From contig JAJFHS010000053.1 in the NCBI GenBank assembly GCA_021775475.1, forward strand, positions 44,271 to 108,270: 64,000 bases of DNA, read 5' to 3'. How positions within the stretch are numbered: position 1 is the first letter of the stretch; the number at the start of each line of letters is the position of its first letter. A program made the translations under genes and the position numbers. The stretch is from Hyphomicrobiales bacterium. GTDB taxonomy: Bacteria > Pseudomonadota > Alphaproteobacteria > Rhizobiales > JAJFHR01. This document shows positions 1 through 64,000 of this stretch, in pieces. The notes under the pieces were generated by a model, which saw only the letters and a list, made by a program, of their open reading frames with translations, was not told the origin of the DNA and made no database searches.

Positions 1-1550
1 ATGATATTGTGCTGGTTGATCGTGACTGTCACAAATCACACCACTACGGCATGGTGCTGGCCGGTGCCAGTGTGGTCTATCTCGACAGTTATCCCTTGCA
101 TGAGTATTCCATGTATGGCGCTGTGCCGTTGCAGCTGATCAAGGAAAAACTGCTGATGTTGCGCCAGGAGGGTAAACTTGACCGCGTAAAAATGCTGCTG
201 CTCACCAACTGTACCTTCGATGGTATTATCTACAATGTTCAACGCGTGATGGAAGAATGCCTCGCCATCAAACCTGATCTGGTCTTCCTGTGGGATGAAG
301 CATGGTTCGGCTTTGCCCGCTTTGGCCCCACTTACAGACAACGCACCGCCATGTATTCAGCCACGCTACTGCGCGAACGTTATCGCTCATCGGAATATCG
401 CCTCGAGTATGAAGAATACCTCAAGGATGCCGCCGACCTTGACAACATAGAGGCCTGCCTTGATCGCCCGTTGATGCCCGACCCCGACAAGGTGCGCATC
501 AGAACCTACGCCACCCAGTCCACCCACAAAACCCTGACCGCCCTGCGTCAGGGTTCGATGATCCATATTCATGATCAGGATTACAAGTCCAAGGTCGAGG
601 AGTCTTTTCACGAAGCCTATATGACGCATACGTCAACCTCACCCAATTACCAGATATTGGCATCCCTTGATGTCGGTCGCCGTCAGGTGGAACTGGAAGG
701 CTTCGAGCTGGTGCAAAAACAGGTCGAAATGGCCATGACCTTGCGCAAAAGCATTGCCACCCACCCCTTGTTGAGCAAATATTTCCAGCTTTTGAAAGTC
801 GGCGACATGGTGCCGGAACAATACCGTCAGTCCGGCATTGAAAGTTATTATGACCCGGACCATGGCTGGAACAACATCTGGGAGGCCTGGGCCAGTGATG
901 AATTTTGCCTCGATGCCACCCGGGTGACATTGTTTGTCGGCCATACGGGAATGGATGGCGACACGTTTAAAAACGATATCCTGATGGATAAATACGGCAT
1001 TCAGATCAACAAAACCTCACGCAATTCGGTCCTGTTCATGACCAATATCGGCACCACACGCTCATCCGTTGCCTATCTGATTGAAGTTCTTGTAAAGATC
1101 GCCAAAGACTTGGAGGAAAGCCTCGAAGACATGAGCCCGGCCGAGCGCCGCCTGCATGAAGTTAATGTGAAATCGGTGGTCGAAGACCTGCCGCCACTGC
1201 CGGATTTTTCACATTTTCACGCGGTTTTTCGTAAAGATCCCGCAGGAAAAGTCGGCGAAGGTGATTCCCGATCAGCATATTTCCTCGCCTACGATGAAGA
1301 TAAATGGGAATTCATCCGGCTCGACGGCGAAATTCAAGCTGCCATGGACGCAGGCAGGCAAGTGGTTTCCGCCTCTTTCATCATCCCCTATCCACCCGGC
1401 TTTCCCATCCTTGTGCCGGGGCAGGTGGCCAGCCGCGAAATCATTGAGTTCCTGACCAAGCTCGACGTTAAGGAAATCCACGGGTTTCGCCCGGAGCTGG
1501 GATTGCGGGTATTTACACAAGCGGCAATCGACGAATTAAGCAACAGTTGA
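1..1550 (+). CDS. Orn/Lys/Arg decarboxylase family PLP enzyme, 5' end outside the window
   Basis: The reading frame is open from the window edge and the ORF-track Met at 9 is internal. Motifs DRDCHKSHH, QSTHKTL (PLP lysine) and C-terminal IIPYPPGFPILVPGQ are typical of large fold-I basic-amino-acid decarboxylases. Confidence 0.85.
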   Translation, partial: DIVLVDRDCHKSHHYGMVLAGASVVYLDSYPLHEYSMYGAVPLQLIKEKLLMLRQEGKLDRVKMLLLTNCTFDGIIYNVQRVMEECLAIKPDLVFLWDEAWFGFARFGPTYRQRTAMYSATLLRERYRSSEYRLEYEEYLKDAADLDNIEACLDRPLMPDPDKVRIRTYATQSTHKTLTALRQGSMIHIHDQDYKSKVEESFHEAYMTHTSTSPNYQILASLDVGRRQVELEGFELVQKQVEMAMTLRKSIATHPLLSKYFQLLKVGDMVPEQYRQSGIESYYDPDHGWNNIWEAWASDEFCLDATRVTLFVGHTGMDGDTFKNDILMDKYGIQINKTSRNSVLFMTNIGTTRSSVAYLIEVLVKIAKDLEESLEDMSPAERRLHEVNVKSVVEDLPPLPDFSHFHAVFRKDPAGKVGEGDSRSAYFLAYDEDKWEFIRLDGEIQAAMDAGRQVVSASFIIPYPPGFPILVPGQVASREIIEFLTKLDVKEIHGFRPELGLRVFTQAAIDELSNS

Positions 1551-1574
1551 AAATTAGTGCTGGGAGGCAAATCA

Positions 1575-3059
1575 ATGGCTAGGAAAACGACAAAAAAGCC
1601 TAAAAAGAAACAGGCCAAGAAACTTAATAATATTTCTGATATCAGACGTTTTTTTCATCGCAATGAACGACCGATTTTCTTCATTAGCGCCACCAATTTC
1701 AACCTGCTCGGCATTGATGAATGGTGCCGCAACTTCAAATATATCTCCTACATCGACTGTTTCGATGGCCGCCATCCAAATGTCTTTGTGCCAACGGAAA
1801 AAGAGCACCCCGAGTTTGAATCAATAGAAGACATCAATGCCTATCTGCTTGAGCACAAGGAAGTCATCGACCTTATAAAGTCTAGCAAGAGACGTCCGAA
1901 AATTGTCTTCTTGATGTTCGACAAGCGTATCGAAAAAATCTGCCGGGAACTAAAATATGATGTGTGGTTTCCCAAAGCTGCCTTGCGTGAAAAAATCGAC
2001 CACAAAATCGAAACCGTCCGCATCGGCAATGCCGCAAAAGTGCCTAGCGTACCCAATGTGTTGAGCAAGATTGACAGCTGGGAACATCTGGTCAAGCTGT
2101 CCAAACCTGTGGGCCAGGACATGGTGCTGCAATCAGCCTTTGGTGATAGTGGCCACACCACGTTTTTCATCAAAAACGAAAAAGATTTCAGGCGCTACGA
2201 ACAAAAAATCGTTGGTCAGGGCGAAATCAAGATCATGAAACGCATTGATTGCCGTGGCTCGGCGATCGAAGCCTGTGCCACTAAAGAAGGCACAATGGTG
2301 GGGCCGCTGATGACCGAACTTGTCGGCTTCAAGCAATTGACCCCTTATCGCGGTGGCTGGTGTGGCAATGAAATCTTCCCCGGAGCTTTTACTGAAGACA
2401 TTCGCGAAAAAACCCGTAAATACACCGAACAATTTGGCAATCAACTGGCCAAGGAGGGGTATCGCGGGTATTTCGAACTCGATTTCCTCATCGACAAAAA
2501 TGATGGTGAAGTCTACCTTGGCGAATGTAACCCACGCGTGACCGGCGCCAGTTCCATGACCAATCATGCTGCTTTCGCCCATGCGGACGCACCGTTGTTC
2601 CTGTTCCATCTGCTCGAATTTTCCGACGTACCTTTTAATCTTGATGTCGCCGAACTCAACCGCCGCTGGGCTGATCGCGACAACATTGATGACTGGTGCC
2701 AGATGATCATCAAACACACTGAAGACAGTGTCGACATCCTCACGCAAGCACCTGAAAGCGGAATCTGGAAACTGTTGCCTGATGGAACGGTCGAATTTGA
2801 CCGCTTCGATTATCATCGCCGCGCTGTCGGCAGCGAACAAGAAGCTTTTTTCCTGCGTATTTCCAACGTTGGTGATTATCGCTACGAAGGTGCCGATCTT
2901 GGCATCCTGATTACCCGTGGCCGCGCCATGGGCAAGGGGTTCCACCTCAACAACCGGGCCAAGCAATGGATTGAAGGTATGAAATCCCAGTTCAAGGCAG
3001 CGCCCCTGCCCGCTGCTGAACCTGTGTCCTTAAGCGATCCAGCCTTCAAGATTATGTAA
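1575..3059 (+). CDS. ATP-grasp domain protein (carboxylate-amine ligase-like) with a strongly basic N-terminus
   Basis: GGGAGG lies 7 nt upstream of ATG 1575, so this start is preferred over GTG 1557. The C-terminal half has ATP-grasp-like motifs (GYRGYFELDFLID, GECNPRVTG). The N-terminus is MARKTTKKPKKKQAKK. Confidence 0.7.
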   Translation: MARKTTKKPKKKQAKKLNNISDIRRFFHRNERPIFFISATNFNLLGIDEWCRNFKYISYIDCFDGRHPNVFVPTEKEHPEFESIEDINAYLLEHKEVIDLIKSSKRRPKIVFLMFDKRIEKICRELKYDVWFPKAALREKIDHKIETVRIGNAAKVPSVPNVLSKIDSWEHLVKLSKPVGQDMVLQSAFGDSGHTTFFIKNEKDFRRYEQKIVGQGEIKIMKRIDCRGSAIEACATKEGTMVGPLMTELVGFKQLTPYRGGWCGNEIFPGAFTEDIREKTRKYTEQFGNQLAKEGYRGYFELDFLIDKNDGEVYLGECNPRVTGASSMTNHAAFAHADAPLFLFHLLEFSDVPFNLDVAELNRRWADRDNIDDWCQMIIKHTEDSVDILTQAPESGIWKLLPDGTVEFDRFDYHRRAVGSEQEAFFLRISNVGDYRYEGADLGILITRGRAMGKGFHLNNRAKQWIEGMKSQFKAAPLPAAEPVSLSDPAFKIM

Positions 3060-3070
3060 TAGTAGCTTCC

Positions 3071-4054
3071 ATGGATCTTATCTTTGAAACCATATTTGAG
3101 ACCACGCCCGGAAGCCTCTGGCAGCGTAAGTTCCAAAGGTTCTGGCCTGCCTACCGGCGATGGTTTTTAAGCGAAGGCATCTCCGGCCGCCAGACCTATC
3201 TGGCCGGCTTGCGGGCTTTAAAAACCCACATGCCTGAACTTGTCCCCACCTATGAGACCTTGTGCGAACTGGCCGGTGGTGGTGATCTGGCGGCACGGTT
3301 TTTGAGCTTTTACCGCCCGCCGCTCTACCTTTCCGGCTGCTCACAAGCCATCTGGCTCGGCAAAGAACCGATGCTGGTGCGTAATTATGATTATGATCCC
3401 AACCTGTGCGATGGCATCATCCTCGACAGTGCCTGGAACGGCAGGCGCGTAATTGCCATGTCTGATGGCATGTGGGGCGTGGTCGATGGCATGAATGACG
3501 CAGGGCTTGCCATATCATTGACTTTTGGTGGCCGCCGCGTGGTTGGGGACGGCTTCGGTGTGCCGTTAATCCTGCGTTATATTCTGGAATTTTGCGACAC
3601 CACCAAGCAAGCCATTGCTGTGTTAAAGCGCGTGCCGTGTCATATGGCCTACAACATTACCATGGTTGATCGCAGCTCAGCTTATGCAACAGCGTATTTG
3701 TCCCCTAACCGCGACGTGGTCATTTCCAACACCCGCGTTGCCACCAACCACCAGGAACATGTGGAATGGCACCAACATGCCCGCACCACCGCCACGGTGG
3801 AACGTGAACGTTTTTTGCTCCAGCGCCTCACCATGCACGAAGAACCCGCCGACAGGTTCATCGCCGCATTCTTGAAACCACCGCTTTATTCCACCAGTTA
3901 TTCCAAAGGTTTTGGCACCATCTACACTTCCGTTTACTGGCCCGCTCGGGGTATGGCTGAGTTTCACTGGCCCGGTGATATCTGGAAACACAAGCTTGGC
4001 GAGACCGCCAATGAGCGCCGCCATATACGCTACCCCGATGGCCTGGTGGCTTAG
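3071..4054 (+). CDS. Peptidase C45 / acyl-CoA:6-APA acyltransferase-like Ntn hydrolase
   Basis: 327-aa ORF, 11 nt after the previous stop. It has a candidate autoprocessing Gly-Cys nucleophile (YLSGCSQAIW) and overall C45/choloylglycine-hydrolase-like character. The family was assigned by eye only. Confidence 0.55.
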   Translation: MDLIFETIFETTPGSLWQRKFQRFWPAYRRWFLSEGISGRQTYLAGLRALKTHMPELVPTYETLCELAGGGDLAARFLSFYRPPLYLSGCSQAIWLGKEPMLVRNYDYDPNLCDGIILDSAWNGRRVIAMSDGMWGVVDGMNDAGLAISLTFGGRRVVGDGFGVPLILRYILEFCDTTKQAIAVLKRVPCHMAYNITMVDRSSAYATAYLSPNRDVVISNTRVATNHQEHVEWHQHARTTATVERERFLLQRLTMHEEPADRFIAAFLKPPLYSTSYSKGFGTIYTSVYWPARGMAEFHWPGDIWKHKLGETANERRHIRYPDGLVA

Positions 4055-4089
4055 AACCAATCAACACAATATGAAATTCAGGAATCTCA

Positions 4090-4875
4090 ATGGCTGACAT
4101 TTTTTCACTCGACAATCTTTTAACACTGGCAATGCTGGTCCTGCTACAGGCGGTTTTAGGGTTTGATAATCTGTTGTATATTGCCCTTGAATCGAAGAGC
4201 GTAGCCCCCGAAAGTCAGGCCCGCGTGCGCCGGTTGGGCATCATCATCGCCCTTGTCTTGCGTGTTGTTTTGCTGTTGGCCCTGACCCAGGCGGTACAAT
4301 ATTTCCAGGCACCGTTTTTCTCATTAAAACTACCCGGCATATTCGAAATCACTTTAAACTTTCACAGCTTGATCGTGCTCGCAGGCGGGGTATTTATCAT
4401 TTACGCCGCACTCAAGGAGATAATTCACATGTTGTCTGTCGACGATCTGGGAGTGGCGACTGATACATCAAAATTGCGCTCGGTAACCTCAGCGGTAACC
4501 TGGATAGTTGCCATGAACGTGGTGTTTTCCTTCGATTCAATTCTGTCAGCCATGGCCCTGACCGACAAGTTCTGGATCATGGCGTTTGCGGTGGTCATAT
4601 CAGGAATATTGATGTTGATGCTGATCGATAATGTGGCGCAATTTTTGACCAAAAACCGCATGTACGAAGTGCTCGGCCTGTTTATCCTGTTTATTGTCGG
4701 CATATTGCTGCTGTCCGATGGCGGCAAACTGGCGCAACTGTCCTTTTTCGACTACCCGATCGAACCGATGGCCAAATCAACATTTTATTTCGTCATCGCC
4801 GTTCTGGTCATCGTCGATGTCATTCAGGGCCGCTACCAGAAAAAACTCGACCGCCAGCGAAAACGCGGTGGTTGA
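4090..4875 (+). CDS. TerC family integral membrane protein
   Basis: 261-aa polytopic membrane protein with the N-terminal LQAVLGFDNLLYIAL motif typical of the TerC/YjbE family. Confidence 0.7.
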   Translation: MADIFSLDNLLTLAMLVLLQAVLGFDNLLYIALESKSVAPESQARVRRLGIIIALVLRVVLLLALTQAVQYFQAPFFSLKLPGIFEITLNFHSLIVLAGGVFIIYAALKEIIHMLSVDDLGVATDTSKLRSVTSAVTWIVAMNVVFSFDSILSAMALTDKFWIMAFAVVISGILMLMLIDNVAQFLTKNRMYEVLGLFILFIVGILLLSDGGKLAQLSFFDYPIEPMAKSTFYFVIAVLVIVDVIQGRYQKKLDRQRKRGG

Positions 4876-4934
4876 TTTGTAAAACAGTATGAAAACTCCT
4901 GGGGCTTATTCCTTTCAGTTACCCCACCACATGG

Positions 4935-5050
4935 CGTCATCCTCGGGCTTGACCCGAGGACCCATACCGTTGAGTTTTCTAAAACAAAGATACTGTCTTT
5001 GAGCCGTGAGTTTTGAGGAATAGATCCTCGGGTCAAGCCCGAGGATGACG
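4935..5050. mobile_element. MITE-like element, copy 1: 26-bp perfect terminal inverted repeats (CGTCATCCTCGGGCTTGACCCGAGGA), each arm itself a hairpin
   Basis: Arms lie at 4935-4960 and 5025-5050. A second copy at 44216-44343 has an interior about 80% identical in inverted orientation. This copy sits between the convergent 3' ends of terC and glyA. Confidence 0.75.
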
Positions 5051-5088
5051 AATTTGAGAGATATGAAACCAATTATATACGGATGCTT

Positions 5089-6366
5089 TTAGCCAGGAAG
5101 TCGCTGATATACAGGATATCTCTGACAAATCTTGATTATTCTGCTGGCAACTTCCTCAGCGACTACCTCAACTCGCCCGCTAGCTTCAGCCTCAATAAGA
5201 TCAGCAATCATGTTGCCCACATCGTTAAGGTCCTTCTCACCCAGCCCGCGTGTGGTAACAGCACCAACGCCCAGTCTCAAGCCAACCCATTCAGACGGTT
5301 TGACGTTGTCAAAAGGTATCGGGTTTTTGTTGGACGTTAGATGGCCTGCGGCAAGTGCGTCTTGAGCACGCTGGCCATTAATGCCGCTGGTGGACAGATC
5401 GAGCAGAACAATATGCGTATCGGTTCCATTACTGACAATCTTCACACCGCGCTGCATGAGTGTATCAGCCAGCCTGACCGCATTGGCTTTGAGCTTTTGG
5501 CCATAGAGTTTAAATTCCGGTTGCAACGCTTCACCCAGACACACAGCCTTGGCGGCAATAACCTGGCTGTGCAGACTGCCCTGCACGCCGGGAAAGACGG
5601 CTGATTGCAGTTTCTTTTCCCATGTCAGATTGTTGGAAAGAATTAACCCGCCGCGCGGACCACGCATGGTTTTGGTGGTGGTGCAGGTGACAATATCGGC
5701 ATGCGGCAGGGGAGAAGGATGAACGCCGGCTGCCACCAACCCGGCGAAATGAGCCATATCCACAAGGAACATCGCCCCCGCTTTATCAGCAATACTGCGC
5801 AAACGCTGAAAATCAATTTCACGCGGGTAAGCCGAACCGCCGGTAATCAGCAAAGCCGGTTTAAATTCCATCGCCTGACGTTCAACCGCGTCACAATCAA
5901 TCCTGCCGGTTGCCGCATCAACATTATAATGTGCAGCTTCAAACCAGCGCCCGGACAGATTAGGCGGTGCACCATGGCTCAAATGCCCGCCAGCCTGAAG
6001 ACCGAGGCTCAAAATACGATCCCCCGGCCTTAACAGGGCAAAAAACACCGCCTGATTGGCCTGCGTACCCGAATGCGGTTGCACATTGACATAGGCGCAA
6101 TCAAACAATTCTTTGGCCCGGTCAATGGCGGCCTGTTCGGCCACATCCATAAACTCACCGCCACCATGAAACCGGTTGCCGGGATAGCCCTCAAGCGTCT
6201 TGTTGGTGATCTGGTGACCCAGAGCATCGAGCACCGCACGGCTCACCATATTTTCCGAAGCAATCAATTCCAGTTGCGTTTCCTGACGATGAGCCTCGTC
6301 ATCCAGCGCCTTGGCAATAAGCGCATCAGTATGTTGCAAGGACGTAGTGAAAAAACTGTTGGCCAT
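5089..6366 (-). CDS. glyA: Serine hydroxymethyltransferase
   Basis: Full-length SHMT similarity (ELIASENMVS, VQPHSGTQAN, TTTTKTMRGPRGG with the PLP lysine). ATG at 6366 is preceded by GAAGGA. The upstream extension to 6429 is not SHMT-like. Confidence 0.95.
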   Translation of the reverse strand: MANSFFTTSLQHTDALIAKALDDEAHRQETQLELIASENMVSRAVLDALGHQITNKTLEGYPGNRFHGGGEFMDVAEQAAIDRAKELFDCAYVNVQPHSGTQANQAVFFALLRPGDRILSLGLQAGGHLSHGAPPNLSGRWFEAAHYNVDAATGRIDCDAVERQAMEFKPALLITGGSAYPREIDFQRLRSIADKAGAMFLVDMAHFAGLVAAGVHPSPLPHADIVTCTTTKTMRGPRGGLILSNNLTWEKKLQSAVFPGVQGSLHSQVIAAKAVCLGEALQPEFKLYGQKLKANAVRLADTLMQRGVKIVSNGTDTHIVLLDLSTSGINGQRAQDALAAGHLTSNKNPIPFDNVKPSEWVGLRLGVGAVTTRGLGEKDLNDVGNMIADLIEAEASGRVEVVAEEVASRIIKICQRYPVYQRLPG

Positions 6367-6463
6367 CGGTTTTCCTTCGCCTGAAAATATGTGATGAATG
6401 GCAGTCACGAAACTATCTGCCCCTAACACGTCAATAAAGCCACTTGCAACCGGGAAAATTTCA

Positions 6464-7246
6464 ATGCCGCGTTTTGCTGCAAACCTGACGATGATGTTTA
6501 ACGAAGTCGCGTTTCTCGACCGTTTTGCCGCAGCGGCAAGGGCAGGATTTAAAGGCGTCGAAATTCTGTTCCCCTATGATTTTCCATCGGATGTACTGGC
6601 AGAAAAGTTGCAGCGTTACGATCTTCAACAGGTGTTGTTTAACACGCCTGCGGGAAACTGGCAGGCTGGTGAGCGCGGGCTGGCCTGTCTTCCTGGTCGC
6701 GAAGCTGAATTTGAAGACAGTCTCGAGATTTTGTTGGCTTATGCTGATGTTCTGGACTGTAAACAGATACATATGCTGGCAGGCGTACCACCACCGGAGT
6801 GTTCGCCACATCAGGCAAAAGAAACTTATATCAATAATTTGCGCAAAGCTGCGGGTATTTGCCGCCGCCACGGCATCACGGTCTTGATTGAGCCAATAAA
6901 TCATGGCGACATGCCGGGATATTTTCTTCACCATCAGGCCCAGGCAATCGAATTGCTGCAACTGGCCGGAGAAGTAAATATTGCCTTGCAAATGGATATT
7001 TATCACTGTCAAATCACCGAAGGATGCCCGGCAAATCTCATTCGCGAAAATTTTTCCCATATTGGTCATTTTCAAATCGCCGGAGTGCCCGGACGCCACG
7101 AACCAGATACTGGTGTGATAGACTACCCGGCTCTCTTTGATTTAATCGATGGCCTCAATTACGGTGGCTGGATTGGTTGCGAATACCACCCGGCGGCACA
7201 GACTGAAGCAGGATTAGGGTGGGCTGCTCCCTACGCAATAGGATAG
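6464..7246 (+). CDS. Hydroxypyruvate isomerase / 2-oxo-tetronate isomerase family (xylose-isomerase-like TIM barrel)
   Basis: MPRFAANLTMMFNE is the classic Hyi N-terminus, and the 260-aa length fits. The start at 6464 is preferred over the ORF-track start at 6398. Confidence 0.8.
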   Translation: MPRFAANLTMMFNEVAFLDRFAAAARAGFKGVEILFPYDFPSDVLAEKLQRYDLQQVLFNTPAGNWQAGERGLACLPGREAEFEDSLEILLAYADVLDCKQIHMLAGVPPPECSPHQAKETYINNLRKAAGICRRHGITVLIEPINHGDMPGYFLHHQAQAIELLQLAGEVNIALQMDIYHCQITEGCPANLIRENFSHIGHFQIAGVPGRHEPDTGVIDYPALFDLIDGLNYGGWIGCEYHPAAQTEAGLGWAAPYAIG

Positions 7247-7250
7247 ATTT

Positions 7251-8228
7251 ATGAAAGTTGTGATTTTAGGCGGACACGGTTTTTTGGGCACCATGCTTGC
7301 CCAGCGATTGTTGCAAAAAAACTGTCTGATGGACAGAAATAACACCAGCCAGGCAATCGATGAACTGGTTCTGGTTGATCAAATGCCACCCCAAATATCC
7401 GTAGAAGGTGCCACCTCCCTGATTGGCGACATTACCGATCCCGGTTTTCTCAAAACCGTCATCGATGAAGATGTCACAAGTATTTTCCATCTCGCCGCCG
7501 TGGTCAGTGCCGCGGCTGAAGCTGATTTTGATTTGGGTATGCGGGTAAATCTTGAAGCGACCCGGAATGTTCTGGAATGTTGCCGCAACTTGCCCCGGCC
7601 ACCATGGCTGGTGTTTTCAAGTTCGCTTGCCGTATTTGGCAATGCCCCTGCGGTGGTTATGGACGACACCCCGGCCCTGCCCCTGTCTTCTTATGGCACC
7701 CAGAAAGTCATCGGCGAATATCTTAGCTGCGAATATACTCGCAAAGGTTTCGTTGACGCCAGATGCCTCCGCCTGCCCACCATCACCATCCGGCCTGGAA
7801 AGCCCAACAAGGCCGCTTCATCTTTCATCAGTTCCATTCTGCGCGAGCCGTTGCAAGGCCTTGAAGCCATCTGCCCGGTGACGCGCGATATGAACTTATG
7901 GGTACAATCGCCGCCAACGGTAATTGAAAACCTCATTCATGCCCATGACACACCAGCAAGCGCATGGGACGAAGGTCCGCGCATCCTCAATCTGCCCGGC
8001 CTCAGTGTCAGTGTTGACGAAATGGTCGCCGCCCTGAAACGCGCCGGTGGTGATACTTCTTTAATACGCTGGCAAACTGATAGCGAAATTGCCCGGTTGG
8101 TCGGCAGTTGGCCCGGTGCCATGAACACCGCGCGCGCTACCCAGATGGGATTTAAAGGCGATGACATTATCGATGATATAATCAGGGACTACCTTGATTT
8201 TTACGCCCAACAGACACAGCCAGCGTAA
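7251..8228 (+). CDS. NAD-dependent epimerase/dehydratase (extended SDR), possibly D-erythronate dehydrogenase-like
   Basis: It has GGHGFLG Rossmann and YGTQK (YxxxK) motifs and starts 4 nt after the hyi-like stop. The DenD-like assignment is only a context guess. Confidence 0.7.
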   Translation: MKVVILGGHGFLGTMLAQRLLQKNCLMDRNNTSQAIDELVLVDQMPPQISVEGATSLIGDITDPGFLKTVIDEDVTSIFHLAAVVSAAAEADFDLGMRVNLEATRNVLECCRNLPRPPWLVFSSSLAVFGNAPAVVMDDTPALPLSSYGTQKVIGEYLSCEYTRKGFVDARCLRLPTITIRPGKPNKAASSFISSILREPLQGLEAICPVTRDMNLWVQSPPTVIENLIHAHDTPASAWDEGPRILNLPGLSVSVDEMVAALKRAGGDTSLIRWQTDSEIARLVGSWPGAMNTARATQMGFKGDDIIDDIIRDYLDFYAQQTQPA

Positions 8229-8233
8229 ATTTT

Positions 8234-11200
8234 TTAAGCCATCTCCTCTATTTCACTTTCAACCCGTTTCTCAACACCGACAAAATCGATTTTTCCCGAG
8301 CCAAGCACAGGAACCTCGCCTACCCTCACCACAGCTGGTATCATCAGGTCCTGGCCACCGTTTGCCTTGGCAAAGCGTACAAAATCATCACGGGTCGCGC
8401 CTTCTGCATCGGTTAATAAAACCAGCCGTTCTCCCTTTCTGGCATCAACTACCGCCACCACTGCACACAGCTGGTTAGGCCAGACCTTACCAGCCATAAC
8501 TTCAACGACTGCCAGAGAAATCATCTCACCACCAATCTTGGCAAAGCGCTTGGCGCGACCGCGAATGGCAATAAAGCCGTGAGCATCAATGGTAACAATA
8601 TCGCCGGTATCATGCCAGCCATCTTCCAGACCTTCCACCACACCCGGATTTTCAGCCCGCAGATACCCGGCCATAACGTTTGGTCCGCGCACAAAAAGCC
8701 GCCCGCCTTCATCAATTCCCGGCACGGGTTCGAGGCGCGCTTCCATACCCGGCATGATTTTTCCAACCGTATCGGCTTTGCAATACATCGGCGTGTTGAT
8801 GGAGATAATCGGGGCGGTTTCTGTTACCCCGTAGCCTTCGAGAATACGCAATCCGAATTTTTCCATATAGGTTTTGCGTGTTGATGCCTTGACCGGTTCT
8901 GCCCCGGCAAAACAATAGCGGATGGAGCGAAAATCATACGGATGAGCGGTGCGGGCATAGCCACTCAAAAACGTGTCGGTACCAAATATGATGGTAGCGT
9001 TTGAGCCGTAGACCAGCTCTGGAATGATTCGGTAATGTAACGGCGAGGGATAGAAATATACCGGCACCCCGGCAATCAGCGGCAATATCGTTCCGGTAGT
9101 CAAACCAAACGAATGAAACAGCGGCAAAACGTTGAAAACCTTGTCGCCAGCGTGAAAATCAATGCGTGATGCCGCCTGAGCTGCATTTGACAGGATATTT
9201 CGGTGAGACAGCACCACACCTTTTGGAGCACCTTCAGAACCCGACGTAAACAGAATAACCGCTGCCTCATCGGCAGATTTACGCACACGCGGCCTGGTTT
9301 TACGTAAAAATCCAAACAATTTATCTATGGGGTTGATGGCCTGGCGAATGTCGTCCATCCAGACTATATCAATAAATTCGCCCACCTCATCAATGACACC
9401 GTCAAGCTTTGCCTGTTCAACAAAGGCGCGCGAGGTCAGTATTGTTTTGGTCTGGGTCGCCTTGCACGCCGACAGGATATTTGCAGCACCGGCTGAAAAA
9501 TTGATCATCGCCGGGGTTTTCCCTGCCGAAACAACCGCCAGCATGGTGACAATCGAACCATTGGCATTTGGCAACATAACGCCAAGCGTTGTTTGCTCCG
9601 CAAAAATCGTTGTGAATTTCTCAGCCAGAACACTGACCCCGGTGAGCAACCTGCCATAAGACAGCTTGCCGCTGATGGGATCTTCAACGCAGGTTTTTTT
9701 CATACCCCGTTCGCGCGCCGTTTTGATAATGCGTTGCAAAATGGTTTCATCAGTTGTGGTGGTGCGGAAAACCAGTTGCGACATGATCTGGTAGAGATCA
9801 GCCCCGGCAGCAGAACGTCGCGCAGCTCCTTTGAGATCATCGGGCACACTCAGACGTACCGGTTCCAGAATTGTGACTTTAACCTTGGGGAAAAGACGGC
9901 GGCGAACATGGGTCGAAGTCAGGCGCGAGAAATAACTTTTTTCCAAACCATCAATGCGGATCGGCACCACCATGGAGCCGGTTTTATCCGCCACCATGGC
10001 CGCACCATTATAGATTTTCATCAAACCGCCGGTAACAGTAATGCGCCCCTCAGGGAAAATCACCAGAGGTTTGCCGCTTTTAACTGACTTGATCAATGTG
10101 CGCGTCGCCATCGGTTTGGAAGGATCAAGTGCGAGAAAATTACACACTCTCAAAAACGGTCGCACCCACCAGGCTTTGGCAATCGTGTAATCAACCACAA
10201 ACACCGGATCTTCGTCTGTTAACGCCAGTGCCAGGGCCCCATCGAGAAAACTCACATGATTAAGTGCCAGGATAGGCGCTTTACCGGCCTTTTTGATGTT
10301 TTCAAGACCAACGATTTCAAGGCCATGAAAAGCCCGAAACAGAATGGAGACAAAATCACGAAACGGATTTGTCGGCAGATGACGCATCATCAGCCAGGCA
10401 GCGATAATGTTGAGAACACCAAGACCCGTCAGTATCTGAAAAACGGTAACGCCCTGCACCTGCAAAATCGCCACGATGCCACCACCTAAAGTCATGAATG
10501 CAGCAGAGACAACGTTAACTCCAGCAATCACCCGGGCGCGGCGGTTTTCTTCAGCCCAGGTCTGAATAGCGGTAAATGATGGCACCACCAAAAAGGCCCC
10601 GGCGATTGCCAAACCTGCCAGATCAACGCCAATGCGAAGGGTGTTGTCGCCAGCAAAAAATTGCGCAACCGTGGTCGCCGCAATCGTTGTTTCAACGGAT
10701 GAAATACTCCAAGCAAGATCAAGCCCGAACAGCGCCATCACCCCGGTGCCAACCGGTGTCGGCAACAGCACAACACGACCAGCTGACATCCACGCGGCAA
10801 CGGCTGAGCCAGCGCCCAAGGCAACAGCGAAAATCGCTAGATAACGCGTTACAATGATTTCGCTGCCACCAAGGACTTCCTTGACCATAGGTGGCAGAAT
10901 TGACAGAATAATGGCACCAATAAGCCAAAACCAAGACACCATCAGACCAGTTGTCCAGATACGTTTATCCTGACGCAACTCATCGACGATACGCCACGAT
11001 GAGCGAAAAATATTCACATCAATCTTTAAATCAGGCGCCGCACTGCCGGTCGCTGGAATATAACGGCTCACCCACCAGCAAGCGGTCGCCAGTGCCATCA
11101 TCAAGGGGCCGAAAACAATCACATTAACGCCGCCAATGGACGCAAGACCGCCCACAATCGTACCGCCAAGGATGGCAATAAATGTCGCCCCTTCAATCCA

Positions 11201-11626
11201 GGCATTAGCGCGGGCAAGTTCATGCTTTTGCAGGTGATCGGGCAAAATTCCGTACTTTATCGGCCCGAACAAGGCTGAGATGACCCCAAACAAAAACAGC
11301 GCCGCCATCAAAACCAGTACCGATGACAAAGCCAGACCGGCAACCGACACACCCGCAGCGGCGATTTCGGCAAGTTTGAGTTTTTCAGCCATCCGCGCCT
11401 TGTCAAACCGGTCAGCCAATTCACCACCAAGAGCTGAAAAAAACAAAAATGGAGCCATAAAAACAGCCCCGGCCAGAGTTATCAGCGCCGCCGATTGTGC
11501 CATGGAGAACTGGAACAGGATCAAGAAAACAAGCGTGTTTTTCAAAAAATTATCATTAAACGCAGACAGAAATTGTGTCCAGAACAAGGGGGCAAAACGC
11601 CGGGATGTCATCAGATTGGTGTTCAT
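8234..11626 (-). CDS. aas: Triple fusion: MFS lysophospholipid transporter (LplT) + PlsC-type acyltransferase + acyl-ACP synthetase (Aas)
   Basis: 1130 aa. The N-terminus is an MFS domain (FWTQFLSAFNDNFLKN). The middle has the HX4D motif (NHVSFLD). The C-terminus is AMP-binding (LFTSGSEGAPKGV). AAGGAAA precedes the ATG. Confidence 0.85.
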   Translation of the reverse strand: MNTNLMTSRRFAPLFWTQFLSAFNDNFLKNTLVFLILFQFSMAQSAALITLAGAVFMAPFLFFSALGGELADRFDKARMAEKLKLAEIAAAGVSVAGLALSSVLVLMAALFLFGVISALFGPIKYGILPDHLQKHELARANAWIEGATFIAILGGTIVGGLASIGGVNVIVFGPLMMALATACWWVSRYIPATGSAAPDLKIDVNIFRSSWRIVDELRQDKRIWTTGLMVSWFWLIGAIILSILPPMVKEVLGGSEIIVTRYLAIFAVALGAGSAVAAWMSAGRVVLLPTPVGTGVMALFGLDLAWSISSVETTIAATTVAQFFAGDNTLRIGVDLAGLAIAGAFLVVPSFTAIQTWAEENRRARVIAGVNVVSAAFMTLGGGIVAILQVQGVTVFQILTGLGVLNIIAAWLMMRHLPTNPFRDFVSILFRAFHGLEIVGLENIKKAGKAPILALNHVSFLDGALALALTDEDPVFVVDYTIAKAWWVRPFLRVCNFLALDPSKPMATRTLIKSVKSGKPLVIFPEGRITVTGGLMKIYNGAAMVADKTGSMVVPIRIDGLEKSYFSRLTSTHVRRRLFPKVKVTILEPVRLSVPDDLKGAARRSAAGADLYQIMSQLVFRTTTTDETILQRIIKTARERGMKKTCVEDPISGKLSYGRLLTGVSVLAEKFTTIFAEQTTLGVMLPNANGSIVTMLAVVSAGKTPAMINFSAGAANILSACKATQTKTILTSRAFVEQAKLDGVIDEVGEFIDIVWMDDIRQAINPIDKLFGFLRKTRPRVRKSADEAAVILFTSGSEGAPKGVVLSHRNILSNAAQAASRIDFHAGDKVFNVLPLFHSFGLTTGTILPLIAGVPVYFYPSPLHYRIIPELVYGSNATIIFGTDTFLSGYARTAHPYDFRSIRYCFAGAEPVKASTRKTYMEKFGLRILEGYGVTETAPIISINTPMYCKADTVGKIMPGMEARLEPVPGIDEGGRLFVRGPNVMAGYLRAENPGVVEGLEDGWHDTGDIVTIDAHGFIAIRGRAKRFAKIGGEMISLAVVEVMAGKVWPNQLCAVVAVVDARKGERLVLLTDAEGATRDDFVRFAKANGGQDLMIPAVVRVGEVPVLGSGKIDFVGVEKRVESEIEEMA

Positions 11627-11710
11627 GAATTTTCCTTTTCATCTGTGGCAGGGCCGGAAACTTCGCAAATATGATCGATTTTCCGTTGATCACTGGGCAT
11701 TGGCTGTGTA

Positions 11711-11779
11711 TGAACAGTGTTCATGGTTTGAATAATACTCATTTGTGAACAGTGTTCAAGTCATCATGAACACTGTTCA
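11711..11779. promoter_or_regulatory. Three 13-bp palindromes TGAACA-N-TGTTCA (11711-11723, 11746-11758, 11767-11779) in the aas/tetR divergent region: candidate TetR operators
   Basis: All three are perfect dyads read directly in the sequence, located between the divergent starts at 11626 (-) and 11801 (+). Confidence 0.7.
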
Positions 11780-11800
11780 CAAAAATCGGGGTTATGGTTA

Positions 11801-12421
11801 ATGATTTCTAAACGCGAAGCCAGACGCGAGACATTGCGCATAGCGCTGCTGGAGGCCGCAAAAGCGCGTGTTGCCGAAAGCGGGCTTGCCCGATTGCGCG
11901 CACGCGACATCGCCAAAGATGCCGGTTGCGCCCTTGGTGCGTTATATAATGTTTACAAAAGTCTTGATGACCTCATCCTTCACATCAACTCCGCAACCCT
12001 GGCCCAATTGAATACGAAACTGAACCACGCTGCCGCCAATGCAGACACACCGCAGGAAAAACTGGTAGCCCTTGCGCGCCAGTATATGACGTTTGCCATC
12101 GACAACAACTACCTGTGGTCAGCATTGTTCGACCACACGATGCCCGAAAATGCCCCCCTGCCTCAATGGCATCTTGATGAACAGGCAATTTTATTCGGCC
12201 ATGTTGTTGATCCTCTGGCCGCTCTAAAACCTGATCTGGATGCTGCCGGGCTGCACACGGCAGCACGCACGTTGTTTGCAGCTGTTCATGGTATTGTCTC
12301 CATCAGCTTGCGCGAAGGCTCTACAACCATCCCGCGCGAAACCCTCGATGCCCAGTTGACAGAATTCATAATTACCCAGGTAAACGGGATGAAATACGCC
12401 TGTGGCGAACACCAAATCTGA
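11801..12421 (+). CDS. TetR/AcrR family transcriptional regulator
   Basis: 206 aa with an N-terminal HTH region (ARDIAKDAGCALGALYNVYKS) and a helical C-terminal ligand domain. Confidence 0.85.
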   Translation: MISKREARRETLRIALLEAAKARVAESGLARLRARDIAKDAGCALGALYNVYKSLDDLILHINSATLAQLNTKLNHAAANADTPQEKLVALARQYMTFAIDNNYLWSALFDHTMPENAPLPQWHLDEQAILFGHVVDPLAALKPDLDAAGLHTAARTLFAAVHGIVSISLREGSTTIPRETLDAQLTEFIITQVNGMKYACGEHQI

Positions 12422-12460
12422 CCAGCAAAAATATTTTTTATATTTTCTTCAAATGCGCTC

Positions 12461-12491
12461 TTGACCTTCCACTTACTGGAACCTTTATGTG
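12461..12491 (+). promoter_or_regulatory. MerR/CueR-type promoter: TTGACC -35, 19-bp spacer containing the dyad TTCCA-N5-TGGAA, TATGTG -10
   Basis: CTTGACCTTCCACTTACTGGAACCTTTATGTG closely resembles my recollection of the E. coli copA promoter/CueR box. The cognate cueR gene is at 15294. Confidence 0.7.
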
Positions 12492-12529
12492 ATGGTGGCA
12501 ACGTTGATTTATCAAACAGGAGAAGAAAA

Positions 12530-12772
12530 ATGAATACTCAGACAAATGAAGTTACCCTCGAAATCGAAGGCATGTCATGCGGCCATTGTGTCGGCCGGGT
12601 GGAAGAAGCGCTCAACGCTGGTTCGGGCATTGTCGGGGTCACGGTCGATCTTTCCACAAATTCCGCCCAGGTAAAATTTAACGAAGGCGCAACAAGCGCT
12701 GCTGCCATTGCCGCAATTGTGACCGAAGCAGGCTATGACGCCAAACCCAAAGATACTTCACCGGCTGCTTAA
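12530..12772 (+). CDS. copZ: Copper chaperone (single HMA domain)
   Basis: GMSCGHC metal-binding motif in an 80-aa protein. AGGAGAAG precedes ATG 12530, and the upstream extension to 12461 overlaps the promoter. Confidence 0.85.
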   Translation: MNTQTNEVTLEIEGMSCGHCVGRVEEALNAGSGIVGVTVDLSTNSAQVKFNEGATSAAAIAAIVTEAGYDAKPKDTSPAA

Positions 12773-12828
12773 GGCAGCTGCGGGGGTGGCAAACTCCTGA
12801 ACATTAAATCCCCAATGAGGCAACAATA

Positions 12829-15288
12829 ATGAACGCTCACACAACGTCATTTCAGATCGAAGGCATGTCTTGCGCATCGTGCGTGGGCCGGGTGGAAAAA
12901 GCCCTGTCTGCCGTTCCCGGCGTCACGGATGCATCGGTAAATCTGGCAACAGAAACAGCCCAGGTGAGTTTTGACGACAGCGTTAATACGCAAGTTTTAA
13001 CCACCACCCTTAGCGCTGCAGGCTACCCGGCTGCCACCGATGAAGTCACGCTGGAAATAGAAGGCATGACATGTGCGTCGTGCGTCGGACGGGTTGAAAA
13101 AGCCCTGAATGCGGGAGAAGGCGTATTAAAAGCGTCGGTAAATCTGGCAACAGAAACCGCAACCGTGGCTTTTGCCACCGGCGCTACAACACCGGCAGAC
13201 ATCGCCGCGATTGCAACCAAGGCGGGATATGCGGCAAAACCCAAAACCACCAGTGGTACGCCAACCGATAAAGAGGACCGCAAGGCTGCCGAAATCACTC
13301 GTCTTGGACGCATGACACTGTTGGCGGCTGTGCTGGCTCTGCCGGTTTTTGTAATGGAAATGGGCGGCCACGTCTATGCCGGTTTTGGTGAATTTATTGA
13401 ACAATATATTGGCCTTCAAAACAGCCGTCTCATTCAATTTGTGCTGACCACAATCGTGTTGTTCGGGCCCGGTTTGCGGTTCTACACCAAAGGCTATCCA
13501 GCCCTTTTCAAAGGTGCGCCCGACATGAACTCTCTTGTCGCTCTGGGCACCTCATCCGCCTATATTTTCTCGCTTGTGTCCACATTTACACCCTGGGTAT
13601 TACCCGAAGGCACGGTCAATGTGTATTACGAGGCCGCCGCCGTCATTATTGTATTGATATTGCTGGGGCGCTTCCTCGAGGCTCGCGCCAAGGGCCGCAC
13701 CGGTAACGCCATTCGCAAACTTGTTGGCCTGCAGGCCAAAACCGCCCGCGTTGAGCGTAACGGCGAGGTGGCTGAACTGGCCATTGAAGAAATTGTCCTT
13801 GGCGATATTATCCATGTACGCCCCGGTGAAAAAATTTCCGTCGACGGCACGGTTTTAACCGGCTCATCTTACGTCGATGAAAGCATGATTACCGGCGAAC
13901 CCGTGCCGGTTGAAAAAACCAAGGACACAGAAGTTGTCGGCGGCACGGTCAATGGCACCGGCGCCCTCACCTTCACGGCCACCAAAGTCGGTGGCGACAC
14001 CATGCTGGCCCAGATCATTCAGATGGTTGAACAGGCGCAAGGGGCCAAACTGCCCATCCAGGGCATTGTCGACAGGATCACTGCGGTTTTTGTTCCTATT
14101 GTCATGGGTCTGGCCACACTCACCGTTCTGACGTGGTTTTTGATTGGGCCTGAGCCCGCTCTTACCTACGCGCTGATTGCCGGGGTTGCCGTTTTGATTA
14201 TTGCCTGTCCCTGTGCCATGGGTCTGGCGACGCCGACTTCAATTATGGTCGGCACTGGCCGTGCGGCTGAAATGGGTGTGCTGTTTCGTAAAGGTGATGC
14301 CTTGCAATCGTTGCAGGAAGCAAAGATTGTTGCCCTCGACAAGACCGGCACCCTGACGCTTGGCCGCCCCGAACTGACTGATTTGAGCGTAGCCGATGGT
14401 TTTGACAAAGACGAAGTCCTGCGACTGGTTGCTTCTGTTGAAGTAACGTCAGAACATCCGATTGCCGAAGCCATTGTGCGTGCCGCACAAGTCAAGGAAA
14501 TGACCCTGTCAAAGATTGAGGATTTCTCGTCAATTACCGGCTTTGGTGTTCAGGCCAGCGTCGATGGCAAGATCATACTCATTGGTGCAGACCGCTTTAT
14601 GAAGCGCGAAGACGTATCTTTGGGAACACTGCTGGCTGAGGGTGACGCCCTGGGTAAAAAAGGCAAAACACCTTTGTATGCCGCCATTGACGGCAAGATT
14701 GCCGCCGTTATCGCGGTGACCGACCCGATAAAGGACAGCACACCTGAAGCCATCGCAGCGTTGCATAAGCTGGGCCTCAAGGTTGCCATGATAACCGGCG
14801 ACAATCAGGGCACGGCTGAGGCAATCGCCGCAGAACTGAACATTGATCATGTGGTCGCCGAGGTTCTGCCCGAAGGCAAGGTGGAAGCGTTAGAAGCCTT
14901 GCGTGCAGGTGGAACCAAACTGGCCTTTGTTGGTGATGGTATCAATGACGCCCCCGCGCTGGCTGTGGCTGACGTCGGTATTGCCATTGGCACCGGCACC
15001 GATGTGGCGATTGAAGCCGCTGACGTGGTGTTGATATCCGGCGATCTCAAAGGTGTGGTCAATGCGTTTCAGATCAGCCAGCGCACCATGTCAAACATTC
15101 ACCAGAACCTGTTCTGGGCTTTCAGCTACAATACACTGCTGATCCCCGTTGCCGCCGGTGTACTTTATCCGGTAACCGGGCTACTGCTGTCGCCGGTGCT
15201 GGCTGCCGGTGCCATGGCGTTATCAAGCGTCTTTGTTCTAACCAACGCATTGCGTTTACGCTGGGTAAAACCGGCCATGCAGGAGTAA
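12829..15288 (+). CDS. copA: Cu(I)-translocating P1B-type ATPase with two N-terminal HMA domains
   Basis: Motifs present: GMSCASC, GMTCASC, CPC ([12 protein letters not shown]), DKTGTLT and GDGINDAP. Confidence 0.95.
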
Positions 15289-15293
15289 TTGAA

Positions 15294-15677
15294 ATGAATA
15301 TAGGCGACGTTGCCAGCCGCTCGGGCCTGCCCGCAAAAACCATTCGCTACTATGAAGACATCGGCTTTGTAAAACCCTTGCGCGACACCAATGGCTACCG
15401 GGTGTTTCAGGAAAAAGAACTGCACAAACTGACGTTCTTAAACCGGGCGCGCGCACTTGGTTTTACCATTGAGGACTGCCGCGCACTCCTGGCACTCTAC
15501 GAAGACGAAACCCGCTCAAGTGCGGACGTAAAACGCATTGCCAACGAGCATCTGCAACAAATCGACGCCAAAATCACCAACCTCAAGGCCATGCGCAACA
15601 CTCTGTCACACCTGATAGAAGAATGCGCCGGCGACCACCGCCCCGATTGCCCGATTTTGGAAGATCTGGGCAAATAG
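15294..15677 (+). CDS. cueR: Cu(I)-responsive MerR-family regulator
   Basis: MerR HTH N-terminus plus a C-terminal C-x7-C metal loop (ECAGDHRPDCP) with CueR spacing. It starts 5 nt after copA. Confidence 0.9.
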   Translation: MNIGDVASRSGLPAKTIRYYEDIGFVKPLRDTNGYRVFQEKELHKLTFLNRARALGFTIEDCRALLALYEDETRSSADVKRIANEHLQQIDAKITNLKAMRNTLSHLIEECAGDHRPDCPILEDLGK

Positions 15678-15710
15678 GGGTAGTCTGCGGCTTAGAGCGA
15701 AATGCTACCG
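15677..15710. repeat. Left copy of a 34-bp imperfect inverted repeat pair bracketing the 15927-17285 ORF
   Basis: GGGGTAGTCTGCGGCTTAGAGCGAAATGCTACCG matches the reverse complement of 17513-17547 at about 29 of 34 positions. It begins within the cueR stop codon. Confidence 0.7.
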
Positions 15711-15926
15711 TAAGGTCAGCAATGCGGACAAAGCTGCCGTTTGGTGGAAATGGCCAAATCTGGCTCAGACCCCGAAACCTGCCGTTCGGGCTACTGGCAA
15801 CATGCGCCAATTGCGGTCATCGACCTCAGGTGAGGCGTCAATCCACTTTGAACCCAACGTGCGCAGTGCTAAAGGTAGCACCGATGTCCAAGAAATCCAA
15901 ACTCCTGCCATCTAAAGAGATTAAAC

Positions 15927-17285
15927 ATGAACGATTTGAACGAGCAGAAAGACGAGACAGTCTTCAATGAGACAACCTTCGAAGGAAAAATCTCCGCAGG
16001 TTCTGTGGAACAAGACATCACTTTTGTTTGCCGCGCAGGCGAAGACTGTCGCCTGGTATTCGATCCGCTGAGCGTTTCGGGCGAAATGTACATTGCGCTG
16101 CACAAATCCATGGGTCAGCCTGGTGGCCACGGCGAATGGGTAACTCTGACGGGAGAGAGCAGTAATGATATCAAGCTTTCATCTGACTACATGGAGATTG
16201 GCGGCCTGAACGCTGGCAGCTCAGGTTACGAAGTTCGACTGAAAACGGGCGAAGCATCGGTCACACTACCCCGGAAAGCCGATCCCAAAGATGCTGCTGT
16301 TGGTTTGAAACTCTTGCTACGTGGCTTCAAAAGTTTTCGTCCGAACCCGGTACAGTCGCAGCTTGGCCAAGTCGTGGTCCAGGGCGACAACGAGGTCGCC
16401 TCTGCTGACACCGTGAGTGGCGCGATCTGCGTCCAGGGAACTGATCCAAATCTCGATGATAGCTGGTATCGTGACGCCGAGGCACTCGCTAAATTCGTTT
16501 GGAAAGGACTACAATTTGGCCATGGGGGCCGCCTCCAAATCCCGTTGCTGCAGTTCTATCGTCCGGACGAAGTGATCGCCACGTTCTACCGTGGGTCTGG
16601 CCGTCCTAAGCATTTGCCCATGATTCATTTTCTCGACCAGTCAGAGTTCATCGCCTCGCTGGTGAAACGCTTTGAAAGCGAAGATACATTTCCAGATGAC
16701 GTATGGCAGGCCGTTGGATGGCTCAATAACGACTCGTCTATTAACGAAGTGCGCTACCTGACGCTTATGACCGCCATCGAAACGATCCTTCACAGTCTGG
16801 TACCAGAAGCGCCGTCAACGCTGATCCCCAAGGTCGAATTCAAGCCGATCCGGGATGCTTTGCTTGAGTCTCTGACGCCATTTGATCTTGGCGAGAAGCA
16901 AAAAAAGGTTCTCCAGAGCAATATCCGACAGATTAATCGGTCACCTTTGTCTCAAAAATTGCAGGCAGTGATCGAGAAGTACGGCTTACCCTCCAGTGTG
17001 TTCGACCAGGACTTAGTGCGTCGGCTCAATAAACAGCGCATCTCGATCGTCCACCAAGGGCGGTCGCTGAACAACGATGAACTCTGGGAATGCTTGCTCT
17101 ACGCTCACGAAATGATCGCGCTAATCGTTTTCTCTGAACTGCGCTACAATGGCCGTTATGAAAGCTATGCCCAAGGGCATGAGCAACGAACAATGCCACC
17201 AGCTGATCAAACTGAGCGGGAAGTCAAAGTTGAGGAAGTCGCCCCATCTTCGGAGAGACCATCGGAGCGCTCTCAATGTCCGTAA
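15927..17285 (+). CDS. Hypothetical protein; the C-terminal helical region carries a HEPN-like Rx4H motif (RISIVH), possibly an ApeA-like defence/abortive-infection nuclease
   Basis: 452-aa ORF isolated by ~250-nt and ~280-nt non-coding flanks. The motif context LNKQRISIVHQG is followed by helical segments. I recognise no other domain, so the function is speculative. Confidence 0.45.
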   Translation: MNDLNEQKDETVFNETTFEGKISAGSVEQDITFVCRAGEDCRLVFDPLSVSGEMYIALHKSMGQPGGHGEWVTLTGESSNDIKLSSDYMEIGGLNAGSSGYEVRLKTGEASVTLPRKADPKDAAVGLKLLLRGFKSFRPNPVQSQLGQVVVQGDNEVASADTVSGAICVQGTDPNLDDSWYRDAEALAKFVWKGLQFGHGGRLQIPLLQFYRPDEVIATFYRGSGRPKHLPMIHFLDQSEFIASLVKRFESEDTFPDDVWQAVGWLNNDSSINEVRYLTLMTAIETILHSLVPEAPSTLIPKVEFKPIRDALLESLTPFDLGEKQKKVLQSNIRQINRSPLSQKLQAVIEKYGLPSSVFDQDLVRRLNKQRISIVHQGRSLNNDELWECLLYAHEMIALIVFSELRYNGRYESYAQGHEQRTMPPADQTEREVKVEEVAPSSERPSERSQCP

Positions 17286-17465
17286 TCGCGCATCTTTCCG
17301 CGTAGCCCTCGCCCGATGAATGTCTGTTCCCAATATCCCGTCCCTGAGTTACCGCGCTGCAACATCCAGTAGAGAGGGCTCAGAGCTGCCATTTACCATG
17401 TCCGTCAAACGAGCGTTTTGCGGTCACAAACAAAACTGTCCGACAATGTAATACACGCCAGAAAA

Positions 17466-17501
17466 ACGGACAAATTGATTAACGGACAACTTGACGGACA
17501 A
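17466..17501 (+). repeat. Three direct ACGGACAA repeats (17466, 17482, 17494), plus a CCGACAA variant at 17440 and GCGGACAA at 15723
   Basis: Read directly in the sequence. They are clustered just inside the right inverted repeat. Confidence 0.6.
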
Positions 17502-17512
17502 GAAATATGCTT

Positions 17513-17547
17513 GGGGTAGTATTTCGCCCTGAGCCGCAAACCACCCC
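17513..17547. repeat. Right copy of the 34-bp inverted repeat pair
   Basis: GGGGTAGTATTTCGCCCTGAGCCGCAAACCACCCC is the inverted partner of 15677-15710. It lies just 3' of the minus-strand gene ending at 17567. Confidence 0.7.
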
Positions 17548-17566
17548 AAAATAGGCTCCATATAAC

Positions 17567-18667
17567 TCAGTTGGCAATCTCGCCGATAGACACAGTGGTG
17601 CGCAATTCCGGACTGTTGGGGCCAAGCAGGACGGGTTGTTTTATATCGGCCAGAACTGCCACATCATAAAGCTCCGAGACCACACCATCCATTGTCAGTG
17701 AATGAATGACATCGCCGCTTTTCAAATCGACAATATAGAGCCCGCACCGTGGCTCCATCTTGCGCGTTGTCAATGCATCATCCAGAGCCAGACCGGAAAA
17801 TGTCTTGTTGTCGCGTGGCTTGGACAGGCCCATAACGGCAAAGCCATCAACAAAACTTAAGCCCCGAAGATAGCCTGGACAAAAGCATAACCCTTCAAAT
17901 TTTCCGCTTGTTAAATCCACATAGCCAAATTCACCCGTGCCGGAATTATGCAGCCACAGCCGGTCATCGTGCCAGCGTGGCGAATGCGGCATGCTCAACC
18001 CTTCACAAACGATGTCATTGGTGCGCACGTCGATGACAATGCCACCGTTAAGACGTTGATCGCGCCAACCGTCAAACGTATCACTGTTTGAGACCGCTGT
18101 AACATAACCCGGCTTGCCATCCACCAGAGCCAGCCCGTTGAGATGGCAACGATCTTCTGCCGCCAGTCGAGAAATAAAATCAGGCCGCCACAGCGGGATG
18201 AAGCTATGGGTAACGCTTAACGTGCCCAGACAGTTAAACAGTGTATTGACGAAAGTTGGTTGACCACTGTCAGGAACGGCTATGTCGTGAATATCCAGAT
18301 CCCCGGTAAAATACGAAACTTGAGGTACATAAACCGCATCATAGCCTTCTTTGGTCTTCTGATTTTCCGGTAACGCGTTTTCATAGCGGTGAACCTGCAC
18401 ATCGCTTGTTACCCATAGACCGTTGTCAGAAGCAGCCATGCCCAGACAGCGGCCTACATTGCGGTTAAAAACCCATAATTTACCATCCGGTTTGGATCCG
18501 ATGAAAAACAGCTTGCCAACCTGATAGGTGGTAAAAGCCAGGGAAATATTACGCTGTGCCAGCCATTGGGTAAGCCCGCGCGACGTATCCAGAGAAAACA
18601 CCGGATCCCCCTGATCGCCAGTGGCTGCATCATTGGTTTCGATGATTGGTTCGGGCGCATTTTCCAT
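17567..18667 (-). CDS. Conserved hypothetical beta-propeller-like protein (possibly TIGR03032/DUF4915 family)
   Basis: 366-aa ORF with repeated beta-strand-rich segments. The N-terminal LAFTTYQVGKLFFIG segment matches my memory of the TIGR03032 family, but the family call is unverified. Confidence 0.5.
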   Translation of the reverse strand: MENAPEPIIETNDAATGDQGDPVFSLDTSRGLTQWLAQRNISLAFTTYQVGKLFFIGSKPDGKLWVFNRNVGRCLGMAASDNGLWVTSDVQVHRYENALPENQKTKEGYDAVYVPQVSYFTGDLDIHDIAVPDSGQPTFVNTLFNCLGTLSVTHSFIPLWRPDFISRLAAEDRCHLNGLALVDGKPGYVTAVSNSDTFDGWRDQRLNGGIVIDVRTNDIVCEGLSMPHSPRWHDDRLWLHNSGTGEFGYVDLTSGKFEGLCFCPGYLRGLSFVDGFAVMGLSKPRDNKTFSGLALDDALTTRKMEPRCGLYIVDLKSGDVIHSLTMDGVVSELYDVAVLADIKQPVLLGPNSPELRTTVSIGEIAN

Positions 18668-18716
18668 GAATAGAGGTCTCCTTGATCATTACATTTTGAG
18701 CTTGAGACCCACTGAG

Positions 18717-18744
18717 GTGACAAGGCAGCAGTGATGCTTATAAT
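18717..18744 (+). promoter_or_regulatory. Sigma70-like promoter candidate (GTGACA-N16-TATAAT) implying a ~230-nt leader for the EF-G-like gene
   Basis: Perfect TATAAT at 18739-18744 and a near-consensus -35 at 18717-18722. No ORF lies between it and 18979. Confidence 0.4.
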
Positions 18745-18978
18745 GCATCTCGTTCTATCTATTCAAGTTTACTTCTGCATTTCCGTCACAAGAGTTTTGC
18801 CCCCATGATTATGCCGGGGCGTAAAATTCAACTCGGAACCCTTTTTGTTTAAATAAAGCATCAAATAATTATCATGGGCCTTGCCTTCTGGCCTGAGCCG
18901 TGGAACCATACAATTCTATCGACAGCCCCGGATTGAGGGGACGGTGACCTCTCATCTATAAACCGTTGGGAGGAAGTT

Positions 18979-21027
18979 ATGGGTAACGAAGGCGCTAGAC
19001 CAAGCGGCCCTCGGTGCATCGCACTAATTGGGCCATATTTAAGCGGAAAAACCACACTTTTAGAATCAATTTTAGCTCGTACAGGCGCTGTTAATCGCCA
19101 GGGCAAGGTCTCTGATGGCAATACCATTGGGGACGCATCGCCCGAAGCGCGCGCCCACGGCATGAGCGTCGAGCTCAATGTAGCCTCGATAGATTACCAC
19201 GGTGAACAATACACATTTATTGATTGTCCCGGTTCAATTGAATTCCTGCAGGAGCAAATTCCCGCCCTGCCCGCCGTTGACGCAGCCATTGTGGTGTGCG
19301 AGCCCGATGACAAGAAAATACCGGCATTACAACTGATTTTAAAACAGCTTGATGAGTTAGGAATTCCGCGCATTTTATTCCTCAACAAAATAGATAAAAC
19401 CGAGATACGAGTGCGCGACATCCTCGGCACCCTGCAACCGGCAAGTGAAAAACCGCTGGTGTTGCGCCAGATACCAATCTGGGAAGACAATGTTGTTACC
19501 GGCTGTGTTGATCTCGCGCTGGAGCGCGCTTTTATCTATCGTAAACATGCCCAAAGTGAAGTGATTGACCTGCCCGACGGCGTTTTGGACCGTAAGGGAG
19601 AAGCGCGATATTCCATGCTCGAACAACTGGCGGACTATGATGATGAGTTGATGGAAGTGCTGCTCGAAGACATTGAGCCAGCCCAGGATCAGGTATTTGG
19701 TGATCTCGCCCAGGAGCTGCGCAACGGACAGATTTGCCCGGTCCTGTTGGGTTCAGCTGAAAACGGCAATGGTATTCGCCGCCTGCTCAAGGCCATTCGC
19801 CATGAAGTGCCAACGGTGGAGGAGACCGCCGAACGCTTGAGCCTGAGTAATAGTGAGTGTGTGGCACAGATTCTCAAAACCTATCACACCACCCATGGTG
19901 GCAAACTATCCCTGGTGCGGGTTTTAACCGGTGAGTTGAAAGATGGCACGGTTCTCTATGACAGCGGTGGCAATAATGAGCGCATTTCCGGCGTTTTTAC
20001 TCTGCTGGGCCAAGAACCTTCCAAGGTATCGCGTGCTGTCGCTGGAGATACGGTGGCTTTAGGGCGTATGGAGAGTTTTCAAACCGGTGAAACCCTAACC
20101 AGCATCAAGTGTGAATGTGAACAAGTTGCACCACTTGAAAGCCTGACGCCTGTCTATGGTTTGGCCATCAGTGCCGTGGAGCGCAATGATGAAGTAAAAC
20201 TCACCGGTGCCATTGCTAAAATTATCGAGGAAGACCCGTCCATCCAGCTGGTCCACAGCCCCGACACCAATGAAATGGTAATCTGGGGTCAGGGCGAGAT
20301 GCACCTGCGCGTAACGCTGGAGCGTCTGGAAGGAAAATACGGTATCGCTGCAAAAACACGTCGGCGTAAAATTCCTTATAAAGAAACCATTCGCAAATCC
20401 ATCACAATTCGGGGTCGCCACAAAAAACAAAGCGGCGGACACGGGCAATTTGGTGATGTGGAAGTGGAGATCAAACCACTGCCACGCGGCTCCGGCTTTG
20501 ATTTCAGTCAGGCGATTACCGGGGGCGTCGTGCCAAAGCAATATATTCCCGCCGTTGAAAACGGCATCAAGGAATATCTGGCGCAAGGGCCGCTGGGTTT
20601 CCCGGTTGTTGATCTCTCCGCCAAGCTGATCGATGGCTCCTACCATGCGGTAGATTCGTCCGAACAGGCATTTAAGACCGCGGGCAGAATAGCCATGGCC
20701 GAAGGACTGCCAAAATGTTCTCCGGTATTACTGGAGCCAGTCCTGTCAGTCTCGTTTAATGTTCCCAATGATGCAACGGCGAAAATAAACGCAATTATTT
20801 CCAGCCGTCGCGGCCAGATTTTAGGCTTCGATGCCAGACCCGGATGGCCGGGATGGGATGTGGTCAATGCACATTTACCGGAAACCGAAATCCAGAACAT
20901 AATTGTCGAGGTGCGCTCAGCCACCGCCGGCGTCGGCACATTTACCTATGAGTTCGATCATTTATCCGAGCTGACCGGAAAACTTGCCGAACAGGTTTTG
21001 TCGGAAAGCAAAGCCGAGGCGGCCTGA
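18979..21027 (+). CDS. Elongation factor G paralog (five-domain translational GTPase) lacking the catalytic His
   Basis: G1 is GPYLSGKTT, G3 is DCPGSIEF (canonical DTPGHVDF) and G4 is NKID. EF-G domain II-V similarity runs through the C-terminus. GGGAGGAAG RBS. Confidence 0.85.
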   Translation: MGNEGARPSGPRCIALIGPYLSGKTTLLESILARTGAVNRQGKVSDGNTIGDASPEARAHGMSVELNVASIDYHGEQYTFIDCPGSIEFLQEQIPALPAVDAAIVVCEPDDKKIPALQLILKQLDELGIPRILFLNKIDKTEIRVRDILGTLQPASEKPLVLRQIPIWEDNVVTGCVDLALERAFIYRKHAQSEVIDLPDGVLDRKGEARYSMLEQLADYDDELMEVLLEDIEPAQDQVFGDLAQELRNGQICPVLLGSAENGNGIRRLLKAIRHEVPTVEETAERLSLSNSECVAQILKTYHTTHGGKLSLVRVLTGELKDGTVLYDSGGNNERISGVFTLLGQEPSKVSRAVAGDTVALGRMESFQTGETLTSIKCECEQVAPLESLTPVYGLAISAVERNDEVKLTGAIAKIIEEDPSIQLVHSPDTNEMVIWGQGEMHLRVTLERLEGKYGIAAKTRRRKIPYKETIRKSITIRGRHKKQSGGHGQFGDVEVEIKPLPRGSGFDFSQAITGGVVPKQYIPAVENGIKEYLAQGPLGFPVVDLSAKLIDGSYHAVDSSEQAFKTAGRIAMAEGLPKCSPVLLEPVLSVSFNVPNDATAKINAIISSRRGQILGFDARPGWPGWDVVNAHLPETEIQNIIVEVRSATAGVGTFTYEFDHLSELTGKLAEQVLSESKAEAA

Positions 21028-21045
21028 ATAACGTCCTTAAAAATG

Positions 21046-21077
21046 AACAACCTGCACTCATTAAAGTGCGGGTTGTT
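21046..21077 (+). terminator. Stem-loop after the EF-G paralog (AACAACCTGCAC...GTGCGGGTTGTT), weak T tail
   Basis: 12-bp stem with one mismatch, 18 nt after the stop. Only TTT follows it. Confidence 0.4.
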
Positions 21078-21194
21078 TGGTGCGTGAACGGTTCTTTCTC
21101 GCAAGGACGTGAATTGTAGTTATCTGGTAATGCCATTATATCAAAATAACCTAAATTCTGGGATAGACAATTTATTGAGCTATGGAGATCCGAC

Positions 21195-22163
21195 ATGTTA
21201 ATCAAACGTAACAAAGGCTGGGAGCTGCCGGAACATATGGCAACACCCGAAGACGTGTTCTTGAACCGCCGCACTTTTATGGCCGGAGCGGGAGCCACTG
21301 CTGCAGGTATTGGGCTGGGCATTGCGCCTTCTTCTGTATGGGCCGGGCAGGATGATGATCCAACCAAAGATCTCTATCCCGCCAAACGCAATGAAAAATA
21401 CAAAATCATCCGCCCGCTTACACCCGAAAAAGTCAACAGCACTTACAATAACTTCTATGAATTCGGCTCCCACAAGAGCATTTCCAAAGCTGCCCAGGCG
21501 CTACAGACCCGACCGTGGGAGATAACGATTGATGGTGAGGTTGAAACTCCGTTCAAGATTTCCATCGACGACCTCATCCGCAAAATGACCCTGGAAGAAC
21601 GGCTTTATCGCCTCAGATGCGTCGAAGCCTGGTCGATGACCATTCCCTGGACCGGATTTGCCATGCGCGATCTGGTTGATCTGGCCAAACCTCTATCGTC
21701 AGCAAAATATGTGCGTATGGAAACTTTCATGAACCCTGAAGTTGCCACCGGGCAAAAACAAGGCTGGTATCCATGGCCGTATGTGGAAGGCCTGACCATG
21801 GCCGAAGCCACCAATGAACTCACCATGATGGTCACCGGCGCCTATGGCAAACCCGCCGCCAAACAGTTTGGTGCCCCCTTGCGGCTGATTGTGCCGTGGA
21901 AATACGGCTTCAAGTCAATCAAATCCATTGTCAAATTCACCTTCACCTCAAAACGCCCCTTAGGCATGTGGGAGAACATTCAGGGCAGGGAATATGGCTT
22001 CTGGGCCAACGTCAACCCCAAGGTAAATCACCGCCGCTGGTCTCAGGCTTCAGAGCGGGTTTTGGGTGAAAACAAGCGTATCCCGACACAATTGTTCAAT
22101 GGTTACAGTGAACAGGTGGCAGATATGTACAAGGATATGGGCACCGAAAAGCTGTTCTACTGA
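21195..22163 (+). CDS. msrP: Protein-methionine-sulfoxide reductase catalytic subunit (molybdopterin, Tat-exported)
   Basis: Tat signal RRTFMAGAGATAAGIG and YedY/MsrP-like sequence throughout (YNNFYEFG, RLRCVEAWSM, PLRLIVPWKYGFKSIK). Confidence 0.9.
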   Translation: MLIKRNKGWELPEHMATPEDVFLNRRTFMAGAGATAAGIGLGIAPSSVWAGQDDDPTKDLYPAKRNEKYKIIRPLTPEKVNSTYNNFYEFGSHKSISKAAQALQTRPWEITIDGEVETPFKISIDDLIRKMTLEERLYRLRCVEAWSMTIPWTGFAMRDLVDLAKPLSSAKYVRMETFMNPEVATGQKQGWYPWPYVEGLTMAEATNELTMMVTGAYGKPAAKQFGAPLRLIVPWKYGFKSIKSIVKFTFTSKRPLGMWENIQGREYGFWANVNPKVNHRRWSQASERVLGENKRIPTQLFNGYSEQVADMYKDMGTEKLFY

Positions 22164-22315
22164 CATCAAGACACCCGGCGCATTGAATTATAAAAACTAA
22201 TCCATTGTACGGTAAAATTCGTTTGCACTCTAAAATCATGTGGCGATACATTCTTGGCAACACGCAAATTAAGCTATTGCGATTTCTGCCCGTTTGAATT
22301 TTTCCAGAGGTGCAT

Positions 22316-23149
22316 ATGAATATTTTAAAAATAGCCGCATTTAGCGACGGCAACACCGGTGGCAATCCCGCCGGTGTTGTGGTTGGGGCAGAATTACCCG
22401 ACACGACAACGATGCAGAAGATTGCCGCTGATGTCGGGTTTTCTGAAACGGTGTTTGCGGCACCGGCTGACAACGACGGACAATGGATAGTGCGCTATTT
22501 CTCGCCTGAGACAGAAGTACCATTTTGCGGCCACGCGACAATTGCACTGGGCGCTGCATTGGCACTCCAGGATGGCGATGGTGTCTATAGTCTGAGCCTT
22601 TCCGAGGCAGACATCTCAGTTGAGGGCAAGCGTAACGGTGAATTTATTTCAGCGGCGTTACAATCACCACCAACCAGCAGCGCCAAAGCTGATGATACGG
22701 TGGTTCAGGCCGCTCTTGATTTGTTCGGGTACAATAATGACGACCTCAATCGCGAGATCCCGCCTGCTATCATTAACGCTGGTGCAAATCATCTAATTCT
22801 TGTCCTAAAGGATCGCGCGCGCCTGTCGCAAATGACTTACGATCTCAATGACGGTCGCACTCTTATGAAGAAATACGGGTTGGTGACTATCTCGCTGGTC
22901 ACAGCCCAAACAGACCAACTCTTTCATGCCCGCAACCCTTTTGCCTCTGGCGGCGTGCTTGAAGATCCCGCTACCGGTGCCGCAGCCGCTGCACTGGCGG
23001 GGTATTTGCGCGATCTTGGCTGGCCGCATCAAGGTGTTATAGATATCGTTCAAGGCGAGGACATGGGCCAGAAATCGCTGTTGCGTGCTGAAATACCAAC
23101 CCAGACCGGGTCATCCATCCGAGTTTCGGGAACGGCCAGAGTTATGTGA
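22316..23149 (+). CDS. PhzF family phenazine-biosynthesis-like isomerase/epimerase
   Basis: PhzF-family motifs (AFSDGNTGGNPAGVV, ETVF, FCGHATIA). AGAGG lies 5 nt before ATG 22316, while the ORF-track start at 22310 is a GTG. Confidence 0.85.
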   Translation: MNILKIAAFSDGNTGGNPAGVVVGAELPDTTTMQKIAADVGFSETVFAAPADNDGQWIVRYFSPETEVPFCGHATIALGAALALQDGDGVYSLSLSEADISVEGKRNGEFISAALQSPPTSSAKADDTVVQAALDLFGYNNDDLNREIPPAIINAGANHLILVLKDRARLSQMTYDLNDGRTLMKKYGLVTISLVTAQTDQLFHARNPFASGGVLEDPATGAAAAALAGYLRDLGWPHQGVIDIVQGEDMGQKSLLRAEIPTQTGSSIRVSGTARVM

Positions 23150-23180
23150 TAGCACCTTCGTTTTTTATTGAGAATTCCAT

Positions 23181-23220
23181 AAAAAAACCGGGTGGCTGTT
23201 GGGCAGCGCACCCGGTTTTT
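23181..23220. terminator. Bidirectional Rho-independent terminator (A7-ACCGGGTG...CACCCGGT-T5)
   Basis: 8-bp GC-rich stem flanked by an A-run and a T-run. It serves phzF (+) and sRNA candidate A (-). Confidence 0.75.
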
Positions 23221-23349
23221 CCTATAAGAGCGCCTGTTGCCAAGCGCCGCAGACCGACCAGCTGGGAGGGAGGGCGGGTCTACTTACGAAACGCGTCTTA
23301 GGGGGAGGAAGAGAGGCGTTTCGTCTAACTTACGATCTTTGATCGCGTT
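23181..23349 (-). ncRNA. sRNA candidate A: hairpins with C/U-rich loops (CCCUCCCUCCC; CUUCCUCCCCC) plus a terminator; ar14/'cuckoo'/CcsR-like architecture
   Basis: On the minus strand, stems ACGAAACGC/GCGTTTCGT and CAGACC/GGTCTA enclose C-rich loops, followed by a GCGC stem and a terminator with U-tail. It is about 80% identical to copy B, 256 bp away. The 5' end is approximate. Confidence 0.6.
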
Positions 23350-23438
23350 AATATATATTTAGGTATGCCAATCGAATATTTAAAGATGATGATTTGCATA
23401 GCTGCTATGCGCCAAACGCATAAGTAATGTTCGCAAAG

Positions 23439-23606
23439 AAAAAACCGGGCTCGCTTTTTCAGCGCGCCCGGTTCTTCCAATAAGTGCGCCTGTTGCCAGG
23501 CGCCGCAGACCGACCAGCTGGGAGGGAGGGCGGGTCTGCTCAACAAAACGCTTCTTTAGGGGGAGGGAGGAGAAGCGTTTCGTCTAACTCTCGATCAATG
23601 ATCGCG
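23439..23606 (-). ncRNA. sRNA candidate B: tandem paralog of A, with loops CCUCCCUCCCCC and CCCUCCCUCCC
   Basis: Perfect stems AAACGCTTCT/AGAAGCGTTT and GCAGACC/GGTCTGC, a GCGCC/GGCGC stem, and a terminator ACCGGGC...GCCCGGT followed by U6CU3 on the minus strand. A stem difference relative to copy A keeps the pairing. It lies just downstream of lysR on the same strand. Confidence 0.6.
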
Positions 23607-23717
23607 TTGGCCTATATGTGCCTATTTCATCGCAGATGCGCAAGCGCCTATTGAACATATGAGCTATGCGTTTTGCGCATACCGACAAGTCATTGTTTTT
23701 AATCACCAAAACCGGAT

Positions 23718-24614
23718 TTAGAAAGACCATTGCCGGGCTTTACCAAGTAGAAAATCGCGAAAAACGATCATCCTGGCTGAATTGCGTATTTCCTCGGCAT
23801 AGACAAAATAAGTATCGAAACTTGGCGTTTCTACATCCGTCAATATTCTCACCAGTCCGGCTTTTGCCTCGTCGCGTACGATATAGTCAGGCAATGCAGC
23901 AATACCAATACCATTTTGGGCAGCTCGCTTGATGCCATCAACACTGTTGATGCTTAAAATGGGCTCCCGCGGTTTGCCACCCTTGCGGCCATGGTTTTCC
24001 AGCCAGTTGATGTGTTTGAGATACGGCGGCGTCATAACGCCAAAGGAAACGAAGCGGTGATCGTCAAGCTCTTCGATCGTTACAGGAGCACCGTGTTCTG
24101 AGATGTAGCCGGGTGAGGCGTAAATGTGAAAATGCACCGTGAACAGTTTGCGCTGAATAAGCTCGGCCTGCACCGGTTTACGCAACCGTATCGCCACGTC
24201 AGCTTCACGCATACCAAGATCGAGTTCCGCGTCCTGCAACATCAACTGAACGTTGATATCGGGATAAAGTTCAATAAACTCGCTCAATCGCGGCGTCAGC
24301 CAGTTTGAGCCAAGGCCGACGGTGGTGGTAACGCGTAAGATACCGGAAGGTTTTTCCTTGGAATCGCGCAACATGGTTTTTGCTGCTTCCAGCTGGGTAA
24401 ACACCTCGTGCGCGGTACGAAACAGCAATTCTCCCTGTTCGGTCAATATCAATCCGCGCGCATGGCGATGAAACAGCGGCACTTTAAGGTCTTTTTCCAA
24501 AGACGATACCTGGCGCGAAACCGCTGACTGGCTTAGGCCAATGATTTCGCCAGCGCGGGTGAAACTACCAGCTTCAGCAACCGACCGAAATATTTTGAGT
24601 TTTTCCCAGTCCAT
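23718..24614 (-). CDS. LysR family transcriptional regulator
   Basis: N-terminal LysR HTH (FTRAGEIIGLSQSAVSRQVSSLE) plus a substrate-binding domain. It starts 1 nt after the trxB stop. Confidence 0.9.
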   Translation of the reverse strand: MDWEKLKIFRSVAEAGSFTRAGEIIGLSQSAVSRQVSSLEKDLKVPLFHRHARGLILTEQGELLFRTAHEVFTQLEAAKTMLRDSKEKPSGILRVTTTVGLGSNWLTPRLSEFIELYPDINVQLMLQDAELDLGMREADVAIRLRKPVQAELIQRKLFTVHFHIYASPGYISEHGAPVTIEELDDHRFVSFGVMTPPYLKHINWLENHGRKGGKPREPILSINSVDGIKRAAQNGIGIAALPDYIVRDEAKAGLVRILTDVETPSFDTYFVYAEEIRNSARMIVFRDFLLGKARQWSF

Positions 24615-24615
24615 A

Positions 24616-26197
<1,582 letters not shown>

Positions 26198-26209
26198 GAT
26201 CAGACTTCC

Positions 26210-27238
26210 TTATTTGGTTGTGGCTTGTTGCCGGTGCCAGCGGGTGGCAATTTCGCGAGCAATTTCCATTGTTGCATCCATCGGTTCATAGTCCCAGGTT
26301 TCAATGACACCCTCGAAATTTCTTGTAATACCTTTGTTGCGCAATTGTTCGTGGAAATGATTAAATTTCTTCGATCCCGCACCGGGATGAAAAACATAGA
26401 CCGGTTTTCCCGTGGCAATCGCCTCGCCGGTCATATTAACTGAATCTGCGGTGACAATGAGACCATCGCAAAGAGCTAGATAATCAAAATACGGATTTTC
26501 GCCCGACCCGTCCCATATTTGATGTGGCGCATGTTTAATCGCTTCACGAATGACCTCAATAATCCTCTCATCCGTCCGCCGCGACGGCGTGACCAGAAAA
26601 CTGACACCACTTTGTGCAGCTTTTGAAAGATATTGGGCAAATTTTGCGCAAACCTCAGCATTGAAACTATAGACTGAATTTTTGCCTCCGACAGAAATGG
26701 CAATGCACGGTCTGGTCATCGCACTCATGTCAATTTTTCCCGATTTCCGCGCCTGGTTCAAGCGGTGTTCGGTGATGCGATGGGGCGCAAGCAGGGTGGA
26801 AATCAAATTATCACCGCTTAATTTGTTGAGATCATGATCTGATATCCAGATGAGGTTGGCGGTTTTATTTCCAGATCCCGGGTTTTGCAGAAATACAGTG
26901 AGAGTATTCCTGTTGCCGTATTTTGTTAAGGCGCGAATGTAAGGCACCGCCTGTCGGCTGGAGCCGATAATTATTTCCGGCAATGGTCCGGCAAACTGTC
27001 CCGTCGTCCCACCAATGCGGGTGTTGGGGGGGGTGGGACCCCATGGTGACAGATATCGCCACGGGATTGAGGGTGTTACGGTTTTATATTCAATATCGAG
27101 GCCCAAAGCCTCCATAATCCCTTCGCACTGAATGACATGTCCGGCTGCACCGTTGGTTACAATCCATCCTCTTTTGCCACGCAAAAGAGGATCGCAGTTT
27201 TCAGTGCTGGCCGTGGTGTGCTGGGAGTCCGAAAACAT
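26210..27238 (-). CDS. ELM1/DUF1022 family putative glycosyltransferase
   Basis: 342 aa. The N-terminal TNGAAGHVIQCEGIMEALGL resembles the 'mitochondrial fission ELM1' family signature as I recall it. Unverified. Confidence 0.5.
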   Translation of the reverse strand: MFSDSQHTTASTENCDPLLRGKRGWIVTNGAAGHVIQCEGIMEALGLDIEYKTVTPSIPWRYLSPWGPTPPNTRIGGTTGQFAGPLPEIIIGSSRQAVPYIRALTKYGNRNTLTVFLQNPGSGNKTANLIWISDHDLNKLSGDNLISTLLAPHRITEHRLNQARKSGKIDMSAMTRPCIAISVGGKNSVYSFNAEVCAKFAQYLSKAAQSGVSFLVTPSRRTDERIIEVIREAIKHAPHQIWDGSGENPYFDYLALCDGLIVTADSVNMTGEAIATGKPVYVFHPGAGSKKFNHFHEQLRNKGITRNFEGVIETWDYEPMDATMEIAREIATRWHRQQATTK

Positions 27239-27318
27239 ATACTTATGTGTCTACTTGTGTAAAACAGGCGCTATGGGTACCATATGATTAATCCATACCA
27301 CAAGAGGATGCGACATAT

Positions 27319-27804
27319 ATGATCAAGGTAAAGCTTGATGACATTGACTGGCTGATACTGGCTGAACTGCAAAGCAATGGTCGCATGACCAATGTGGAAC
27401 TGGCCATTCGCGTCGGCGTATCACCGCCACCGTGTTTAAGACGCGTGCGGGCTTTGGAAGAAGCCGGTATGATCACCGGCTACCGCGCCACCCTGGATGC
27501 CGCCATGCTAGGGTTTGACGTTACCGCCTTTGCCATGGTCGGCCTGCACTCTCAGGCCGAAACCGATCTGCTGGCCTTTGAAGAAAAAGTGCGTGCATGG
27601 CCGATTGTAAGAGAATGCCATATGCTGTCAGGCGAAGTTGATTTTATTTTGAAATGCGTCGCGCGGGATTTGCAATCATTTCAGGACTTTATCATCCATG
27701 ACCTAACCGCCACACCCAATGTGGATGTCATCAAAACCTCGCTGACAATCCGCCAGTCCAAATACGAACCCGGCGCCCCCTTCACGGATGCAACACCACT
27801 CTAA
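27319..27804 (+). CDS. Lrp/AsnC family transcriptional regulator
   Basis: DDIDWLILAELQSNGRMTNVELAIRVGVSPPPCLRRVRALEEAGMI HTH plus a RAM domain. Confidence 0.9.
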   Translation: MIKVKLDDIDWLILAELQSNGRMTNVELAIRVGVSPPPCLRRVRALEEAGMITGYRATLDAAMLGFDVTAFAMVGLHSQAETDLLAFEEKVRAWPIVRECHMLSGEVDFILKCVARDLQSFQDFIIHDLTATPNVDVIKTSLTIRQSKYEPGAPFTDATPL

Positions 27805-27852
27805 GAAATCGCACTATCGGGAAATGCCCATGGCGATGAGGTGAACTTTGAT

Positions 27853-27950
27853 CCACCATCCCGTCTTACCGGCGAAAGCCGGTATCCAGAGGCGGCAGGG
27901 TATGAATTTGTGGCGCTGGATACCGGCTTTCGCCGGTAAGACGGATGTGG
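27853..27950. repeat. Second intergenic repeat type: ~33-bp inverted arms CATCCCGTCTTACCGGCGAAAGCCGGTATCCAG / CTGGATACCGGCTTTCGCCGGTAAGACGGATG
   Basis: Near-perfect inverted repeat around a 26-nt spacer. Each arm contains an ACCGGC-GAAA-GCCGGT hairpin. It lies between the convergent 3' ends of lrp and the 27992 gene. Confidence 0.7.
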
Positions 27951-27991
27951 CTCAAGGCCGGGACCAGTTGGATTTTCTTAGAGTTGTGTAT

Positions 27992-28651
27992 CTACGAAAT
28001 TGCGCTGTCGGGAAAAGCCAGCTGTTCGCGCGCGCGCCATTCACTGGTGACATAGTTTACAATTATGGATTTGCGCACACCCTCAATAGTGCGCGGCTCA
28101 AAGCCATGGAAAGTGTCACTGGCCGGCACAAACACCAAAGCCCCGCCGGGCGTGAACGGAGAACGTCCCACATGACGTTTTTCGGCATCATAAATGTCTG
28201 TTCCCAGTTCTGCATGGCTGGAATCTTTCGACAGATAAATCAGCATTGTAAATGATTTCACCCCGAGATCAGAATGCGGCTCAAGCCAGAATTTGCCAGT
28301 ATCCTGGGCATATTCAATCCGCAAATATGTGCCGGTAAGATCAATGTTAAAATCCCGCTCAATTCTTCTGGTTATCTGCCTGTCCTGAAACCCCTGGGCG
28401 AAAGCGGCACAACAGTCGTATTTTTCCTGGTTTTCCACATCAAAATAGGTCCGCGTCGAATTGTGTAATTCGCGCTTTCCCGACACATCTCCCAGGTCAG
28501 GAACCTCCAGCGGCAGGGCTATAATGTTGTCGAGCAGTGTGTCAGGCAGGCACGATGACAGGAACCAGTGACGATAAGGCTGTTCGTGCTGTTGTTTTTC
28601 ATCAAAACTCTGGTGCAGTCGAGCAACAACATCTTGCGCTGAACTTGTCAT
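27992..28651 (-). CDS. 2OG-Fe(II) oxygenase-like protein (paralog 2)
   Basis: PHSDLGVK ... DTFHGFEP ... RKSIIVNY aligns block-for-block with IHTDSKEK ... NSFHGHEP ... RCSIQLNW of the 25586 gene. Confidence 0.55.
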   Translation of the reverse strand: MTSSAQDVVARLHQSFDEKQQHEQPYRHWFLSSCLPDTLLDNIIALPLEVPDLGDVSGKRELHNSTRTYFDVENQEKYDCCAAFAQGFQDRQITRRIERDFNIDLTGTYLRIEYAQDTGKFWLEPHSDLGVKSFTMLIYLSKDSSHAELGTDIYDAEKRHVGRSPFTPGGALVFVPASDTFHGFEPRTIEGVRKSIIVNYVTSEWRAREQLAFPDSAIS

Positions 28652-28707
28652 GGGAATTCCTTGTTCTTGAATGCCTCATAGGGGTACCATAAGTCCCCTT
28701 CAAACCA

Positions 28708-29544
28708 CTAGCCAAAAAACCCGCCAGCAAGTTTTAATCCGGCCATCAAAGCAAGGAAAGTCAATAACGTCACCACAATGATGGTGACCACACCTGGCCT
28801 TTCACCGCCACCGTGTTCATCATGACCACCGGCACCATCATGGTCTGAACCTTCATGCGGCGAATTACTTTCAGCAGCAGCATGTTCAGATGCCTCGGGG
28901 CGAACTGTCAACATGCCGTGTTTCATATTGTTGACCACCAGCCACCAGTTTATCGGATATGCCAGTATGAAACCGACAATCATGGCCATGGACACCACAA
29001 ACCAGAAGGCAGGCTGGGTGGGATCCTCGCCGCCTTCTATTCGTGGCCGCAAGAATTTCATGGTCGGCACCATGCCCGTCATCAGCAGGTTCATTGACAC
29101 CAGTTCGGGAATGAAGGTTTCTTTCAGCGACAGGATATAGGAGCCACCGACCATATCGCGCATGGCGTAGGCCTGAAAGAAGGTCCAGCCAAACCCGAAC
29201 CCAAGCGCATATTCCAGGGCAAAATCATTCCATGGCGACAGTTGCAAAACGGCGCCAATAACCGCGCCAGCGATGATTCCAACCCCATCGCCAGCGGCGC
29301 AATGCATGGTGGAGCCAAGTACCTGACGCCAGGTGGCCGATACATATTGCTCATGCGTGCCTGCTAAAGGCTCGCGGCAGCCAAGAACATAGAAAAAAGC
29401 ACCAAACGGGCCGGTAAAAATAACCAGAATGACAAACGCCCATTTGAGTACAATTGATTCGGGGGTTTTGGGAATGTCGATAACGACAAAAACCAACGAC
29501 AACGCAGTCAAAACAAACCAGGTGGCGATAATACCTTCAATCAT
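28708..29544 (-). CDS. Polytopic membrane protein with a His/Asp/Gly-rich segment (possibly DUF4396-like)
   Basis: 278 aa with about 7 hydrophobic segments, an HCAAGDGVGI motif, and the segment HEGSDHDGAGGHDEHGGGE near the C-terminus. The family call is uncertain. Confidence 0.45.
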   Translation of the reverse strand: MIEGIIATWFVLTALSLVFVVIDIPKTPESIVLKWAFVILVIFTGPFGAFFYVLGCREPLAGTHEQYVSATWRQVLGSTMHCAAGDGVGIIAGAVIGAVLQLSPWNDFALEYALGFGFGWTFFQAYAMRDMVGGSYILSLKETFIPELVSMNLLMTGMVPTMKFLRPRIEGGEDPTQPAFWFVVSMAMIVGFILAYPINWWLVVNNMKHGMLTVRPEASEHAAAESNSPHEGSDHDGAGGHDEHGGGERPGVVTIIVVTLLTFLALMAGLKLAGGFFG

Positions 29545-29761
29545 TGCATCTTTCCTTTTAAAGCCCGCCTCACAAACTTAGGCTGTTAAGCTGGAATTGG
29601 CAATCATTGCGGTTTGCGCAGGGATAAATCACGCTCACGGTGATTTCTCACTGGAAAACCTGTGCTGTATAGTGTAGGAAACCAGCCGATTGCAGCTTTT
29701 TATCCATGATTTCCGAACTCTAAATTCAGCTGGCTTTTGCCGGCCAGGCGAAACCTCAACT

Positions 29762-33178
<3,417 letters not shown>

Positions 33179-33313
33179 GTGTTTTTATATTGACCGTTGC
33201 GCACCCGGGTTTCCTTTGCGATACTGCAATTGGGTGTTTTTCGCGTATATGAAAAAAGATGTTTGTTCGCTGTACCAAACAAAAACAGTGATCTGAAGAC
33301 GAGGTATTGAGAT

Positions 33314-33790
33314 TTGAACGATAAAGTTCCCATGACAATTGGTGGGCATATTGCCATCCAGGAAGAAGTAAAGCTGCTTAAGTCAATAGAACGCCCGGCG
33401 ATCATCAAAGCGATTGCCGAAGCGCGCAAGCATGGCGATTTGTCAGAGAATGCCGAATATCATGCGGCTAAAGAACAACAGGGCCTCAACGAAGCCCGCA
33501 TCGCCGAACTTGAAGACCACCTCGGCCGCGCCGAAGTCATAGACGTGTCCAAACTGTCTGGTGATACGGTCAAGTTTGGGGCTGATATTGTTGTCGTCGA
33601 TGAAGACAGCGACGAAGAATTCAAATACCAGATCGTCGGCGAATTCGAAGCTGACGTAAAAAAAGGCCGGATCTCCATAAGATCCCCCATAGCCCGCGCC
33701 CTCATTGGCAAATCAGTCGGCGACAGCGTCGAAGTAGCCACGCCGGGCGGCGGTAAATCATATGAGATACTTGAGATCGATTATAATTGA
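33314..33790 (+). CDS. greA: Transcription elongation factor GreA
   Basis: [19 protein letters not shown] aligns with the E. coli GreA N-terminus, and a C-terminal FKBP-like domain is present. A TTG start is preceded by GAGG. Confidence 0.9.
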
Positions 33791-34226
33791 TGGGGCGGTG
33801 TCCGGGCAGGGCAATCGGTCTTGGGTAAATACGAATGGTGTGGGGAATGGCCCCGTGCCGGAAGGGGTTTGTAACCCATTCCGAAATATTCATGCTTGTG
33901 CTGCCGCTAACTCAGTTTTCAGAAAATCCTCATTAATATCCCATGTCAAATCGACGAATCGCAGGTTCAGGAACGTTCAGAAAGCGGTTGCAAACCCCTT
34001 CCTGCGATAGCGGGCTGCACAATAGTTCAAAAACAATTCTCGCACTATTCGTAAGCAAAACCCATAATTTCGATGATAATTCGATTAAAAAAGGTCAAAT
34101 CGGATGAGTTATGTGGAATATAGAAAACACCCTGGCCACGATAAAATCTTGATTAATGCATGTGCTTTTTCATAATTACCGTGAATGCGGTTAAAACGCA
34201 TCAACACATCTGTAAACTGCAACTAT

Positions 34227-35639
34227 ATGCAAATCACTCCTGTAATCCTTTCCGGCGGCTCGGGAACAAGACTATGGCCGCTGTCACGCGAATCTCATCC
34301 CAAGCAATTCCTACAGATTTTTGACGGGCTCAGCCTGTTTCAGCGTACTTGCGACAGGGTCAACAAAAACCTTTTTACCCCTCCCCTTGTTCTCGCCAAT
34401 CACGCGCACCGGTTTTTGATACAGGAGCAGCTGGAACAATTAAAAACCACCCATTCGGGGATTATCCTGGAGCCGGATTTGCGCAATACCGCACCGGCAG
34501 CCCTTGTCTCCGCCCTCTTTGCGGCGAAGCGTGACGAAAATGCTATGCTTCTCCTCCTGCCATCGGATCACTACATCACCGATCATGCAGCATTTATCGA
34601 TGTTGTTCGAAAAGCCCTTCCCGCCGCACAAAGCGGGGCAATCGTCACCTTTGGTATCAAACCGGAAAGCCCCCATACCGGTTATGGTTATATCAAGGTC
34701 AAACAGGCCGAAGGATGCCTGTTCGACGTTGAAAAATTTGTTGAAAAACCTGATCGCCAAACCGCTGCATCATACCTTGAACACGGAAAACACCTGTGGA
34801 ATGCCGGCATCTTTCTGGTGTCTGCCCGGACACTCATCTCAAATTTCGAAAGCCACGCCCCTGACCTGCTCGATCCCTGCTGCAAGGCCTTGAGCGATAC
34901 CTGTAATGATCTTGATTTCCTGGTTTTAAATCAACACGCTTATCAGGCCTGCCGTAATGTTTCCCTTGATCGCGCCATCATGGAGAAATCCGAAAATATC
35001 TCCTGTGCGCGCTTTGATCTCAACTGGAGTGATATGGGATCGTGGCAGGCGATGGCAGATTTGATGGAGAAAAGCCCTGAGGGTAATGCCACCCGCGGTA
35101 ACGTTGTTTTTGAGGAGGCTGCGAATAATCTGGTCTATAGTGAAGGGCCGCTTGTGGCCGTTTCCGGGCTCGATAACATCGCAGTCGTTGCCACCGGAGA
35201 TTCGGTTCTGGTGATAGCAAGAGACAAGGTTGAAAACGTCAAACAGATTGTCAATCAGATCAGGAACAATGGTGGACGCCAAACCCTCACCCACAATCGC
35301 GTCTACCGCCCCTGGGGCTGGTATGAACGTTTAAGCGAAGGCAACCGTTTTCAGGTAAAATCCCTGATGGTCAAACCGGGTAAAAAGCTATCCTTACAAA
35401 AACATGCTCACCGCTCGGAACACTGGGTTGTCGTTAAAGGAACTGTTGAAGTCACCCAGGGAGAAAAAATCAGTGTGCTGAGTGAAAGCCAATCGACATT
35501 CATCCCTCAAGGCTCTGTTCACCGTCTGCACAATCCCGGCAAATCTCCTGCCTTTCTGATTGAGGTGCAATCGGGCAATTATCTCGGTGAAGACGATATA
35601 GAACGTATTGAAGATGACTTCAACAGGTTGGACTGTTGA
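34227..35639 (+). CDS. Mannose-1-phosphate guanylyltransferase / mannose-6-phosphate isomerase (type II PMI-GMP)
   Basis: ITPVILSGGSGTRLWPLSR nucleotidyltransferase motif and a C-terminal cupin (HRSEHWVVVKGT). The ATG at 34227 gives 470 aa. Confidence 0.9.
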   Translation: MQITPVILSGGSGTRLWPLSRESHPKQFLQIFDGLSLFQRTCDRVNKNLFTPPLVLANHAHRFLIQEQLEQLKTTHSGIILEPDLRNTAPAALVSALFAAKRDENAMLLLLPSDHYITDHAAFIDVVRKALPAAQSGAIVTFGIKPESPHTGYGYIKVKQAEGCLFDVEKFVEKPDRQTAASYLEHGKHLWNAGIFLVSARTLISNFESHAPDLLDPCCKALSDTCNDLDFLVLNQHAYQACRNVSLDRAIMEKSENISCARFDLNWSDMGSWQAMADLMEKSPEGNATRGNVVFEEAANNLVYSEGPLVAVSGLDNIAVVATGDSVLVIARDKVENVKQIVNQIRNNGGRQTLTHNRVYRPWGWYERLSEGNRFQVKSLMVKPGKKLSLQKHAHRSEHWVVVKGTVEVTQGEKISVLSESQSTFIPQGSVHRLHNPGKSPAFLIEVQSGNYLGEDDIERIEDDFNRLDC

Positions 35640-35777
35640 AAAGATTGAAAACGATTGAATTGGGGAATTTCGATGAAGGTCACCGAAACGGAATTGTCGA
35701 AGCCAAAATAAATCCCTTGACGAACGTGAAACATTGACACCACATTATTGCTAAAAACAAAGTAGCGTGGATGCGCG

Positions 35778-38057
35778 ATGGACCAGTCAACACCTCACAA
35801 GCCAAATCGATGGCGACGATTTTCCCAGTGGGACGAGCGGCCTTTAAGGCTGGATAATTTTGCTGTTGATGATCCCGAAAACGGTTTTTCCGCGATGAAC
35901 GGCGCTAACGATCCCCAGCCCGACATTGAAGTTAAGAACGGGCGCATTGTCGTGATGGATGGGGTCGGAGTTGCTGATTTCGATATGATTGACATGTTCA
36001 TTGCCCGCCATCACCTTGATGTCGCCACCGTGGTGGAGACCATGGCAATGCCGTCAGCTGAAATTGCCCGCATGCTGGTGGATATGAACGTGCCGCGAAC
36101 CGATCTGGTAAAGCTCGCCCACGGGCTCACCCCGGCGAAGCTGGCCGAGGTAGTGGCCCAATTAACGGCAATGGAGCTATCCTTTGCATATTCCAAAATG
36201 CGCGCGCGCAAAACACCGGGAAACCAGGGCCACGTCACCAACGCCAAGGATGACCCATTGCAACTGGTGGCTGACGCCGCCACCGCCGTTGCCTTTGGCT
36301 TTGATGAAATTGAAACCACCATGCGGGTGTCACGCAATGCCTGGTCCAATGCTCTTGCCTGTTGCGTCGGTGCCGCCGTCGGGCGCTGGGGCACGTTGTT
36401 TCAGTGTTCGAGTGAAGAAGCCGAAGAGCTGCAAATCGGCATGGCGGGATTTTCATCTTACGCCGAAACCGTTTCTGTCTACGGCACCGAAAAAGCCTTT
36501 ATTGATGGCGATGACACACCCTGGTCCAAGGCATTCCTGACCAGCGCTTATGCTTCACGCGGCATAAAAATGCGCTGCACATCAGGTGCTGCTGCTGAAT
36601 TGCTGATGGGCTTTCATGAAAAAAAATCGCTGCTTTATCTTGAAGCGCGGTGTTTGTGCATGCAAAGGGCCATGGGCGCGCAAGGAACGCAAAACGGCGG
36701 CATTGATGGTGCACCGCTGGCCGCCAGCATAGCCGGTGGCGTGCGTGAGTTGATGGCGGAAAACCTGCTTGCCGTTTGGCTCGATCTCGAATGTGCATCG
36801 GGCAATGATGCGCGTAGTTCAGAATCAGAAATTCGTATTGGCGCCAAAATTTTACCGTACCTAATCTCAGGCTCAGATTTTATCTGCTCGGGCTTTGGCA
36901 CTATCCTAAAATATGACAACTCCTTCAATGCCTCACTGTTCAATGGCGAAGAGCTGGAGGAATTTCTGGTGCTCCAGCGCGATTTCGAAGCCGATGGCGG
37001 CCTCGCCCCGGTTGACGAGGCACGTATTCTCGACGTGCGCAGCCGGGCGGTCGATGCCCTGGCAGCGGTGTTTGAAGAGTTGGATCTGGGCTCACCTACA
37101 GAGCATATGAAAAACAGTGTGGTGGCAGCTTCAGGCTCTGATGAAACCGAAAGCTATATGCCGCGCGACGTTGCATTGATCAGTGACAAGATCAAAACCC
37201 GTGGCATCACTGTCGTCGATGTTATCAAGGCGCTGGCAAAACGCGGGTTTAATCAGGAAGCGGAGCATCTGTTATCGCTGGTAAAACTCAGAGTGTCCGG
37301 GGATTACCTGCAAACCTCGGCAATAATCAGAAATGGCCGCGTCATTTCCGCTATTAACGATGCCAATGATTACAGCGGGCCCGGCAGCGGCTACCAACTT
37401 AGCGAACAACGCCGCGAGGAGATTATCAACATTCGCGATCAACTCACCCGTGATGCTGTTTTGCATAAGGAAAAAACTTTTCAGACACTTGAAACCACAC
37501 AAATCACCTATACAAAAGTAACCGATGCCGAGCGTGGCGAACGCGACGATGAGGTCGTCATCGGCATCAGCCCGGCCTTTGGCCTCAAATTATTCCGTAC
37601 CACTGGCGACCATCCGCTCAGTCAGGTGCTGGCCGAACTGATGGCGGGCATAAAAGCCAAAGGGTTGCGGCCGCGAATTGTGCGTTTTCACCACACCGCT
37701 GACACGTCTTTTTTAGGCTTAAGTGCCGCCAGCCTGTCGGGCTCAGGCATTGGCATCGGCATTCAGGCCAAGGGAACCGCCGTCATTCATCACATCGACC
37801 GCTTGCCGCATAATAATCTCGAGCTGTTTTCCAACGCCCCCATTACCCGGCTTGAACATTACCGCAAGTTTGGCGAAAATGCTGGCGACTATGCCAAGGG
37901 CATTCTGCCAGAACCTGTTGTTGTGCCAACGCGTGGCGAGGCTTTGGGCGCACGGTTTCACGCCCGTGTCGCTCTGATATATGCAATTGAAACCTCACTG
38001 ACAGAGGACGAAAAGCTGCCTGAAGAAATCGACGTTCAGTTTGCGGGAGAAAAGTGA
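35778..38057 (+). CDS. B12-dependent diol/glycerol dehydratase, fused large (PduC-like) + medium (PduD-like) subunits
   Basis: The first ~555 aa are collinear with PduC (FDMIDMFIARH, EIARMLVDMNVPR, SYAETVSVYGTE, DDTPWSKAFL, GDYLQTSAI). After a linker, the C-terminal ~200 aa match the PduD core (VVIGISPAFG, LSGSGIGIGIQAKGTAVIHH). Confidence 0.85.
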   Translation: MDQSTPHKPNRWRRFSQWDERPLRLDNFAVDDPENGFSAMNGANDPQPDIEVKNGRIVVMDGVGVADFDMIDMFIARHHLDVATVVETMAMPSAEIARMLVDMNVPRTDLVKLAHGLTPAKLAEVVAQLTAMELSFAYSKMRARKTPGNQGHVTNAKDDPLQLVADAATAVAFGFDEIETTMRVSRNAWSNALACCVGAAVGRWGTLFQCSSEEAEELQIGMAGFSSYAETVSVYGTEKAFIDGDDTPWSKAFLTSAYASRGIKMRCTSGAAAELLMGFHEKKSLLYLEARCLCMQRAMGAQGTQNGGIDGAPLAASIAGGVRELMAENLLAVWLDLECASGNDARSSESEIRIGAKILPYLISGSDFICSGFGTILKYDNSFNASLFNGEELEEFLVLQRDFEADGGLAPVDEARILDVRSRAVDALAAVFEELDLGSPTEHMKNSVVAASGSDETESYMPRDVALISDKIKTRGITVVDVIKALAKRGFNQEAEHLLSLVKLRVSGDYLQTSAIIRNGRVISAINDANDYSGPGSGYQLSEQRREEIINIRDQLTRDAVLHKEKTFQTLETTQITYTKVTDAERGERDDEVVIGISPAFGLKLFRTTGDHPLSQVLAELMAGIKAKGLRPRIVRFHHTADTSFLGLSAASLSGSGIGIGIQAKGTAVIHHIDRLPHNNLELFSNAPITRLEHYRKFGENAGDYAKGILPEPVVVPTRGEALGARFHARVALIYAIETSLTEDEKLPEEIDVQFAGEK

Positions 38058-38485
38058 TGGACGATGAAAAGCTGGAAGCGCAAGATTACCCGCTAGCCGA
38101 AATGCGTCGTGATCTGGTTCGCGGTCGCCGGGGAAAATCGCTCGATCAACTTGATCTGGCAGCGGTTGAAAACGGCGATGTGGTAATGGAAGATCTTAAG
38201 ATTACCGCCCGCGCCCTCGAATTGCAGGCCAAGATTGCCCGCACCGGAAACCGGGAAAAACTGGCGGAAAATTTTGAACGCGGCGCCGAACTTGTCGAAG
38301 TTCCTCAGGACTACCTGATGGAAATCTACGAATTATTACGACCCGGTCGCGCCCGCGACAAACATGTTTTGGAGAAAGTTGCCGAAAACCTGCGGGCCAC
38401 CTACAATGCCAACCACATGGCCAGATTTATCGAAGAAGCCGCTGAAGTCTATGAGGCGCGCGGCCTCTTTGCATCGAGATTTTAA
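38057..38485 (+). CDS. Diol/glycerol dehydratase small subunit (PduE-like)
   Basis: DYPLAE, DLKITARALELQAKIA, LAENFERGAELVEVPQDYLMEIYELLRPGR match the PduE/DhaB3 pattern. There is a TGATG overlap with the upstream gene. Confidence 0.8.
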   Translation: MDDEKLEAQDYPLAEMRRDLVRGRRGKSLDQLDLAAVENGDVVMEDLKITARALELQAKIARTGNREKLAENFERGAELVEVPQDYLMEIYELLRPGRARDKHVLEKVAENLRATYNANHMARFIEEAAEVYEARGLFASRF

Positions 38486-38504
38486 CAAGGAGGAAAGAGA
38501 TAAC

Positions 38505-39197
38505 ATGAGCTGGAAAACAGCCTATCGCTCCATTTACTATCAAAACGCACCGGAGCCCGATGATCTTGATCTCAAAGCAAACGAGACCGCCCTTCTGGTC
38601 ATTGATGTACAAAACACCTATCTTGAACGCCCGGATAAAAATACCCTGTCCGGCGAAGCTTTAAGCGAATATGACGCCTGGACACCTTTTCATCAGCGCA
38701 TGAACGAGAGTGTTATTCCCGGAACGGCAGAACTATTGCGATTGTTTCGAGCCAAAAATATCGAATGCTTGTTCGCCCGCATTGCGTGCCATACCGAAGA
38801 TGGCCGTGATCGTTCCTTGAGCCAGAAAATGCCCGGGTGGAACAATTTGCTATTGCCGAAAAATCAAGAGCCTTCGCAAATGGTCGGCGATCTCGCGCCC
38901 GTCGGCGATGAGATTGTCGTTACCAAAACCACAGACTCGGCCCTGACCGGTACCAATCTGAGATTGATACTGCACAACCTTGGCATCAAAAACGTAATTT
39001 GTTGCGGAATTTTTACCGATCAATGCGTCTCGTCAACCGTGAGGAGCCTGGCGGACGAGAGTTTTAACGTGGTGGTTGTCGACGATTGTTGTGCTGCTGG
39101 CAGCGATGAGTTGCATCACAAAGAACTTGAAATCATCAACATGATTTACTGCCACGTGGTATCGCGACAGGAGCTGAAGGAGATGATGGGGCTTTAG
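38505..39197 (+). CDS. Isochorismatase-family cysteine hydrolase (amidase-like)
   Basis: LLVIDVQNTY (Asp) and CCGIFTDQCV (Cys) motifs. AAGGAGGA RBS precedes ATG 38505. The ORF-track start at 38364 overlaps pduE out of frame. Confidence 0.75.
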   Translation: MSWKTAYRSIYYQNAPEPDDLDLKANETALLVIDVQNTYLERPDKNTLSGEALSEYDAWTPFHQRMNESVIPGTAELLRLFRAKNIECLFARIACHTEDGRDRSLSQKMPGWNNLLLPKNQEPSQMVGDLAPVGDEIVVTKTTDSALTGTNLRLILHNLGIKNVICCGIFTDQCVSSTVRSLADESFNVVVVDDCCAAGSDELHHKELEIINMIYCHVVSRQELKEMMGL

Positions 39198-39213
39198 AGC
39201 CTAAAACGAAAGG

Positions 39214-39242
39214 TGTCAAATCCAACTGGTCTGATGTCAAGA
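39214..39242 (+). promoter_or_regulatory. Two TGTCAA(A/G) direct repeats 21 bp apart upstream of the ABC substrate-binding gene
   Basis: TGTCAAAT at 39214 and TGTCAAGA at 39235. The core and spacing are the same as the repeats at 46673/46694. Confidence 0.4.
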
Positions 39243-39372
39243 CGCGAGGTTGCAGAATGCTCTAGTCTTTGGGACGGTGGAGAATTAAAAAAATTATCAA
39301 ACAGCAAACCGGCAGTTACGCAACAGTTCTGTAATCATCTTCAAATCAGGTTTGCCTAAAGGGAGATAGACA

Positions 39373-40533
39373 ATGCTGAAATACCAACTTTCAAGACGTA
39401 ATTTTCTTCAACAAACTGGCGTGTGGGCCGCTGCGGCCTCATTTGGTGGTCTGCCCAATCTGGCTTATGCCGCTTCGGACCGCTCAAAAGAGCTGAACAT
39501 CTATTGTTGGGAAGGATATAATTCTGATGATGTGCTTGATCCTTTCCGCAAAGAGTTCGCTGCCAAGGTTCGTGCTGAAGGCTTAACCTCTGATCCTGAT
39601 GCCGTAAACAGATTGCGCGCTGGTGAAACCAAAGTCTGGGATATCATCAACGTCAACAATCCCTGGGCGCGCGAAATGATGTATCCTGAAGGCCTGATAA
39701 AACCCATTCCCCGCGAACGCTTTGATCCTTATTATGACAAAATGATGCCAGCCTTCAAGCCACCGTACAAGTGGGCGATGGATGCAAAAGGCAAGGATCT
39801 TCTGGGCATGACCCAGCGCTTTGGCCCGTTCTCCTTTGTCGTCAACACCGATAAAATCAGCCGCAAAATGGCTGAAGACCAGGGCTTCAAACTATTCCTT
39901 GATCCGGCAATGAAGGGCCGTTATGGCATTTTGACATATGATAACTGGAACATTTATCACATGTGCATCGCCGCTGACATCGATCCGTTCAGAAAACATA
40001 CAAAGGCTGAGATTACCAAGTTTGGTGAAGTTGCCAAACAGATCTTCAACGGCGCCAAAAACCTCACCGACGATCTCGTGGCCATGAATCTTGCTCTGAT
40101 CAATGGCGAAATTGATGCTTATTTCACCGGTGGCACCTACACAGCGTCTCCGGCACGACTTGATGGTGCCAAAAATATTCGCGGTATCACGCCGAATTCA
40201 GGCCCCATGGGCGGCAAAGGCGGCATTGTCTGGATTGAACTGACCTCGGTTGTCAACAATCCCAATCCTTCGCCATTGGCAGAGGATTTCCTCGAATATG
40301 TCCAGCGCCCTGATGTTTCCAAAAAAGTCGCCTTCGCTGAAGGCACCTATAATCCCGTTACCCAGATGGGAAGTCAGGAAGTATTGAGCACGTTTTCGAA
40401 AGAAGAACTCGATGCCATTCAATGGGATTCCCTCGAGCAGGAAATGGCTAATTCGGTTGATTATGACATCAACCCTGATTACGCTGAAATGTATGAGTTG
40501 TATTCTGCTGCCAAACGCGAACGTAAAACTTAA
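39373..40533 (+). CDS. ABC transporter periplasmic substrate-binding protein (PotD/PotF-like) with Tat-type signal
   Basis: SRRNFLQQTGVWAAAASFGG signal, 386 aa, polyamine-type SBP character, followed by ATPase and two permease genes. Confidence 0.75.
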   Translation: MLKYQLSRRNFLQQTGVWAAAASFGGLPNLAYAASDRSKELNIYCWEGYNSDDVLDPFRKEFAAKVRAEGLTSDPDAVNRLRAGETKVWDIINVNNPWAREMMYPEGLIKPIPRERFDPYYDKMMPAFKPPYKWAMDAKGKDLLGMTQRFGPFSFVVNTDKISRKMAEDQGFKLFLDPAMKGRYGILTYDNWNIYHMCIAADIDPFRKHTKAEITKFGEVAKQIFNGAKNLTDDLVAMNLALINGEIDAYFTGGTYTASPARLDGAKNIRGITPNSGPMGGKGGIVWIELTSVVNNPNPSPLAEDFLEYVQRPDVSKKVAFAEGTYNPVTQMGSQEVLSTFSKEELDAIQWDSLEQEMANSVDYDINPDYAEMYELYSAAKRERKT

Positions 40534-40617
40534 AATCTCTGAGATAGAGAAACTATCACCGACCAGGGTCAGGGCTCATACAGCTCTGACCCTCAATTAT
40601 ACTAGAGGAAATAAACC

Positions 40618-41694
40618 TTGGTTGAGTTAAGCGAGCCTTTTCTTGAGCTCAATGGCATCACCAAACGCTTTGGCAATTTTGTCGCGGTGGATGATGTCAA
40701 TCTTGAAATTACAGAAGGTGAGTTTTTCACGCTTGTAGGGCCATCAGGATCCGGCAAAACCACCATGATACGGATGCTGGTTGGCATGGACGCACCTTCT
40801 GACGGCGAAATGCGCCTGCAGGGCCGGGTTATGAACGATTTGCCGGCAAACAAACGTCCAACCTGCATGGTGTTTCAGTCGCTGGCCCTGTTTCCGCACA
40901 AATCCGTTGGTGAAAACATCGAGTTTTCGATGAAAATCACCGGAAAAGATAAAGTCAAAAGACGCGCGCGAGTTGACCAGTTGATGGAGCAACTACGGCT
41001 GCCCTTATCTTATTACGAAAAAAGCGTTACTCAATGTTCCGGTGGTGAACGCCAGCGCATAGCCCTGGCCCGCGCCCTGGCGTTCGATCCGCAAATTCTG
41101 TTTTTCGATGAACCCTTGTCAGCACTTGATTTCAGGTTGCGTAAAGCGCTGGAAAAAGAGCTTAAAGATATTCACCGCGAAACCGGTAAGACATTTGTCT
41201 ACATCACTCATTCGCTTGAAGAAGCCATGGTCATGTCAGACCGCATCGCCATTATGCGCGAAGGCCGCATCGTCCAGATTGGCACGCCACATGAAATTTA
41301 TAACAATCCCAAAAATAAATTCGTCGCCCAGTTTATGGGGGAAGTGAACACCCTTTCGGTGGAAAAAGCTGGTGAGAATACGCTTCGGGTTACCGGTTTT
41401 GATGACATTTTTACGGTCACGGATGATCTTTCCGATTTCACCACCGGGTTCTTGATCATTCGCCCCGAGGTTATGAAAATTGGCCGATCAGCTGCTGACA
41501 TGAAAAACAAAATCAAGGGCATCGCCTTTAATGATTACGCGCTTGGCTCGCGGGTGCAATATCAAATCAGAATTGAGCACTTTGACGAACCGTGGCTGGT
41601 AGAGCGTCTGCAGGACGAACCCTATGAAGGCCAGCGCGGCGACACCGTCGACATTGGCTGGCGACCTGAAGATTCGATCCTGGTGAGTAATTAA
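40618..41694 (+). CDS. ABC transporter ATP-binding protein (PotA-like)
   Basis: Walker A GPSGSGKTT, signature CSGGERQR, Walker B ILFFDEP. A TTG start is preceded by AGAGGAAA. Confidence 0.9.
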   Translation: MVELSEPFLELNGITKRFGNFVAVDDVNLEITEGEFFTLVGPSGSGKTTMIRMLVGMDAPSDGEMRLQGRVMNDLPANKRPTCMVFQSLALFPHKSVGENIEFSMKITGKDKVKRRARVDQLMEQLRLPLSYYEKSVTQCSGGERQRIALARALAFDPQILFFDEPLSALDFRLRKALEKELKDIHRETGKTFVYITHSLEEAMVMSDRIAIMREGRIVQIGTPHEIYNNPKNKFVAQFMGEVNTLSVEKAGENTLRVTGFDDIFTVTDDLSDFTTGFLIIRPEVMKIGRSAADMKNKIKGIAFNDYALGSRVQYQIRIEHFDEPWLVERLQDEPYEGQRGDTVDIGWRPEDSILVSN

Positions 41695-41699
41695 TCAAA

Positions 41700-42575
41700 A
41701 TGGCAAAGACCTCACAGAGCAATATGAGCAGCTGGTTGAAACAGCCAGGCGTTCTGGCCGCCCTGCCCGCTTCATTGTTCCTGTTAATCGGATTTGCCGG
41801 GCCACTTTTATTGGTGGTGGCATACAGCTTCATGCCGTCGAAAACGTTTACGTTGCTGCAGGCACCGACAATTGAAAACTACTCGTCAATAATCAGCGAC
41901 AGCTATTACATATCATTTTTCTGGTCGCTGGCGATGGCGCTGACAACCGTGGTTTTGTTGTTCATCATTTGCTACCCGATTGCCTACGGCATGGCCAAAT
42001 TATTCAACAAGTGGGCCAACTTGGTGACCGCGCTTATTGCCGTTCCCATTCTTATTTCCGAAAACATCAGACTGTTTGGCTGGGTTTTGATCTTGCTCAA
42101 AAACGGTGTTTTTGATGGCTCAATGCAAAGCCTGTTTGGTCTGTCGATCTCCGGTCTCCTGTTTACAGTACCCGCAATCACCCTCGGGCTGGTCTATGTC
42201 TACCTGCCGTTTATGCTGTTCCCGCTGGTTATCGGCATTTCCATGGTTCCTGAAACCCTGAAAGAAGCAGCATCTGATCTTGGTGCCACACGCTGGCAGA
42301 TATTTCGCGAAATTGAGTTGCCACTGTCGATGCCCGGGTTGATGATTGGCGGCATTTTAACGTTTGTGCTGGTGTTGGGATCTTTGGCCGAGGCTAAAAT
42401 TCTTGGCGGACAGGCCATTGTCATGATTGCTGACGATATTGAATCGGCCTTCACCTTCGCTCAGAACTGGCCCAAGGGTTCAGCCTTGTCAGTGCTGCTG
42501 ATAGCTCTTTCCGGCATCATTGTTTTCTTATTATTCAGGCGCGTTGACCTTGACCGCGTCATTGGCAGGCGGTGA
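41700..42575 (+). CDS. ABC transporter permease (PotB-like)
   Basis: 6-TM permease with the EAA-type loop EAASDLGATRWQIFREIELP. Confidence 0.85.
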   Translation: MAKTSQSNMSSWLKQPGVLAALPASLFLLIGFAGPLLLVVAYSFMPSKTFTLLQAPTIENYSSIISDSYYISFFWSLAMALTTVVLLFIICYPIAYGMAKLFNKWANLVTALIAVPILISENIRLFGWVLILLKNGVFDGSMQSLFGLSISGLLFTVPAITLGLVYVYLPFMLFPLVIGISMVPETLKEAASDLGATRWQIFREIELPLSMPGLMIGGILTFVLVLGSLAEAKILGGQAIVMIADDIESAFTFAQNWPKGSALSVLLIALSGIIVFLLFRRVDLDRVIGRR

Positions 42576-42579
42576 GGAT

Positions 42580-43398
42580 ATGAAAGCATCACGTTCACAA
42601 AACCTTTCGCGCCGCTTTATAATCCTGTGGACAGGGGTGGTCATTGCCTTTTTGTATGTGCCAATGATAGCTGTTGTCCTGGCATCATTTTCCAAGCAAC
42701 GCTATTTCAAATTCCCCATCCAGAGCTGGACCGACAAGTGGTATCAAAAAGCTTTTTCTTCACTGTCAGTACGCGAATTATTATGGACATCCTTGTCGGT
42801 CGCCGCATTGGTCACTATCATCTCGGTGGTACTGGCTTTTTTTGGTGCGCTGGCTTTTGCCAGGTATGACTGGAAGGGACGCAAGCTCTATCAGCGTTTG
42901 ATTTTACTGCCGATTTTCTTTCCTCAAGCCGTACTTGGCCTGGCAATGTTATTGTGGTTCTCGGCCATTGGCGTTATCACCAGTTGGCAGACAGCGGTGT
43001 TTGCACATCTGGTGTGGATTACCCCCATTGTCATTTTGATCATGTCTATACAGGTTTACAGCTTTGATCCGGCACTGGAAGAAGCAGCGTATGACCTCGG
43101 TGCCACGCGCTGGCAGGTGTTGACGGAAATAACCCTGCCAATCCTGTCGCCGGGGATAATATCGGGTGCAATTTTTGCATTTTTACTGTCGTGGGGAAAT
43201 TTCCCCTTATCACTTTTTACCACCGGCGCCGACCAGACCATCCCTGAATGGCTCTATGCCAAAATGGTGTCGGGCTACACCCCCATGGTGCCGACACTGG
43301 GGTCTTTAACCTTATCAAGTGCCGCTGTATTTTTGTTGATCGCCTATATTATCTGGCTGGCAATAAGCGCGCGGCAGCGGCGAATGGAAAACAGATAG
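42580..43398 (+). CDS. ABC transporter permease (PotC-like)
   Basis: EAAYDLGATRWQVLTEITLP loop. ATG 42580 is 4 nt after the upstream stop and is preferred over the overlapping start at 42520. Confidence 0.85.
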   Translation: MKASRSQNLSRRFIILWTGVVIAFLYVPMIAVVLASFSKQRYFKFPIQSWTDKWYQKAFSSLSVRELLWTSLSVAALVTIISVVLAFFGALAFARYDWKGRKLYQRLILLPIFFPQAVLGLAMLLWFSAIGVITSWQTAVFAHLVWITPIVILIMSIQVYSFDPALEEAAYDLGATRWQVLTEITLPILSPGIISGAIFAFLLSWGNFPLSLFTTGADQTIPEWLYAKMVSGYTPMVPTLGSLTLSSAAVFLLIAYIIWLAISARQRRMENR

Positions 43399-43416
43399 AC
43401 GCGAAAGGAAATCAAA

Positions 43417-44181
43417 ATGCTGACATCAATAGCAGGCAGATCAGTCATCGTAACCGGTGCAAGCAAAGGCATCGGCAAAGGAATTGCCCGCGTATTTGCC
43501 AATCAGGGCGCAAAAGTCCTGGTGGTCTCGCGCACACTTGATGAGGCGCAAGCCGTAGCCGAAGAAATCGGCAATGGAGCTTCCGGGTTTTCCGCCGATA
43601 TTGCCAGTTGGGAGCAAACTCAAGCCATGGCCGAGGCCGCGGTTGAGCGCAATGGCGGGCTTGATATTCTATGCGCCAATGCCGGCATTTATCCCCAAAC
43701 CAATATTGAAGATATGGACCCGGAAGAATGGGATCAGGTAATGGACACCAACCTCAAGGGTACGTTCCTGTCGGTTAAAGCCTGTCTGCCGCACTTGAAA
43801 AAATCCGATCAGGGCCGTGTCATCCTGACATCATCAATCACCGGGCCCGAGACCGGTTTTCCCGGCTGGTCACATTACGGCGCCAGCAAATCCGGCCAGC
43901 TTGGGTTTATGCGCACCGCCTGCATCGAACTGGCAAAACACGCCATCACCATGAATGCGGTTTTACCCGGCAACATCTATACCGAAGGCCTCGATGATCT
44001 GGGCGATGACTATCTCGCAACCATGGCCGCATCCATTCCGTTGAAAAAAATTGGTGCCGTCGAAGATATCGGCAATGCGGCGTTGTTTCTGGCATCCAAG
44101 GAAGCCAATTATATCACCGGCCAGACAATCATTGTCGATGGTGGCCAGATATTACCGGAATCTCTCGAAGCGCTGGAATAA
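43417..44181 (+). CDS. Short-chain dehydrogenase/reductase (candidate amino-alcohol dehydrogenase)
   Basis: TGASKGIGKGIA, NAG and YGASK motifs. The substrate assignment rests on context only. Confidence 0.8.
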   Translation: MLTSIAGRSVIVTGASKGIGKGIARVFANQGAKVLVVSRTLDEAQAVAEEIGNGASGFSADIASWEQTQAMAEAAVERNGGLDILCANAGIYPQTNIEDMDPEEWDQVMDTNLKGTFLSVKACLPHLKKSDQGRVILTSSITGPETGFPGWSHYGASKSGQLGFMRTACIELAKHAITMNAVLPGNIYTEGLDDLGDDYLATMAASIPLKKIGAVEDIGNAALFLASKEANYITGQTIIVDGGQILPESLEALE

Positions 44182-44215
44182 AGGGGGAATGCGTTTCGCA
44201 TTTAATAGAACCCAA

Positions 44216-44343
44216 CTTCTTCGTCATCCTCGGGCTTGACCCGAGGATCCATTCCTCAATTTTCGCGGCCAAATGGCAGTTTCTTTGTTTTCGAAAGCGC
44301 AACGGTATAGATCCTCGGGTCAAGCCCGAGGATGACGAAGAAG
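44216..44343. mobile_element. MITE-like element, copy 2 (inverted relative to copy 1)
   Basis: Terminal inverted repeats CTTCTTCGTCATCCTCGGGCTTGACCCGAGGAT / ATCCTCGGGTCAAGCCCGAGGATGACGAAGAAG. The interior matches the reverse complement of the copy-1 interior at about 80%. It lies between the convergent SDR and araC 3' ends. Confidence 0.75.
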
Positions 44344-44374
44344 GATGGTGTAAATCTAAAAAAAGCGAACCACT

Positions 44375-45439
44375 CTAGGTTAGTTGCGCCCGCAGCTGTC
44401 GCGGCGACACGCCGGTCCAGCGGCGTACTGCGCGTGAAAATGCGCTGAGTTCTGAATAGCCCAGCAGAAAAGCTATCTCAGAAAACGGCAGATGACGTTG
44501 TTTGATGTACATCAGCGCCAATTCGTGCCGGGTGGTTTCGATCAGGTCCTTGTAAGCCAGGCCTTCGTGCGCCAGTTCACGCCGAATGACGGAAGCTGAT
44601 AATTTTAAACTTAAAGCCACCTGCTCCATAGAGGGATAGCCATCGGGCAACTGCGTGCGAATGGTATTTTGTATGCGGCCTATCAAAGATACCGGCTGGT
44701 CGTTTTCCTTACCCACCGTCTCCAGACACGTCTGCATGATCGTCATCAATGTCAGATCGCGACCCGGCATTGAGCGTGTCATTGTATCGGGTTTGAACAA
44801 CAGGGCGTTCACGGGTTGAGAAAAATACACCGGCGCGGAAAATGCGGTTTCATGATCTTTCCAGTTTTCCGGTTTGGCGTGTTCAAAATGAACTTCTTCA
44901 GGTATCCAGCCCGCGCCACAGCCTTCGCGTATAACGTTTAAAAACATGCCAAGCGAAAGTTCAGCATCCTGGCGGCGCTCGATAATATCGGGTGCCTGAA
45001 TTTGATATTCCAGCCGCATCAACCCGCTGTCATCTTCACACAACGACATGATCGACGATTCCTGATGATAACGAAAAAGCCCCACCAAATTTGCCAGTGC
45101 AACGCCTAATGTGGGTGAAGAAATTGCAGCATAACCCCACAGGCCTAAGTCTTTTGGTGAAAACTGATTGCCAAACCACAGGCCGAAATTATCGTGTTTG
45201 GATATACGTGAAGCTTCTTCAAACAAACGGCAAAATGAAGACAGGCTCAACTTCAAGGTAGGCTCGCCCGCCATTTCCGGGGCAATGCCAGCGTGACCAA
45301 AGGTACGATCAACATCACCACCCATTTTCTCGATGAACTCAACCATGCCTGTGGCAGCAGCGGCAAGCACAGCAGGGTTTGAGCCGGCAACACTTTGCCC
45401 GCAAACCGGACGTTCGAGATAGTGGGTAGCAATATTCAC
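44375..45439 (-). CDS. AraC family transcriptional regulator (EutR/OruR-like architecture)
   Basis: C-terminal double HTH (LLGYSELSAFSRAVRRWTGVSPRQLR) and a ~240-aa N-terminal sensor domain. Confidence 0.85.
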   Translation of the reverse strand: MNIATHYLERPVCGQSVAGSNPAVLAAAATGMVEFIEKMGGDVDRTFGHAGIAPEMAGEPTLKLSLSSFCRLFEEASRISKHDNFGLWFGNQFSPKDLGLWGYAAISSPTLGVALANLVGLFRYHQESSIMSLCEDDSGLMRLEYQIQAPDIIERRQDAELSLGMFLNVIREGCGAGWIPEEVHFEHAKPENWKDHETAFSAPVYFSQPVNALLFKPDTMTRSMPGRDLTLMTIMQTCLETVGKENDQPVSLIGRIQNTIRTQLPDGYPSMEQVALSLKLSASVIRRELAHEGLAYKDLIETTRHELALMYIKQRHLPFSEIAFLLGYSELSAFSRAVRRWTGVSPRQLRAQLT

Positions 45440-45531
45440 GCTTCACCCCGGGCCTGATTACAAAGTTATATTCTTTGTTAAGCGATAATCTTTGCACACC
45501 AGAGCGGGCGGGATCAAGGGTTGGCGCTCAT

Positions 45532-46545
45532 TTAGCTGAAATCTGCAATATACCTTCGACACAAGGCATCGGTTTCGCGACTGTATGTCACCCCCATCGA
45601 CTGGGCGAGATCGGTTTCCGAGTGCGATCCGATCCAGGCCACCAGCAGCAATCTTCGCAACATGACGAAAGTGGGGATTTCCGCTTCATCTTCTTGCGGT
45701 AAATCGATGATTTTACGATAGCCCTTGACCCAGGATTTGAGCAGGTCGGGGACTTCCGGCCGGGTTTCAAAGAACGACACCGTTGTGGCGCAATCATACA
45801 TCAGCCAGCTGAACCCACAGTCGTCAAAATCAATAACCTTGGTAGTGTCACCATCAATAAGCAGGTTTGCCAGCCGCATGTCGCAATGTATCAGACCAAA
45901 ACGCTCAGATGATTTTCCAAATTCCGCCAATCGATGCTCAATCAAATCGACGGTTTTGCCAAACAGCTCGATGCGCTCAACGTCCAGACCCATGCCATCG
46001 CGCCATCGCCCCCAATGAGGATTTGCCCCTAGAGAGGTGTCAAAATCCCAGGTAAGGCGCTCAAAACCCTGCGGCAGTTCCCACGATTTCACATGCGCAT
46101 GCATGCGCGCAGCCGTTTCTCCCAACACTTCAAAGGGTGCGCGCAAATCATCTTCTTCCTCAGAAGGCTCAATGCCGCTTTCCCATTCAAACAGCACCAC
46201 CTGGCGGGGATTAGACATGCTCGCATGGCTCACCGTTTGAATGTCTTCACCATCGAGCCCCGCTACAACTGCCGGTGTAATGGCGGTCCCGCTTGCCCGC
46301 AAGGCTTTGGCCCAGGCAAGCTCTGAAGCGATGGCGTTTTTGCTATGATATCCTTCACGATGAACCCGCAAGGCCCAGCACTGCTGTGAATGAGGAGCTT
46401 CGATCCTGTAGGTTGCATTTTCTGACAGGTTAATCATGCGGGCACTAGCACCCGCAGGCAGTGCAAAACGGGCAAGAGAGGCCTCTGCAAGATGTTGCAG
46501 GCAAATCAACTGTTCTTCGTGAGAAAGCGCGTCAAATGCAGACAT
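45532..46545 (-). CDS. APH-fold phosphotransferase (candidate amino-alcohol kinase)
   Basis: Brenner motif HCDMRLANLLID and the metal-binding IDFDDCG motif. 337 aa. Confidence 0.8.
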   Translation of the reverse strand: MSAFDALSHEEQLICLQHLAEASLARFALPAGASARMINLSENATYRIEAPHSQQCWALRVHREGYHSKNAIASELAWAKALRASGTAITPAVVAGLDGEDIQTVSHASMSNPRQVVLFEWESGIEPSEEEDDLRAPFEVLGETAARMHAHVKSWELPQGFERLTWDFDTSLGANPHWGRWRDGMGLDVERIELFGKTVDLIEHRLAEFGKSSERFGLIHCDMRLANLLIDGDTTKVIDFDDCGFSWLMYDCATTVSFFETRPEVPDLLKSWVKGYRKIIDLPQEDEAEIPTFVMLRRLLLVAWIGSHSETDLAQSMGVTYSRETDALCRRYIADFS

Positions 46546-46602
46546 AAATTGTTCCCGGCACCTTTATCTTTAACCTAAAGAATACAACGATAAAGAGCGC
46601 CT

Positions 46603-46702
46603 CACTTGACAGTAAAACATTTACATTTGACACAGCATCAGCGTTTGTCACAAGTACGCCACCGCCCTACCCTGTCAAGTTTATATCCCTATGTGTCAAG
46701 TG
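46603..46702. promoter_or_regulatory. Divergent control region with five copies of a YAYTTGACA motif at ~21-bp phasing (two on +, three on -)
   Basis: CACTTGACA 46603, CATTTGACA 46624, TGTCACAAGTA 46646, TGTCAAGTT 46673, TGTCAAGTG 46694. The outermost pair forms a perfect 9-bp inverted repeat. Confidence 0.55.
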
Positions 46703-46749
46703 CTTAAGAGGTATCTCGGGCATGCTGAAGACAATGAGAGGGTCGTCTT

Positions 46750-48021
46750 GTGAGCATCGAAAAACTGGAATTCCTGGAGCAGTCGAAAACCTTCTGGAAT
46801 CCGAACAAAACCCAGTTCTGGCAGGATGTCGGCGTTGATCTGGTGATCGACCGCCGCGAAGGTTATTGCCTCTATGACATGGATGGCAAGCGCCTGATTG
46901 ATGTGCACCTCAATGGCGGCACCTACAATCTCGGTCATCGCAATGCCGAACTCATAGAAGTCCTCAATGCCGGTGCCAAACGCTTTGACATGGGCAATCA
47001 TCACTTTCCGGCGCTCGCGCGCACCGCTCTGGCCGAAGCGCTGGCCAAATGTACGCCTGACGGGCTGCAATACACGATTTACGGTGCAGGTGGCGCCGAA
47101 GCAGTTGAACTGGCGATTAAATCCGCCCGTCACGCCACCCAAAAGCGCAAGATTGTCTCGATTATCAAAGCCTATCACGGCCACTCCGGTCTGGCGGTCA
47201 AAACCGGCGATGAGCGCTTTTCCAAGACATTTTTGTCCGAAGACACAGTTGGTGAATTTATACAGGTACCGTTCAATGACCTTGAAGCGATTGAAAAGGC
47301 TCTAAAGGGTAAGGATGTTGCCGCCATCATTATGGAAACAATCCCGGCAACCTACGGATTTCCGATGCCGCACGAGGGCTACCTGCCTGCCGTCAAAAGC
47401 CTGTGCGAACGCTATGATGCCCTGTATATCGCTGACGAAGTACAAACCGGCCTCATGCGTACGGGTGAACTCTGGGGCATCACCAAATATGGTGTCACAC
47501 CGGACATTATGGTGATTGGCAAGGGCATTACCGGCGGCATGTATCCGATTTCATGTTGTGTCGTCAACGAGCGCGCTGGCCAATGGCTCAAGCAGGACGG
47601 CTTTGCCCATATGTCAACTGCGGGTGGGGCCGAACTTGGCTGTATTGTCGCGTTGAAAGTGCTCGAAATCACCCAGCGACCCGAAGTTGCCTCCATGGTG
47701 GCTTATATCTCCGATTTCATCCGTGCAGGGCTCGATGATATTCAGGCACTTTACCCCGATTTTTTCACCGGCATTCGCCAGAACGGTGTCATTATGGGGT
47801 TGGAATTTAATGACCCAGAAGGTGCCAAGCCGGTGATGAGGCATCTTTATGAACATGGTGTCTGGGCAATTTTCTCGACCCTTGATCCCTCCGTGTTGCA
47901 GTTCAAACCCGGCATTCTCATGACCCAGAGCCTGTCTGAAGACCTGCTGGCCCGCGTCGAAGTCGCCATCGGTCTGGCGGCTAAAGAAGTTATGGGCAGC
48001 GGACGCAGAGGCAAGATGTAA
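46750..48021 (+). CDS. Class-III aminotransferase-fold PLP enzyme (candidate amino-alcohol O-phosphate phospho-lyase)
   Basis: DEVQTGLMRTGELWG, and GKGITGG with the PLP lysine. GTG start with GAGAGG upstream. The phospho-lyase role is inferred from pairing with the kinase. Confidence 0.8.
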   Translation: MSIEKLEFLEQSKTFWNPNKTQFWQDVGVDLVIDRREGYCLYDMDGKRLIDVHLNGGTYNLGHRNAELIEVLNAGAKRFDMGNHHFPALARTALAEALAKCTPDGLQYTIYGAGGAEAVELAIKSARHATQKRKIVSIIKAYHGHSGLAVKTGDERFSKTFLSEDTVGEFIQVPFNDLEAIEKALKGKDVAAIIMETIPATYGFPMPHEGYLPAVKSLCERYDALYIADEVQTGLMRTGELWGITKYGVTPDIMVIGKGITGGMYPISCCVVNERAGQWLKQDGFAHMSTAGGAELGCIVALKVLEITQRPEVASMVAYISDFIRAGLDDIQALYPDFFTGIRQNGVIMGLEFNDPEGAKPVMRHLYEHGVWAIFSTLDPSVLQFKPGILMTQSLSEDLLARVEVAIGLAAKEVMGSGRRGKM

Positions 48022-49601
48022 TGGACCAGGCCATCGCCAACCTCGTTGACATTTCCGCATCCCCCGCCGCCATGCATGCCGCAGCCGACATGGTGCTGGA
48101 ACGGGCGAGATGGGCATCGCAGGTATTTCAACGTTATGACCGCGACACAACGCTTGCCATTGCCGACGCGGTAGCAAAGGCTGCCCACGACAATGCGGCA
48201 AAATATGGTGATTGGGCAGTTAAGGAAACCGGCTTTGGCGTAGCTGATCACAAGACGCTAAAAAACCAACTTACCGCTAAGCCTCTGGTTGATTATTATC
48301 GCGATCGAGATTTTGTTAATCCGAGATTTGATGCCGAAAAAAATATTATCGAAGTGCCCAAACCCGCCGGTGTGGTGTTTGCGCTTGCGCCCTCCACCAA
48401 TCCGATTTCAACCATCTACTTCAAGGTTTTATGTGCCCTGATGACCCGCAATGCCATCGTCATCAGCCCGCATCCCGCCGCCCGTGAATGCTCCGTTGAT
48501 GCCGTCAACACATTGATAAAAGCCGCCGAAGATGCCGGCGCACCGGAGGCGGTAATTCAGGTCATAGAGCATCCCACTCTGGCGCTAATTGATGAATTTA
48601 TGGGCTCGGAAAAAACCAATGTCATTCTCGCCACCGGCGGCAGTGCCATGGTGCGGGCAGCGTACTCATCCTCCAACCCGGCCATTGGTGTCGGCCCCGG
48701 CAATGCACCGGTTTTTGTCGAGGCAAGTGCTGATCTGAAACAGGCGGCTGCCATGATTGTCGAGAGTAAATCATTCGATAATTCAGTTTTGTGCACCAAT
48801 GAATCGGTGCTGATCACCCTGGCGGAAATATCTCAAGCGCTTTTGCGCGAGCTTGGCCGCAACAAATGCCATATCTGCAAACCCGACGAAGTTGAATTGC
48901 TGCGCCGCTATCTGTTTCATGATCGCGGCTTTAACGTCGAAGCGCTTGGCCGCGATGCTACATGGATTGCCGAACAAGCCGGGTTCAAGGTTCAGCGCAA
49001 CACCAAAATCCTGCTCACGCCCATAGATAAAATTGGTGTCGGTGAAGTATTGTCGCGCGAAAAACTGTGTCCGGTACTAGGCTATTATGTCGCCACCAGT
49101 GTAACCCAGGCCATAACTCAGGCCCGCGCCTTGTTGCGCTATACCGGAGCGGGACATTCGGCTGCCATCCACTCAAACGACAATCAGACAATTATGGATT
49201 ATGCCGCCGGTGTCGAAGTTTACCGCGTTATTGTCAATGCACCGTGCAGTCAAGGTGCTGCCGGATTTGCCACCAACCTTGCACCTACCTTCACCATTGG
49301 CACCGGCTATTTTGGCCGCTCCTCAGTGGGCGAGAATGTCGGCCCACAGCATCTGGTAAACTGGACCCGTATCGCCTGGAACAGCCAGGCCAGTGGCAAT
49401 ATTAATGATTTTCAAACAGCAAGGCTCAACCACCGTGGCAAGTTGCCAAAAGCACCTGCCGATGGTGTGCCGGGACAATCGCGGGTAAGACGCGAGGTGT
49501 CTGATAACTCTCCCCGGACACCGGCGCGCACCGACCCTGAATTACGCGAAGAAATTCGCCGCATTATTGCCGAAGAGCTGCGCTCGGCGCTGAAGGATTG
49601 A
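48021..49601 (+). CDS. CoA-acylating aldehyde dehydrogenase (EutE/PduP family) with a C-terminal encapsulation-peptide-like helix
   Basis: ALDH fold with the catalytic Cys in FDNSVLCTNES. A Pro/Arg/Ser-rich linker is followed by ELREEIRRIIAEELRSAL at the extreme C-terminus. TAATG overlap with the upstream gene. Confidence 0.85.
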   Translation: MDQAIANLVDISASPAAMHAAADMVLERARWASQVFQRYDRDTTLAIADAVAKAAHDNAAKYGDWAVKETGFGVADHKTLKNQLTAKPLVDYYRDRDFVNPRFDAEKNIIEVPKPAGVVFALAPSTNPISTIYFKVLCALMTRNAIVISPHPAARECSVDAVNTLIKAAEDAGAPEAVIQVIEHPTLALIDEFMGSEKTNVILATGGSAMVRAAYSSSNPAIGVGPGNAPVFVEASADLKQAAAMIVESKSFDNSVLCTNESVLITLAEISQALLRELGRNKCHICKPDEVELLRRYLFHDRGFNVEALGRDATWIAEQAGFKVQRNTKILLTPIDKIGVGEVLSREKLCPVLGYYVATSVTQAITQARALLRYTGAGHSAAIHSNDNQTIMDYAAGVEVYRVIVNAPCSQGAAGFATNLAPTFTIGTGYFGRSSVGENVGPQHLVNWTRIAWNSQASGNINDFQTARLNHRGKLPKAPADGVPGQSRVRREVSDNSPRTPARTDPELREEIRRIIAEELRSALKD

Positions 49602-49604
49602 TTT

Positions 49605-50225
49605 ATGGCTGATTTGCGTTCCTTCATATTCATCGACCAGTTGCAGCCGCAAACCATGTCTTATATGGCATCGTGGATGCGCGGCTCCCTGCCGCGCGCG
49701 CATGTGGCAGCCCAGATCATTGAGGTGGCTCCGGGTCTGGATATCGAAAACCTCACCAATATTGCTCTCAAGCACGCTGGTGTTCACGCCGGAATTCTGG
49801 TGGTCGAGCGCCAGTTCGGCTATCTCGAGTTTCATTCCCGCGATACGTCTGCTGTAAGGGAAGCTGCACAAGCGGTGTTAGATAATCTTGGTGCTGAAGC
49901 AGATCATGCCATGGCGCCGAAGATACTCGGATCCAAAATTGTCACGCGTATCGATAACCAGCACGCTTTTTTGATCAACCGCAACAAGTTGGGTTCTATG
50001 GTTCTGGGCGGAGAATCGCTGTATCTTCTCGAAATACAACCGGCATCTTATGCAATTCTGGCAACAAATGAAGCCGAGAAAGCCGCCAATATCAAGGTGG
50101 TTGATTATCGCATGATCGGTGCCAACGGGCGGGTTTATCTCTCAGGCAAAGAATCCGAAATCCGCAGCGCGCGCGAAGCCGCTGAAGCCGCCCTTGGTGG
50201 TTTTGATCAGGGAGAAGCTGCATGA
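49605..50225 (+). CDS. BMC-T shell protein (tandem BMC domains)
   Basis: 206 aa containing two BMC-like halves (EVAPGLDIENLTNIALKHA ...; ILATNEAEKAANIKVV ...). Confidence 0.8.
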   Translation: MADLRSFIFIDQLQPQTMSYMASWMRGSLPRAHVAAQIIEVAPGLDIENLTNIALKHAGVHAGILVVERQFGYLEFHSRDTSAVREAAQAVLDNLGAEADHAMAPKILGSKIVTRIDNQHAFLINRNKLGSMVLGGESLYLLEIQPASYAILATNEAEKAANIKVVDYRMIGANGRVYLSGKESEIRSAREAAEAALGGFDQGEAA

Positions 50226-50635
50226 CCACAGATGCCGTCAGATCCCTGATCCGAGAAGTGCTGGCCGAAGAACTGGGGCGCGTTGCCCGCGAGCGCTCAA
50301 CAACCAAAGAAACTGTCTCGATACAGACTAATAAGGATTTGCAGGCGCTGGTTCTCCATATAGTGGAAATAGCCCGCGACAAATCCATGCGCGACCGCAT
50401 CATCGCAGGAGATCATGTTTTTGTGCTTGAGACCCCGTCGGGTGTATCCGTGGCAAAAACCCCTGCGCCAAACGCCAGCGACGTGGAGCAGATAACAAAA
50501 GGTTTTTTGTCCGAGCGTGCAATAGAAGCCCTTCCCGCCAATACCCGTGTGGTGCAGCTTGGACACGGAGTGCGTTTTACACCGCTTGCCCGCGACCGGT
50601 TGAGACAGCGGAAGATAACAGTTGAAAGGATATAA
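50222..50635 (+). CDS. BMC-locus hypothetical protein with an N-terminal encapsulation-peptide-like amphipathic helix
   Basis: 137 aa. The N-terminal AVRSLIREVLAEELGRV shares the (I/V)(L/I)AEEL core with the AldDH C-terminus. ATGA-coupled to the preceding shell gene. The C-terminal domain is unrecognised. Confidence 0.6.
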   Translation: MTTDAVRSLIREVLAEELGRVARERSTTKETVSIQTNKDLQALVLHIVEIARDKSMRDRIIAGDHVFVLETPSGVSVAKTPAPNASDVEQITKGFLSERAIEALPANTRVVQLGHGVRFTPLARDRLRQRKITVERI

Positions 50636-50637
50636 TT

Positions 50638-50877
50638 ATGGTCAGAGGACGCGTTACCGGCAGACTTTGGGCAACCAAGCGCATTGACACACTCCCCCAG
50701 GGCGCTTTGTTGAATGTAGAGCTGGAAAACGGCACACAGATCATCGCACTGGACCCGCTTGGCTGTGGCGAAGGTGAAGATGTGCTGGTTACTCAAGGCT
50801 CCGTTGCCGCCGGTTATTTTGACGATATCAAAGCCCCCATCGATGCGCTGATTATCGGCTCCATCGATGCCGACTAA
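50638..50877 (+). CDS. BMC-P pentameric vertex protein (EutN/CcmL/PduN family)
   Basis: 79 aa. MVRGRVTGRLWATKR ... ALDPLGCGEGEDVLVTQGS ... IDALIIGSID matches the EutN family pattern. Confidence 0.9.
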   Translation: MVRGRVTGRLWATKRIDTLPQGALLNVELENGTQIIALDPLGCGEGEDVLVTQGSVAAGYFDDIKAPIDALIIGSIDAD

Positions 50878-50917
50878 TAAACATTACGCCATTTTTTAAT
50901 CAAAAGGAGAAAGACAA

Positions 50918-51196
50918 ATGTCAAACGAAGCAATAGGAATGATTGAGACCAGAGGGTTCGTAGCCGCTTTAGCTGCCGCTGACGCCATGGTGAAAGCAGC
51001 GAACGTAAAAATTGTCTCGCGTGAAGAAGTCGGTGCCGGTCTGGTATCCGTGGTTATTCAGGGCGACGTCGGCGCGGTTAAGGCTGCCACCGAAGCCGGT
51101 GCTGAAACTGCCGGACAAGTTGGTGATCTGATATCCGTTCATGTGATTCCACGCCCGCACACAGATCTCGGCAAACATTTTACGGCTAAAAAATAA
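50918..51196 (+). CDS. BMC-H hexameric shell protein (PduA/EutM-like)
   Basis: [27 protein letters not shown] ... GDVGAVKAA is the canonical BMC-H sequence. GGAG RBS. Confidence 0.95.
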
Positions 51197-51217
51197 CCTT
51201 TTGATAACCGGATTTCC

Positions 51218-51240
51218 GCCGGACCCAAATAAGGTCCGGC
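51218..51240 (+). other. Intercistronic stem-loop GCCGGACC-CAAATAA-GGTCCGGC after the BMC-H gene
   Basis: 8-bp perfect GC-rich stem, 22 nt after the BMC-H stop, with no T tail. Confidence 0.4.
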
Positions 51241-51289
51241 TGCTGAAGGCGCAGCAAAGGGATGGCTTTGCCAAAATGAGTGATTACCA

Positions 51290-51913
51290 ATGACTGAACT
51301 ACGCGTTTACCTGCCCATAGAGGACCTGCAACCGCAGTTTGCAGCTTACATGGCCACGCCAACGCGCGCGCGTGGCTATCCGCCATTTGTCGGTGACCAC
51401 AGTCTCATTATTGAAGTGGCACCCGCACTGGCCATCCATCGCGTCACCGACCTGGCCTTAAAGGCTGCACCCGATCTTGAACCGGGAATATTGTTCACAG
51501 AGCGTCATTTTGGCCTGCTTGAATTGCACTCGAGCAAACGTGAAACGGTTATGGCAGCCGGGCAGGCAATTCTCAAAGGCATCAATTGCAAAGCCGAAGA
51601 CCAGCTCAAGCCGCAAATCCTGTTCACCGATATCATCGAAAACCTCTCCGACCAGCATGCAGTCATCTACAATCGCATGCGTGAAGCCTCAATGATCCTG
51701 CCCGGTCAATCCTTGTTGCTCTATGAAATGGCCCCGGCCCTGTTCGCCGCCATGGCCGCAAATGAGGCCGAAAAATCCGCCCCCGACATAACGCTGGTGG
51801 ATGTCCAGATGATGGGGGCATCCGGCCGTATTTCCATGGCGGGAAAAACCGCCGACCTGCAAGTGGCGCAAAAATGCATTAGCCAGGTTCTTGGCGCTGT
51901 TGCCGGCAGGTAG
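51290..51913 (+). CDS. BMC-T shell protein (tandem BMC domains), paralog of 49605-50225
   Basis: 207 aa. LRVYLPIEDLQPQFAAYMA is parallel to LRSFIFIDQLQPQTMSYMA, and AMAANEAEKSA is parallel to ILATNEAEKAA. Confidence 0.8.
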   Translation: MTELRVYLPIEDLQPQFAAYMATPTRARGYPPFVGDHSLIIEVAPALAIHRVTDLALKAAPDLEPGILFTERHFGLLELHSSKRETVMAAGQAILKGINCKAEDQLKPQILFTDIIENLSDQHAVIYNRMREASMILPGQSLLLYEMAPALFAAMAANEAEKSAPDITLVDVQMMGASGRISMAGKTADLQVAQKCISQVLGAVAGR

Positions 51914-52355
51914 CGGCAACAGCTGCATTTTTCAGACCGCCGACGCTATTTCGAGCCACTATATTGAATTAGGCTGACATCTATTTTCACGGCATGTCTT
52001 GCTTAAACCAAACCCCTCCGCCATCAAAGCGCAGCACAACCTGTTGTTACAGGTTGATTTTCCGGGATTCACGATGGATTCACGCAATCTGAAAGATTGT
52101 GTTCAATGAGCACAAGGCAGTTGCCCTGCCCCGGAGGAAAATGCAACACCTTATAGACTGCCGGATTAATTGAACCTGCCAGGCGTTCGTCTGCAAGTTT
52201 CCGCATCGATTGTTAAACAACTCATGATCCTAATCAAAACCACCCTCCCTAGGCACTGGTTCTCCCGCCAGATGATGAATGGTCATGGGGTCCCGTTTTC
52301 AGAATTTTCAGAAAGTTTTCGATTATGCCGTTAACGTGTGATGAAATAAAAACTA

Positions 52356-53738
52356 TTGAAGGGCTGGGGATTACAGGAATTGTCTGAAGTACACCAAACA
52401 GAGCACATGCATCCGCCATCGAATTTTTTTCTAAACTGCGAGAAGCATTTGGCAGAAACTTCGCAGATGCGGTTTCAGGATCAGCAGGTTACCAATTTTT
52501 TGAGTACACTCGATTATTTGTCCGACAAAAAGCAATCCGCTGCTTCATTCCAAAATCGCAGCGCTTTGCTGAGCCTCGCTTCGCAGCTCAAGGATATATT
52601 TCTCCTGCCAAGCCGGCACCCCTCAAAAGCCAGCTTTTTTGGCGCGATATTAGAGCCTGAAACTTTTGGTTTTTCTGGCATTAATGACACGCCGGTCAGC
52701 GTTAGTGGGCGTGGGCACACTATTCAACAGGCGTTTGAGAGCTGTATTGGCGAAGCTGCCGAATATCTGTCGTTTTTGAAAAGAGCAAATGATCCCCTTA
52801 TCACTCTGAAAAACAGCGATGATGGCTTGCAGCCAGACGAACGCGTTTGGGTACAGGCTGCATTGGGGCTTGGCAGGCATGATGATTTTGGGGCAAGCGA
52901 CCGGATACAGGCCGGTTCACTGATTGATGAGCGTACCGTCTGGTTTCCCAGTGAATTGGTTCTAATGCAACCTGACAAAGGTCGCTGGACACCGCGGCCT
53001 GCTGAAAGCAATGGTGTGGGCGCTGGCCGGGATTACAATCACGCCGTTTATTCCGGCATGACAGAAGTGATAGAGCGTGATGCCTTTGCCTTGTGGTGGT
53101 TTGGTGAAAAACCTGCATATTCCTTAAACCCGGAAGTTGAAAACAATAGCAAATTCAAAGAATTTATTCGCGATTGCCGCAGCACCAGCGATCGCCAGAT
53201 ATGGTTTCTGGATATTTCCAGCGAAATTTCCGTACCGGTAGTTGCAGCTTTTTCTTCCCGACCCGATGGCAGCGTTGTCGTCGCTGGCTTTGCAGCCGAC
53301 CCCGATCCAATGATCGCTGCACAAAAGGCGTTCCTTGAAATGTGCCAGATGGAAATTGCCCAGGAAATTTCGATAGCCAAGCTCGAGTACTATGGTGAAA
53401 AGCACTTGAGTGCACAAGATCGCACCTGGCTAAATCGCCATAAAAACCTCTCCGTCAAGAAGTACCCCTTGCTGATCGAAAGAAAATCAGCCATTCGCCC
53501 CCTTTTGGCACCATCGGCTGATCCTCATAACAGGGTCATTGAGATGCTGGATCAATCCGGTTTCACCCCCTTCGTCGTCGACCTCAGCCGAGCAGACCTA
53601 AACATACCCGTCGTTCGCGTTCTCGTGCCTGGATTACAATCGGCAAAAGCCGACTGGATAACTCCCAGGCTCAAAAAAATTGCGCGCAAGACCGGTGCGG
53701 ATTATTGCGGTTTTGAAAACAAACTCTCCCCCATTTGA
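52356..53738 (+). CDS. YcaO-domain protein (ATP-dependent amide-backbone activating enzyme family); start uncertain
   Basis: YcaO signatures GRGHTIQQAFESCIGEAAEYLS and ESNGVGAGRDYNHAVYSGMTEVIERDAFALWW. Candidate starts are TTG 52356, ATG 52407 and ATG 52467, and none has a clear SD. Confidence 0.75.
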   Translation: MKGWGLQELSEVHQTEHMHPPSNFFLNCEKHLAETSQMRFQDQQVTNFLSTLDYLSDKKQSAASFQNRSALLSLASQLKDIFLLPSRHPSKASFFGAILEPETFGFSGINDTPVSVSGRGHTIQQAFESCIGEAAEYLSFLKRANDPLITLKNSDDGLQPDERVWVQAALGLGRHDDFGASDRIQAGSLIDERTVWFPSELVLMQPDKGRWTPRPAESNGVGAGRDYNHAVYSGMTEVIERDAFALWWFGEKPAYSLNPEVENNSKFKEFIRDCRSTSDRQIWFLDISSEISVPVVAAFSSRPDGSVVVAGFAADPDPMIAAQKAFLEMCQMEIAQEISIAKLEYYGEKHLSAQDRTWLNRHKNLSVKKYPLLIERKSAIRPLLAPSADPHNRVIEMLDQSGFTPFVVDLSRADLNIPVVRVLVPGLQSAKADWITPRLKKIARKTGADYCGFENKLSPI

Positions 53739-53807
53739 TTACTTTGGTAAATTGTGGAACAATTGATTTTTGTTCAGTTTAGTTGAATTAATTTATTCGG
53801 GGGGTGG

Positions 53808-55844
53808 ATGGGTACGCTGGCATCTATCCAGAAAATTGCTGATGGTGAGCGATGGACAGTCCGATTAATTGATGGTTTCGCACTGCAAGGCGCAAACGGG
53901 GAACAAATATCAATCAAAAACCGCAAGGCACGCGGCATCTTTGCTTATCTGGTCCTCGGTCAAAATCAAATCGAAAGCCGCGAACGCATCGCTGGTTTAT
54001 TGTGGGGTGAGCGAGAGGAAGACCGTGCGCGCGCATCACTTAGACAATGCCTCAAACAACTTCGTGATCAATGTGACAGGGCGGGCTTTGATGGATTGCA
54101 GATCGAGCGACAGGAAGTTCTCCTCAACAGAAATTCCTTTCACCTCGACCTCAACTCTATTGCCAATGATCTCAAACAAGGCCGCGTCAGCGACATACTG
54201 ACAAATGGACCGTCAATCCCCGAACGTATTCTTTATGGATACGAGGCACTGGACGAATCTTTTGGCGCCTGGATCCATGTGGTTCGGCAGCATTGGCATG
54301 ACCGGTTGAATAGTGGCTTGCAAACCATCATGAAAAACCAGGATTTTAGCGCATCTCAAACTGCCCAGGCAGCTGAGGCGCTGGTTAGAATTGACCCAAC
54401 CCATGAAGAAGCCTATCGCCATTTAATTCGTTACTACGCTAACATGGGAAATGTACAGGCTGCTTTGAAGCAATATAAAACTCTCTGGGACCATCTCGAC
54501 ATTGAATACGATATGGAACCGGACAGCGAAACCATCGATCTCATCGGAGAAGTCAAGAGCGGGACTTATGTAATATCAAACCACATTGTGGCAACAGCAA
54601 CTCCGTCGGGTAAATCTTTGGGTACGCCGAAAGAAAGGTTGCCGGTCATTGGCATTCGAAATTTTGTTGCCGCTGGCCCGTGGCGGCGCGATAAGTTTCT
54701 GATCGATGGTTTCAGGCGCGAAATGGTAGCGGCACTCATTCGATTTAGAGAATGGTCGATAGTTGAGCAGGGCCAGTCATTAAATGATTTTGATCCGAGC
54801 GCTGATGATATCGCTTCACAGATTGCAACCGACTATTCACTGGAAGGCTCCTACCTCGAAGATGGTGACAGTGTTCATATGGTTATAACCCTCAAAGATA
54901 CCGGGCACTCCCGGTATGTGTGGAGTGAACGCCTCGACCTGACGCAAGAAAGCTGGTTCAAAGCCCAACGGCTCATTGTTCGCCGTGTGGCAATATCTCT
55001 CAATGTTTACCTGTCGGTTGACAGGATGCAGCGGACAACCGGGCAGTTTGCAGTCTCGTCCGATATTTACGGCCGCTGGCTCCTGGGCCAGGAATTGAGT
55101 TATCGCTGGCGGCTTGAAGATGAAGAAAAGGCCGAAGATATTTTCCGCTCTATCATCGATGACAGCCCTCAATATGCGACCGCCTACAGCAGCCTGGCAC
55201 AGATCATGAATTCCCGTCATCACATCCATCCAGGCACTTTTCGCTCCGATGAACAACACATCGAAGCTTTGGAGCTGGCGAAAAAAGCCGTCAGAAATGA
55301 CCCGCTTGATTCGCGAACACAGCTTTCACTGGCCTGGTCCTATGCCATGAATGCCAGTTACGACAAAGCTATCCTCAATTATCGGCTCGCCGGCCAGTTA
55401 AATGAAAATGATCCGTGGACACTTGTTTCCAGTGCGCTTGGTCTGGCTTATTGTGGCCAACCGGACGAGGCCGCCAGCTTAAACGCACAAGCTCTATCCG
55501 TTGGCCTTAGCTCCTCTCCGCTGCATCTGGCCTATCGCGCCGGTATCCATTTTATATGTGGGGATTATACGGCCTGCATTGAAGCCGCCAGCCAATCGAA
55601 AGATACAATTGGCTATGTATCCGCCTGGAAATCAGCGGCGCTGTCCCACTTGAAACGCCGCAACCAAGCCCGCGCTGAAGCGCAAAAATTCTTGGCAGTT
55701 ACGCGAGGAAACTGGCGGGGCAGTTCAAATCCGAGCGACGCGGAAATAGCCAAATGGCTGTTACACTGCTTTCCGATCCGTGATCAAAAGGTTTGGAAAC
55801 GCCTGCGTGATGGTTTGGCACTCGCAGGCGTTCCGGTCGAATAA
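53808..55844 (+). CDS. SARP/BTAD-type winged-helix transcriptional activator with a C-terminal TPR region
   Basis: N-terminal wHTH (RKARGIFAYLVLGQNQIESRERIAGLLWGE), a BTAD-like helical region (HEEAYRHLIRYYANMGNVQAALKQYKTL), then TPR-like repeats. 678 aa. Confidence 0.7.
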   Translation: MGTLASIQKIADGERWTVRLIDGFALQGANGEQISIKNRKARGIFAYLVLGQNQIESRERIAGLLWGEREEDRARASLRQCLKQLRDQCDRAGFDGLQIERQEVLLNRNSFHLDLNSIANDLKQGRVSDILTNGPSIPERILYGYEALDESFGAWIHVVRQHWHDRLNSGLQTIMKNQDFSASQTAQAAEALVRIDPTHEEAYRHLIRYYANMGNVQAALKQYKTLWDHLDIEYDMEPDSETIDLIGEVKSGTYVISNHIVATATPSGKSLGTPKERLPVIGIRNFVAAGPWRRDKFLIDGFRREMVAALIRFREWSIVEQGQSLNDFDPSADDIASQIATDYSLEGSYLEDGDSVHMVITLKDTGHSRYVWSERLDLTQESWFKAQRLIVRRVAISLNVYLSVDRMQRTTGQFAVSSDIYGRWLLGQELSYRWRLEDEEKAEDIFRSIIDDSPQYATAYSSLAQIMNSRHHIHPGTFRSDEQHIEALELAKKAVRNDPLDSRTQLSLAWSYAMNASYDKAILNYRLAGQLNENDPWTLVSSALGLAYCGQPDEAASLNAQALSVGLSSSPLHLAYRAGIHFICGDYTACIEAASQSKDTIGYVSAWKSAALSHLKRRNQARAEAQKFLAVTRGNWRGSSNPSDAEIAKWLLHCFPIRDQKVWKRLRDGLALAGVPVE

Positions 55845-56030
55845 AACACCGTGAACGTGGCTCTTGGGTGATTGTTATTTAACGCCACAAAATGTCTCGA
55901 TGCTGCGACGGAATCACGTTGCGTTCACGGCACATGCTCAATGATCGGCTCAGGTATCACGGTTGGGAACTGGGTTGAAAATTTCTACCCGGTAGCCGCT
56001 GCAATAATCTTCTCAATACGGGACTAAGGC

Positions 56031-56285
56031 ATGTCTATAGAAGAATGGCTTTTTGAGTATCTTGAGATACCACAGGAATTTCAGGATTCAAACTTGATCC
56101 CAGCCAACAAGAAAACCCGGCAGCAATGGCAGCAAGCTGTTGAACAACTGGTATTGTACTTGCGCAGCCGGTTTGATCAGTTGACGTTCGGATTGTCTGA
56201 TGCAGAAATTTCCGTTCACTACCACTTGCCTGTTCACCGATTTGTAAAACTGGTGGAACAAAATCTAGGATTTCCTGATGAATAG
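56031..56285 (+). CDS. Small hypothetical protein (84 aa)
   Basis: ORF only, with no recognisable motif. Coding status is uncertain. Confidence 0.35.
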   Translation: MSIEEWLFEYLEIPQEFQDSNLIPANKKTRQQWQQAVEQLVLYLRSRFDQLTFGLSDAEISVHYHLPVHRFVKLVEQNLGFPDE

Positions 56286-56468
56286 TGACAATCCAAAGTA
56301 TCGATTAAACTGGTTGAAGCCAAAGGTGGCGGTATTGTTGCAGCCACAGGCATTGACAGAATTCCTCCAAACTGGTGAAGTTAACATAGCAAGATCGGCC
56401 CGTTTTTCACGATGATCAGCGGAGCAAGCCGACATTTGATATGATCCAGGAAAGATACCCGGTTCGCC

Positions 56469-58274
56469 ATGCCCAAAACGTCAAAAAACGCCGCTCAAGG
56501 CTCTGATGCCGGTGCTCTCCTGTTTACTTTTGCAATCATTACCGACACCCATATCCGCCCGCCGGAAGGTGATCTGTCCTCGCCTTTTGCAGTCAATAAA
56601 CTGGCTAACGCGCGCGCGCGTTATGCCGTTGCCGCCATCGCTGCGCATCAACCAGATTTCACCATTCACCTCGGCGATATGGTACACCCACTTCCGGCAC
56701 TGCCAAGTTACGGACCGGCGGCCGAAGAAGCCTTGTCGATCCTGGAACCGATTTCAAATGGCCTGCGTTTCGTGCCCGGCAACCATGATGTCGGTGACAA
56801 ACCGATGCCCGCCACCCCGGCAGGACCGGTGGAGGATAGCAGCGTCAGGCTTTACGAAAAATATTTCGGCCCCAGCTATTACAGCTTCGATCATCAAGGC
56901 GTACACTTCGTCACCGTCAATGCTTCTTTGTTCAATTCAGGAAGCGTTCTTGAGCAGGAACAACGCCAGTGGCTTGAAAACGATCTGGCCAAAAACACCG
57001 TCCAGCGGACAGTTCTGTTTTCCCACTACCCACCATTCATCGACCACAAATCCGAACCCTCTCATTACGACAATTACGGTGAACCCGGCCGCTCGTGGCT
57101 GCTCGGCTTGGTTGAACGTTATAATGTGGAGGCAGTTTTTTCCGGTCATGTGCACCAGTTTTTCTATAACCGGATTGCCGACATGAAGCTTTATTGCCTG
57201 CCACCGACGAGCTTTACCCGGCAGGACTACAGCGAGCTTTATGGCATCGGTCCCGCCGATCAGTATGGCCGCAATGATGAGGGCAAGTTCAGCTATGCGC
57301 TGATTGATATCTTCGAACACGGTCACCGGCTCAAGGTCTATCCAACCCAAGGACACTGTCTCGAAAAGGGGGCAGAAATTACGTTAGACACGCCGCCCGG
57401 CAGGGGCACGCCAAACCCGGTTACTGTGCATCTGCGCCATGGCTGGGCGCGGTCGATGGACATGCCTTATAATGGCCCAATGGAGGAGTTTTCGCGCAAA
57501 CGCGCGCGCAACGACTATTCCTTGTTACGCCTGTGGCAGATGGGTATCAGCCGCATAAGAACACCATTGAGCGATCTGCTTGATGAAGAATACGGCCCGC
57601 GCGTTCAGGATTTTCATGCAGCGGGATGCAGCTTCACATTTTTTTGTGCCGGCGTGCCATCGAACGATACGTGGCAGCAATGCTGCGACAATGCCCATCT
57701 GATTGATGCGGTGGAACTGGTGTCCTGTGTTGCTGACCTGTCAGACATAGGCGATGCAATCAAGGCCTTTGATCCGGCAACCGGGCCTGAGATACATCTG
57801 GGAAAATTCCATTCCTCTGCTGACGAGCCCAAACACGATACAACCTTCGCCCATTCGGTGAGCTTCGGCTTTAAATGGGATGACCGCGATGCTCTGCTAC
57901 CGGCGTTAAAACAGTTTGATCCCAGCGGCAGAATCAAGGCAATCGTTTTTCAGATAAATCTTGACGATGATCTTGCCACGCGCCTCGATGACATGGATAG
58001 CCTGGCACAAAGCGCGGGCCTGAAGGTCATCGCCAATATCCGCTTCGCCAATGTTAATCCAGCAATTACCAGTTTTGACGACGATATTATCGCCGCCCGC
58101 GTATCTCAGGCCATCGAGCTTGAACCAACTCTTGCACACACAGGCCTGCAATTTGATACGTTCGCCGACATCGATCGCGGCTATCATCCACGCCATGGAC
58201 TGATTGACGGGCGCTATAATTTCCGCGCCGCTGGCCGCATATTAATGGAAAGGTTCAATCGAACTCAGGACTGA
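56469..58274 (+). CDS. Calcineurin-like metallophosphoesterase fused to a ~300-aa C-terminal domain of unknown function
   Basis: The N-terminal half carries motifs DTH (ITDTHI), GDMVH, GNHD and GHVH. The C-terminal half is unrecognised. Confidence 0.7.
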   Translation: MPKTSKNAAQGSDAGALLFTFAIITDTHIRPPEGDLSSPFAVNKLANARARYAVAAIAAHQPDFTIHLGDMVHPLPALPSYGPAAEEALSILEPISNGLRFVPGNHDVGDKPMPATPAGPVEDSSVRLYEKYFGPSYYSFDHQGVHFVTVNASLFNSGSVLEQEQRQWLENDLAKNTVQRTVLFSHYPPFIDHKSEPSHYDNYGEPGRSWLLGLVERYNVEAVFSGHVHQFFYNRIADMKLYCLPPTSFTRQDYSELYGIGPADQYGRNDEGKFSYALIDIFEHGHRLKVYPTQGHCLEKGAEITLDTPPGRGTPNPVTVHLRHGWARSMDMPYNGPMEEFSRKRARNDYSLLRLWQMGISRIRTPLSDLLDEEYGPRVQDFHAAGCSFTFFCAGVPSNDTWQQCCDNAHLIDAVELVSCVADLSDIGDAIKAFDPATGPEIHLGKFHSSADEPKHDTTFAHSVSFGFKWDDRDALLPALKQFDPSGRIKAIVFQINLDDDLATRLDDMDSLAQSAGLKVIANIRFANVNPAITSFDDDIIAARVSQAIELEPTLAHTGLQFDTFADIDRGYHPRHGLIDGRYNFRAAGRILMERFNRTQD

Positions 58275-59715
58275 CACCGGGCGGCATGGAAAAACCCAGG
58301 TCACCGCGTTCAATTACCGCAGCGCGCCCGCCTTTTTCCCGCAACAATTTTTCCTGCGTTTGTTTGGCCTCAGCGTCAACCGCATGCGGGTCACAAATCC
58401 TGAACAGCTCGGCTGTCAACTCGTCGACCACCGGTTTCGCATTGGCATCTTCTGCCAGATCATTGAGTTCTTCAGGATCGCTTTCAAGGTCGAAAAGCTG
58501 TGGTGGATAATGGGCGTAATAAATCAGTTTATAGGGCCCTTTACGGATCATGTAGGCCGCCGTCTTCGAGCCCATGGCGTGATATTCCGAAAACACCGCG
58601 CGGGTTTTGCCTTCACCATTGATCAACCGCATGACATCAATACCGGGATGGTCATCGCTGAGGGTCTCGGGCGATGTCTCACCGGCGCATTCCATAAAGA
58701 AGGGATAAAGATCGAGCAGATTGGCCGGTGTATCAACCACTGTGCCAGCTGGAATATCGGGACCGCTCATGATCAGCGGCACGCCGACGGATTCCTCCAG
58801 CATGGTCGATTTTCCCCACAGCCCGCGCGCACCCAGATTGTCACCATGATCGGACGTATAGACAACGCGGGTATCGCCCTTCAGTCCCGAGGCATCCAGC
58901 GCTTGCAACACGTTGCCGATATTATGATCGAGAAAACTGCACAATCCGAGGTAGCCCGCCTGGGCGCGCTTAACCATATCGGCATCTTCAAAAAAATCGT
59001 CATAAGCAAATGAAGCACGGTAATCCTCAAGAAAAGGATGCAGCGGCTGATCGCGCAGGTGGTAGAGTTTAGGTTCCGGTAAATCCTGATCATAATAGGG
59101 ATAAAAAAATTCCGGCGGTGCGGTCAGCGGAAAATGAGGACAGACGAAGGACACAAACAATACCCAGGGCTTATCGCTGTATTTACCGGCTTCCTCGCGC
59201 AGCCACACCTGCGCCCGCGCCGCGATTTCGCGATCATAGGTGGTGTAAACAGACTCGCCCGGTCCCGCCATACACGCCATCTTGTAGGCACCGCCGCGCT
59301 TTGGCATGTCTTCATCGCGCACCAGACCGAGCAGATCGCCCTCGCCATCAATGACGTGCATGCCGATCTGTTCGTCGGAAAACCCGTTATCATCATCGCT
59401 GGAATGGAAATGCAGCTTGCCGATTGAAACCACCTGATGGCCGCGGTCGCGTAACAAAGCATGCCAGTTGGGCTGGGAGCCATCAAACGGCATGGCATTA
59501 TCCCACAGACCGATCTGATGGACATATTTGCCGGTTGCAAAAGCTGCCCGCGCTGGCACACAGACCGGGCACGGCGTATAGGCGGCGTCAAACCGCGTGC
59601 CGGTTTGCGCCATGCGGTCAAGGTTCGGCGTCTTGACAATATCATGACCATAACACCCGGCCAGCTTTCGATTGTGCTGGTCCGACATGATGATGATAAG
59701 ATTGCTCGGTTTCAT
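58255..59715 (-). CDS. Sulfatase (formylglycine-dependent, Cys-type)
   Basis: IIIMSDQHN N-terminus and a C-x-P-x-R site (PVCVPARAAFATG). The 3' end overlaps the convergent 56469 gene by 20 nt. Confidence 0.85.
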   Translation of the reverse strand: MKPSNLIIIMSDQHNRKLAGCYGHDIVKTPNLDRMAQTGTRFDAAYTPCPVCVPARAAFATGKYVHQIGLWDNAMPFDGSQPNWHALLRDRGHQVVSIGKLHFHSSDDDNGFSDEQIGMHVIDGEGDLLGLVRDEDMPKRGGAYKMACMAGPGESVYTTYDREIAARAQVWLREEAGKYSDKPWVLFVSFVCPHFPLTAPPEFFYPYYDQDLPEPKLYHLRDQPLHPFLEDYRASFAYDDFFEDADMVKRAQAGYLGLCSFLDHNIGNVLQALDASGLKGDTRVVYTSDHGDNLGARGLWGKSTMLEESVGVPLIMSGPDIPAGTVVDTPANLLDLYPFFMECAGETSPETLSDDHPGIDVMRLINGEGKTRAVFSEYHAMGSKTAAYMIRKGPYKLIYYAHYPPQLFDLESDPEELNDLAEDANAKPVVDELTAELFRICDPHAVDAEAKQTQEKLLREKGGRAAVIERGDLGFSMPPGVSPEFD

Positions 59716-62003
59716 GATTTCCTGAATATATAGATCGGGCTTGACCAGGCCTGATTGCCATCCTCCTGGGTCACCCTGACATAAAGAGCATTATCGCCCG
59801 TATCGCGCAGATTGATTTTTTCCTCAATCGTCATTTCCATATGAGCATTTTCATCGGGCAGACGGAACAGCCGTAGCTTGCGGCCAAGTTTGCCAGCATC
59901 AAACACGATATCTTCAAAACCGATATCAGCAATATTGATGCTTTGTGAAACCACGGGCGTGTGAATTTTTACAACTCCCGCCTCCCCATCTTCAAGCCAG
60001 GCGTCAAATCCGCCATAATTCCCGGTGGTAAGCGCCTTCCATTGCAAATTATTATCACTTGTCTGATCGAGTGTTTTGTCCTCGTTGAAAAAGTTTATGC
60101 CGCTCGCCTTGGTCACGCGATTGCCGCTAAACTCCGCCTCGCCATCCCAGATCACCTGGCGGAAACGACCGCGATATTCCGCCCCTTCCCAGATCACCCG
60201 GATGCGGTTTCCCAACTCGTCCGATGTGTAGGGACGGTGGGTCGACACATGTTCAAGGCCATTAAAAATATCAATCCGCTCAATCGGTGCCGATCCGGTT
60301 ACATGAACCTGAAGTGATACGCCCCCTGTCGGCAGATGCACGATATCCCCCATCATCGCCTCGCGCGAGGCTCTACCTTGCACATCGCCAAGGGCAGGAT
60401 CATCGTGAAAAAGTTCGCCCTCCTCACCAAAACGCGCATTAACGTCAAGGATCATGCGGTTACCGGTGGTGCCGTAATGATGGCGTTTACGGTAACAGTC
60501 GAAAATTGCAGCCCGTGTCAATTCTGAGGTAAGAAAACAGGTAAGCCCGCCAATAGCGCCAAATTTAGCGGAGCCGGGATAGCTTGCACCGGGCCTGCCC
60601 TTGTGGCCATCGGAATTGCAGACAACACCCATACGGTAGCCCATCTCAAGGGCATCATGCAAAATCCATTCAAATGTTCCCCACGACGAATGTACTTCAA
60701 CAGCGGTCTCGACGCGGCCGTCATGGGCGACTTTTACATCAGCGTAGCGCCCACCACAATGCGCCAGACAGACTGCATCCTCGCCGTTCTCGATCAGTTT
60801 TTCAAACAATTCGCCAGCCGTGCCACAATCAGTATCGGCATCGCTGAGGTCGTTGATGAGCGCATGCGACGAGCGGTAGATCGGCCTGTCCTCAGTCATG
60901 TAAAACACGTTGCGGTCACCACCGAGGAATGTATTTCCCGACCATTCATATCCCGGCAATGTAACAAAACTGCCAGACGCATTGAACTCGCCAATCAGGC
61001 GATTGAGTTCGGCCCAGAATTCTTTGGTGATCTGAAAATCATTGCCCTGATGGCCGGTGACATCGACAAACGCCTTGTCGCGGGCAAATTCAAGATACTC
61101 ACGTGCACTGCCAGTGCCGATGGTCTCTTCGCTCTGGCCATGTACGTCACCCCAGAAGTGTAGCAACTGGTCCGGCACCGGCTCAACAATGCGGATGGGA
61201 TTGCATTTGGCCAGCACGCCACCAGCTTCATCCAACACTTCGATGTTGTATATTCCCGGCTCATCTGCCATGAGCCCCTCAATAACCTGCGCAAACTCGC
61301 CCGGACTAAAAGACACACTTTGCGCCAGGCCCGGCAGAGCGGGCGTGCTGCGCAATTTTACCTTTGTATCGATCTTGTCACTCGGATTACCCCATTTGTC
61401 CTCTGCCTTCAGGCACAGCCGGAAAGGCTGGCCCACCGGGTGCATCGTCGGTGCAACCGCACGCCACGTCACCGGCGGCCCTGAGACGATGGAGATTTCC
61501 GGCTGCTTGGGCACGGGAGCATAGGTATAGGTGGCAATGGCATCAACAAGAACGCGAAACTCAAACGTATCTTCGCAAAACGTCTGCAACCGCATGCCCG
61601 GTGAGCCGCCACTGCGCTCACCAAATACGATGGTGATCGTATCTCCTTCTTTCATGAAGCCATTGACGATTTTGATATAAAGCGTTCTGTCCCACGGTCG
61701 CACATTGCCCTTGGGATCATAGCGCACCTCAAGCTTGGCATTGTTGCTGGCGGTAACAGTGGTATAGCCCGGCGCTGTGGGATCATCGAACTGGGGGTTG
61801 GTTTGATCAGAAGCAAATCGCGATACGATTTTAATGCTGCCGCTGTCGTCGATGCCGTAAAAACCGGCGGTATAAACAAGGGTAAAGGTTTCCCATGAAC
61901 CCGCCTCAATCGCACCCGATGGTTCAATGGTCGCAGTCCCTGAAAGTTCCAGCGGAACATTTCCTGACAGATTACCCAGAAACTGGTTTTTGCTTGCCTC
62001 CAA
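59712..62003 (-). CDS. Large hypothetical protein (763 aa): beta-rich N-terminal domain plus a putative metal-dependent hydrolase-like core
   Basis: FWGDVHGQSEET and GHKGRPG segments suggest a PHP/DUF3604-like metallohydrolase, which is unverified. ATGA-coupled to the downstream sulfatase. Confidence 0.4.
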   Translation of the reverse strand: MEASKNQFLGNLSGNVPLELSGTATIEPSGAIEAGSWETFTLVYTAGFYGIDDSGSIKIVSRFASDQTNPQFDDPTAPGYTTVTASNNAKLEVRYDPKGNVRPWDRTLYIKIVNGFMKEGDTITIVFGERSGGSPGMRLQTFCEDTFEFRVLVDAIATYTYAPVPKQPEISIVSGPPVTWRAVAPTMHPVGQPFRLCLKAEDKWGNPSDKIDTKVKLRSTPALPGLAQSVSFSPGEFAQVIEGLMADEPGIYNIEVLDEAGGVLAKCNPIRIVEPVPDQLLHFWGDVHGQSEETIGTGSAREYLEFARDKAFVDVTGHQGNDFQITKEFWAELNRLIGEFNASGSFVTLPGYEWSGNTFLGGDRNVFYMTEDRPIYRSSHALINDLSDADTDCGTAGELFEKLIENGEDAVCLAHCGGRYADVKVAHDGRVETAVEVHSSWGTFEWILHDALEMGYRMGVVCNSDGHKGRPGASYPGSAKFGAIGGLTCFLTSELTRAAIFDCYRKRHHYGTTGNRMILDVNARFGEEGELFHDDPALGDVQGRASREAMMGDIVHLPTGGVSLQVHVTGSAPIERIDIFNGLEHVSTHRPYTSDELGNRIRVIWEGAEYRGRFRQVIWDGEAEFSGNRVTKASGINFFNEDKTLDQTSDNNLQWKALTTGNYGGFDAWLEDGEAGVVKIHTPVVSQSINIADIGFEDIVFDAGKLGRKLRLFRLPDENAHMEMTIEEKINLRDTGDNALYVRVTQEDGNQAWSSPIYIFRKS

Positions 62004-62106
62004 TTCACTCTCCTTTAGTTTGTTGCCCGGTTCAGGCGCATACGCTGCCGGACTAATTAAATCAACATCGCCTGGTTAAAACTGATTTCGTTTAAGCCCG
62101 CGCCAC

Positions 62107-62970
62107 TCAGGCCGCAGCAGCCTGACTTAGTGCCAGACCTTTGATTGTAGTGCGGTGCATGGTCCGTTCATATGCAGAAAAATCGTAAGGTGTGGCACAG
62201 TGCATCGTGGTGCGATTGTCCCACATCACAATGTCATCGGCCCGCCATTTGTGGGCATAGATAAATTCAGGCTGAACGGCATGAGCATAAAGTCGTGCCA
62301 GCAAAGCTTCGCTTTCAGCAGGTTCCATCCCCTTGATTGAAACTGTGAAACCTTCATTAACGAACAGCGCCTTGCGGCCACTTTCAGGATGCTTGAGTAC
62401 AATAGCATGCTCGGTGTCGCGCCATTGAGCCAGTTGCTTGGCCGTTGGTGCCGGGCGTTTTCCACCCTCGGCCATCTTCATATAGCGGTGATGATAGGAG
62501 TGAATTGCCGTTCGCCCTTCGATCAGCGCCTTGGTTTCATCATCGAGCGCCTCATAGGCTGCGTACATGTCGGTATAAAGCGTATCACCACCTTCGGGTG
62601 GCACGGTGAGACCGTGCAGTATCGAGCCCATCGGCGGCACCTCTTCATATGTCATGTCAGAATGCCAGTAGGCACCACCATTATCCAGCGGCTTGACACC
62701 ACCGCGCCCGCGGTTGGACAGCACAAGAATTTCGGGGTGGGCAGGTAACAACCAGTCCTTCACAGTGTGATCCTGCAGGTCACCAAAATGACGGGAAAAG
62801 TCTATGTGCTGGGCCTCGGAGATGTTTTGGCCGCGCAGCACCAGGATTGAATGGTCCCACCACGCCTGCCGGATTGCCGCCATTGTTTCGGCATTCACTG
62901 GCCCGGACAAATCGACGCCCTCAACTTCAGCCACAAAAGTCTCACCCATCTTTTTCAACGATATTGCCAT
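62107..62970 (-). CDS. TauD/TfdA family Fe(II)/2-oxoglutarate dioxygenase
   Basis: WHSDMTYEE (HxD), WDNRTTMHCA, 287 aa. Confidence 0.85.
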   Translation of the reverse strand: MAISLKKMGETFVAEVEGVDLSGPVNAETMAAIRQAWWDHSILVLRGQNISEAQHIDFSRHFGDLQDHTVKDWLLPAHPEILVLSNRGRGGVKPLDNGGAYWHSDMTYEEVPPMGSILHGLTVPPEGGDTLYTDMYAAYEALDDETKALIEGRTAIHSYHHRYMKMAEGGKRPAPTAKQLAQWRDTEHAIVLKHPESGRKALFVNEGFTVSIKGMEPAESEALLARLYAHAVQPEFIYAHKWRADDIVMWDNRTTMHCATPYDFSAYERTMHRTTIKGLALSQAAAA

Positions 62971-62979
62971 GATATTCTC

Positions 62980-63882
62980 CTAACGCTGCATGCCCCACCG
63001 GTTGACGGTGCGGCGTTCAATATTGCGAAAGATGACGTTTTCTACGAAAAATCCGATCAAGATGACCATGAAAAGACCGGCAAAGACGCCATCAGTATCA
63101 ATGTTCTGGCTCGATTCAAATATGTACCAGCCCAGCCCGCCGCTGCCTGATGATGCGCCGAACACCAGTTCAGCACCAATCAGTGTGCGCCACGCAAACG
63201 CCCAGCCGATTTTCATACCAGCCAGAATTGAAGGCAGGGCTGCGGGAACGAGAATTTTCCAGACATAGCCGAAACCCTTCAAGCCGTAATTGCGCCCGAT
63301 CATGCGCAAGGTTTGGCTCACCCCTTCAAAACCGCTATGGGTACTGAGCGCCACTGCCCACAACACCGAGTGGATGAGCACGAACACCAGGCTTGCCGTG
63401 CCAAGGCCGAACCACAGCATCGCCAGGGGCAACAGGGCAATGGCGGGCAGCGGATTGAACATGGCAGTTGCCATGGAAATAAAATCACTGCCAAAGCGCG
63501 AGACCGTCGCCCACAGGATCAGGACCGCAGCCAAGAACAATCCGGCACTGTAGCCGATGAGCAGCACCTTAATTGAAAACCAGACCTTCCAGATCAGATC
63601 GCTGTAGAACAGATCCCTGATCAGGGTCGAAAATGAGACCCAAAAACTCGGCAACATTAAGGGTTCGACATCAAATCCAACCGTATAAGCCTGCCAGGCA
63701 ACAACCAGACTAAGTAGAATGACGAACTTGCGAACGCCGTCGATATTCCAGATGCGCTCGAGCGTTGACAGTTTGCGCGCAACCTCACTGGTTTGCGCCT
63801 GCTCAATATCCGATACTTCAAATTCCGGGCGGAGGACCAGTTGCGGGATAGCGGTTTTTTTATTGTTGGATGAAGTGCTCAT
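62980..63882 (-). CDS. ABC transporter permease (TauC/SsuC/NitT family)
   Basis: 6-TM permease. ATG 63882 forms an ATGA overlap with the upstream paralog's stop and is preferred over 63900. Confidence 0.8.
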   Translation of the reverse strand: MSTSSNNKKTAIPQLVLRPEFEVSDIEQAQTSEVARKLSTLERIWNIDGVRKFVILLSLVVAWQAYTVGFDVEPLMLPSFWVSFSTLIRDLFYSDLIWKVWFSIKVLLIGYSAGLFLAAVLILWATVSRFGSDFISMATAMFNPLPAIALLPLAMLWFGLGTASLVFVLIHSVLWAVALSTHSGFEGVSQTLRMIGRNYGLKGFGYVWKILVPAALPSILAGMKIGWAFAWRTLIGAELVFGASSGSGGLGWYIFESSQNIDTDGVFAGLFMVILIGFFVENVIFRNIERRTVNRWGMQR

Positions 63883-64000
63883 CGTGCCTGCATCCCCCAT
63901 TTGCGGACCGTTAGGCTCTCGATTTTGTTGAAGACAACAGTTTCAACCACAACCCCCACAAGAATGACCATGAACAATCCGGCAAACACATAAGCGATGC
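63879..64000 (-). CDS. ABC transporter permease, paralog (3' end only; continues beyond the window)
   Basis: The minus-strand frame is open to the window edge. The C-terminus ...WGMQAR parallels ...WGMQR of the downstream permease. Confidence 0.6.
   Translation of the reverse strand, partial: IAYVFAGLFMVILVGVVVETVVFNKIESLTVRKWGMQAR

Follow-up and report, generated by a model that had tools for sequence, protein, structure and literature searches.

Organization of the locus

The window analyzed here (the whole stretch of 64,000 nucleotides) contains genes for a CoA-acylating aldehyde dehydrogenase (AldDH), a class-III aminotransferase-fold enzyme (AT3), an APH-type kinase and a short-chain dehydrogenase/reductase (SDR), all identified by Pfam matches, together with a shell gene set that consists of one BMC-H, one BMC-P and two different double-stacking, CcmP-like BMC-T proteins detected with Pfam and NCBIfam models (Table 1). 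Because this combination of enzyme and shell genes matches the description of the RMM/AAUM loci in the supplement of PMC8217296, which we used for the comparison, the locus is, on gene content, an RMM/AAUM-type (aminoacetone/amino-alcohol) metabolosome locus. Its alphaproteobacterial relatives, together with a diol dehydratase encoded nearby, point to the RMM2/AAUM2 subtype.

The genes for AT3, AldDH, the first BMC-T, a protein of 137 amino acids (hereinafter p137) and BMC-P are tightly coupled. The AT3 stop and the AldDH start overlap by 1 nt, the stop of the first BMC-T gene overlaps the start of the p137 gene (ATGA), with a Shine-Dalgarno-like stretch, GGGAGAAG, upstream of the p137 ATG, and the BMC-P gene starts 2 nt past the p137 stop. 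The order AT3-AldDH-BMC-T-p137-BMC-P-BMC-H-BMC-T is kept in 42 of 43 genome loci, within reach of each contig, and the core of the locus is also present in L044, in an Actinomycetota MAG and in Rhodococcus jostii RHA1 pRHL2, where the p137 homolog (WP_011600239.1) is annotated as 'hypothetical protein'. AldDH, AT3, the APH kinase and the SDR are conserved together in related loci.

Table 1. Genes and protein segments of the metabolosome locus, in window coordinates
Feature	Position	Strand	Basis or remark
ABC transporter (binding protein, ATPase, two permeases)	39373..43398	+	ORFs; adjoins the locus in many relatives
SDR	43417..44181	+	PF13561, PF00106
AraC-family regulator	44375..45439	-	PF12625, PF12833
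APH-family kinase (amino-alcohol kinase type)	45532..46545	-	PF01636; syntenic in related loci
AT3, presumed aldehyde-generating signature enzyme	46750..48021	+	PF00202
AldDH, 526 aa, metabolosome core enzyme	48021..49601	+	PF00171
AldDH extension, proline-rich motif GKLPKAPADGVPG (consensus GPLPxAPSDGVPG)	49437..49475	+	Kept in most proteobacterial loci
AldDH extension, P/R/S-rich linker	49476..49538	+	Poorly conserved; length and sequence vary across the tails read
AldDH C-terminal helix ELREEIRRIIAEELRSAL, putative encapsulation peptide	49539..49592	+	Conservation, hydrophobic moment, match to the p137 N-helix HMM
BMC-T shell protein 1, double-stacking, CcmP/CsoS1D-like, 206 aa	49605..50225	+	NCBIfam CcmP model, 8.8e-62; weak PF00936
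p137, PduM-like small RMM/AAUM protein, 137 aa	50222..50635	+	Position between BMC-T and BMC-P
p137 N-terminal helix of putative encapsulation peptide type, residues 3-24	50228..50293	+	AF2 pLDDT ~90; invariant residues
p137 middle domain, residues 28-69, beta-alpha-alpha-beta	50303..50428	+	AF2 pLDDT ~95
p137 disordered linker, residues 70-87	50429..50482	+	AF2 pLDDT 39-68; gapped and length-variable in alignments
p137 C-terminal domain, residues 88-137	50483..50632	+	Homology to the PduM C-terminus
BMC-P pentamer (EutN/CcmL)	50638..50877	+	PF03319, 3.5e-19
BMC-H hexamer	50918..51196	+	PF00936, 1.1e-27
BMC-T shell protein 2, double-stacking, 207 aa	51290..51913	+	NCBIfam CcmP model, 4.5e-56

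Terminal helices of AldDH and p137

The NCBIfam models of acetylating acetaldehyde dehydrogenases align only to residues ~19-461 of AldDH, so that residues ~462-526 are an extension past the fold. The AldDH C-terminus reads ...GKLPKAPADGVPGQSRVRREVSDNSPRTPARTDPELREEIRRIIAEELRSALKD and, as the initial annotation described it, consists of a P/R/S-rich linker followed by the helix (E507-L524). The linker is variable (roughly 20-45 residues in the tails read), and the proline-rich motif that precedes it is missing from the AldDH of L043, L048, L045 and RHA1. The helix itself (LREEIRRIIAEELRxALK) is retained in every one of the 42 tails read except that of L017, a misassembled ORF; in L043, the AldDH C-terminus is LIREVLAEEL, identical to the p137 consensus.

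The p137 protein begins with MTTDAVRSLIREVLAEELGRVARER, within which the previously noted helix core, AVRSLIREVLAEELGRV, occupies nt 50234-50284. The AlphaFold2 (AF2) prediction that had been proposed as a check on this segment, here built from an alignment of 149 sequences, yields a helix at residues 3-24 with pLDDT ~90. This is the best conserved region of the family, with R11, E12, L14, A15, E17 and L18 invariant in 32 sequences. The linker between the helix and the middle domain is short and differs in length among homologs, a weaker feature than the AldDH linker. With the helix extended to residue 24 in the AF2 model and the adjoining link short, the modeled helix could partly pack on the middle domain instead of acting as a free encapsulation peptide (EP).

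Both segments had been described as amphipathic helices of ~18 residues. This holds for AldDH, whose helix has an Eisenberg moment of 0.49-0.52 for 18 residues and thereby ranks at the 98th percentile among all sequence windows from proteins of the locus, and for p137 over 11 residues (0.79), whereas over 18 residues the moment of the p137 helix is modest and unremarkable (0.13-0.32); the E. coli EutE and EutC EPs, calculated in the same way, give values in the same range as both helices. The six-frame translation of the window (127,996 residues) contains the shared (I/V)(L/I)AEEL core exactly twice, in these two helices only, with 0.11 occurrences expected from composition. When an HMM of the p137 N-terminal helix was run against 10,612 six-frame ORFs from the window and 47 loci, the true p137 N-termini ranked first and the next-best hits were almost exclusively AldDH C-termini (~28 matches at 18-7 bits compared to ~1 decoy in this range). 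In the single window the E-value was 0.037, and after the AldDH tail the next hits of the HMM were, weakly, on residues 7-25 of PduM (E 0.3-5). The same HMM did not match the kinase, AT3, SDR, AraC or transporter proteins, or the RMM BMC-T proteins of this locus, and the dehydratase gave nothing other than a 4.5-bit internal match, in agreement with the original observation that the kinase, AT3, the SDR and the dehydratase carry no comparable helix. Judged by sequence, the AldDH and p137 helices belong to one class, and both show the form, terminal position and conservation expected of BMC-targeting peptides, as had been suggested; the AldDH helix has the appearance of a conventional EP and is predicted to function as such.

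The p137 family and its relationship to PduM

Clustered at 50% identity, the p137 family includes 843 representatives; at 90% identity there are 3256 clusters, and all are annotated as 'hypothetical'. The family offers no homologs from outside BMC loci for comparison. In every locus where the interval is readable, p137 is located between BMC-T and BMC-P, and the adjacency to BMC-P holds wherever that junction is readable. The conserved residues of the middle domain are V32, L40, G63, F67 and L69; the small proteins of L043 and L051 lack this domain and consist of the EP, the linker and the C-terminal domain (C-domain) alone. The C-domain has the consensus ...SERxVxxLPxGTRxVxLGxxVRFTPLARDRLRQRxIxVER, and across 149 diverse family members only P121 and L122 are invariant, with no conserved Cys or His found in this set. 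Searches of p137 against Pfam, NCBIfam and the PDB yielded no relative and no enzyme-family or fold match. Given the lack of both conserved catalytic-type residues and such matches, p137 is read as non-enzymatic and is probably not an enzyme cargo.

The C-domain provides a link to PduM. Its HMM scores PduM residues ~122-159 at 16-23 bits, compared to 7.8 bits for the best of 9,725 decoy ORFs. In hhalign comparisons, the C-terminal halves of p137 and PduM align with a probability of 95.7% (P 8.4e-9) and the full-length proteins with a probability of 87.8% (P 3.3e-6). The full-length alignment scores 40.3, whereas 60 column shuffles did not exceed 19.1 and the reversed alignment reached 12.5. 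With a score of 14.1, below the highest value obtained on shuffling (15.9), the similarity of the N-terminal halves is not significant, and the middle-domain HMM has no match in PduM. Weak matches to PF15953 (PDU_like) were obtained for 6 of 32 p137 family members (E 0.016-0.11, best 16 bits), always in the last 40 positions of the profile (113-153); none reaches the gathering threshold of 27 bits, and p137 of the window has no match to this profile. By these comparisons, the C-terminal ~50 residues of p137 are homologous to the C-terminus of PduM, and the homology is limited to that part. This result speaks against the initial annotation of p137 as an unknown lumen cargo. That annotation had named identity with a known non-cargo protein as the outcome that would overturn it; the PduM-like C-domain brings p137 close to such a protein, but proteins of the PduM type do reach the core by means of a signal sequence.

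PduM is directed to the core by a signal sequence, residues 1-23, that is both required and sufficient for this targeting, and deletion of pduM leads to partial separation of core and shell and to enlarged compartments (PMC12108088, PMC9132943). In Salmonella, PduM colocalized with the core and not with shell assemblies (PMC9132943), so that even in PduM the C-domain is not an established shell-binding element.

The C-domain on other proteins and the targeting of AT3

In this locus, AT3 matches neither the helix HMM nor the C-domain HMM, and no terminal targeting element was detected in it. The situation differs in related loci, with the qualification that AT3 of this locus shares just ~25% identity with the phospho-lyase-like AT3 of RHA1 and L043. 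The AT3 enzymes of the BMC loci L043 and L048 end in a p137-type C-domain (47-50 bits), whereas 13 non-BMC AT3 homologs (53-61% identity) end right after the aminotransferase fold, without a C-domain. The two fusions come from one clade and represent essentially one evolutionary event. In R. jostii RHA1, AT3 ends in the same EP as the RHA1 AldDH, and this EP coexists with a full three-domain p137 homolog; in L048, no small p137-type protein was found. Since AT3 bears an EP in RHA1 and, in L043 and L048, a C-domain that the 13 non-BMC homologs lack, it is, by these sequence features, a targeted component in related RMM loci. The proposal that the upstream chemistry takes place outside the shell is thus not sustained for AT3, and the aldehyde-producing enzyme would be expected inside. 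Nor does the helix-less AT3 imply a minimal lumen, since AT3 is targeted in related RMM loci.

Proposed role of p137 and alternative scenarios

Taken as a whole, these observations make it fairly probable that p137 is the RMM counterpart of PduM, that is, a small non-enzymatic assembly protein that acts as a PduM-like core-shell tether. The EP of AldDH, carried on a variable linker, would bring this enzyme into the cargo core, or condensate, under the shell, and the p137 N-terminal helix, which is of the same class, would insert p137 into the AldDH-based core. The middle alpha/beta domain would be the second of three modules, and the C-domain, placed after the disordered linker, would function as a separate protein-protein anchoring module, for which the proteins encoded by the adjacent genes, BMC-P or BMC-T, are the candidate partners. 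Being bivalent by virtue of the helix and the C-domain, p137 would tether the cargo core to the shell and contribute to the control of compartment size and closure, the part that PduM plays in Pdu compartments. AT3, which lacks a signal of its own in this locus, presumably would enter by association with AldDH or p137.

A broader generalization is more tentative, and we are inclined to treat it as a possibility somewhat short of probable: the ~50-residue C-domain of p137 and PduM might be an autonomous BMC-anchoring domain, a second targeting device besides the EP that is movable onto enzymes, as in the AT3 of L043 and L048. Under this scenario, p137 and PduM would form one superfamily of bivalent core-shell tethers, and this superfamily, which encompasses more than 3000 sequence clusters, would be a universal, as yet unnamed core component of RMM/AAUM compartments.

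Several other scenarios have to be weighed against the tether. An unlikely one is that p137 is not primarily a core-shell tether but an adaptor that gives an EP in trans to the EP-less AT3, with the middle domain or the C-domain binding AT3 and the helix carrying the complex into the core. Such an adaptor would explain the entry of the canonical AT3, which is expected inside the shell although it bears no signal itself; the tight coupling of the five genes from AT3 to BMC-P is compatible with it, and so is the finding that, in loci whose AT3 is equipped with a module, the small protein is either reduced (L043, L051) or not found (L048). The reduced small proteins are, however, all from one clade, and RHA1 combines an EP on AT3 with the complete p137 homolog. 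Furthermore, fusion of the C-domain to AT3 in cis is hard to square with a C-domain that binds AT3, and the PduM precedent favors core-shell coupling.

Quite unlikely, in our assessment, is the model initially proposed, under which p137 is a genuine cargo of the lumen and takes part in the biochemistry, perhaps in cofactor handling, the lumen holds only AldDH and p137, and the kinase, AT3 and the SDR remain outside, in a metabolosome without PTAC and alcohol dehydrogenase. The restriction of the helix to AldDH and p137 in this locus agrees with this model. The four RMM enzymes reportedly use four unrelated cofactors, for which reason Mallette and Kimber are said to have proposed in 2018 that some of them act outside the shell. 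The lack of obvious cofactor-recycling enzymes in RMM loci (PMC4207490) also fits. Against these points stand the non-enzymatic character of p137, the homology of its C-domain to that of a structural protein, PduM, and the targeting elements on AT3 of RHA1, L043 and L048; moreover, following the general model (PMC8217296), enclosing the aldehyde consumer without the producer would defeat the purpose of a metabolosome.

It is very improbable that the shared helix is a coiled-coil-type pairing element and p137 a regulatory or stabilizing subunit of AldDH that has no role in shell targeting. Although the two helices are of the same class and conserved together, and EPs are reported to self-associate and to drive condensation (PMC12339742), such self-association is part of the presumed action of EPs and hence not really distinct from targeting; furthermore, p137 is strictly embedded among shell genes, its PduM-like C-domain points to assembly, and RHA1 has the same helix on AT3 as well. 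Finally, a chance or compositional resemblance between two E/R/L-rich helices, which the shortness of the segments and the E-value of just 0.037 in the single window might suggest, is hardly credible and was rejected, being contradicted by the confinement of the hexapeptide class to two sites in the window, by cross-recognition that recurs in ~28 independent loci with ~1 decoy, and by the terminal position and conservation of both helices beside variable linkers.

If p137 is a PduM-like core-shell tether, the conserved 'hypothetical' gene that separates BMC-T from BMC-P gains a testable role in core-shell coupling and size control. Among mycobacteria and rhodococci, RMM/AAUM is the predominant microcompartment type, and it is also common in marine and soil Proteobacteria; these compartments lack the usual cofactor-recycling enzymes. 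The small folded C-domain might complement EPs as a means of attaching enzymes to engineered compartments.

Comparison with known systems

The closest parallel is PduM itself, for which a 2025 description gave no homologs beyond Pdu compartments; the C-domain homology extends its relatives to a second, very different metabolosome. PduM is also small (163 aa, compared to 137 aa for p137), likewise shows no enzymatic signature, and has an N-terminal amphipathic signal helix where p137 has a predicted EP-type helix. In the established order of the pdu operon, pduM adjoins pduN, lying directly upstream of this pentamer gene as p137 does of BMC-P. The middle region of PduM is longer, whereas p137 has a 42-residue beta-alpha-alpha-beta domain and a disordered linker instead. 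The settings differ as well: p137 comes from RMM/AAUM loci without diol-dehydratase cargo, and the shell partners are PduB in Pdu and a double-stacking BMC-T in RMM.

PduB is another structural component with a signal sequence, its N-terminal extension (residues 1-37) coupling the core to the shell (PMC12108088, PMC9132943); this extension belongs to a shell protein, whereas the BMC-T proteins here lack such an extension, as judged by the helix HMM. In the beta-carboxysome, the bridge between cargo and shell is CcmN, a non-catalytic assembly protein whose EP is attached through a variable linker (PMC4594438); we propose a similar bridging role for p137. The two proteins show no sequence relationship, and in CcmN the EP is C-terminal and shell-binding while the hexapeptide-repeat domain binds CcmM, unlike in p137.

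The AldDH helix resembles the EPs of other metabolosome AldDHs, which are N-terminal in PduP and EutE and C-terminal in EUT2, GRM and other types, their position being fixed within a BMC type (PMC4594438). These EPs are the same kind of ~18-residue amphipathic terminal helix, joined to the fold through a linker of low conservation and with the same paired hydrophobic spacing as in LIxxVLxxEL. The distinctive features here are the conserved GPLPxAPSDGVPG motif in the extension (in the proteobacterial clade) and the unusually high sequence conservation of the helix.

The RMM1/RMM2 (AAUM) loci of Mycobacterium smegmatis, R. jostii and Proteobacteria share the enzymes, shell set and gene order of the locus described here. 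In M. smegmatis, where 0271 encodes BMC-T, 0272 BMC-H, 0273 BMC-P, 0275 BMC-T, 0276 AldDH and 0277 AT3, gene 0274 occupies the p137 position. Compared to those loci, an AraC regulator and an ABC transporter are present here in place of a GntR regulator and an amino-acid permease, and diol-dehydratase genes are found nearby, as in Axen's RMM2.

The microcompartment locus and its conserved gene order

By its set of shell proteins and enzymes, the locus is a metabolosome of the RMM/AAUM type, which combines one BMC-H, one BMC-P, two double-stacking BMC-T proteins, an aldehyde dehydrogenase (AldDH), an aminotransferase, a phosphotransferase and an SDR (PMC4207490; PMC8217296 supplement). The genes are tightly coupled: the stop codon of the class-III aminotransferase-fold enzyme (AT3) overlaps the AldDH start by 1 nt, the first BMC-T and the 137-aa protein (p137) share an ATGA, and BMC-P starts 2 nt past the p137 stop.

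Features of the metabolosome locus and its surroundings (nucleotides of the window) and predicted parts of p137 (residues)
Feature	Position	Strand	Assignment
Dehydratase, fused subunits	35778-38057		759 aa; PF02286 + PF02288
ORF overlapping dehydratase stop	38054-38485		143 aa
SDR	43417-44181		Pfam + NCBIfam
AraC regulator	44375-45439	minus	Pfam + NCBIfam
APH-type kinase	45532-46545	minus	Pfam + NCBIfam
AT3	46750-48021		Pfam + NCBIfam
AldDH, CoA-acylating	48021-49601		Pfam + NCBIfam
Proline-rich motif in AldDH linker	49437-49475		AldDH residues 473-485
BMC-T, CcmP-like, first copy	49605-50225		Pfam + NCBIfam
p137	50222-50635		137 codons; no family assignment in Pfam or NCBIfam
BMC-P	50638-50877		Pfam + NCBIfam
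BMC-H	50918-51196		Pfam + NCBIfam
BMC-T, CcmP-like, second copy	51290-51913		Pfam + NCBIfam
YcaO-domain protein and SARP/TPR-type regulator	52356-55844		460 aa and 678 aa
p137 helix	residues 3-24		AlphaFold2, pLDDT ~90
p137 middle domain	residues 28-69		AlphaFold2; compact beta-alpha-alpha-beta
p137 linker	residues 70-87		AlphaFold2; disordered; length differs among homologs
p137 C-domain	residues 88-136 in model		two beta-hairpins, two short helices, final strand

About 1.3 kb upstream of the ABC transporter of the locus lies a B12-type diol/glycerol dehydratase with fused large and medium subunits; the ORF that overlaps its stop resembles the small subunit by eye, and the arrangement recalls the diol-dehydratase genes found beside RMM2 loci (Axen et al.). 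The inter-domain linker of the dehydratase (42 residues, SEQRREEIINIRDQLTRD...) is weakly amphipathic. The YcaO-domain protein and the SARP/TPR-type regulator, encoded directly 3' of the shell genes, probably lie outside the compartment locus because they are kept only in its closest relatives (L002 and L003).

Relatives of p137 numbered 98 in a word-indexed search and 843 representatives at 50% identity in an exhaustive profile search; with divergent members as seeds, a third search gave 3256 clusters at 90%. None of the members found has a Pfam domain, and the name is always "hypothetical protein". The family is large, unnamed and tied to the RMM/AAUM compartment type. Among 43 genome loci of Alpha-, Beta- and Gammaproteobacteria (cultured organisms include Fodinicurvata, Afifella pfennigii and Spiribacter onubensis), 42 have the order AT3-AldDH-BMC-T-p137-BMC-P-BMC-H-BMC-T to the limit of each contig, and the core order is also present in a further related locus (L044), an Actinomycetota MAG and plasmid pRHL2 of Rhodococcus jostii RHA1. 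The latter organism is among those that gave the RMM type its name; its p137 homolog (WP_011600239.1, 145 aa, annotated as hypothetical protein) is duplicated, with the locus tags RHA1_RS42635 and RS42665. For M. smegmatis, the 2021 catalogue gives 0271 as BMC-T, 0272 as BMC-H, 0273 as BMC-P, 0275 as BMC-T, 0276 as AldDH and 0277 as AT3; its table of HMM names has msmeg_0271-0273, 0275-0277 and 0279, and 0274 is missing from it. Judged by gene numbering alone, gene 0274 would occupy the p137 position and be the ortholog. MSMEG_0274 gave no match in a full-text literature search that did not cover two JBC papers of Mallette and Kimber, which may mention the gene.

Matching helices on AldDH and p137

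For a metabolosome AldDH, a C-terminal encapsulation peptide (EP) is textbook knowledge. In the window, AldDH ends with ...GKLPKAPADGVPGQSRVRREVSDNSPRTPARTDPELREEIRRIIAEELRSALKD and p137 starts with MTTDAVRSLIREVLAEELGRVARER, and the resemblance between these helices, pointed out in the initial annotation, is real. The pattern [IV][LI]AEEL occurs twice in the six-frame translation of the whole 64 kb, at these two helices, against 0.11 occurrences expected. An HMM built from the N-terminal helices of 352 p137-family members was searched against the window together with 47 loci, 10,612 stop-to-stop ORFs in all; below the true p137 N-termini, it retrieved approximately 28 AldDH C-termini and approximately one decoy at 18 to 7 bits. 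The kinase, AT3, SDR, regulator, transporter and shell proteins gave no match and the fused dehydratase, in which an EP-type helix was also sought and not detected, gave at best an internal match of 4.5 bits; the restriction of the helix to AldDH and p137 thus held up as well. With the exception of the L017 tail, from a misassembled ORF, all AldDH tails read keep the helix in the form LREEIRRIIAEELRxALK, and the linker ahead of it varies in length and sequence; in the divergent locus L043, from a Pseudomonadales MAG, AldDH ends with ...LKELIREVLAEELRDILKK, the consensus of the p137-family helix, which is itself the most conserved segment of that family. In L044, the AldDH EP (…MRDEIRQLVLEELRQMF; 7234-7386) is out of frame with the annotated 3' end of AldDH, probably through a frameshift or an assembly error in the public contig.

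The expected amphipathicity was borne out for the AldDH helix, with a hydrophobic moment in the 98th percentile, but only in part for the p137 helix, where the moment is modest over 18 residues and reaches 0.79 over 11, within the range computed in the same way for the EPs of E. coli EutE and EutC. Since the 18-residue moment of p137 is not high, the assignment as EP is not based on amphipathicity alone; comparative evidence supports well that both helices are putative EPs.

Within the otherwise variable EP linker, AldDH of the proteobacterial loci has a conserved proline-rich motif, GPLPxAPSDGVPG, which is absent from AldDH of L043, L048 (a second divergent locus), the Actinomycetota MAG locus L045 and RHA1. 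Because EP linkers are normally unconserved, this motif may be a candidate binding site. Its co-occurrence with the p137 middle domain, suggested by the absence of both from L043 and L048, was rejected, given that RHA1 and L045 keep the middle domain without the motif.

Anatomy of p137 and its relationship to PduM

The AlphaFold2 model of p137 (mean pLDDT 88.7, 149-sequence alignment) predicts the N-terminal segment as a helix, as the initial annotation had proposed. Across 149 diverse members, invariance is limited to P121 and L122, while R11, V32, L40, G63, F67, L69, E98, T120, A123, D125, R128 and R136 come close to it; no Cys or His is conserved, and no PDB relative was found by sequence profile or by Foldseek. 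By these features, p137 does not look like an enzyme.

In Pfam comparisons, matches of p137-family members to PF15953 (PDU_like) recurred below threshold, and all of them paired the last ~40 residues with profile positions 113-153. PF15953 is the family of PduM, an assembly protein of the Pdu microcompartment: Salmonella PduM matches the whole profile at 1.2e-61, and PduM is also the name given to the database proteins that have this domain. The HMM of the C-domain alone scored 16-23 bits on PduM proteins, always at residues ~122-159 (best decoy 7.8 bits, 9,725 ORFs). Profile-profile comparison of the full p137 family with the PduM alignment yielded a probability of 87.8% (P 3.3e-6) and a score of 40.3; the highest score among 60 column-shuffled controls was 19.1, and the reversed alignment scored 12.5. 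The C-terminal halves gave 95.7% (P 8.4e-9) and the N-terminal halves no significant similarity, so the claim of homology is restricted to the C-terminal ~50 residues. In 2025, homologs of PduM outside Pdu compartments were stated not to be known (PMC12108088).

Two other relationships of the C-domain were considered and rejected. The E3-binding or peripheral subunit-binding domain PF02817 weakly matches TPLARDxxRxxGI below threshold (E 0.07-0.2) over a single helix, a motif resemblance. The segment containing this motif (residues 118-132) also resembles, by eye and not significantly, the E. coli proteins EutQ and EutT at their N-termini, with xITxxDVx..TPxARDxxxxxGIxI as the apparent motif in common with the C-domain; in E. 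coli K-12 the C-domain HMM scored 3.9 bits on EutT and nothing on EutQ, and Pfam PDU_like matched neither.

The C-domain as a putative portable module and the tails of AT3

In the RMM-like locus L043, the small protein between BMC-T and BMC-P (98 aa) has no more than an EP-type helix, a linker and the C-domain, and the divergently transcribed, phospho-lyase-like AT3 (8621-10168, 515 aa) likewise has a linker and then the C-domain at its C-terminus (47 bits). A metagenome scan with this AT3 as the query produced a second BMC locus with such a fusion (L048, 8001-9560; 76% identity, 50 bits) and also a third locus (L051), which has a short EP and C-domain protein. The 13 AT3 homologs of 53-61% identity that are adjacent to a kinase and not to shell genes stop no more than ~10 residues past the aminotransferase fold, and all 13 lack the C-domain. 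An extension limited to compartment-associated homologs was the original argument for recognising EPs (PMC4594438); the same argument holds here, but for a folded domain, and the C-domain appears to behave as a portable module. In L048, an RMM-like metagenome locus, neither BMC-P nor the small protein was found between BMC-H and BMC-T (5328-5611), where ~280 bp contain no ORF of at least 50 aa on the operon strand, which may reflect gene loss, decay or sequencing error.

In RHA1, AT3 has 535 aa and its C-terminus, ...SGVGLGDGAVREELRRLIVEELRGLIGQNHG, is identical to that of AldDH in this locus. Plasmid pRHL2 (L086, 5976-12906) carries two copies of the block [EP-coding 3' end]-BMC-T-hypothetical-EutN-BMC-H, one behind AldDH and one behind AT3, so that both enzymes end with an identical 31-residue tail, EP included, apparently acquired by local duplication.

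Given these tails, an EP in RHA1 and the C-domain in L043 and L048, the initial placement of the upstream chemistry outside the shell is not supported for AT3, the enzyme that should make the aldehyde for AldDH. That some RMM enzymes possibly act outside the shell was reportedly raised already by Mallette and Kimber (JBC 2018). The AT3 of the window has no targeting signal recognisable with the helix and C-domain HMMs, and its entry would therefore need association with AldDH or p137. RMM-type loci contain two very different AT3 types: the window AT3 shares only ~25% identity with the phospho-lyase-like AT3 found in RHA1 and in L043, and the signature reaction may therefore differ among RMM loci.

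Possible role of p137

We consider it fairly probable that p137 is a PduM-like protein with a core helix and a second contact through the C-domain. An unlikely alternative is that p137 is an adaptor lending its EP to the EP-less AT3; the loss of the middle domain paired with the gain by AT3 of its own module fits this scheme, but the pairing is weakened by RHA1, where a full p137 homolog coexists with an EP on AT3. Less probable still is the initial proposal of a minimal lumen with p137 as an enzyme cargo, given the lack of conserved Cys or His and of a PDB relative; by C-domain homology, the "unknown cargo" is better called a PduM-like assembly protein. That p137 is purely a subunit pairing with AldDH appears improbable, and the motif count, HMM cross-recognition and conservation leave hardly any room for a chance resemblance of the helices.

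In the available literature, we found no description of a conserved EP-bearing small protein of RMM loci, of the homology of its C-domain to PduM, or of C-domain fusions on compartment-associated enzymes; the finding concerns an understudied compartment type. If p137 is a PduM-like protein, its helix would assemble together with the EP of AldDH in the cargo core, in keeping with the association and condensation that EPs are described to drive (PMC12339742), and the C-domain would make the second contact on its flexible linker. The leading candidate for the partner of the C-domain is the shell, perhaps the vertex protein, because p137 is flanked by BMC-T upstream and BMC-P downstream and because of the size phenotype of ΔpduM: loss of PduM partly uncouples the core from the shell and enlarges the compartments (PMC12108088; PMC9132943). 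Core targeting of PduM needs a signal sequence at residues 1-23, which is also sufficient for it (PMC12108088; PMC9132943). In Salmonella, however, PduM was observed together with the core and not with assemblies of shell proteins (PMC9132943). Besides the C-domain homology, p137 is like PduM in organisation, with an N-terminal EP-type helix and a gene directly upstream of that for the pentamer.

Follow-up and report, generated by a model that had tools for sequence, protein, structure and literature searches.

The ycaO gene (Y) and the regulator gene that follows it (B) in the 64-kb stretch of DNA analysed here (the window) are probably the surviving half of a conserved cassette, Y-B-S-P, in which S encodes a protein of ~130 aa and P a divergent haem peroxidase, and which continues beyond P with a small gene, orf84, in a marine clade. 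The four-gene cassette is widespread in alphaproteobacteria and apparently undescribed; in the literature on YcaO proteins (including stand-alone enzymes, RiPPs and haem peroxidases) we found neither a description of it nor any experiment or publication connecting Y, B, S and P. The window carries only Y and B (plus orf84) of this set, and comparison with related loci accounts for the orphan appearance of its YcaO. The features referred to below are, in order along the window:

50918-51196: BMC domain protein, one of the BMC shell genes preceding the pair
51290-51913: CcmP-like BMC gene, likewise ahead of the pair
51896..51923, + strand: terminator-like hairpin where the CcmP-like gene ends (10-pair stem with 7 GC pairs, then a T-rich tail)
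52065..52084, + strand: Box 1, candidate operator of B upstream of ycaO; a direct repeat in tandem, GGATTCACG-AT-GGATTCACG, of 11-nt period
52356..53738, + strand: YcaO (Y), longest ORF, 460 codons from TTG
53808..55844, + strand: B, predicted one-component regulator of 678 aa (Pfam, SARP alignment, structure model)
55845..55850, no strand: deletion junction with microhomology, where ~2.39 kb with S and P is missing relative to loci L006 and L007
55856..55873, - strand: degenerate remnant of the P-facing box, CGTGGCT-cttg-GGTGATT
55910..55929, + strand: Box 2, facing orf84, GGAATCACG-TT-GCGTTCACG with an 11-nt period
56031..56285, + strand: orf84, small conserved gene with the motif AEISVHYH, kept in the window

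The YcaO enzyme and its surroundings

The 460-codon ORF is a genuine YcaO, as the original prediction had proposed, matching the full Pfam profile PF02624 (positions 1-324 of 325; E 3.9e-53; 181.3 bits against a gathering score of 25.7). Its true start probably lies downstream of 52356 (candidates are ATG 52407 and TTG 52449); an identical database protein, P0001, is 429 aa long. A helical, family-specific N-terminal extension (residues ~20-110) precedes the YcaO core (~117-430); in the AlphaFold2 model (pLDDT 90.1, pTM 0.91) this extension is a short helical segment with no fused E1 or RRE domain, and the PxPxP C-terminus is missing from the Y family. The ATP/Mg motifs GEAAEY (E133, E136) and EVIERD (E237, E240, R241) are invariant in 33 homologues and line up with the same motifs of TruD and LynD, so that the ATP-binding residues are intact and not degenerate. 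The corresponding residues of E. coli YcaO are reportedly E75/E78 and E199/E202/R203.

In sequence and fold Y is nearest to LynD, TruD and MusD (Foldseek and PDB profile search). The Y profile matched TruD at 3e-49, LynD at 1.5e-47 and MusD at 3e-38, with M. jannaschii YcaO at 6.5e-27 (the values for archaeal thioamide enzymes being 6.5e-27 and 3e-21), and a Foldseek search with the model retrieved LynD (E 5e-21) and M. jannaschii YcaO (target-normalised TM-score 0.78). Among NCBIfam models the best match was the SagD-family model TIGR03604, at 142.8 bits and below its cut-off of 219.25; the thioamide equivalog methan_mark_1 (TIGR03266) scored 98.4, short of its cut-off of 365. These comparisons suggest that Y is an ATP-dependent YcaO whose closest relatives are those of the azoline-forming lineage. 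Against this count the SagD score below its cut-off and the lack of a PxPxP C-terminus and of any E1/RRE partner, two traits that azoline-forming YcaOs typically have.

YcaO enzymes act with E1/RRE partners in azoline formation, with TfuA in thioamide formation, and alone in amidine formation and in peptidase activity. The known partners were said to be missing around Y, and this was borne out: profile scans (Pfam/NCBIfam) of the flanking ORFs returned no E1/ThiF, RRE, TfuA or FMN dehydrogenase, and no precursor was found nearby. An E1-like/Ocin-ThiF/RRE partner was likewise absent among the Pfam-annotated neighbours of eight homologous loci, and no TfuA gene occurred in any cassette locus examined. 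PADLOC defence models matched none of the cassette proteins, and a scan for sigma-70 promoters gave 3 sites against 5.2 expected.

The pair does lie directly 3' of the BMC shell genes, as had been described. That Y belongs to the housekeeping type of E. coli, as an accessory factor of RimO/S12, or is tied functionally to the BMC locus, is nevertheless almost certainly wrong. Beyond this physical adjacency, such a role is suggested by the automatic naming of some JGI homologues as 'ribosomal protein S12 methylthiotransferase accessory factor', but among the PDB relatives E. coli YcaO gives the weakest match (E 9.8e-5, 24 bits, over 24 residues only), and we rejected the housekeeping assignment on this similarity. 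The original prediction's alternative of a housekeeping clade thus fell away. The functional tie to the BMC genes was rejected as well: the terminator-like hairpin is predicted to separate the BMC operon from the ycaO unit, and distant cassettes occupy unrelated contexts, on plasmids and beside transposases, which makes the adjacency incidental.

The cassette in related genomes and its partial loss in the window lineage

A genome scan turned up several hundred relatives of Y. B, S and P accompany Y in 57 of the 67 related loci that could be evaluated; B adjoins Y in 66 of them, and an S candidate is present in 62. The gene order is Y -> B -> <- S <- P, with the Y-B pair convergent with S and P; in Phaeobacter a single strand carries Y, P and S side by side. 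Hosts include Bradyrhizobium, Roseibium, Nitratireductor, Acetobacteraceae and others, and RefSeq-annotated cassettes reside on plasmids in Paroceanicella and Phaeobacter. Two loci, L059 and L069, carry Y and B without S or P. The possibility that the orthologues have no conserved neighbours is therefore contradicted by S and P in their neighbourhoods. The label of orphan YcaO applies within the window and not to the family, which is not intrinsically orphan. Similarly, the suggestion of a minimal modifying module was right in that the family looks peptide- or protein-modifying, and wrong in the word 'minimal', S and P being normally present.

S is conserved over its full length, has no Pfam or NCBIfam family, and ends in an invariant Tyr...Cys tail (G-x-Y-x4-C-x-COOH). 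The tail reads R-(I/V)-(G/A)-(D/E)-Y-(T/S)-x3-C-x in all 69 S ORFs, with Cys as the penultimate residue, and this pattern was found only beside cassettes (66 loci, each with one copy apart from three in which two copies lie in tandem). S is the probable substrate of Y; given its whole-length conservation, it could instead be a partner protein with a fold of its own. The invariant residues Q109, H113, R220 and H328 of P fall, in alignments, on the lactoperoxidase/myeloperoxidase motifs (distal Gln/His, distal Arg and proximal His). Pfam covers only the central third of this protein, and for the Bradyrhizobium P the score does not reach the cut-off.

Neither S nor P was detected in the 64-kb window by tblastn, and no ORF in any of its six frames ends in the S-type motif. 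Two related loci, L006 and L007 (~85% nucleotide identity), are collinear with the window except for a 2.4 kb segment containing S and P, which in L006 is flanked by the short repeats AAAACACC and AAAACAAACC. An identical junction occurs in L009 (92.8% nucleotide identity to the window). At this locus S and P were lost in the window lineage through a microhomology-mediated deletion; the window lacks them because of this clean 2.4 kb event, and its orphan look is secondary. A copy of S and P may still lie elsewhere in the genome, beyond the 64 kb covered here. In a sister genome the same locus is decaying: L008 still bears traces of B and of the S 3' end.

The gene orf84 remains beyond the junction. 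In the complete cassettes of the marine clade its homologue is encoded just past the P start, on the other strand, and tblastn homologues were found in L009, L006, L010 (49%), L001 (48%), and L011 and L003 (36%). It matched no Pfam or NCBIfam family, and its dN/dS against L009 was 0.34. Between the two genomes without S and P, Y has a dN/dS of 0.18 (neutrality rejected at p 3e-10) and B one of 0.22 (rejected at p 3e-15). A remnant without function would not be expected to show such purifying selection.

The regulator and its candidate operators

B had been described as a SARP-like activator with TPRs. The Pfam matches (BTAD, 3.1e-10; a weak Trans_reg_C, 6.5e-4; and several TPR families) agree with this, as does the alignment of residues 8-264 to the SARP domain of AfsR and the match to EmbR, but the description is incomplete: in the structure model (pLDDT 85), the best fold match for the C-terminal half is the CadC sensor domain. 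The predicted layout is an OmpR-type wHTH followed by BTAD, the arrangement that defines a SARP (~8-255), an alpha/beta subdomain (~280-400), and TPR-like/CadC-sensor-like helices (~405-675). Unlike CadC, B is probably cytoplasmic, as no obvious hydrophobic transmembrane stretch is seen on reading its sequence. On R. leguminosarum pR132502, the gene of a related BTAD/TPR protein borders a YcaO-TfuA cluster; it lies upstream of the precursor-YcaO-TfuA genes, as is often the case for regulator genes. One MAG record names a B homologue 'trifolitoxin synthesis, TfuA'; we treated this label as a mis-annotation, because in Rhizobium the true TfuA-like protein (247 aa) has a gene of its own beside YcaO, and B has no Pfam TfuA match.

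SARP boxes are direct repeats with an 11-nt period, and repeats of this kind are found at the candidate target promoters of the cassette. The pattern TCACG-N6-TCACG was enriched 43-fold upstream of Y and P (Poisson p ~1e-109; 56 of 81 loci), and the tandem form occurs exactly twice in the window, where none is expected from shuffles. Box 1 is kept in L006-L009, and Box 2 also occurs in L006, L007 and L009. The P-facing box is intact in L006 and L007 (CGTGATT-N4-CGTGATT) and is degenerating in both the window and L009; oppositely oriented box pairs also lie upstream of P in L001, L020 and L082. The tandem TCACG repeat with its 11-nt period is a probable operator of B.

Proposed function, alternatives and comparison with known systems

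We propose that B is a SARP-type activator dedicated to the cassette, equipped with a CadC-like/TPR sensor, and that it probably binds the tandem TCACG repeats upstream of ycaO-B, P-S and orf84. Y would activate a backbone amide near the penultimate Cys of S, with a thiazoline as the most likely product, and P would then oxidise the azoline to an azole or introduce a Tyr-centred crosslink. In the window lineage, the deletion removed S and P and spared Y, B, orf84 and two boxes; with S deleted, Y would consequently have no cognate substrate encoded in cis. A more far-reaching proposal, which we regard as somewhat doubtful, is that Y-B-S-P constitutes a class of ribosomal peptide or protein modification not recognised before, and that Y-B-orf84 without S and P has a separate selected function. 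In such a class, the azoline-type YcaO and the haem peroxidase would jointly build a Tyr/Cys-derived structure at the C-terminus of the ~130 aa S (for example, a thiazole combined with a Tyr-Cys crosslink, or a cofactor formed from the protein itself), under the control of a dedicated SARP/CadC-like sensor acting via the TCACG tandem boxes.

Two other accounts of the pair deserve consideration. Y and B may, in line with the original prediction, be self-sufficient, acting on a peptide or protein encoded elsewhere, or on B itself, with S and P being optional. The lasting purifying selection in a lineage without S and P is consistent with this, as are the retention of all catalytic residues of Y and the two further loci (L059 and L069) in which Y and B stand without S or P. 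We nonetheless consider it unlikely, given that S and P occur in most evaluable loci, that the locus is decaying in the sister genome, and that decay of the P-facing box is under way both in the window and in L009; moreover, beside Y the window contains no small conserved ORF that could take the place of S. It is also conceivable that B has a role besides transcriptional control, or one that outweighs it, and recruits the substrate for Y, its TPR/CadC-like domain binding S in lieu of an RRE or E1 protein. No gene accompanies Y more faithfully than B, their ORFs abut or overlap in L036, L045 and L062 (according to longest-ORF calls, in which the starts are uncertain), TPR domains commonly bind peptides, and a B-like protein also accompanies the Rhizobium YcaO-TfuA clusters. 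However, the N-terminus of B is a canonical SARP DNA-binding module, the 11-nt-period repeats lie upstream of Y and P so that regulation alone accounts for the linkage, and the Rhizobium B-like gene is placed as a regulator gene would be; a recruiting role for B therefore appears quite improbable to us.

If the reading of the pair as the remainder of a Y-B-S-P cassette is true, the combination of a YcaO, a haem peroxidase and a new precursor-like family would widen the YcaO superfamily by a new kind of partner logic and, probably, by new chemistry. Cultured and experimentally tractable bacteria carry the cassette (Bradyrhizobium, Nitratireductor sp. XY-223 and Roseibium marinum, as well as Oceanibacterium hippocampi, Paroceanicella profunda and Phaeobacter inhibens), and the hypothesis is therefore directly testable. 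The natural deletion series, from the full cassette through Y-B only to Y only, offers material on cassette decay.

Among known systems, the azoline-forming enzymes LynD, TruD, MusD and the SagD family (TIGR03604) provide the best sequence and fold matches of Y, with which they share the ATP/Mg Glu/Arg motifs, and S carries an invariant Cys near its C-terminus. Y differs from them in having no E1-like or RRE component, fused or separate, no FMN dehydrogenase and no PxPxP C-terminus; its cassette partner is a haem peroxidase and its candidate substrate is a ~130 aa protein conserved over its whole length, both of which are deleted in the window. The absence of an E1 partner is a trait that Y shares with the TfuA-type thioamide YcaOs (McrA thioglycine, thioamitides) and the stand-alone YcaOs of bottromycin, and the R. 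leguminosarum YcaO-TfuA cluster on pR132502 has a B-like BTAD/TPR regulator beside it; the cassettes, however, contain no TfuA, and Y is less similar to the archaeal enzymes than to LynD and TruD. B has the OmpR-type wHTH and BTAD of the SARPs AfsR and EmbR, together with candidate 11-nt direct-repeat operators, but lacks the NB-ARC ATPase of AfsR. Its sensor half resembles in fold the CadC sensor of the CadC/HilA-type one-component regulators, and it differs from both regulator groups in being alphaproteobacterial and tied to a YcaO cassette. Finally, P keeps the distal Gln/His, distal Arg and proximal His of the peroxidase-cyclooxygenase superfamily (lactoperoxidase, myeloperoxidase, peroxidasin) while being highly divergent from the animal peroxidases, and its consensus YLGQLxAHD has Ala at what we take to be the position of the covalent-haem Asp of the animal enzymes.

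The YcaO-regulator pair and its surroundings

The YcaO gene (Y) and the SARP-type BTAD/TPR regulator gene (B) are framed by the following features, in which the boxes are tandem TCACG repeats with an 11-nt period:

51896-51923: terminator-like hairpin closing the microcompartment (BMC) shell genes upstream of Y
52065-52084: box 1, candidate operator upstream of ycaO, GGATTCACG-AT-GGATTCACG
52356-53738, + strand: Y, 460 codons; Pfam YcaO matched over the entire profile (E = 3.9e-53)
53808-55844, + strand: B, 678 codons; Pfam BTAD (3.1e-10), a weak OmpR-type Trans_reg_C and several TPR families
55910-55929: box 2, candidate operator pointing at orf84, GGAATCACG-TT-GCGTTCACG
56031-56285, + strand: orf84, with the motif AEISVHYH and no family, preceded by the second intact box

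The end-to-end Pfam match confirms the original prediction of a YcaO enzyme, for which an identical database protein has its annotated start at 52449, 31 codons downstream of the ORF start. All family-invariant residues are retained, including the Mg/ATP motifs (E133/E136 and E237/E240/R241), so that the ATP-binding residues are not degenerate. The 678-aa SARP-like regulator was also correctly recognized: residues 8-264 align to the AfsR and EmbR SARP domains, and in the predicted model (pLDDT 84.9) a TPR-like helical domain comes after an alpha/beta subdomain, with the CadC sensor domain as the best fold match of this C-terminal half (E = 2e-7; TM-score 0.68, normalized to the target).

As described, the pair directly follows a BMC locus. 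This locus (44375-51913; Pfam labels taken from the collinear related locus L007) includes an AraC-type regulator, an APH-family kinase, a class-III aminotransferase-family enzyme, an aldehyde dehydrogenase and the shell genes BMC-T, EutN, BMC-H and CcmP-like, a set that we take to resemble RMM-type microcompartments for amino-alcohol (aminoacetone or 1-amino-2-propanol) utilization. On the 3' side of the pair, at 56469-63900, are a metallophosphoesterase, a sulfatase, a DUF3604 protein (Pfam) and further minus-strand ORFs (62107-63900), whose counterparts in the collinear close relative L008 are a TauD-family dioxygenase and ABC-transporter components (BPD_transp_1, ABC_tran); this block therefore looks like an organosulfur or sulfate-ester utilization cluster and appears unrelated to the YcaO finding. 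Searching the flanking ORFs against Pfam and NCBIfam yielded no E1/RRE, TfuA, dehydrogenase or obvious precursor gene near the pair, in agreement with the reported lack of known YcaO partners, and the caution with which the substrate had been called unknown was apt.

A four-gene cassette in related loci

A search of 5.8 billion proteins returned about 75 Y homologues (34-76% identity), chiefly from marine Alphaproteobacteria. In all five distant contigs read (L001-L005; 37-45% identity), the YcaO gene is followed by a BTAD/TPR protein of about 680 aa and then, convergently, by a hypothetical protein of 127-163 aa (S) and an animal-haem-peroxidase family protein (P). The flanks of these contigs are mutually unrelated and frequently contain transposases or an integrase. 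We then scanned one genome per GTDB species, which gave 80 loci to which the loci fetched earlier were added, and scored them by BLASTP and by the C-terminal motif of S. Among the 67 loci with sufficient flanking sequence, B, S and P were all present in 57, B and S in 5, B alone in 4 (including the window) and none of the three in 1; the proposed search for conserved small ORFs beside Y orthologues thus uncovered S, together with P. Hosts include Bradyrhizobium, Acetobacteraceae, Hyphomicrobiaceae, Stappia, Mesorhizobium, Inquilinus and Sneathiella. The copies annotated in RefSeq are plasmid-borne: a Paroceanicella profunda plasmid carries genes labelled YcaO-like, hypothetical, hypothetical and "peroxidase family protein", and on a Phaeobacter inhibens plasmid the YcaO, peroxidase and S-like genes lie side by side on the same strand, with B convergent.

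S, named "hypothetical protein" in the databases, matched no Pfam or NCBIfam family. The 69 S ORFs share the ending R-(I/V)-(G/A)-(D/E)-Y-(T/S)-x3-C-x-stop, which among 11,352 ORFs was confined to cassette neighbourhoods (66 loci). Cys is the penultimate residue in every S, and the invariant core shrinks to G-x-Y-x4-C-x in the most divergent copies (L089, L091). Upstream of this tail are the conserved motifs WGxLVKxWA, RLPPK and YP(L/M)PxFY; in three loci, S is present as two tandem copies. P belongs to the peroxidase-cyclooxygenase superfamily as a divergent member, and its motifs YLGQLxAHD (distal Gln/His), DPRNDDN (distal Arg) and FRFGH (proximal His) show no variation and can be aligned with their counterparts in lactoperoxidase and myeloperoxidase. 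In an Acetobacteraceae-like subgroup, a DAO-family FAD oxidoreductase adjoins Y (L038 11341-12462; L041 11481-12689), the gene order being B and convergent S, then Y, and no peroxidase was detected in these loci. The oxidoreductase may substitute for the oxidative partner, and its presence is compatible with such a role for P.

Boxes 1 and 2 are the sole matches in the 64 kb, with none expected from shuffled sequences. TCACG/CGTGA tandem repeats of the same period face Y and P from upstream in loci as far apart as Bradyrhizobium, Inquilinaceae and Roseibium, and across 81 loci exact TCACG-N6-TCACG is 43-fold denser upstream of Y and P than elsewhere (89 sites in 72 kb versus 41 in 1.43 Mb; Poisson p ~ 1e-109). 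Repeats arranged in this way are what one expects of SARP boxes, which argues that B is a cassette-specific regulator. In marine-clade cassettes, orf84 homologues are found on the strand opposite to P, just past its start, and orf84 may be a fifth cassette gene. Rhizobium leguminosarum WSM1325 plasmid pR132502 (L090 5896-10146) encodes a full-length BTAD/TPR regulator resembling B (24% identity), after which come a 47-aa ORF, a YcaO gene and a TfuA-like gene; regulators of this kind therefore seem to go with alphaproteobacterial YcaO clusters in general. The label "trifolitoxin synthesis, TfuA" on one MAG's B homologue is probably an error.

Deletion and selection in the window copy

Because S and P occupy the same position in every distant clade, the four-gene state is ancestral. 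The complete-cassette locus L007 (GCA_024278055.1) is collinear with 45000-55844 of the window (86% nucleotide identity; BMC locus, YcaO and B), has S and P beyond B, and is collinear again from window position 55842, as is L006, so that ~2.39 kb is absent from the window relative to both. Close homologues of S lie on such complete-cassette contigs, and neither tblastn nor a six-frame motif scan found S-like or P-like sequence in the whole window. The missing segment is bounded in L006 by AAAACACC and AAAACAAACC, and the window junction (GAATAAAACACC|GTGAACG) reads as the signature of a microhomology-mediated deletion. L009, from an uncultured Hyphomicrobiales genome and 92.8% identical to the window across 11.6 kb, has the identical junction, and in both the P-facing box is degenerate (CGTGGCT...GGTGATT versus CGTGATT...CGTGATT in L006/L007). 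Decay has gone further in L008, where YcaO is the sole intact gene: B is reduced to a fusion of its first ~50 and last ~30 nucleotides, and the last ~12 nucleotides of S are left. Another decay route is seen in a Rhizobiaceae MAG (L074 11175-14115), in which B is cut to 538 aa and an IS (rve integrase) gene comes next. L006 alone among the relatives carries, between the BMC locus and ycaO, a 969-aa Trypsin_2 + Endonuclease_NS gene (1684-4593) that is absent from the window; together with other indels, this insertion marks the site as a rearrangement hot spot.

This comparative evidence indicates that Y is an orphan because its putative substrate and co-enzyme genes were deleted. The original description of an orphan thus holds for the window, but not for the family, in which partners are present. 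The alternative that Y and B form a self-sufficient module is kept alive by their maintenance since the deletion, as judged by low dN/dS (0.18 for Y and 0.22 for B) and rejected neutrality (p = 3e-10 and 3e-15) between the window and L009, which both lack S and P; against L007, dN/dS was 0.17 and 0.11, and flanking housekeeping genes gave 0.02-0.10. Selection still acting on Y and B is the main observation that a functionless remnant would not predict. Synonymous divergence of Y/B from L007 (dS 0.72-0.85) is about double that of flanking genes (0.27-0.45), whereas from L009 it lies below the flanks (0.15-0.17 versus 0.17-0.45), which suggests that cassette alleles recombine independently of their surroundings.

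Proposed mechanism and relation to known YcaO systems

We rate the cassette as a putative system for YcaO-dependent peptide or protein modification in which both the partners and the candidate substrate family are new, and of which the window holds a truncated member. B would sense a signal and activate the ycaO-B, P-S and orf84 promoters. Y would phosphorylate or adenylate a backbone amide of S close to its C-terminus, most likely leading to cyclodehydration of the penultimate Cys to thiazoline, and P would then carry out a peroxide-dependent oxidation that either converts the azoline to an azole or crosslinks or oxidizes S at the invariant Tyr. Full-text literature searches found no paper describing the cassette or joining YcaO with a haem peroxidase, and no cassette protein matched the PADLOC defence models. 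The window copy is a remnant, but it points to a widespread, testable cassette without description in the searchable literature.

A profile built from 33 Y homologues and run against solved structures, which provided the suggested placement among YcaO types, matched TruD (3.3e-49), LynD (1.5e-47) and MusD (2.9e-38) ahead of the M. jannaschii (6.5e-27) and M. kandleri (3.3e-21) proteins, with E. coli YcaO last (9.8e-5). Foldseek ranked these relatives in the same order from the AlphaFold2 model (pLDDT 90.1, pTM 0.91). Membership of the E. coli clade without conserved neighbours does not apply, given this ranking and the conserved partners; profile and model instead place Y, by descent, in the azoline-forming lineage. 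At the N-terminus the family carries a helical extension of ~100 residues, and its C-terminus (...SPI) is short and conserved; neither an E1/RRE domain nor a PxPxP motif was found in the homologue alignment and model. The azoline-forming SagD family is the closest NCBIfam model, ahead of the thioamide family of archaea at 98 bits and the generic YcaO kinase domain at 89 bits, yet its score of 142.8 bits falls under the cut-off of 219, and the Y family departs from the TOMM cyclodehydratases in several of the features that define their membership.
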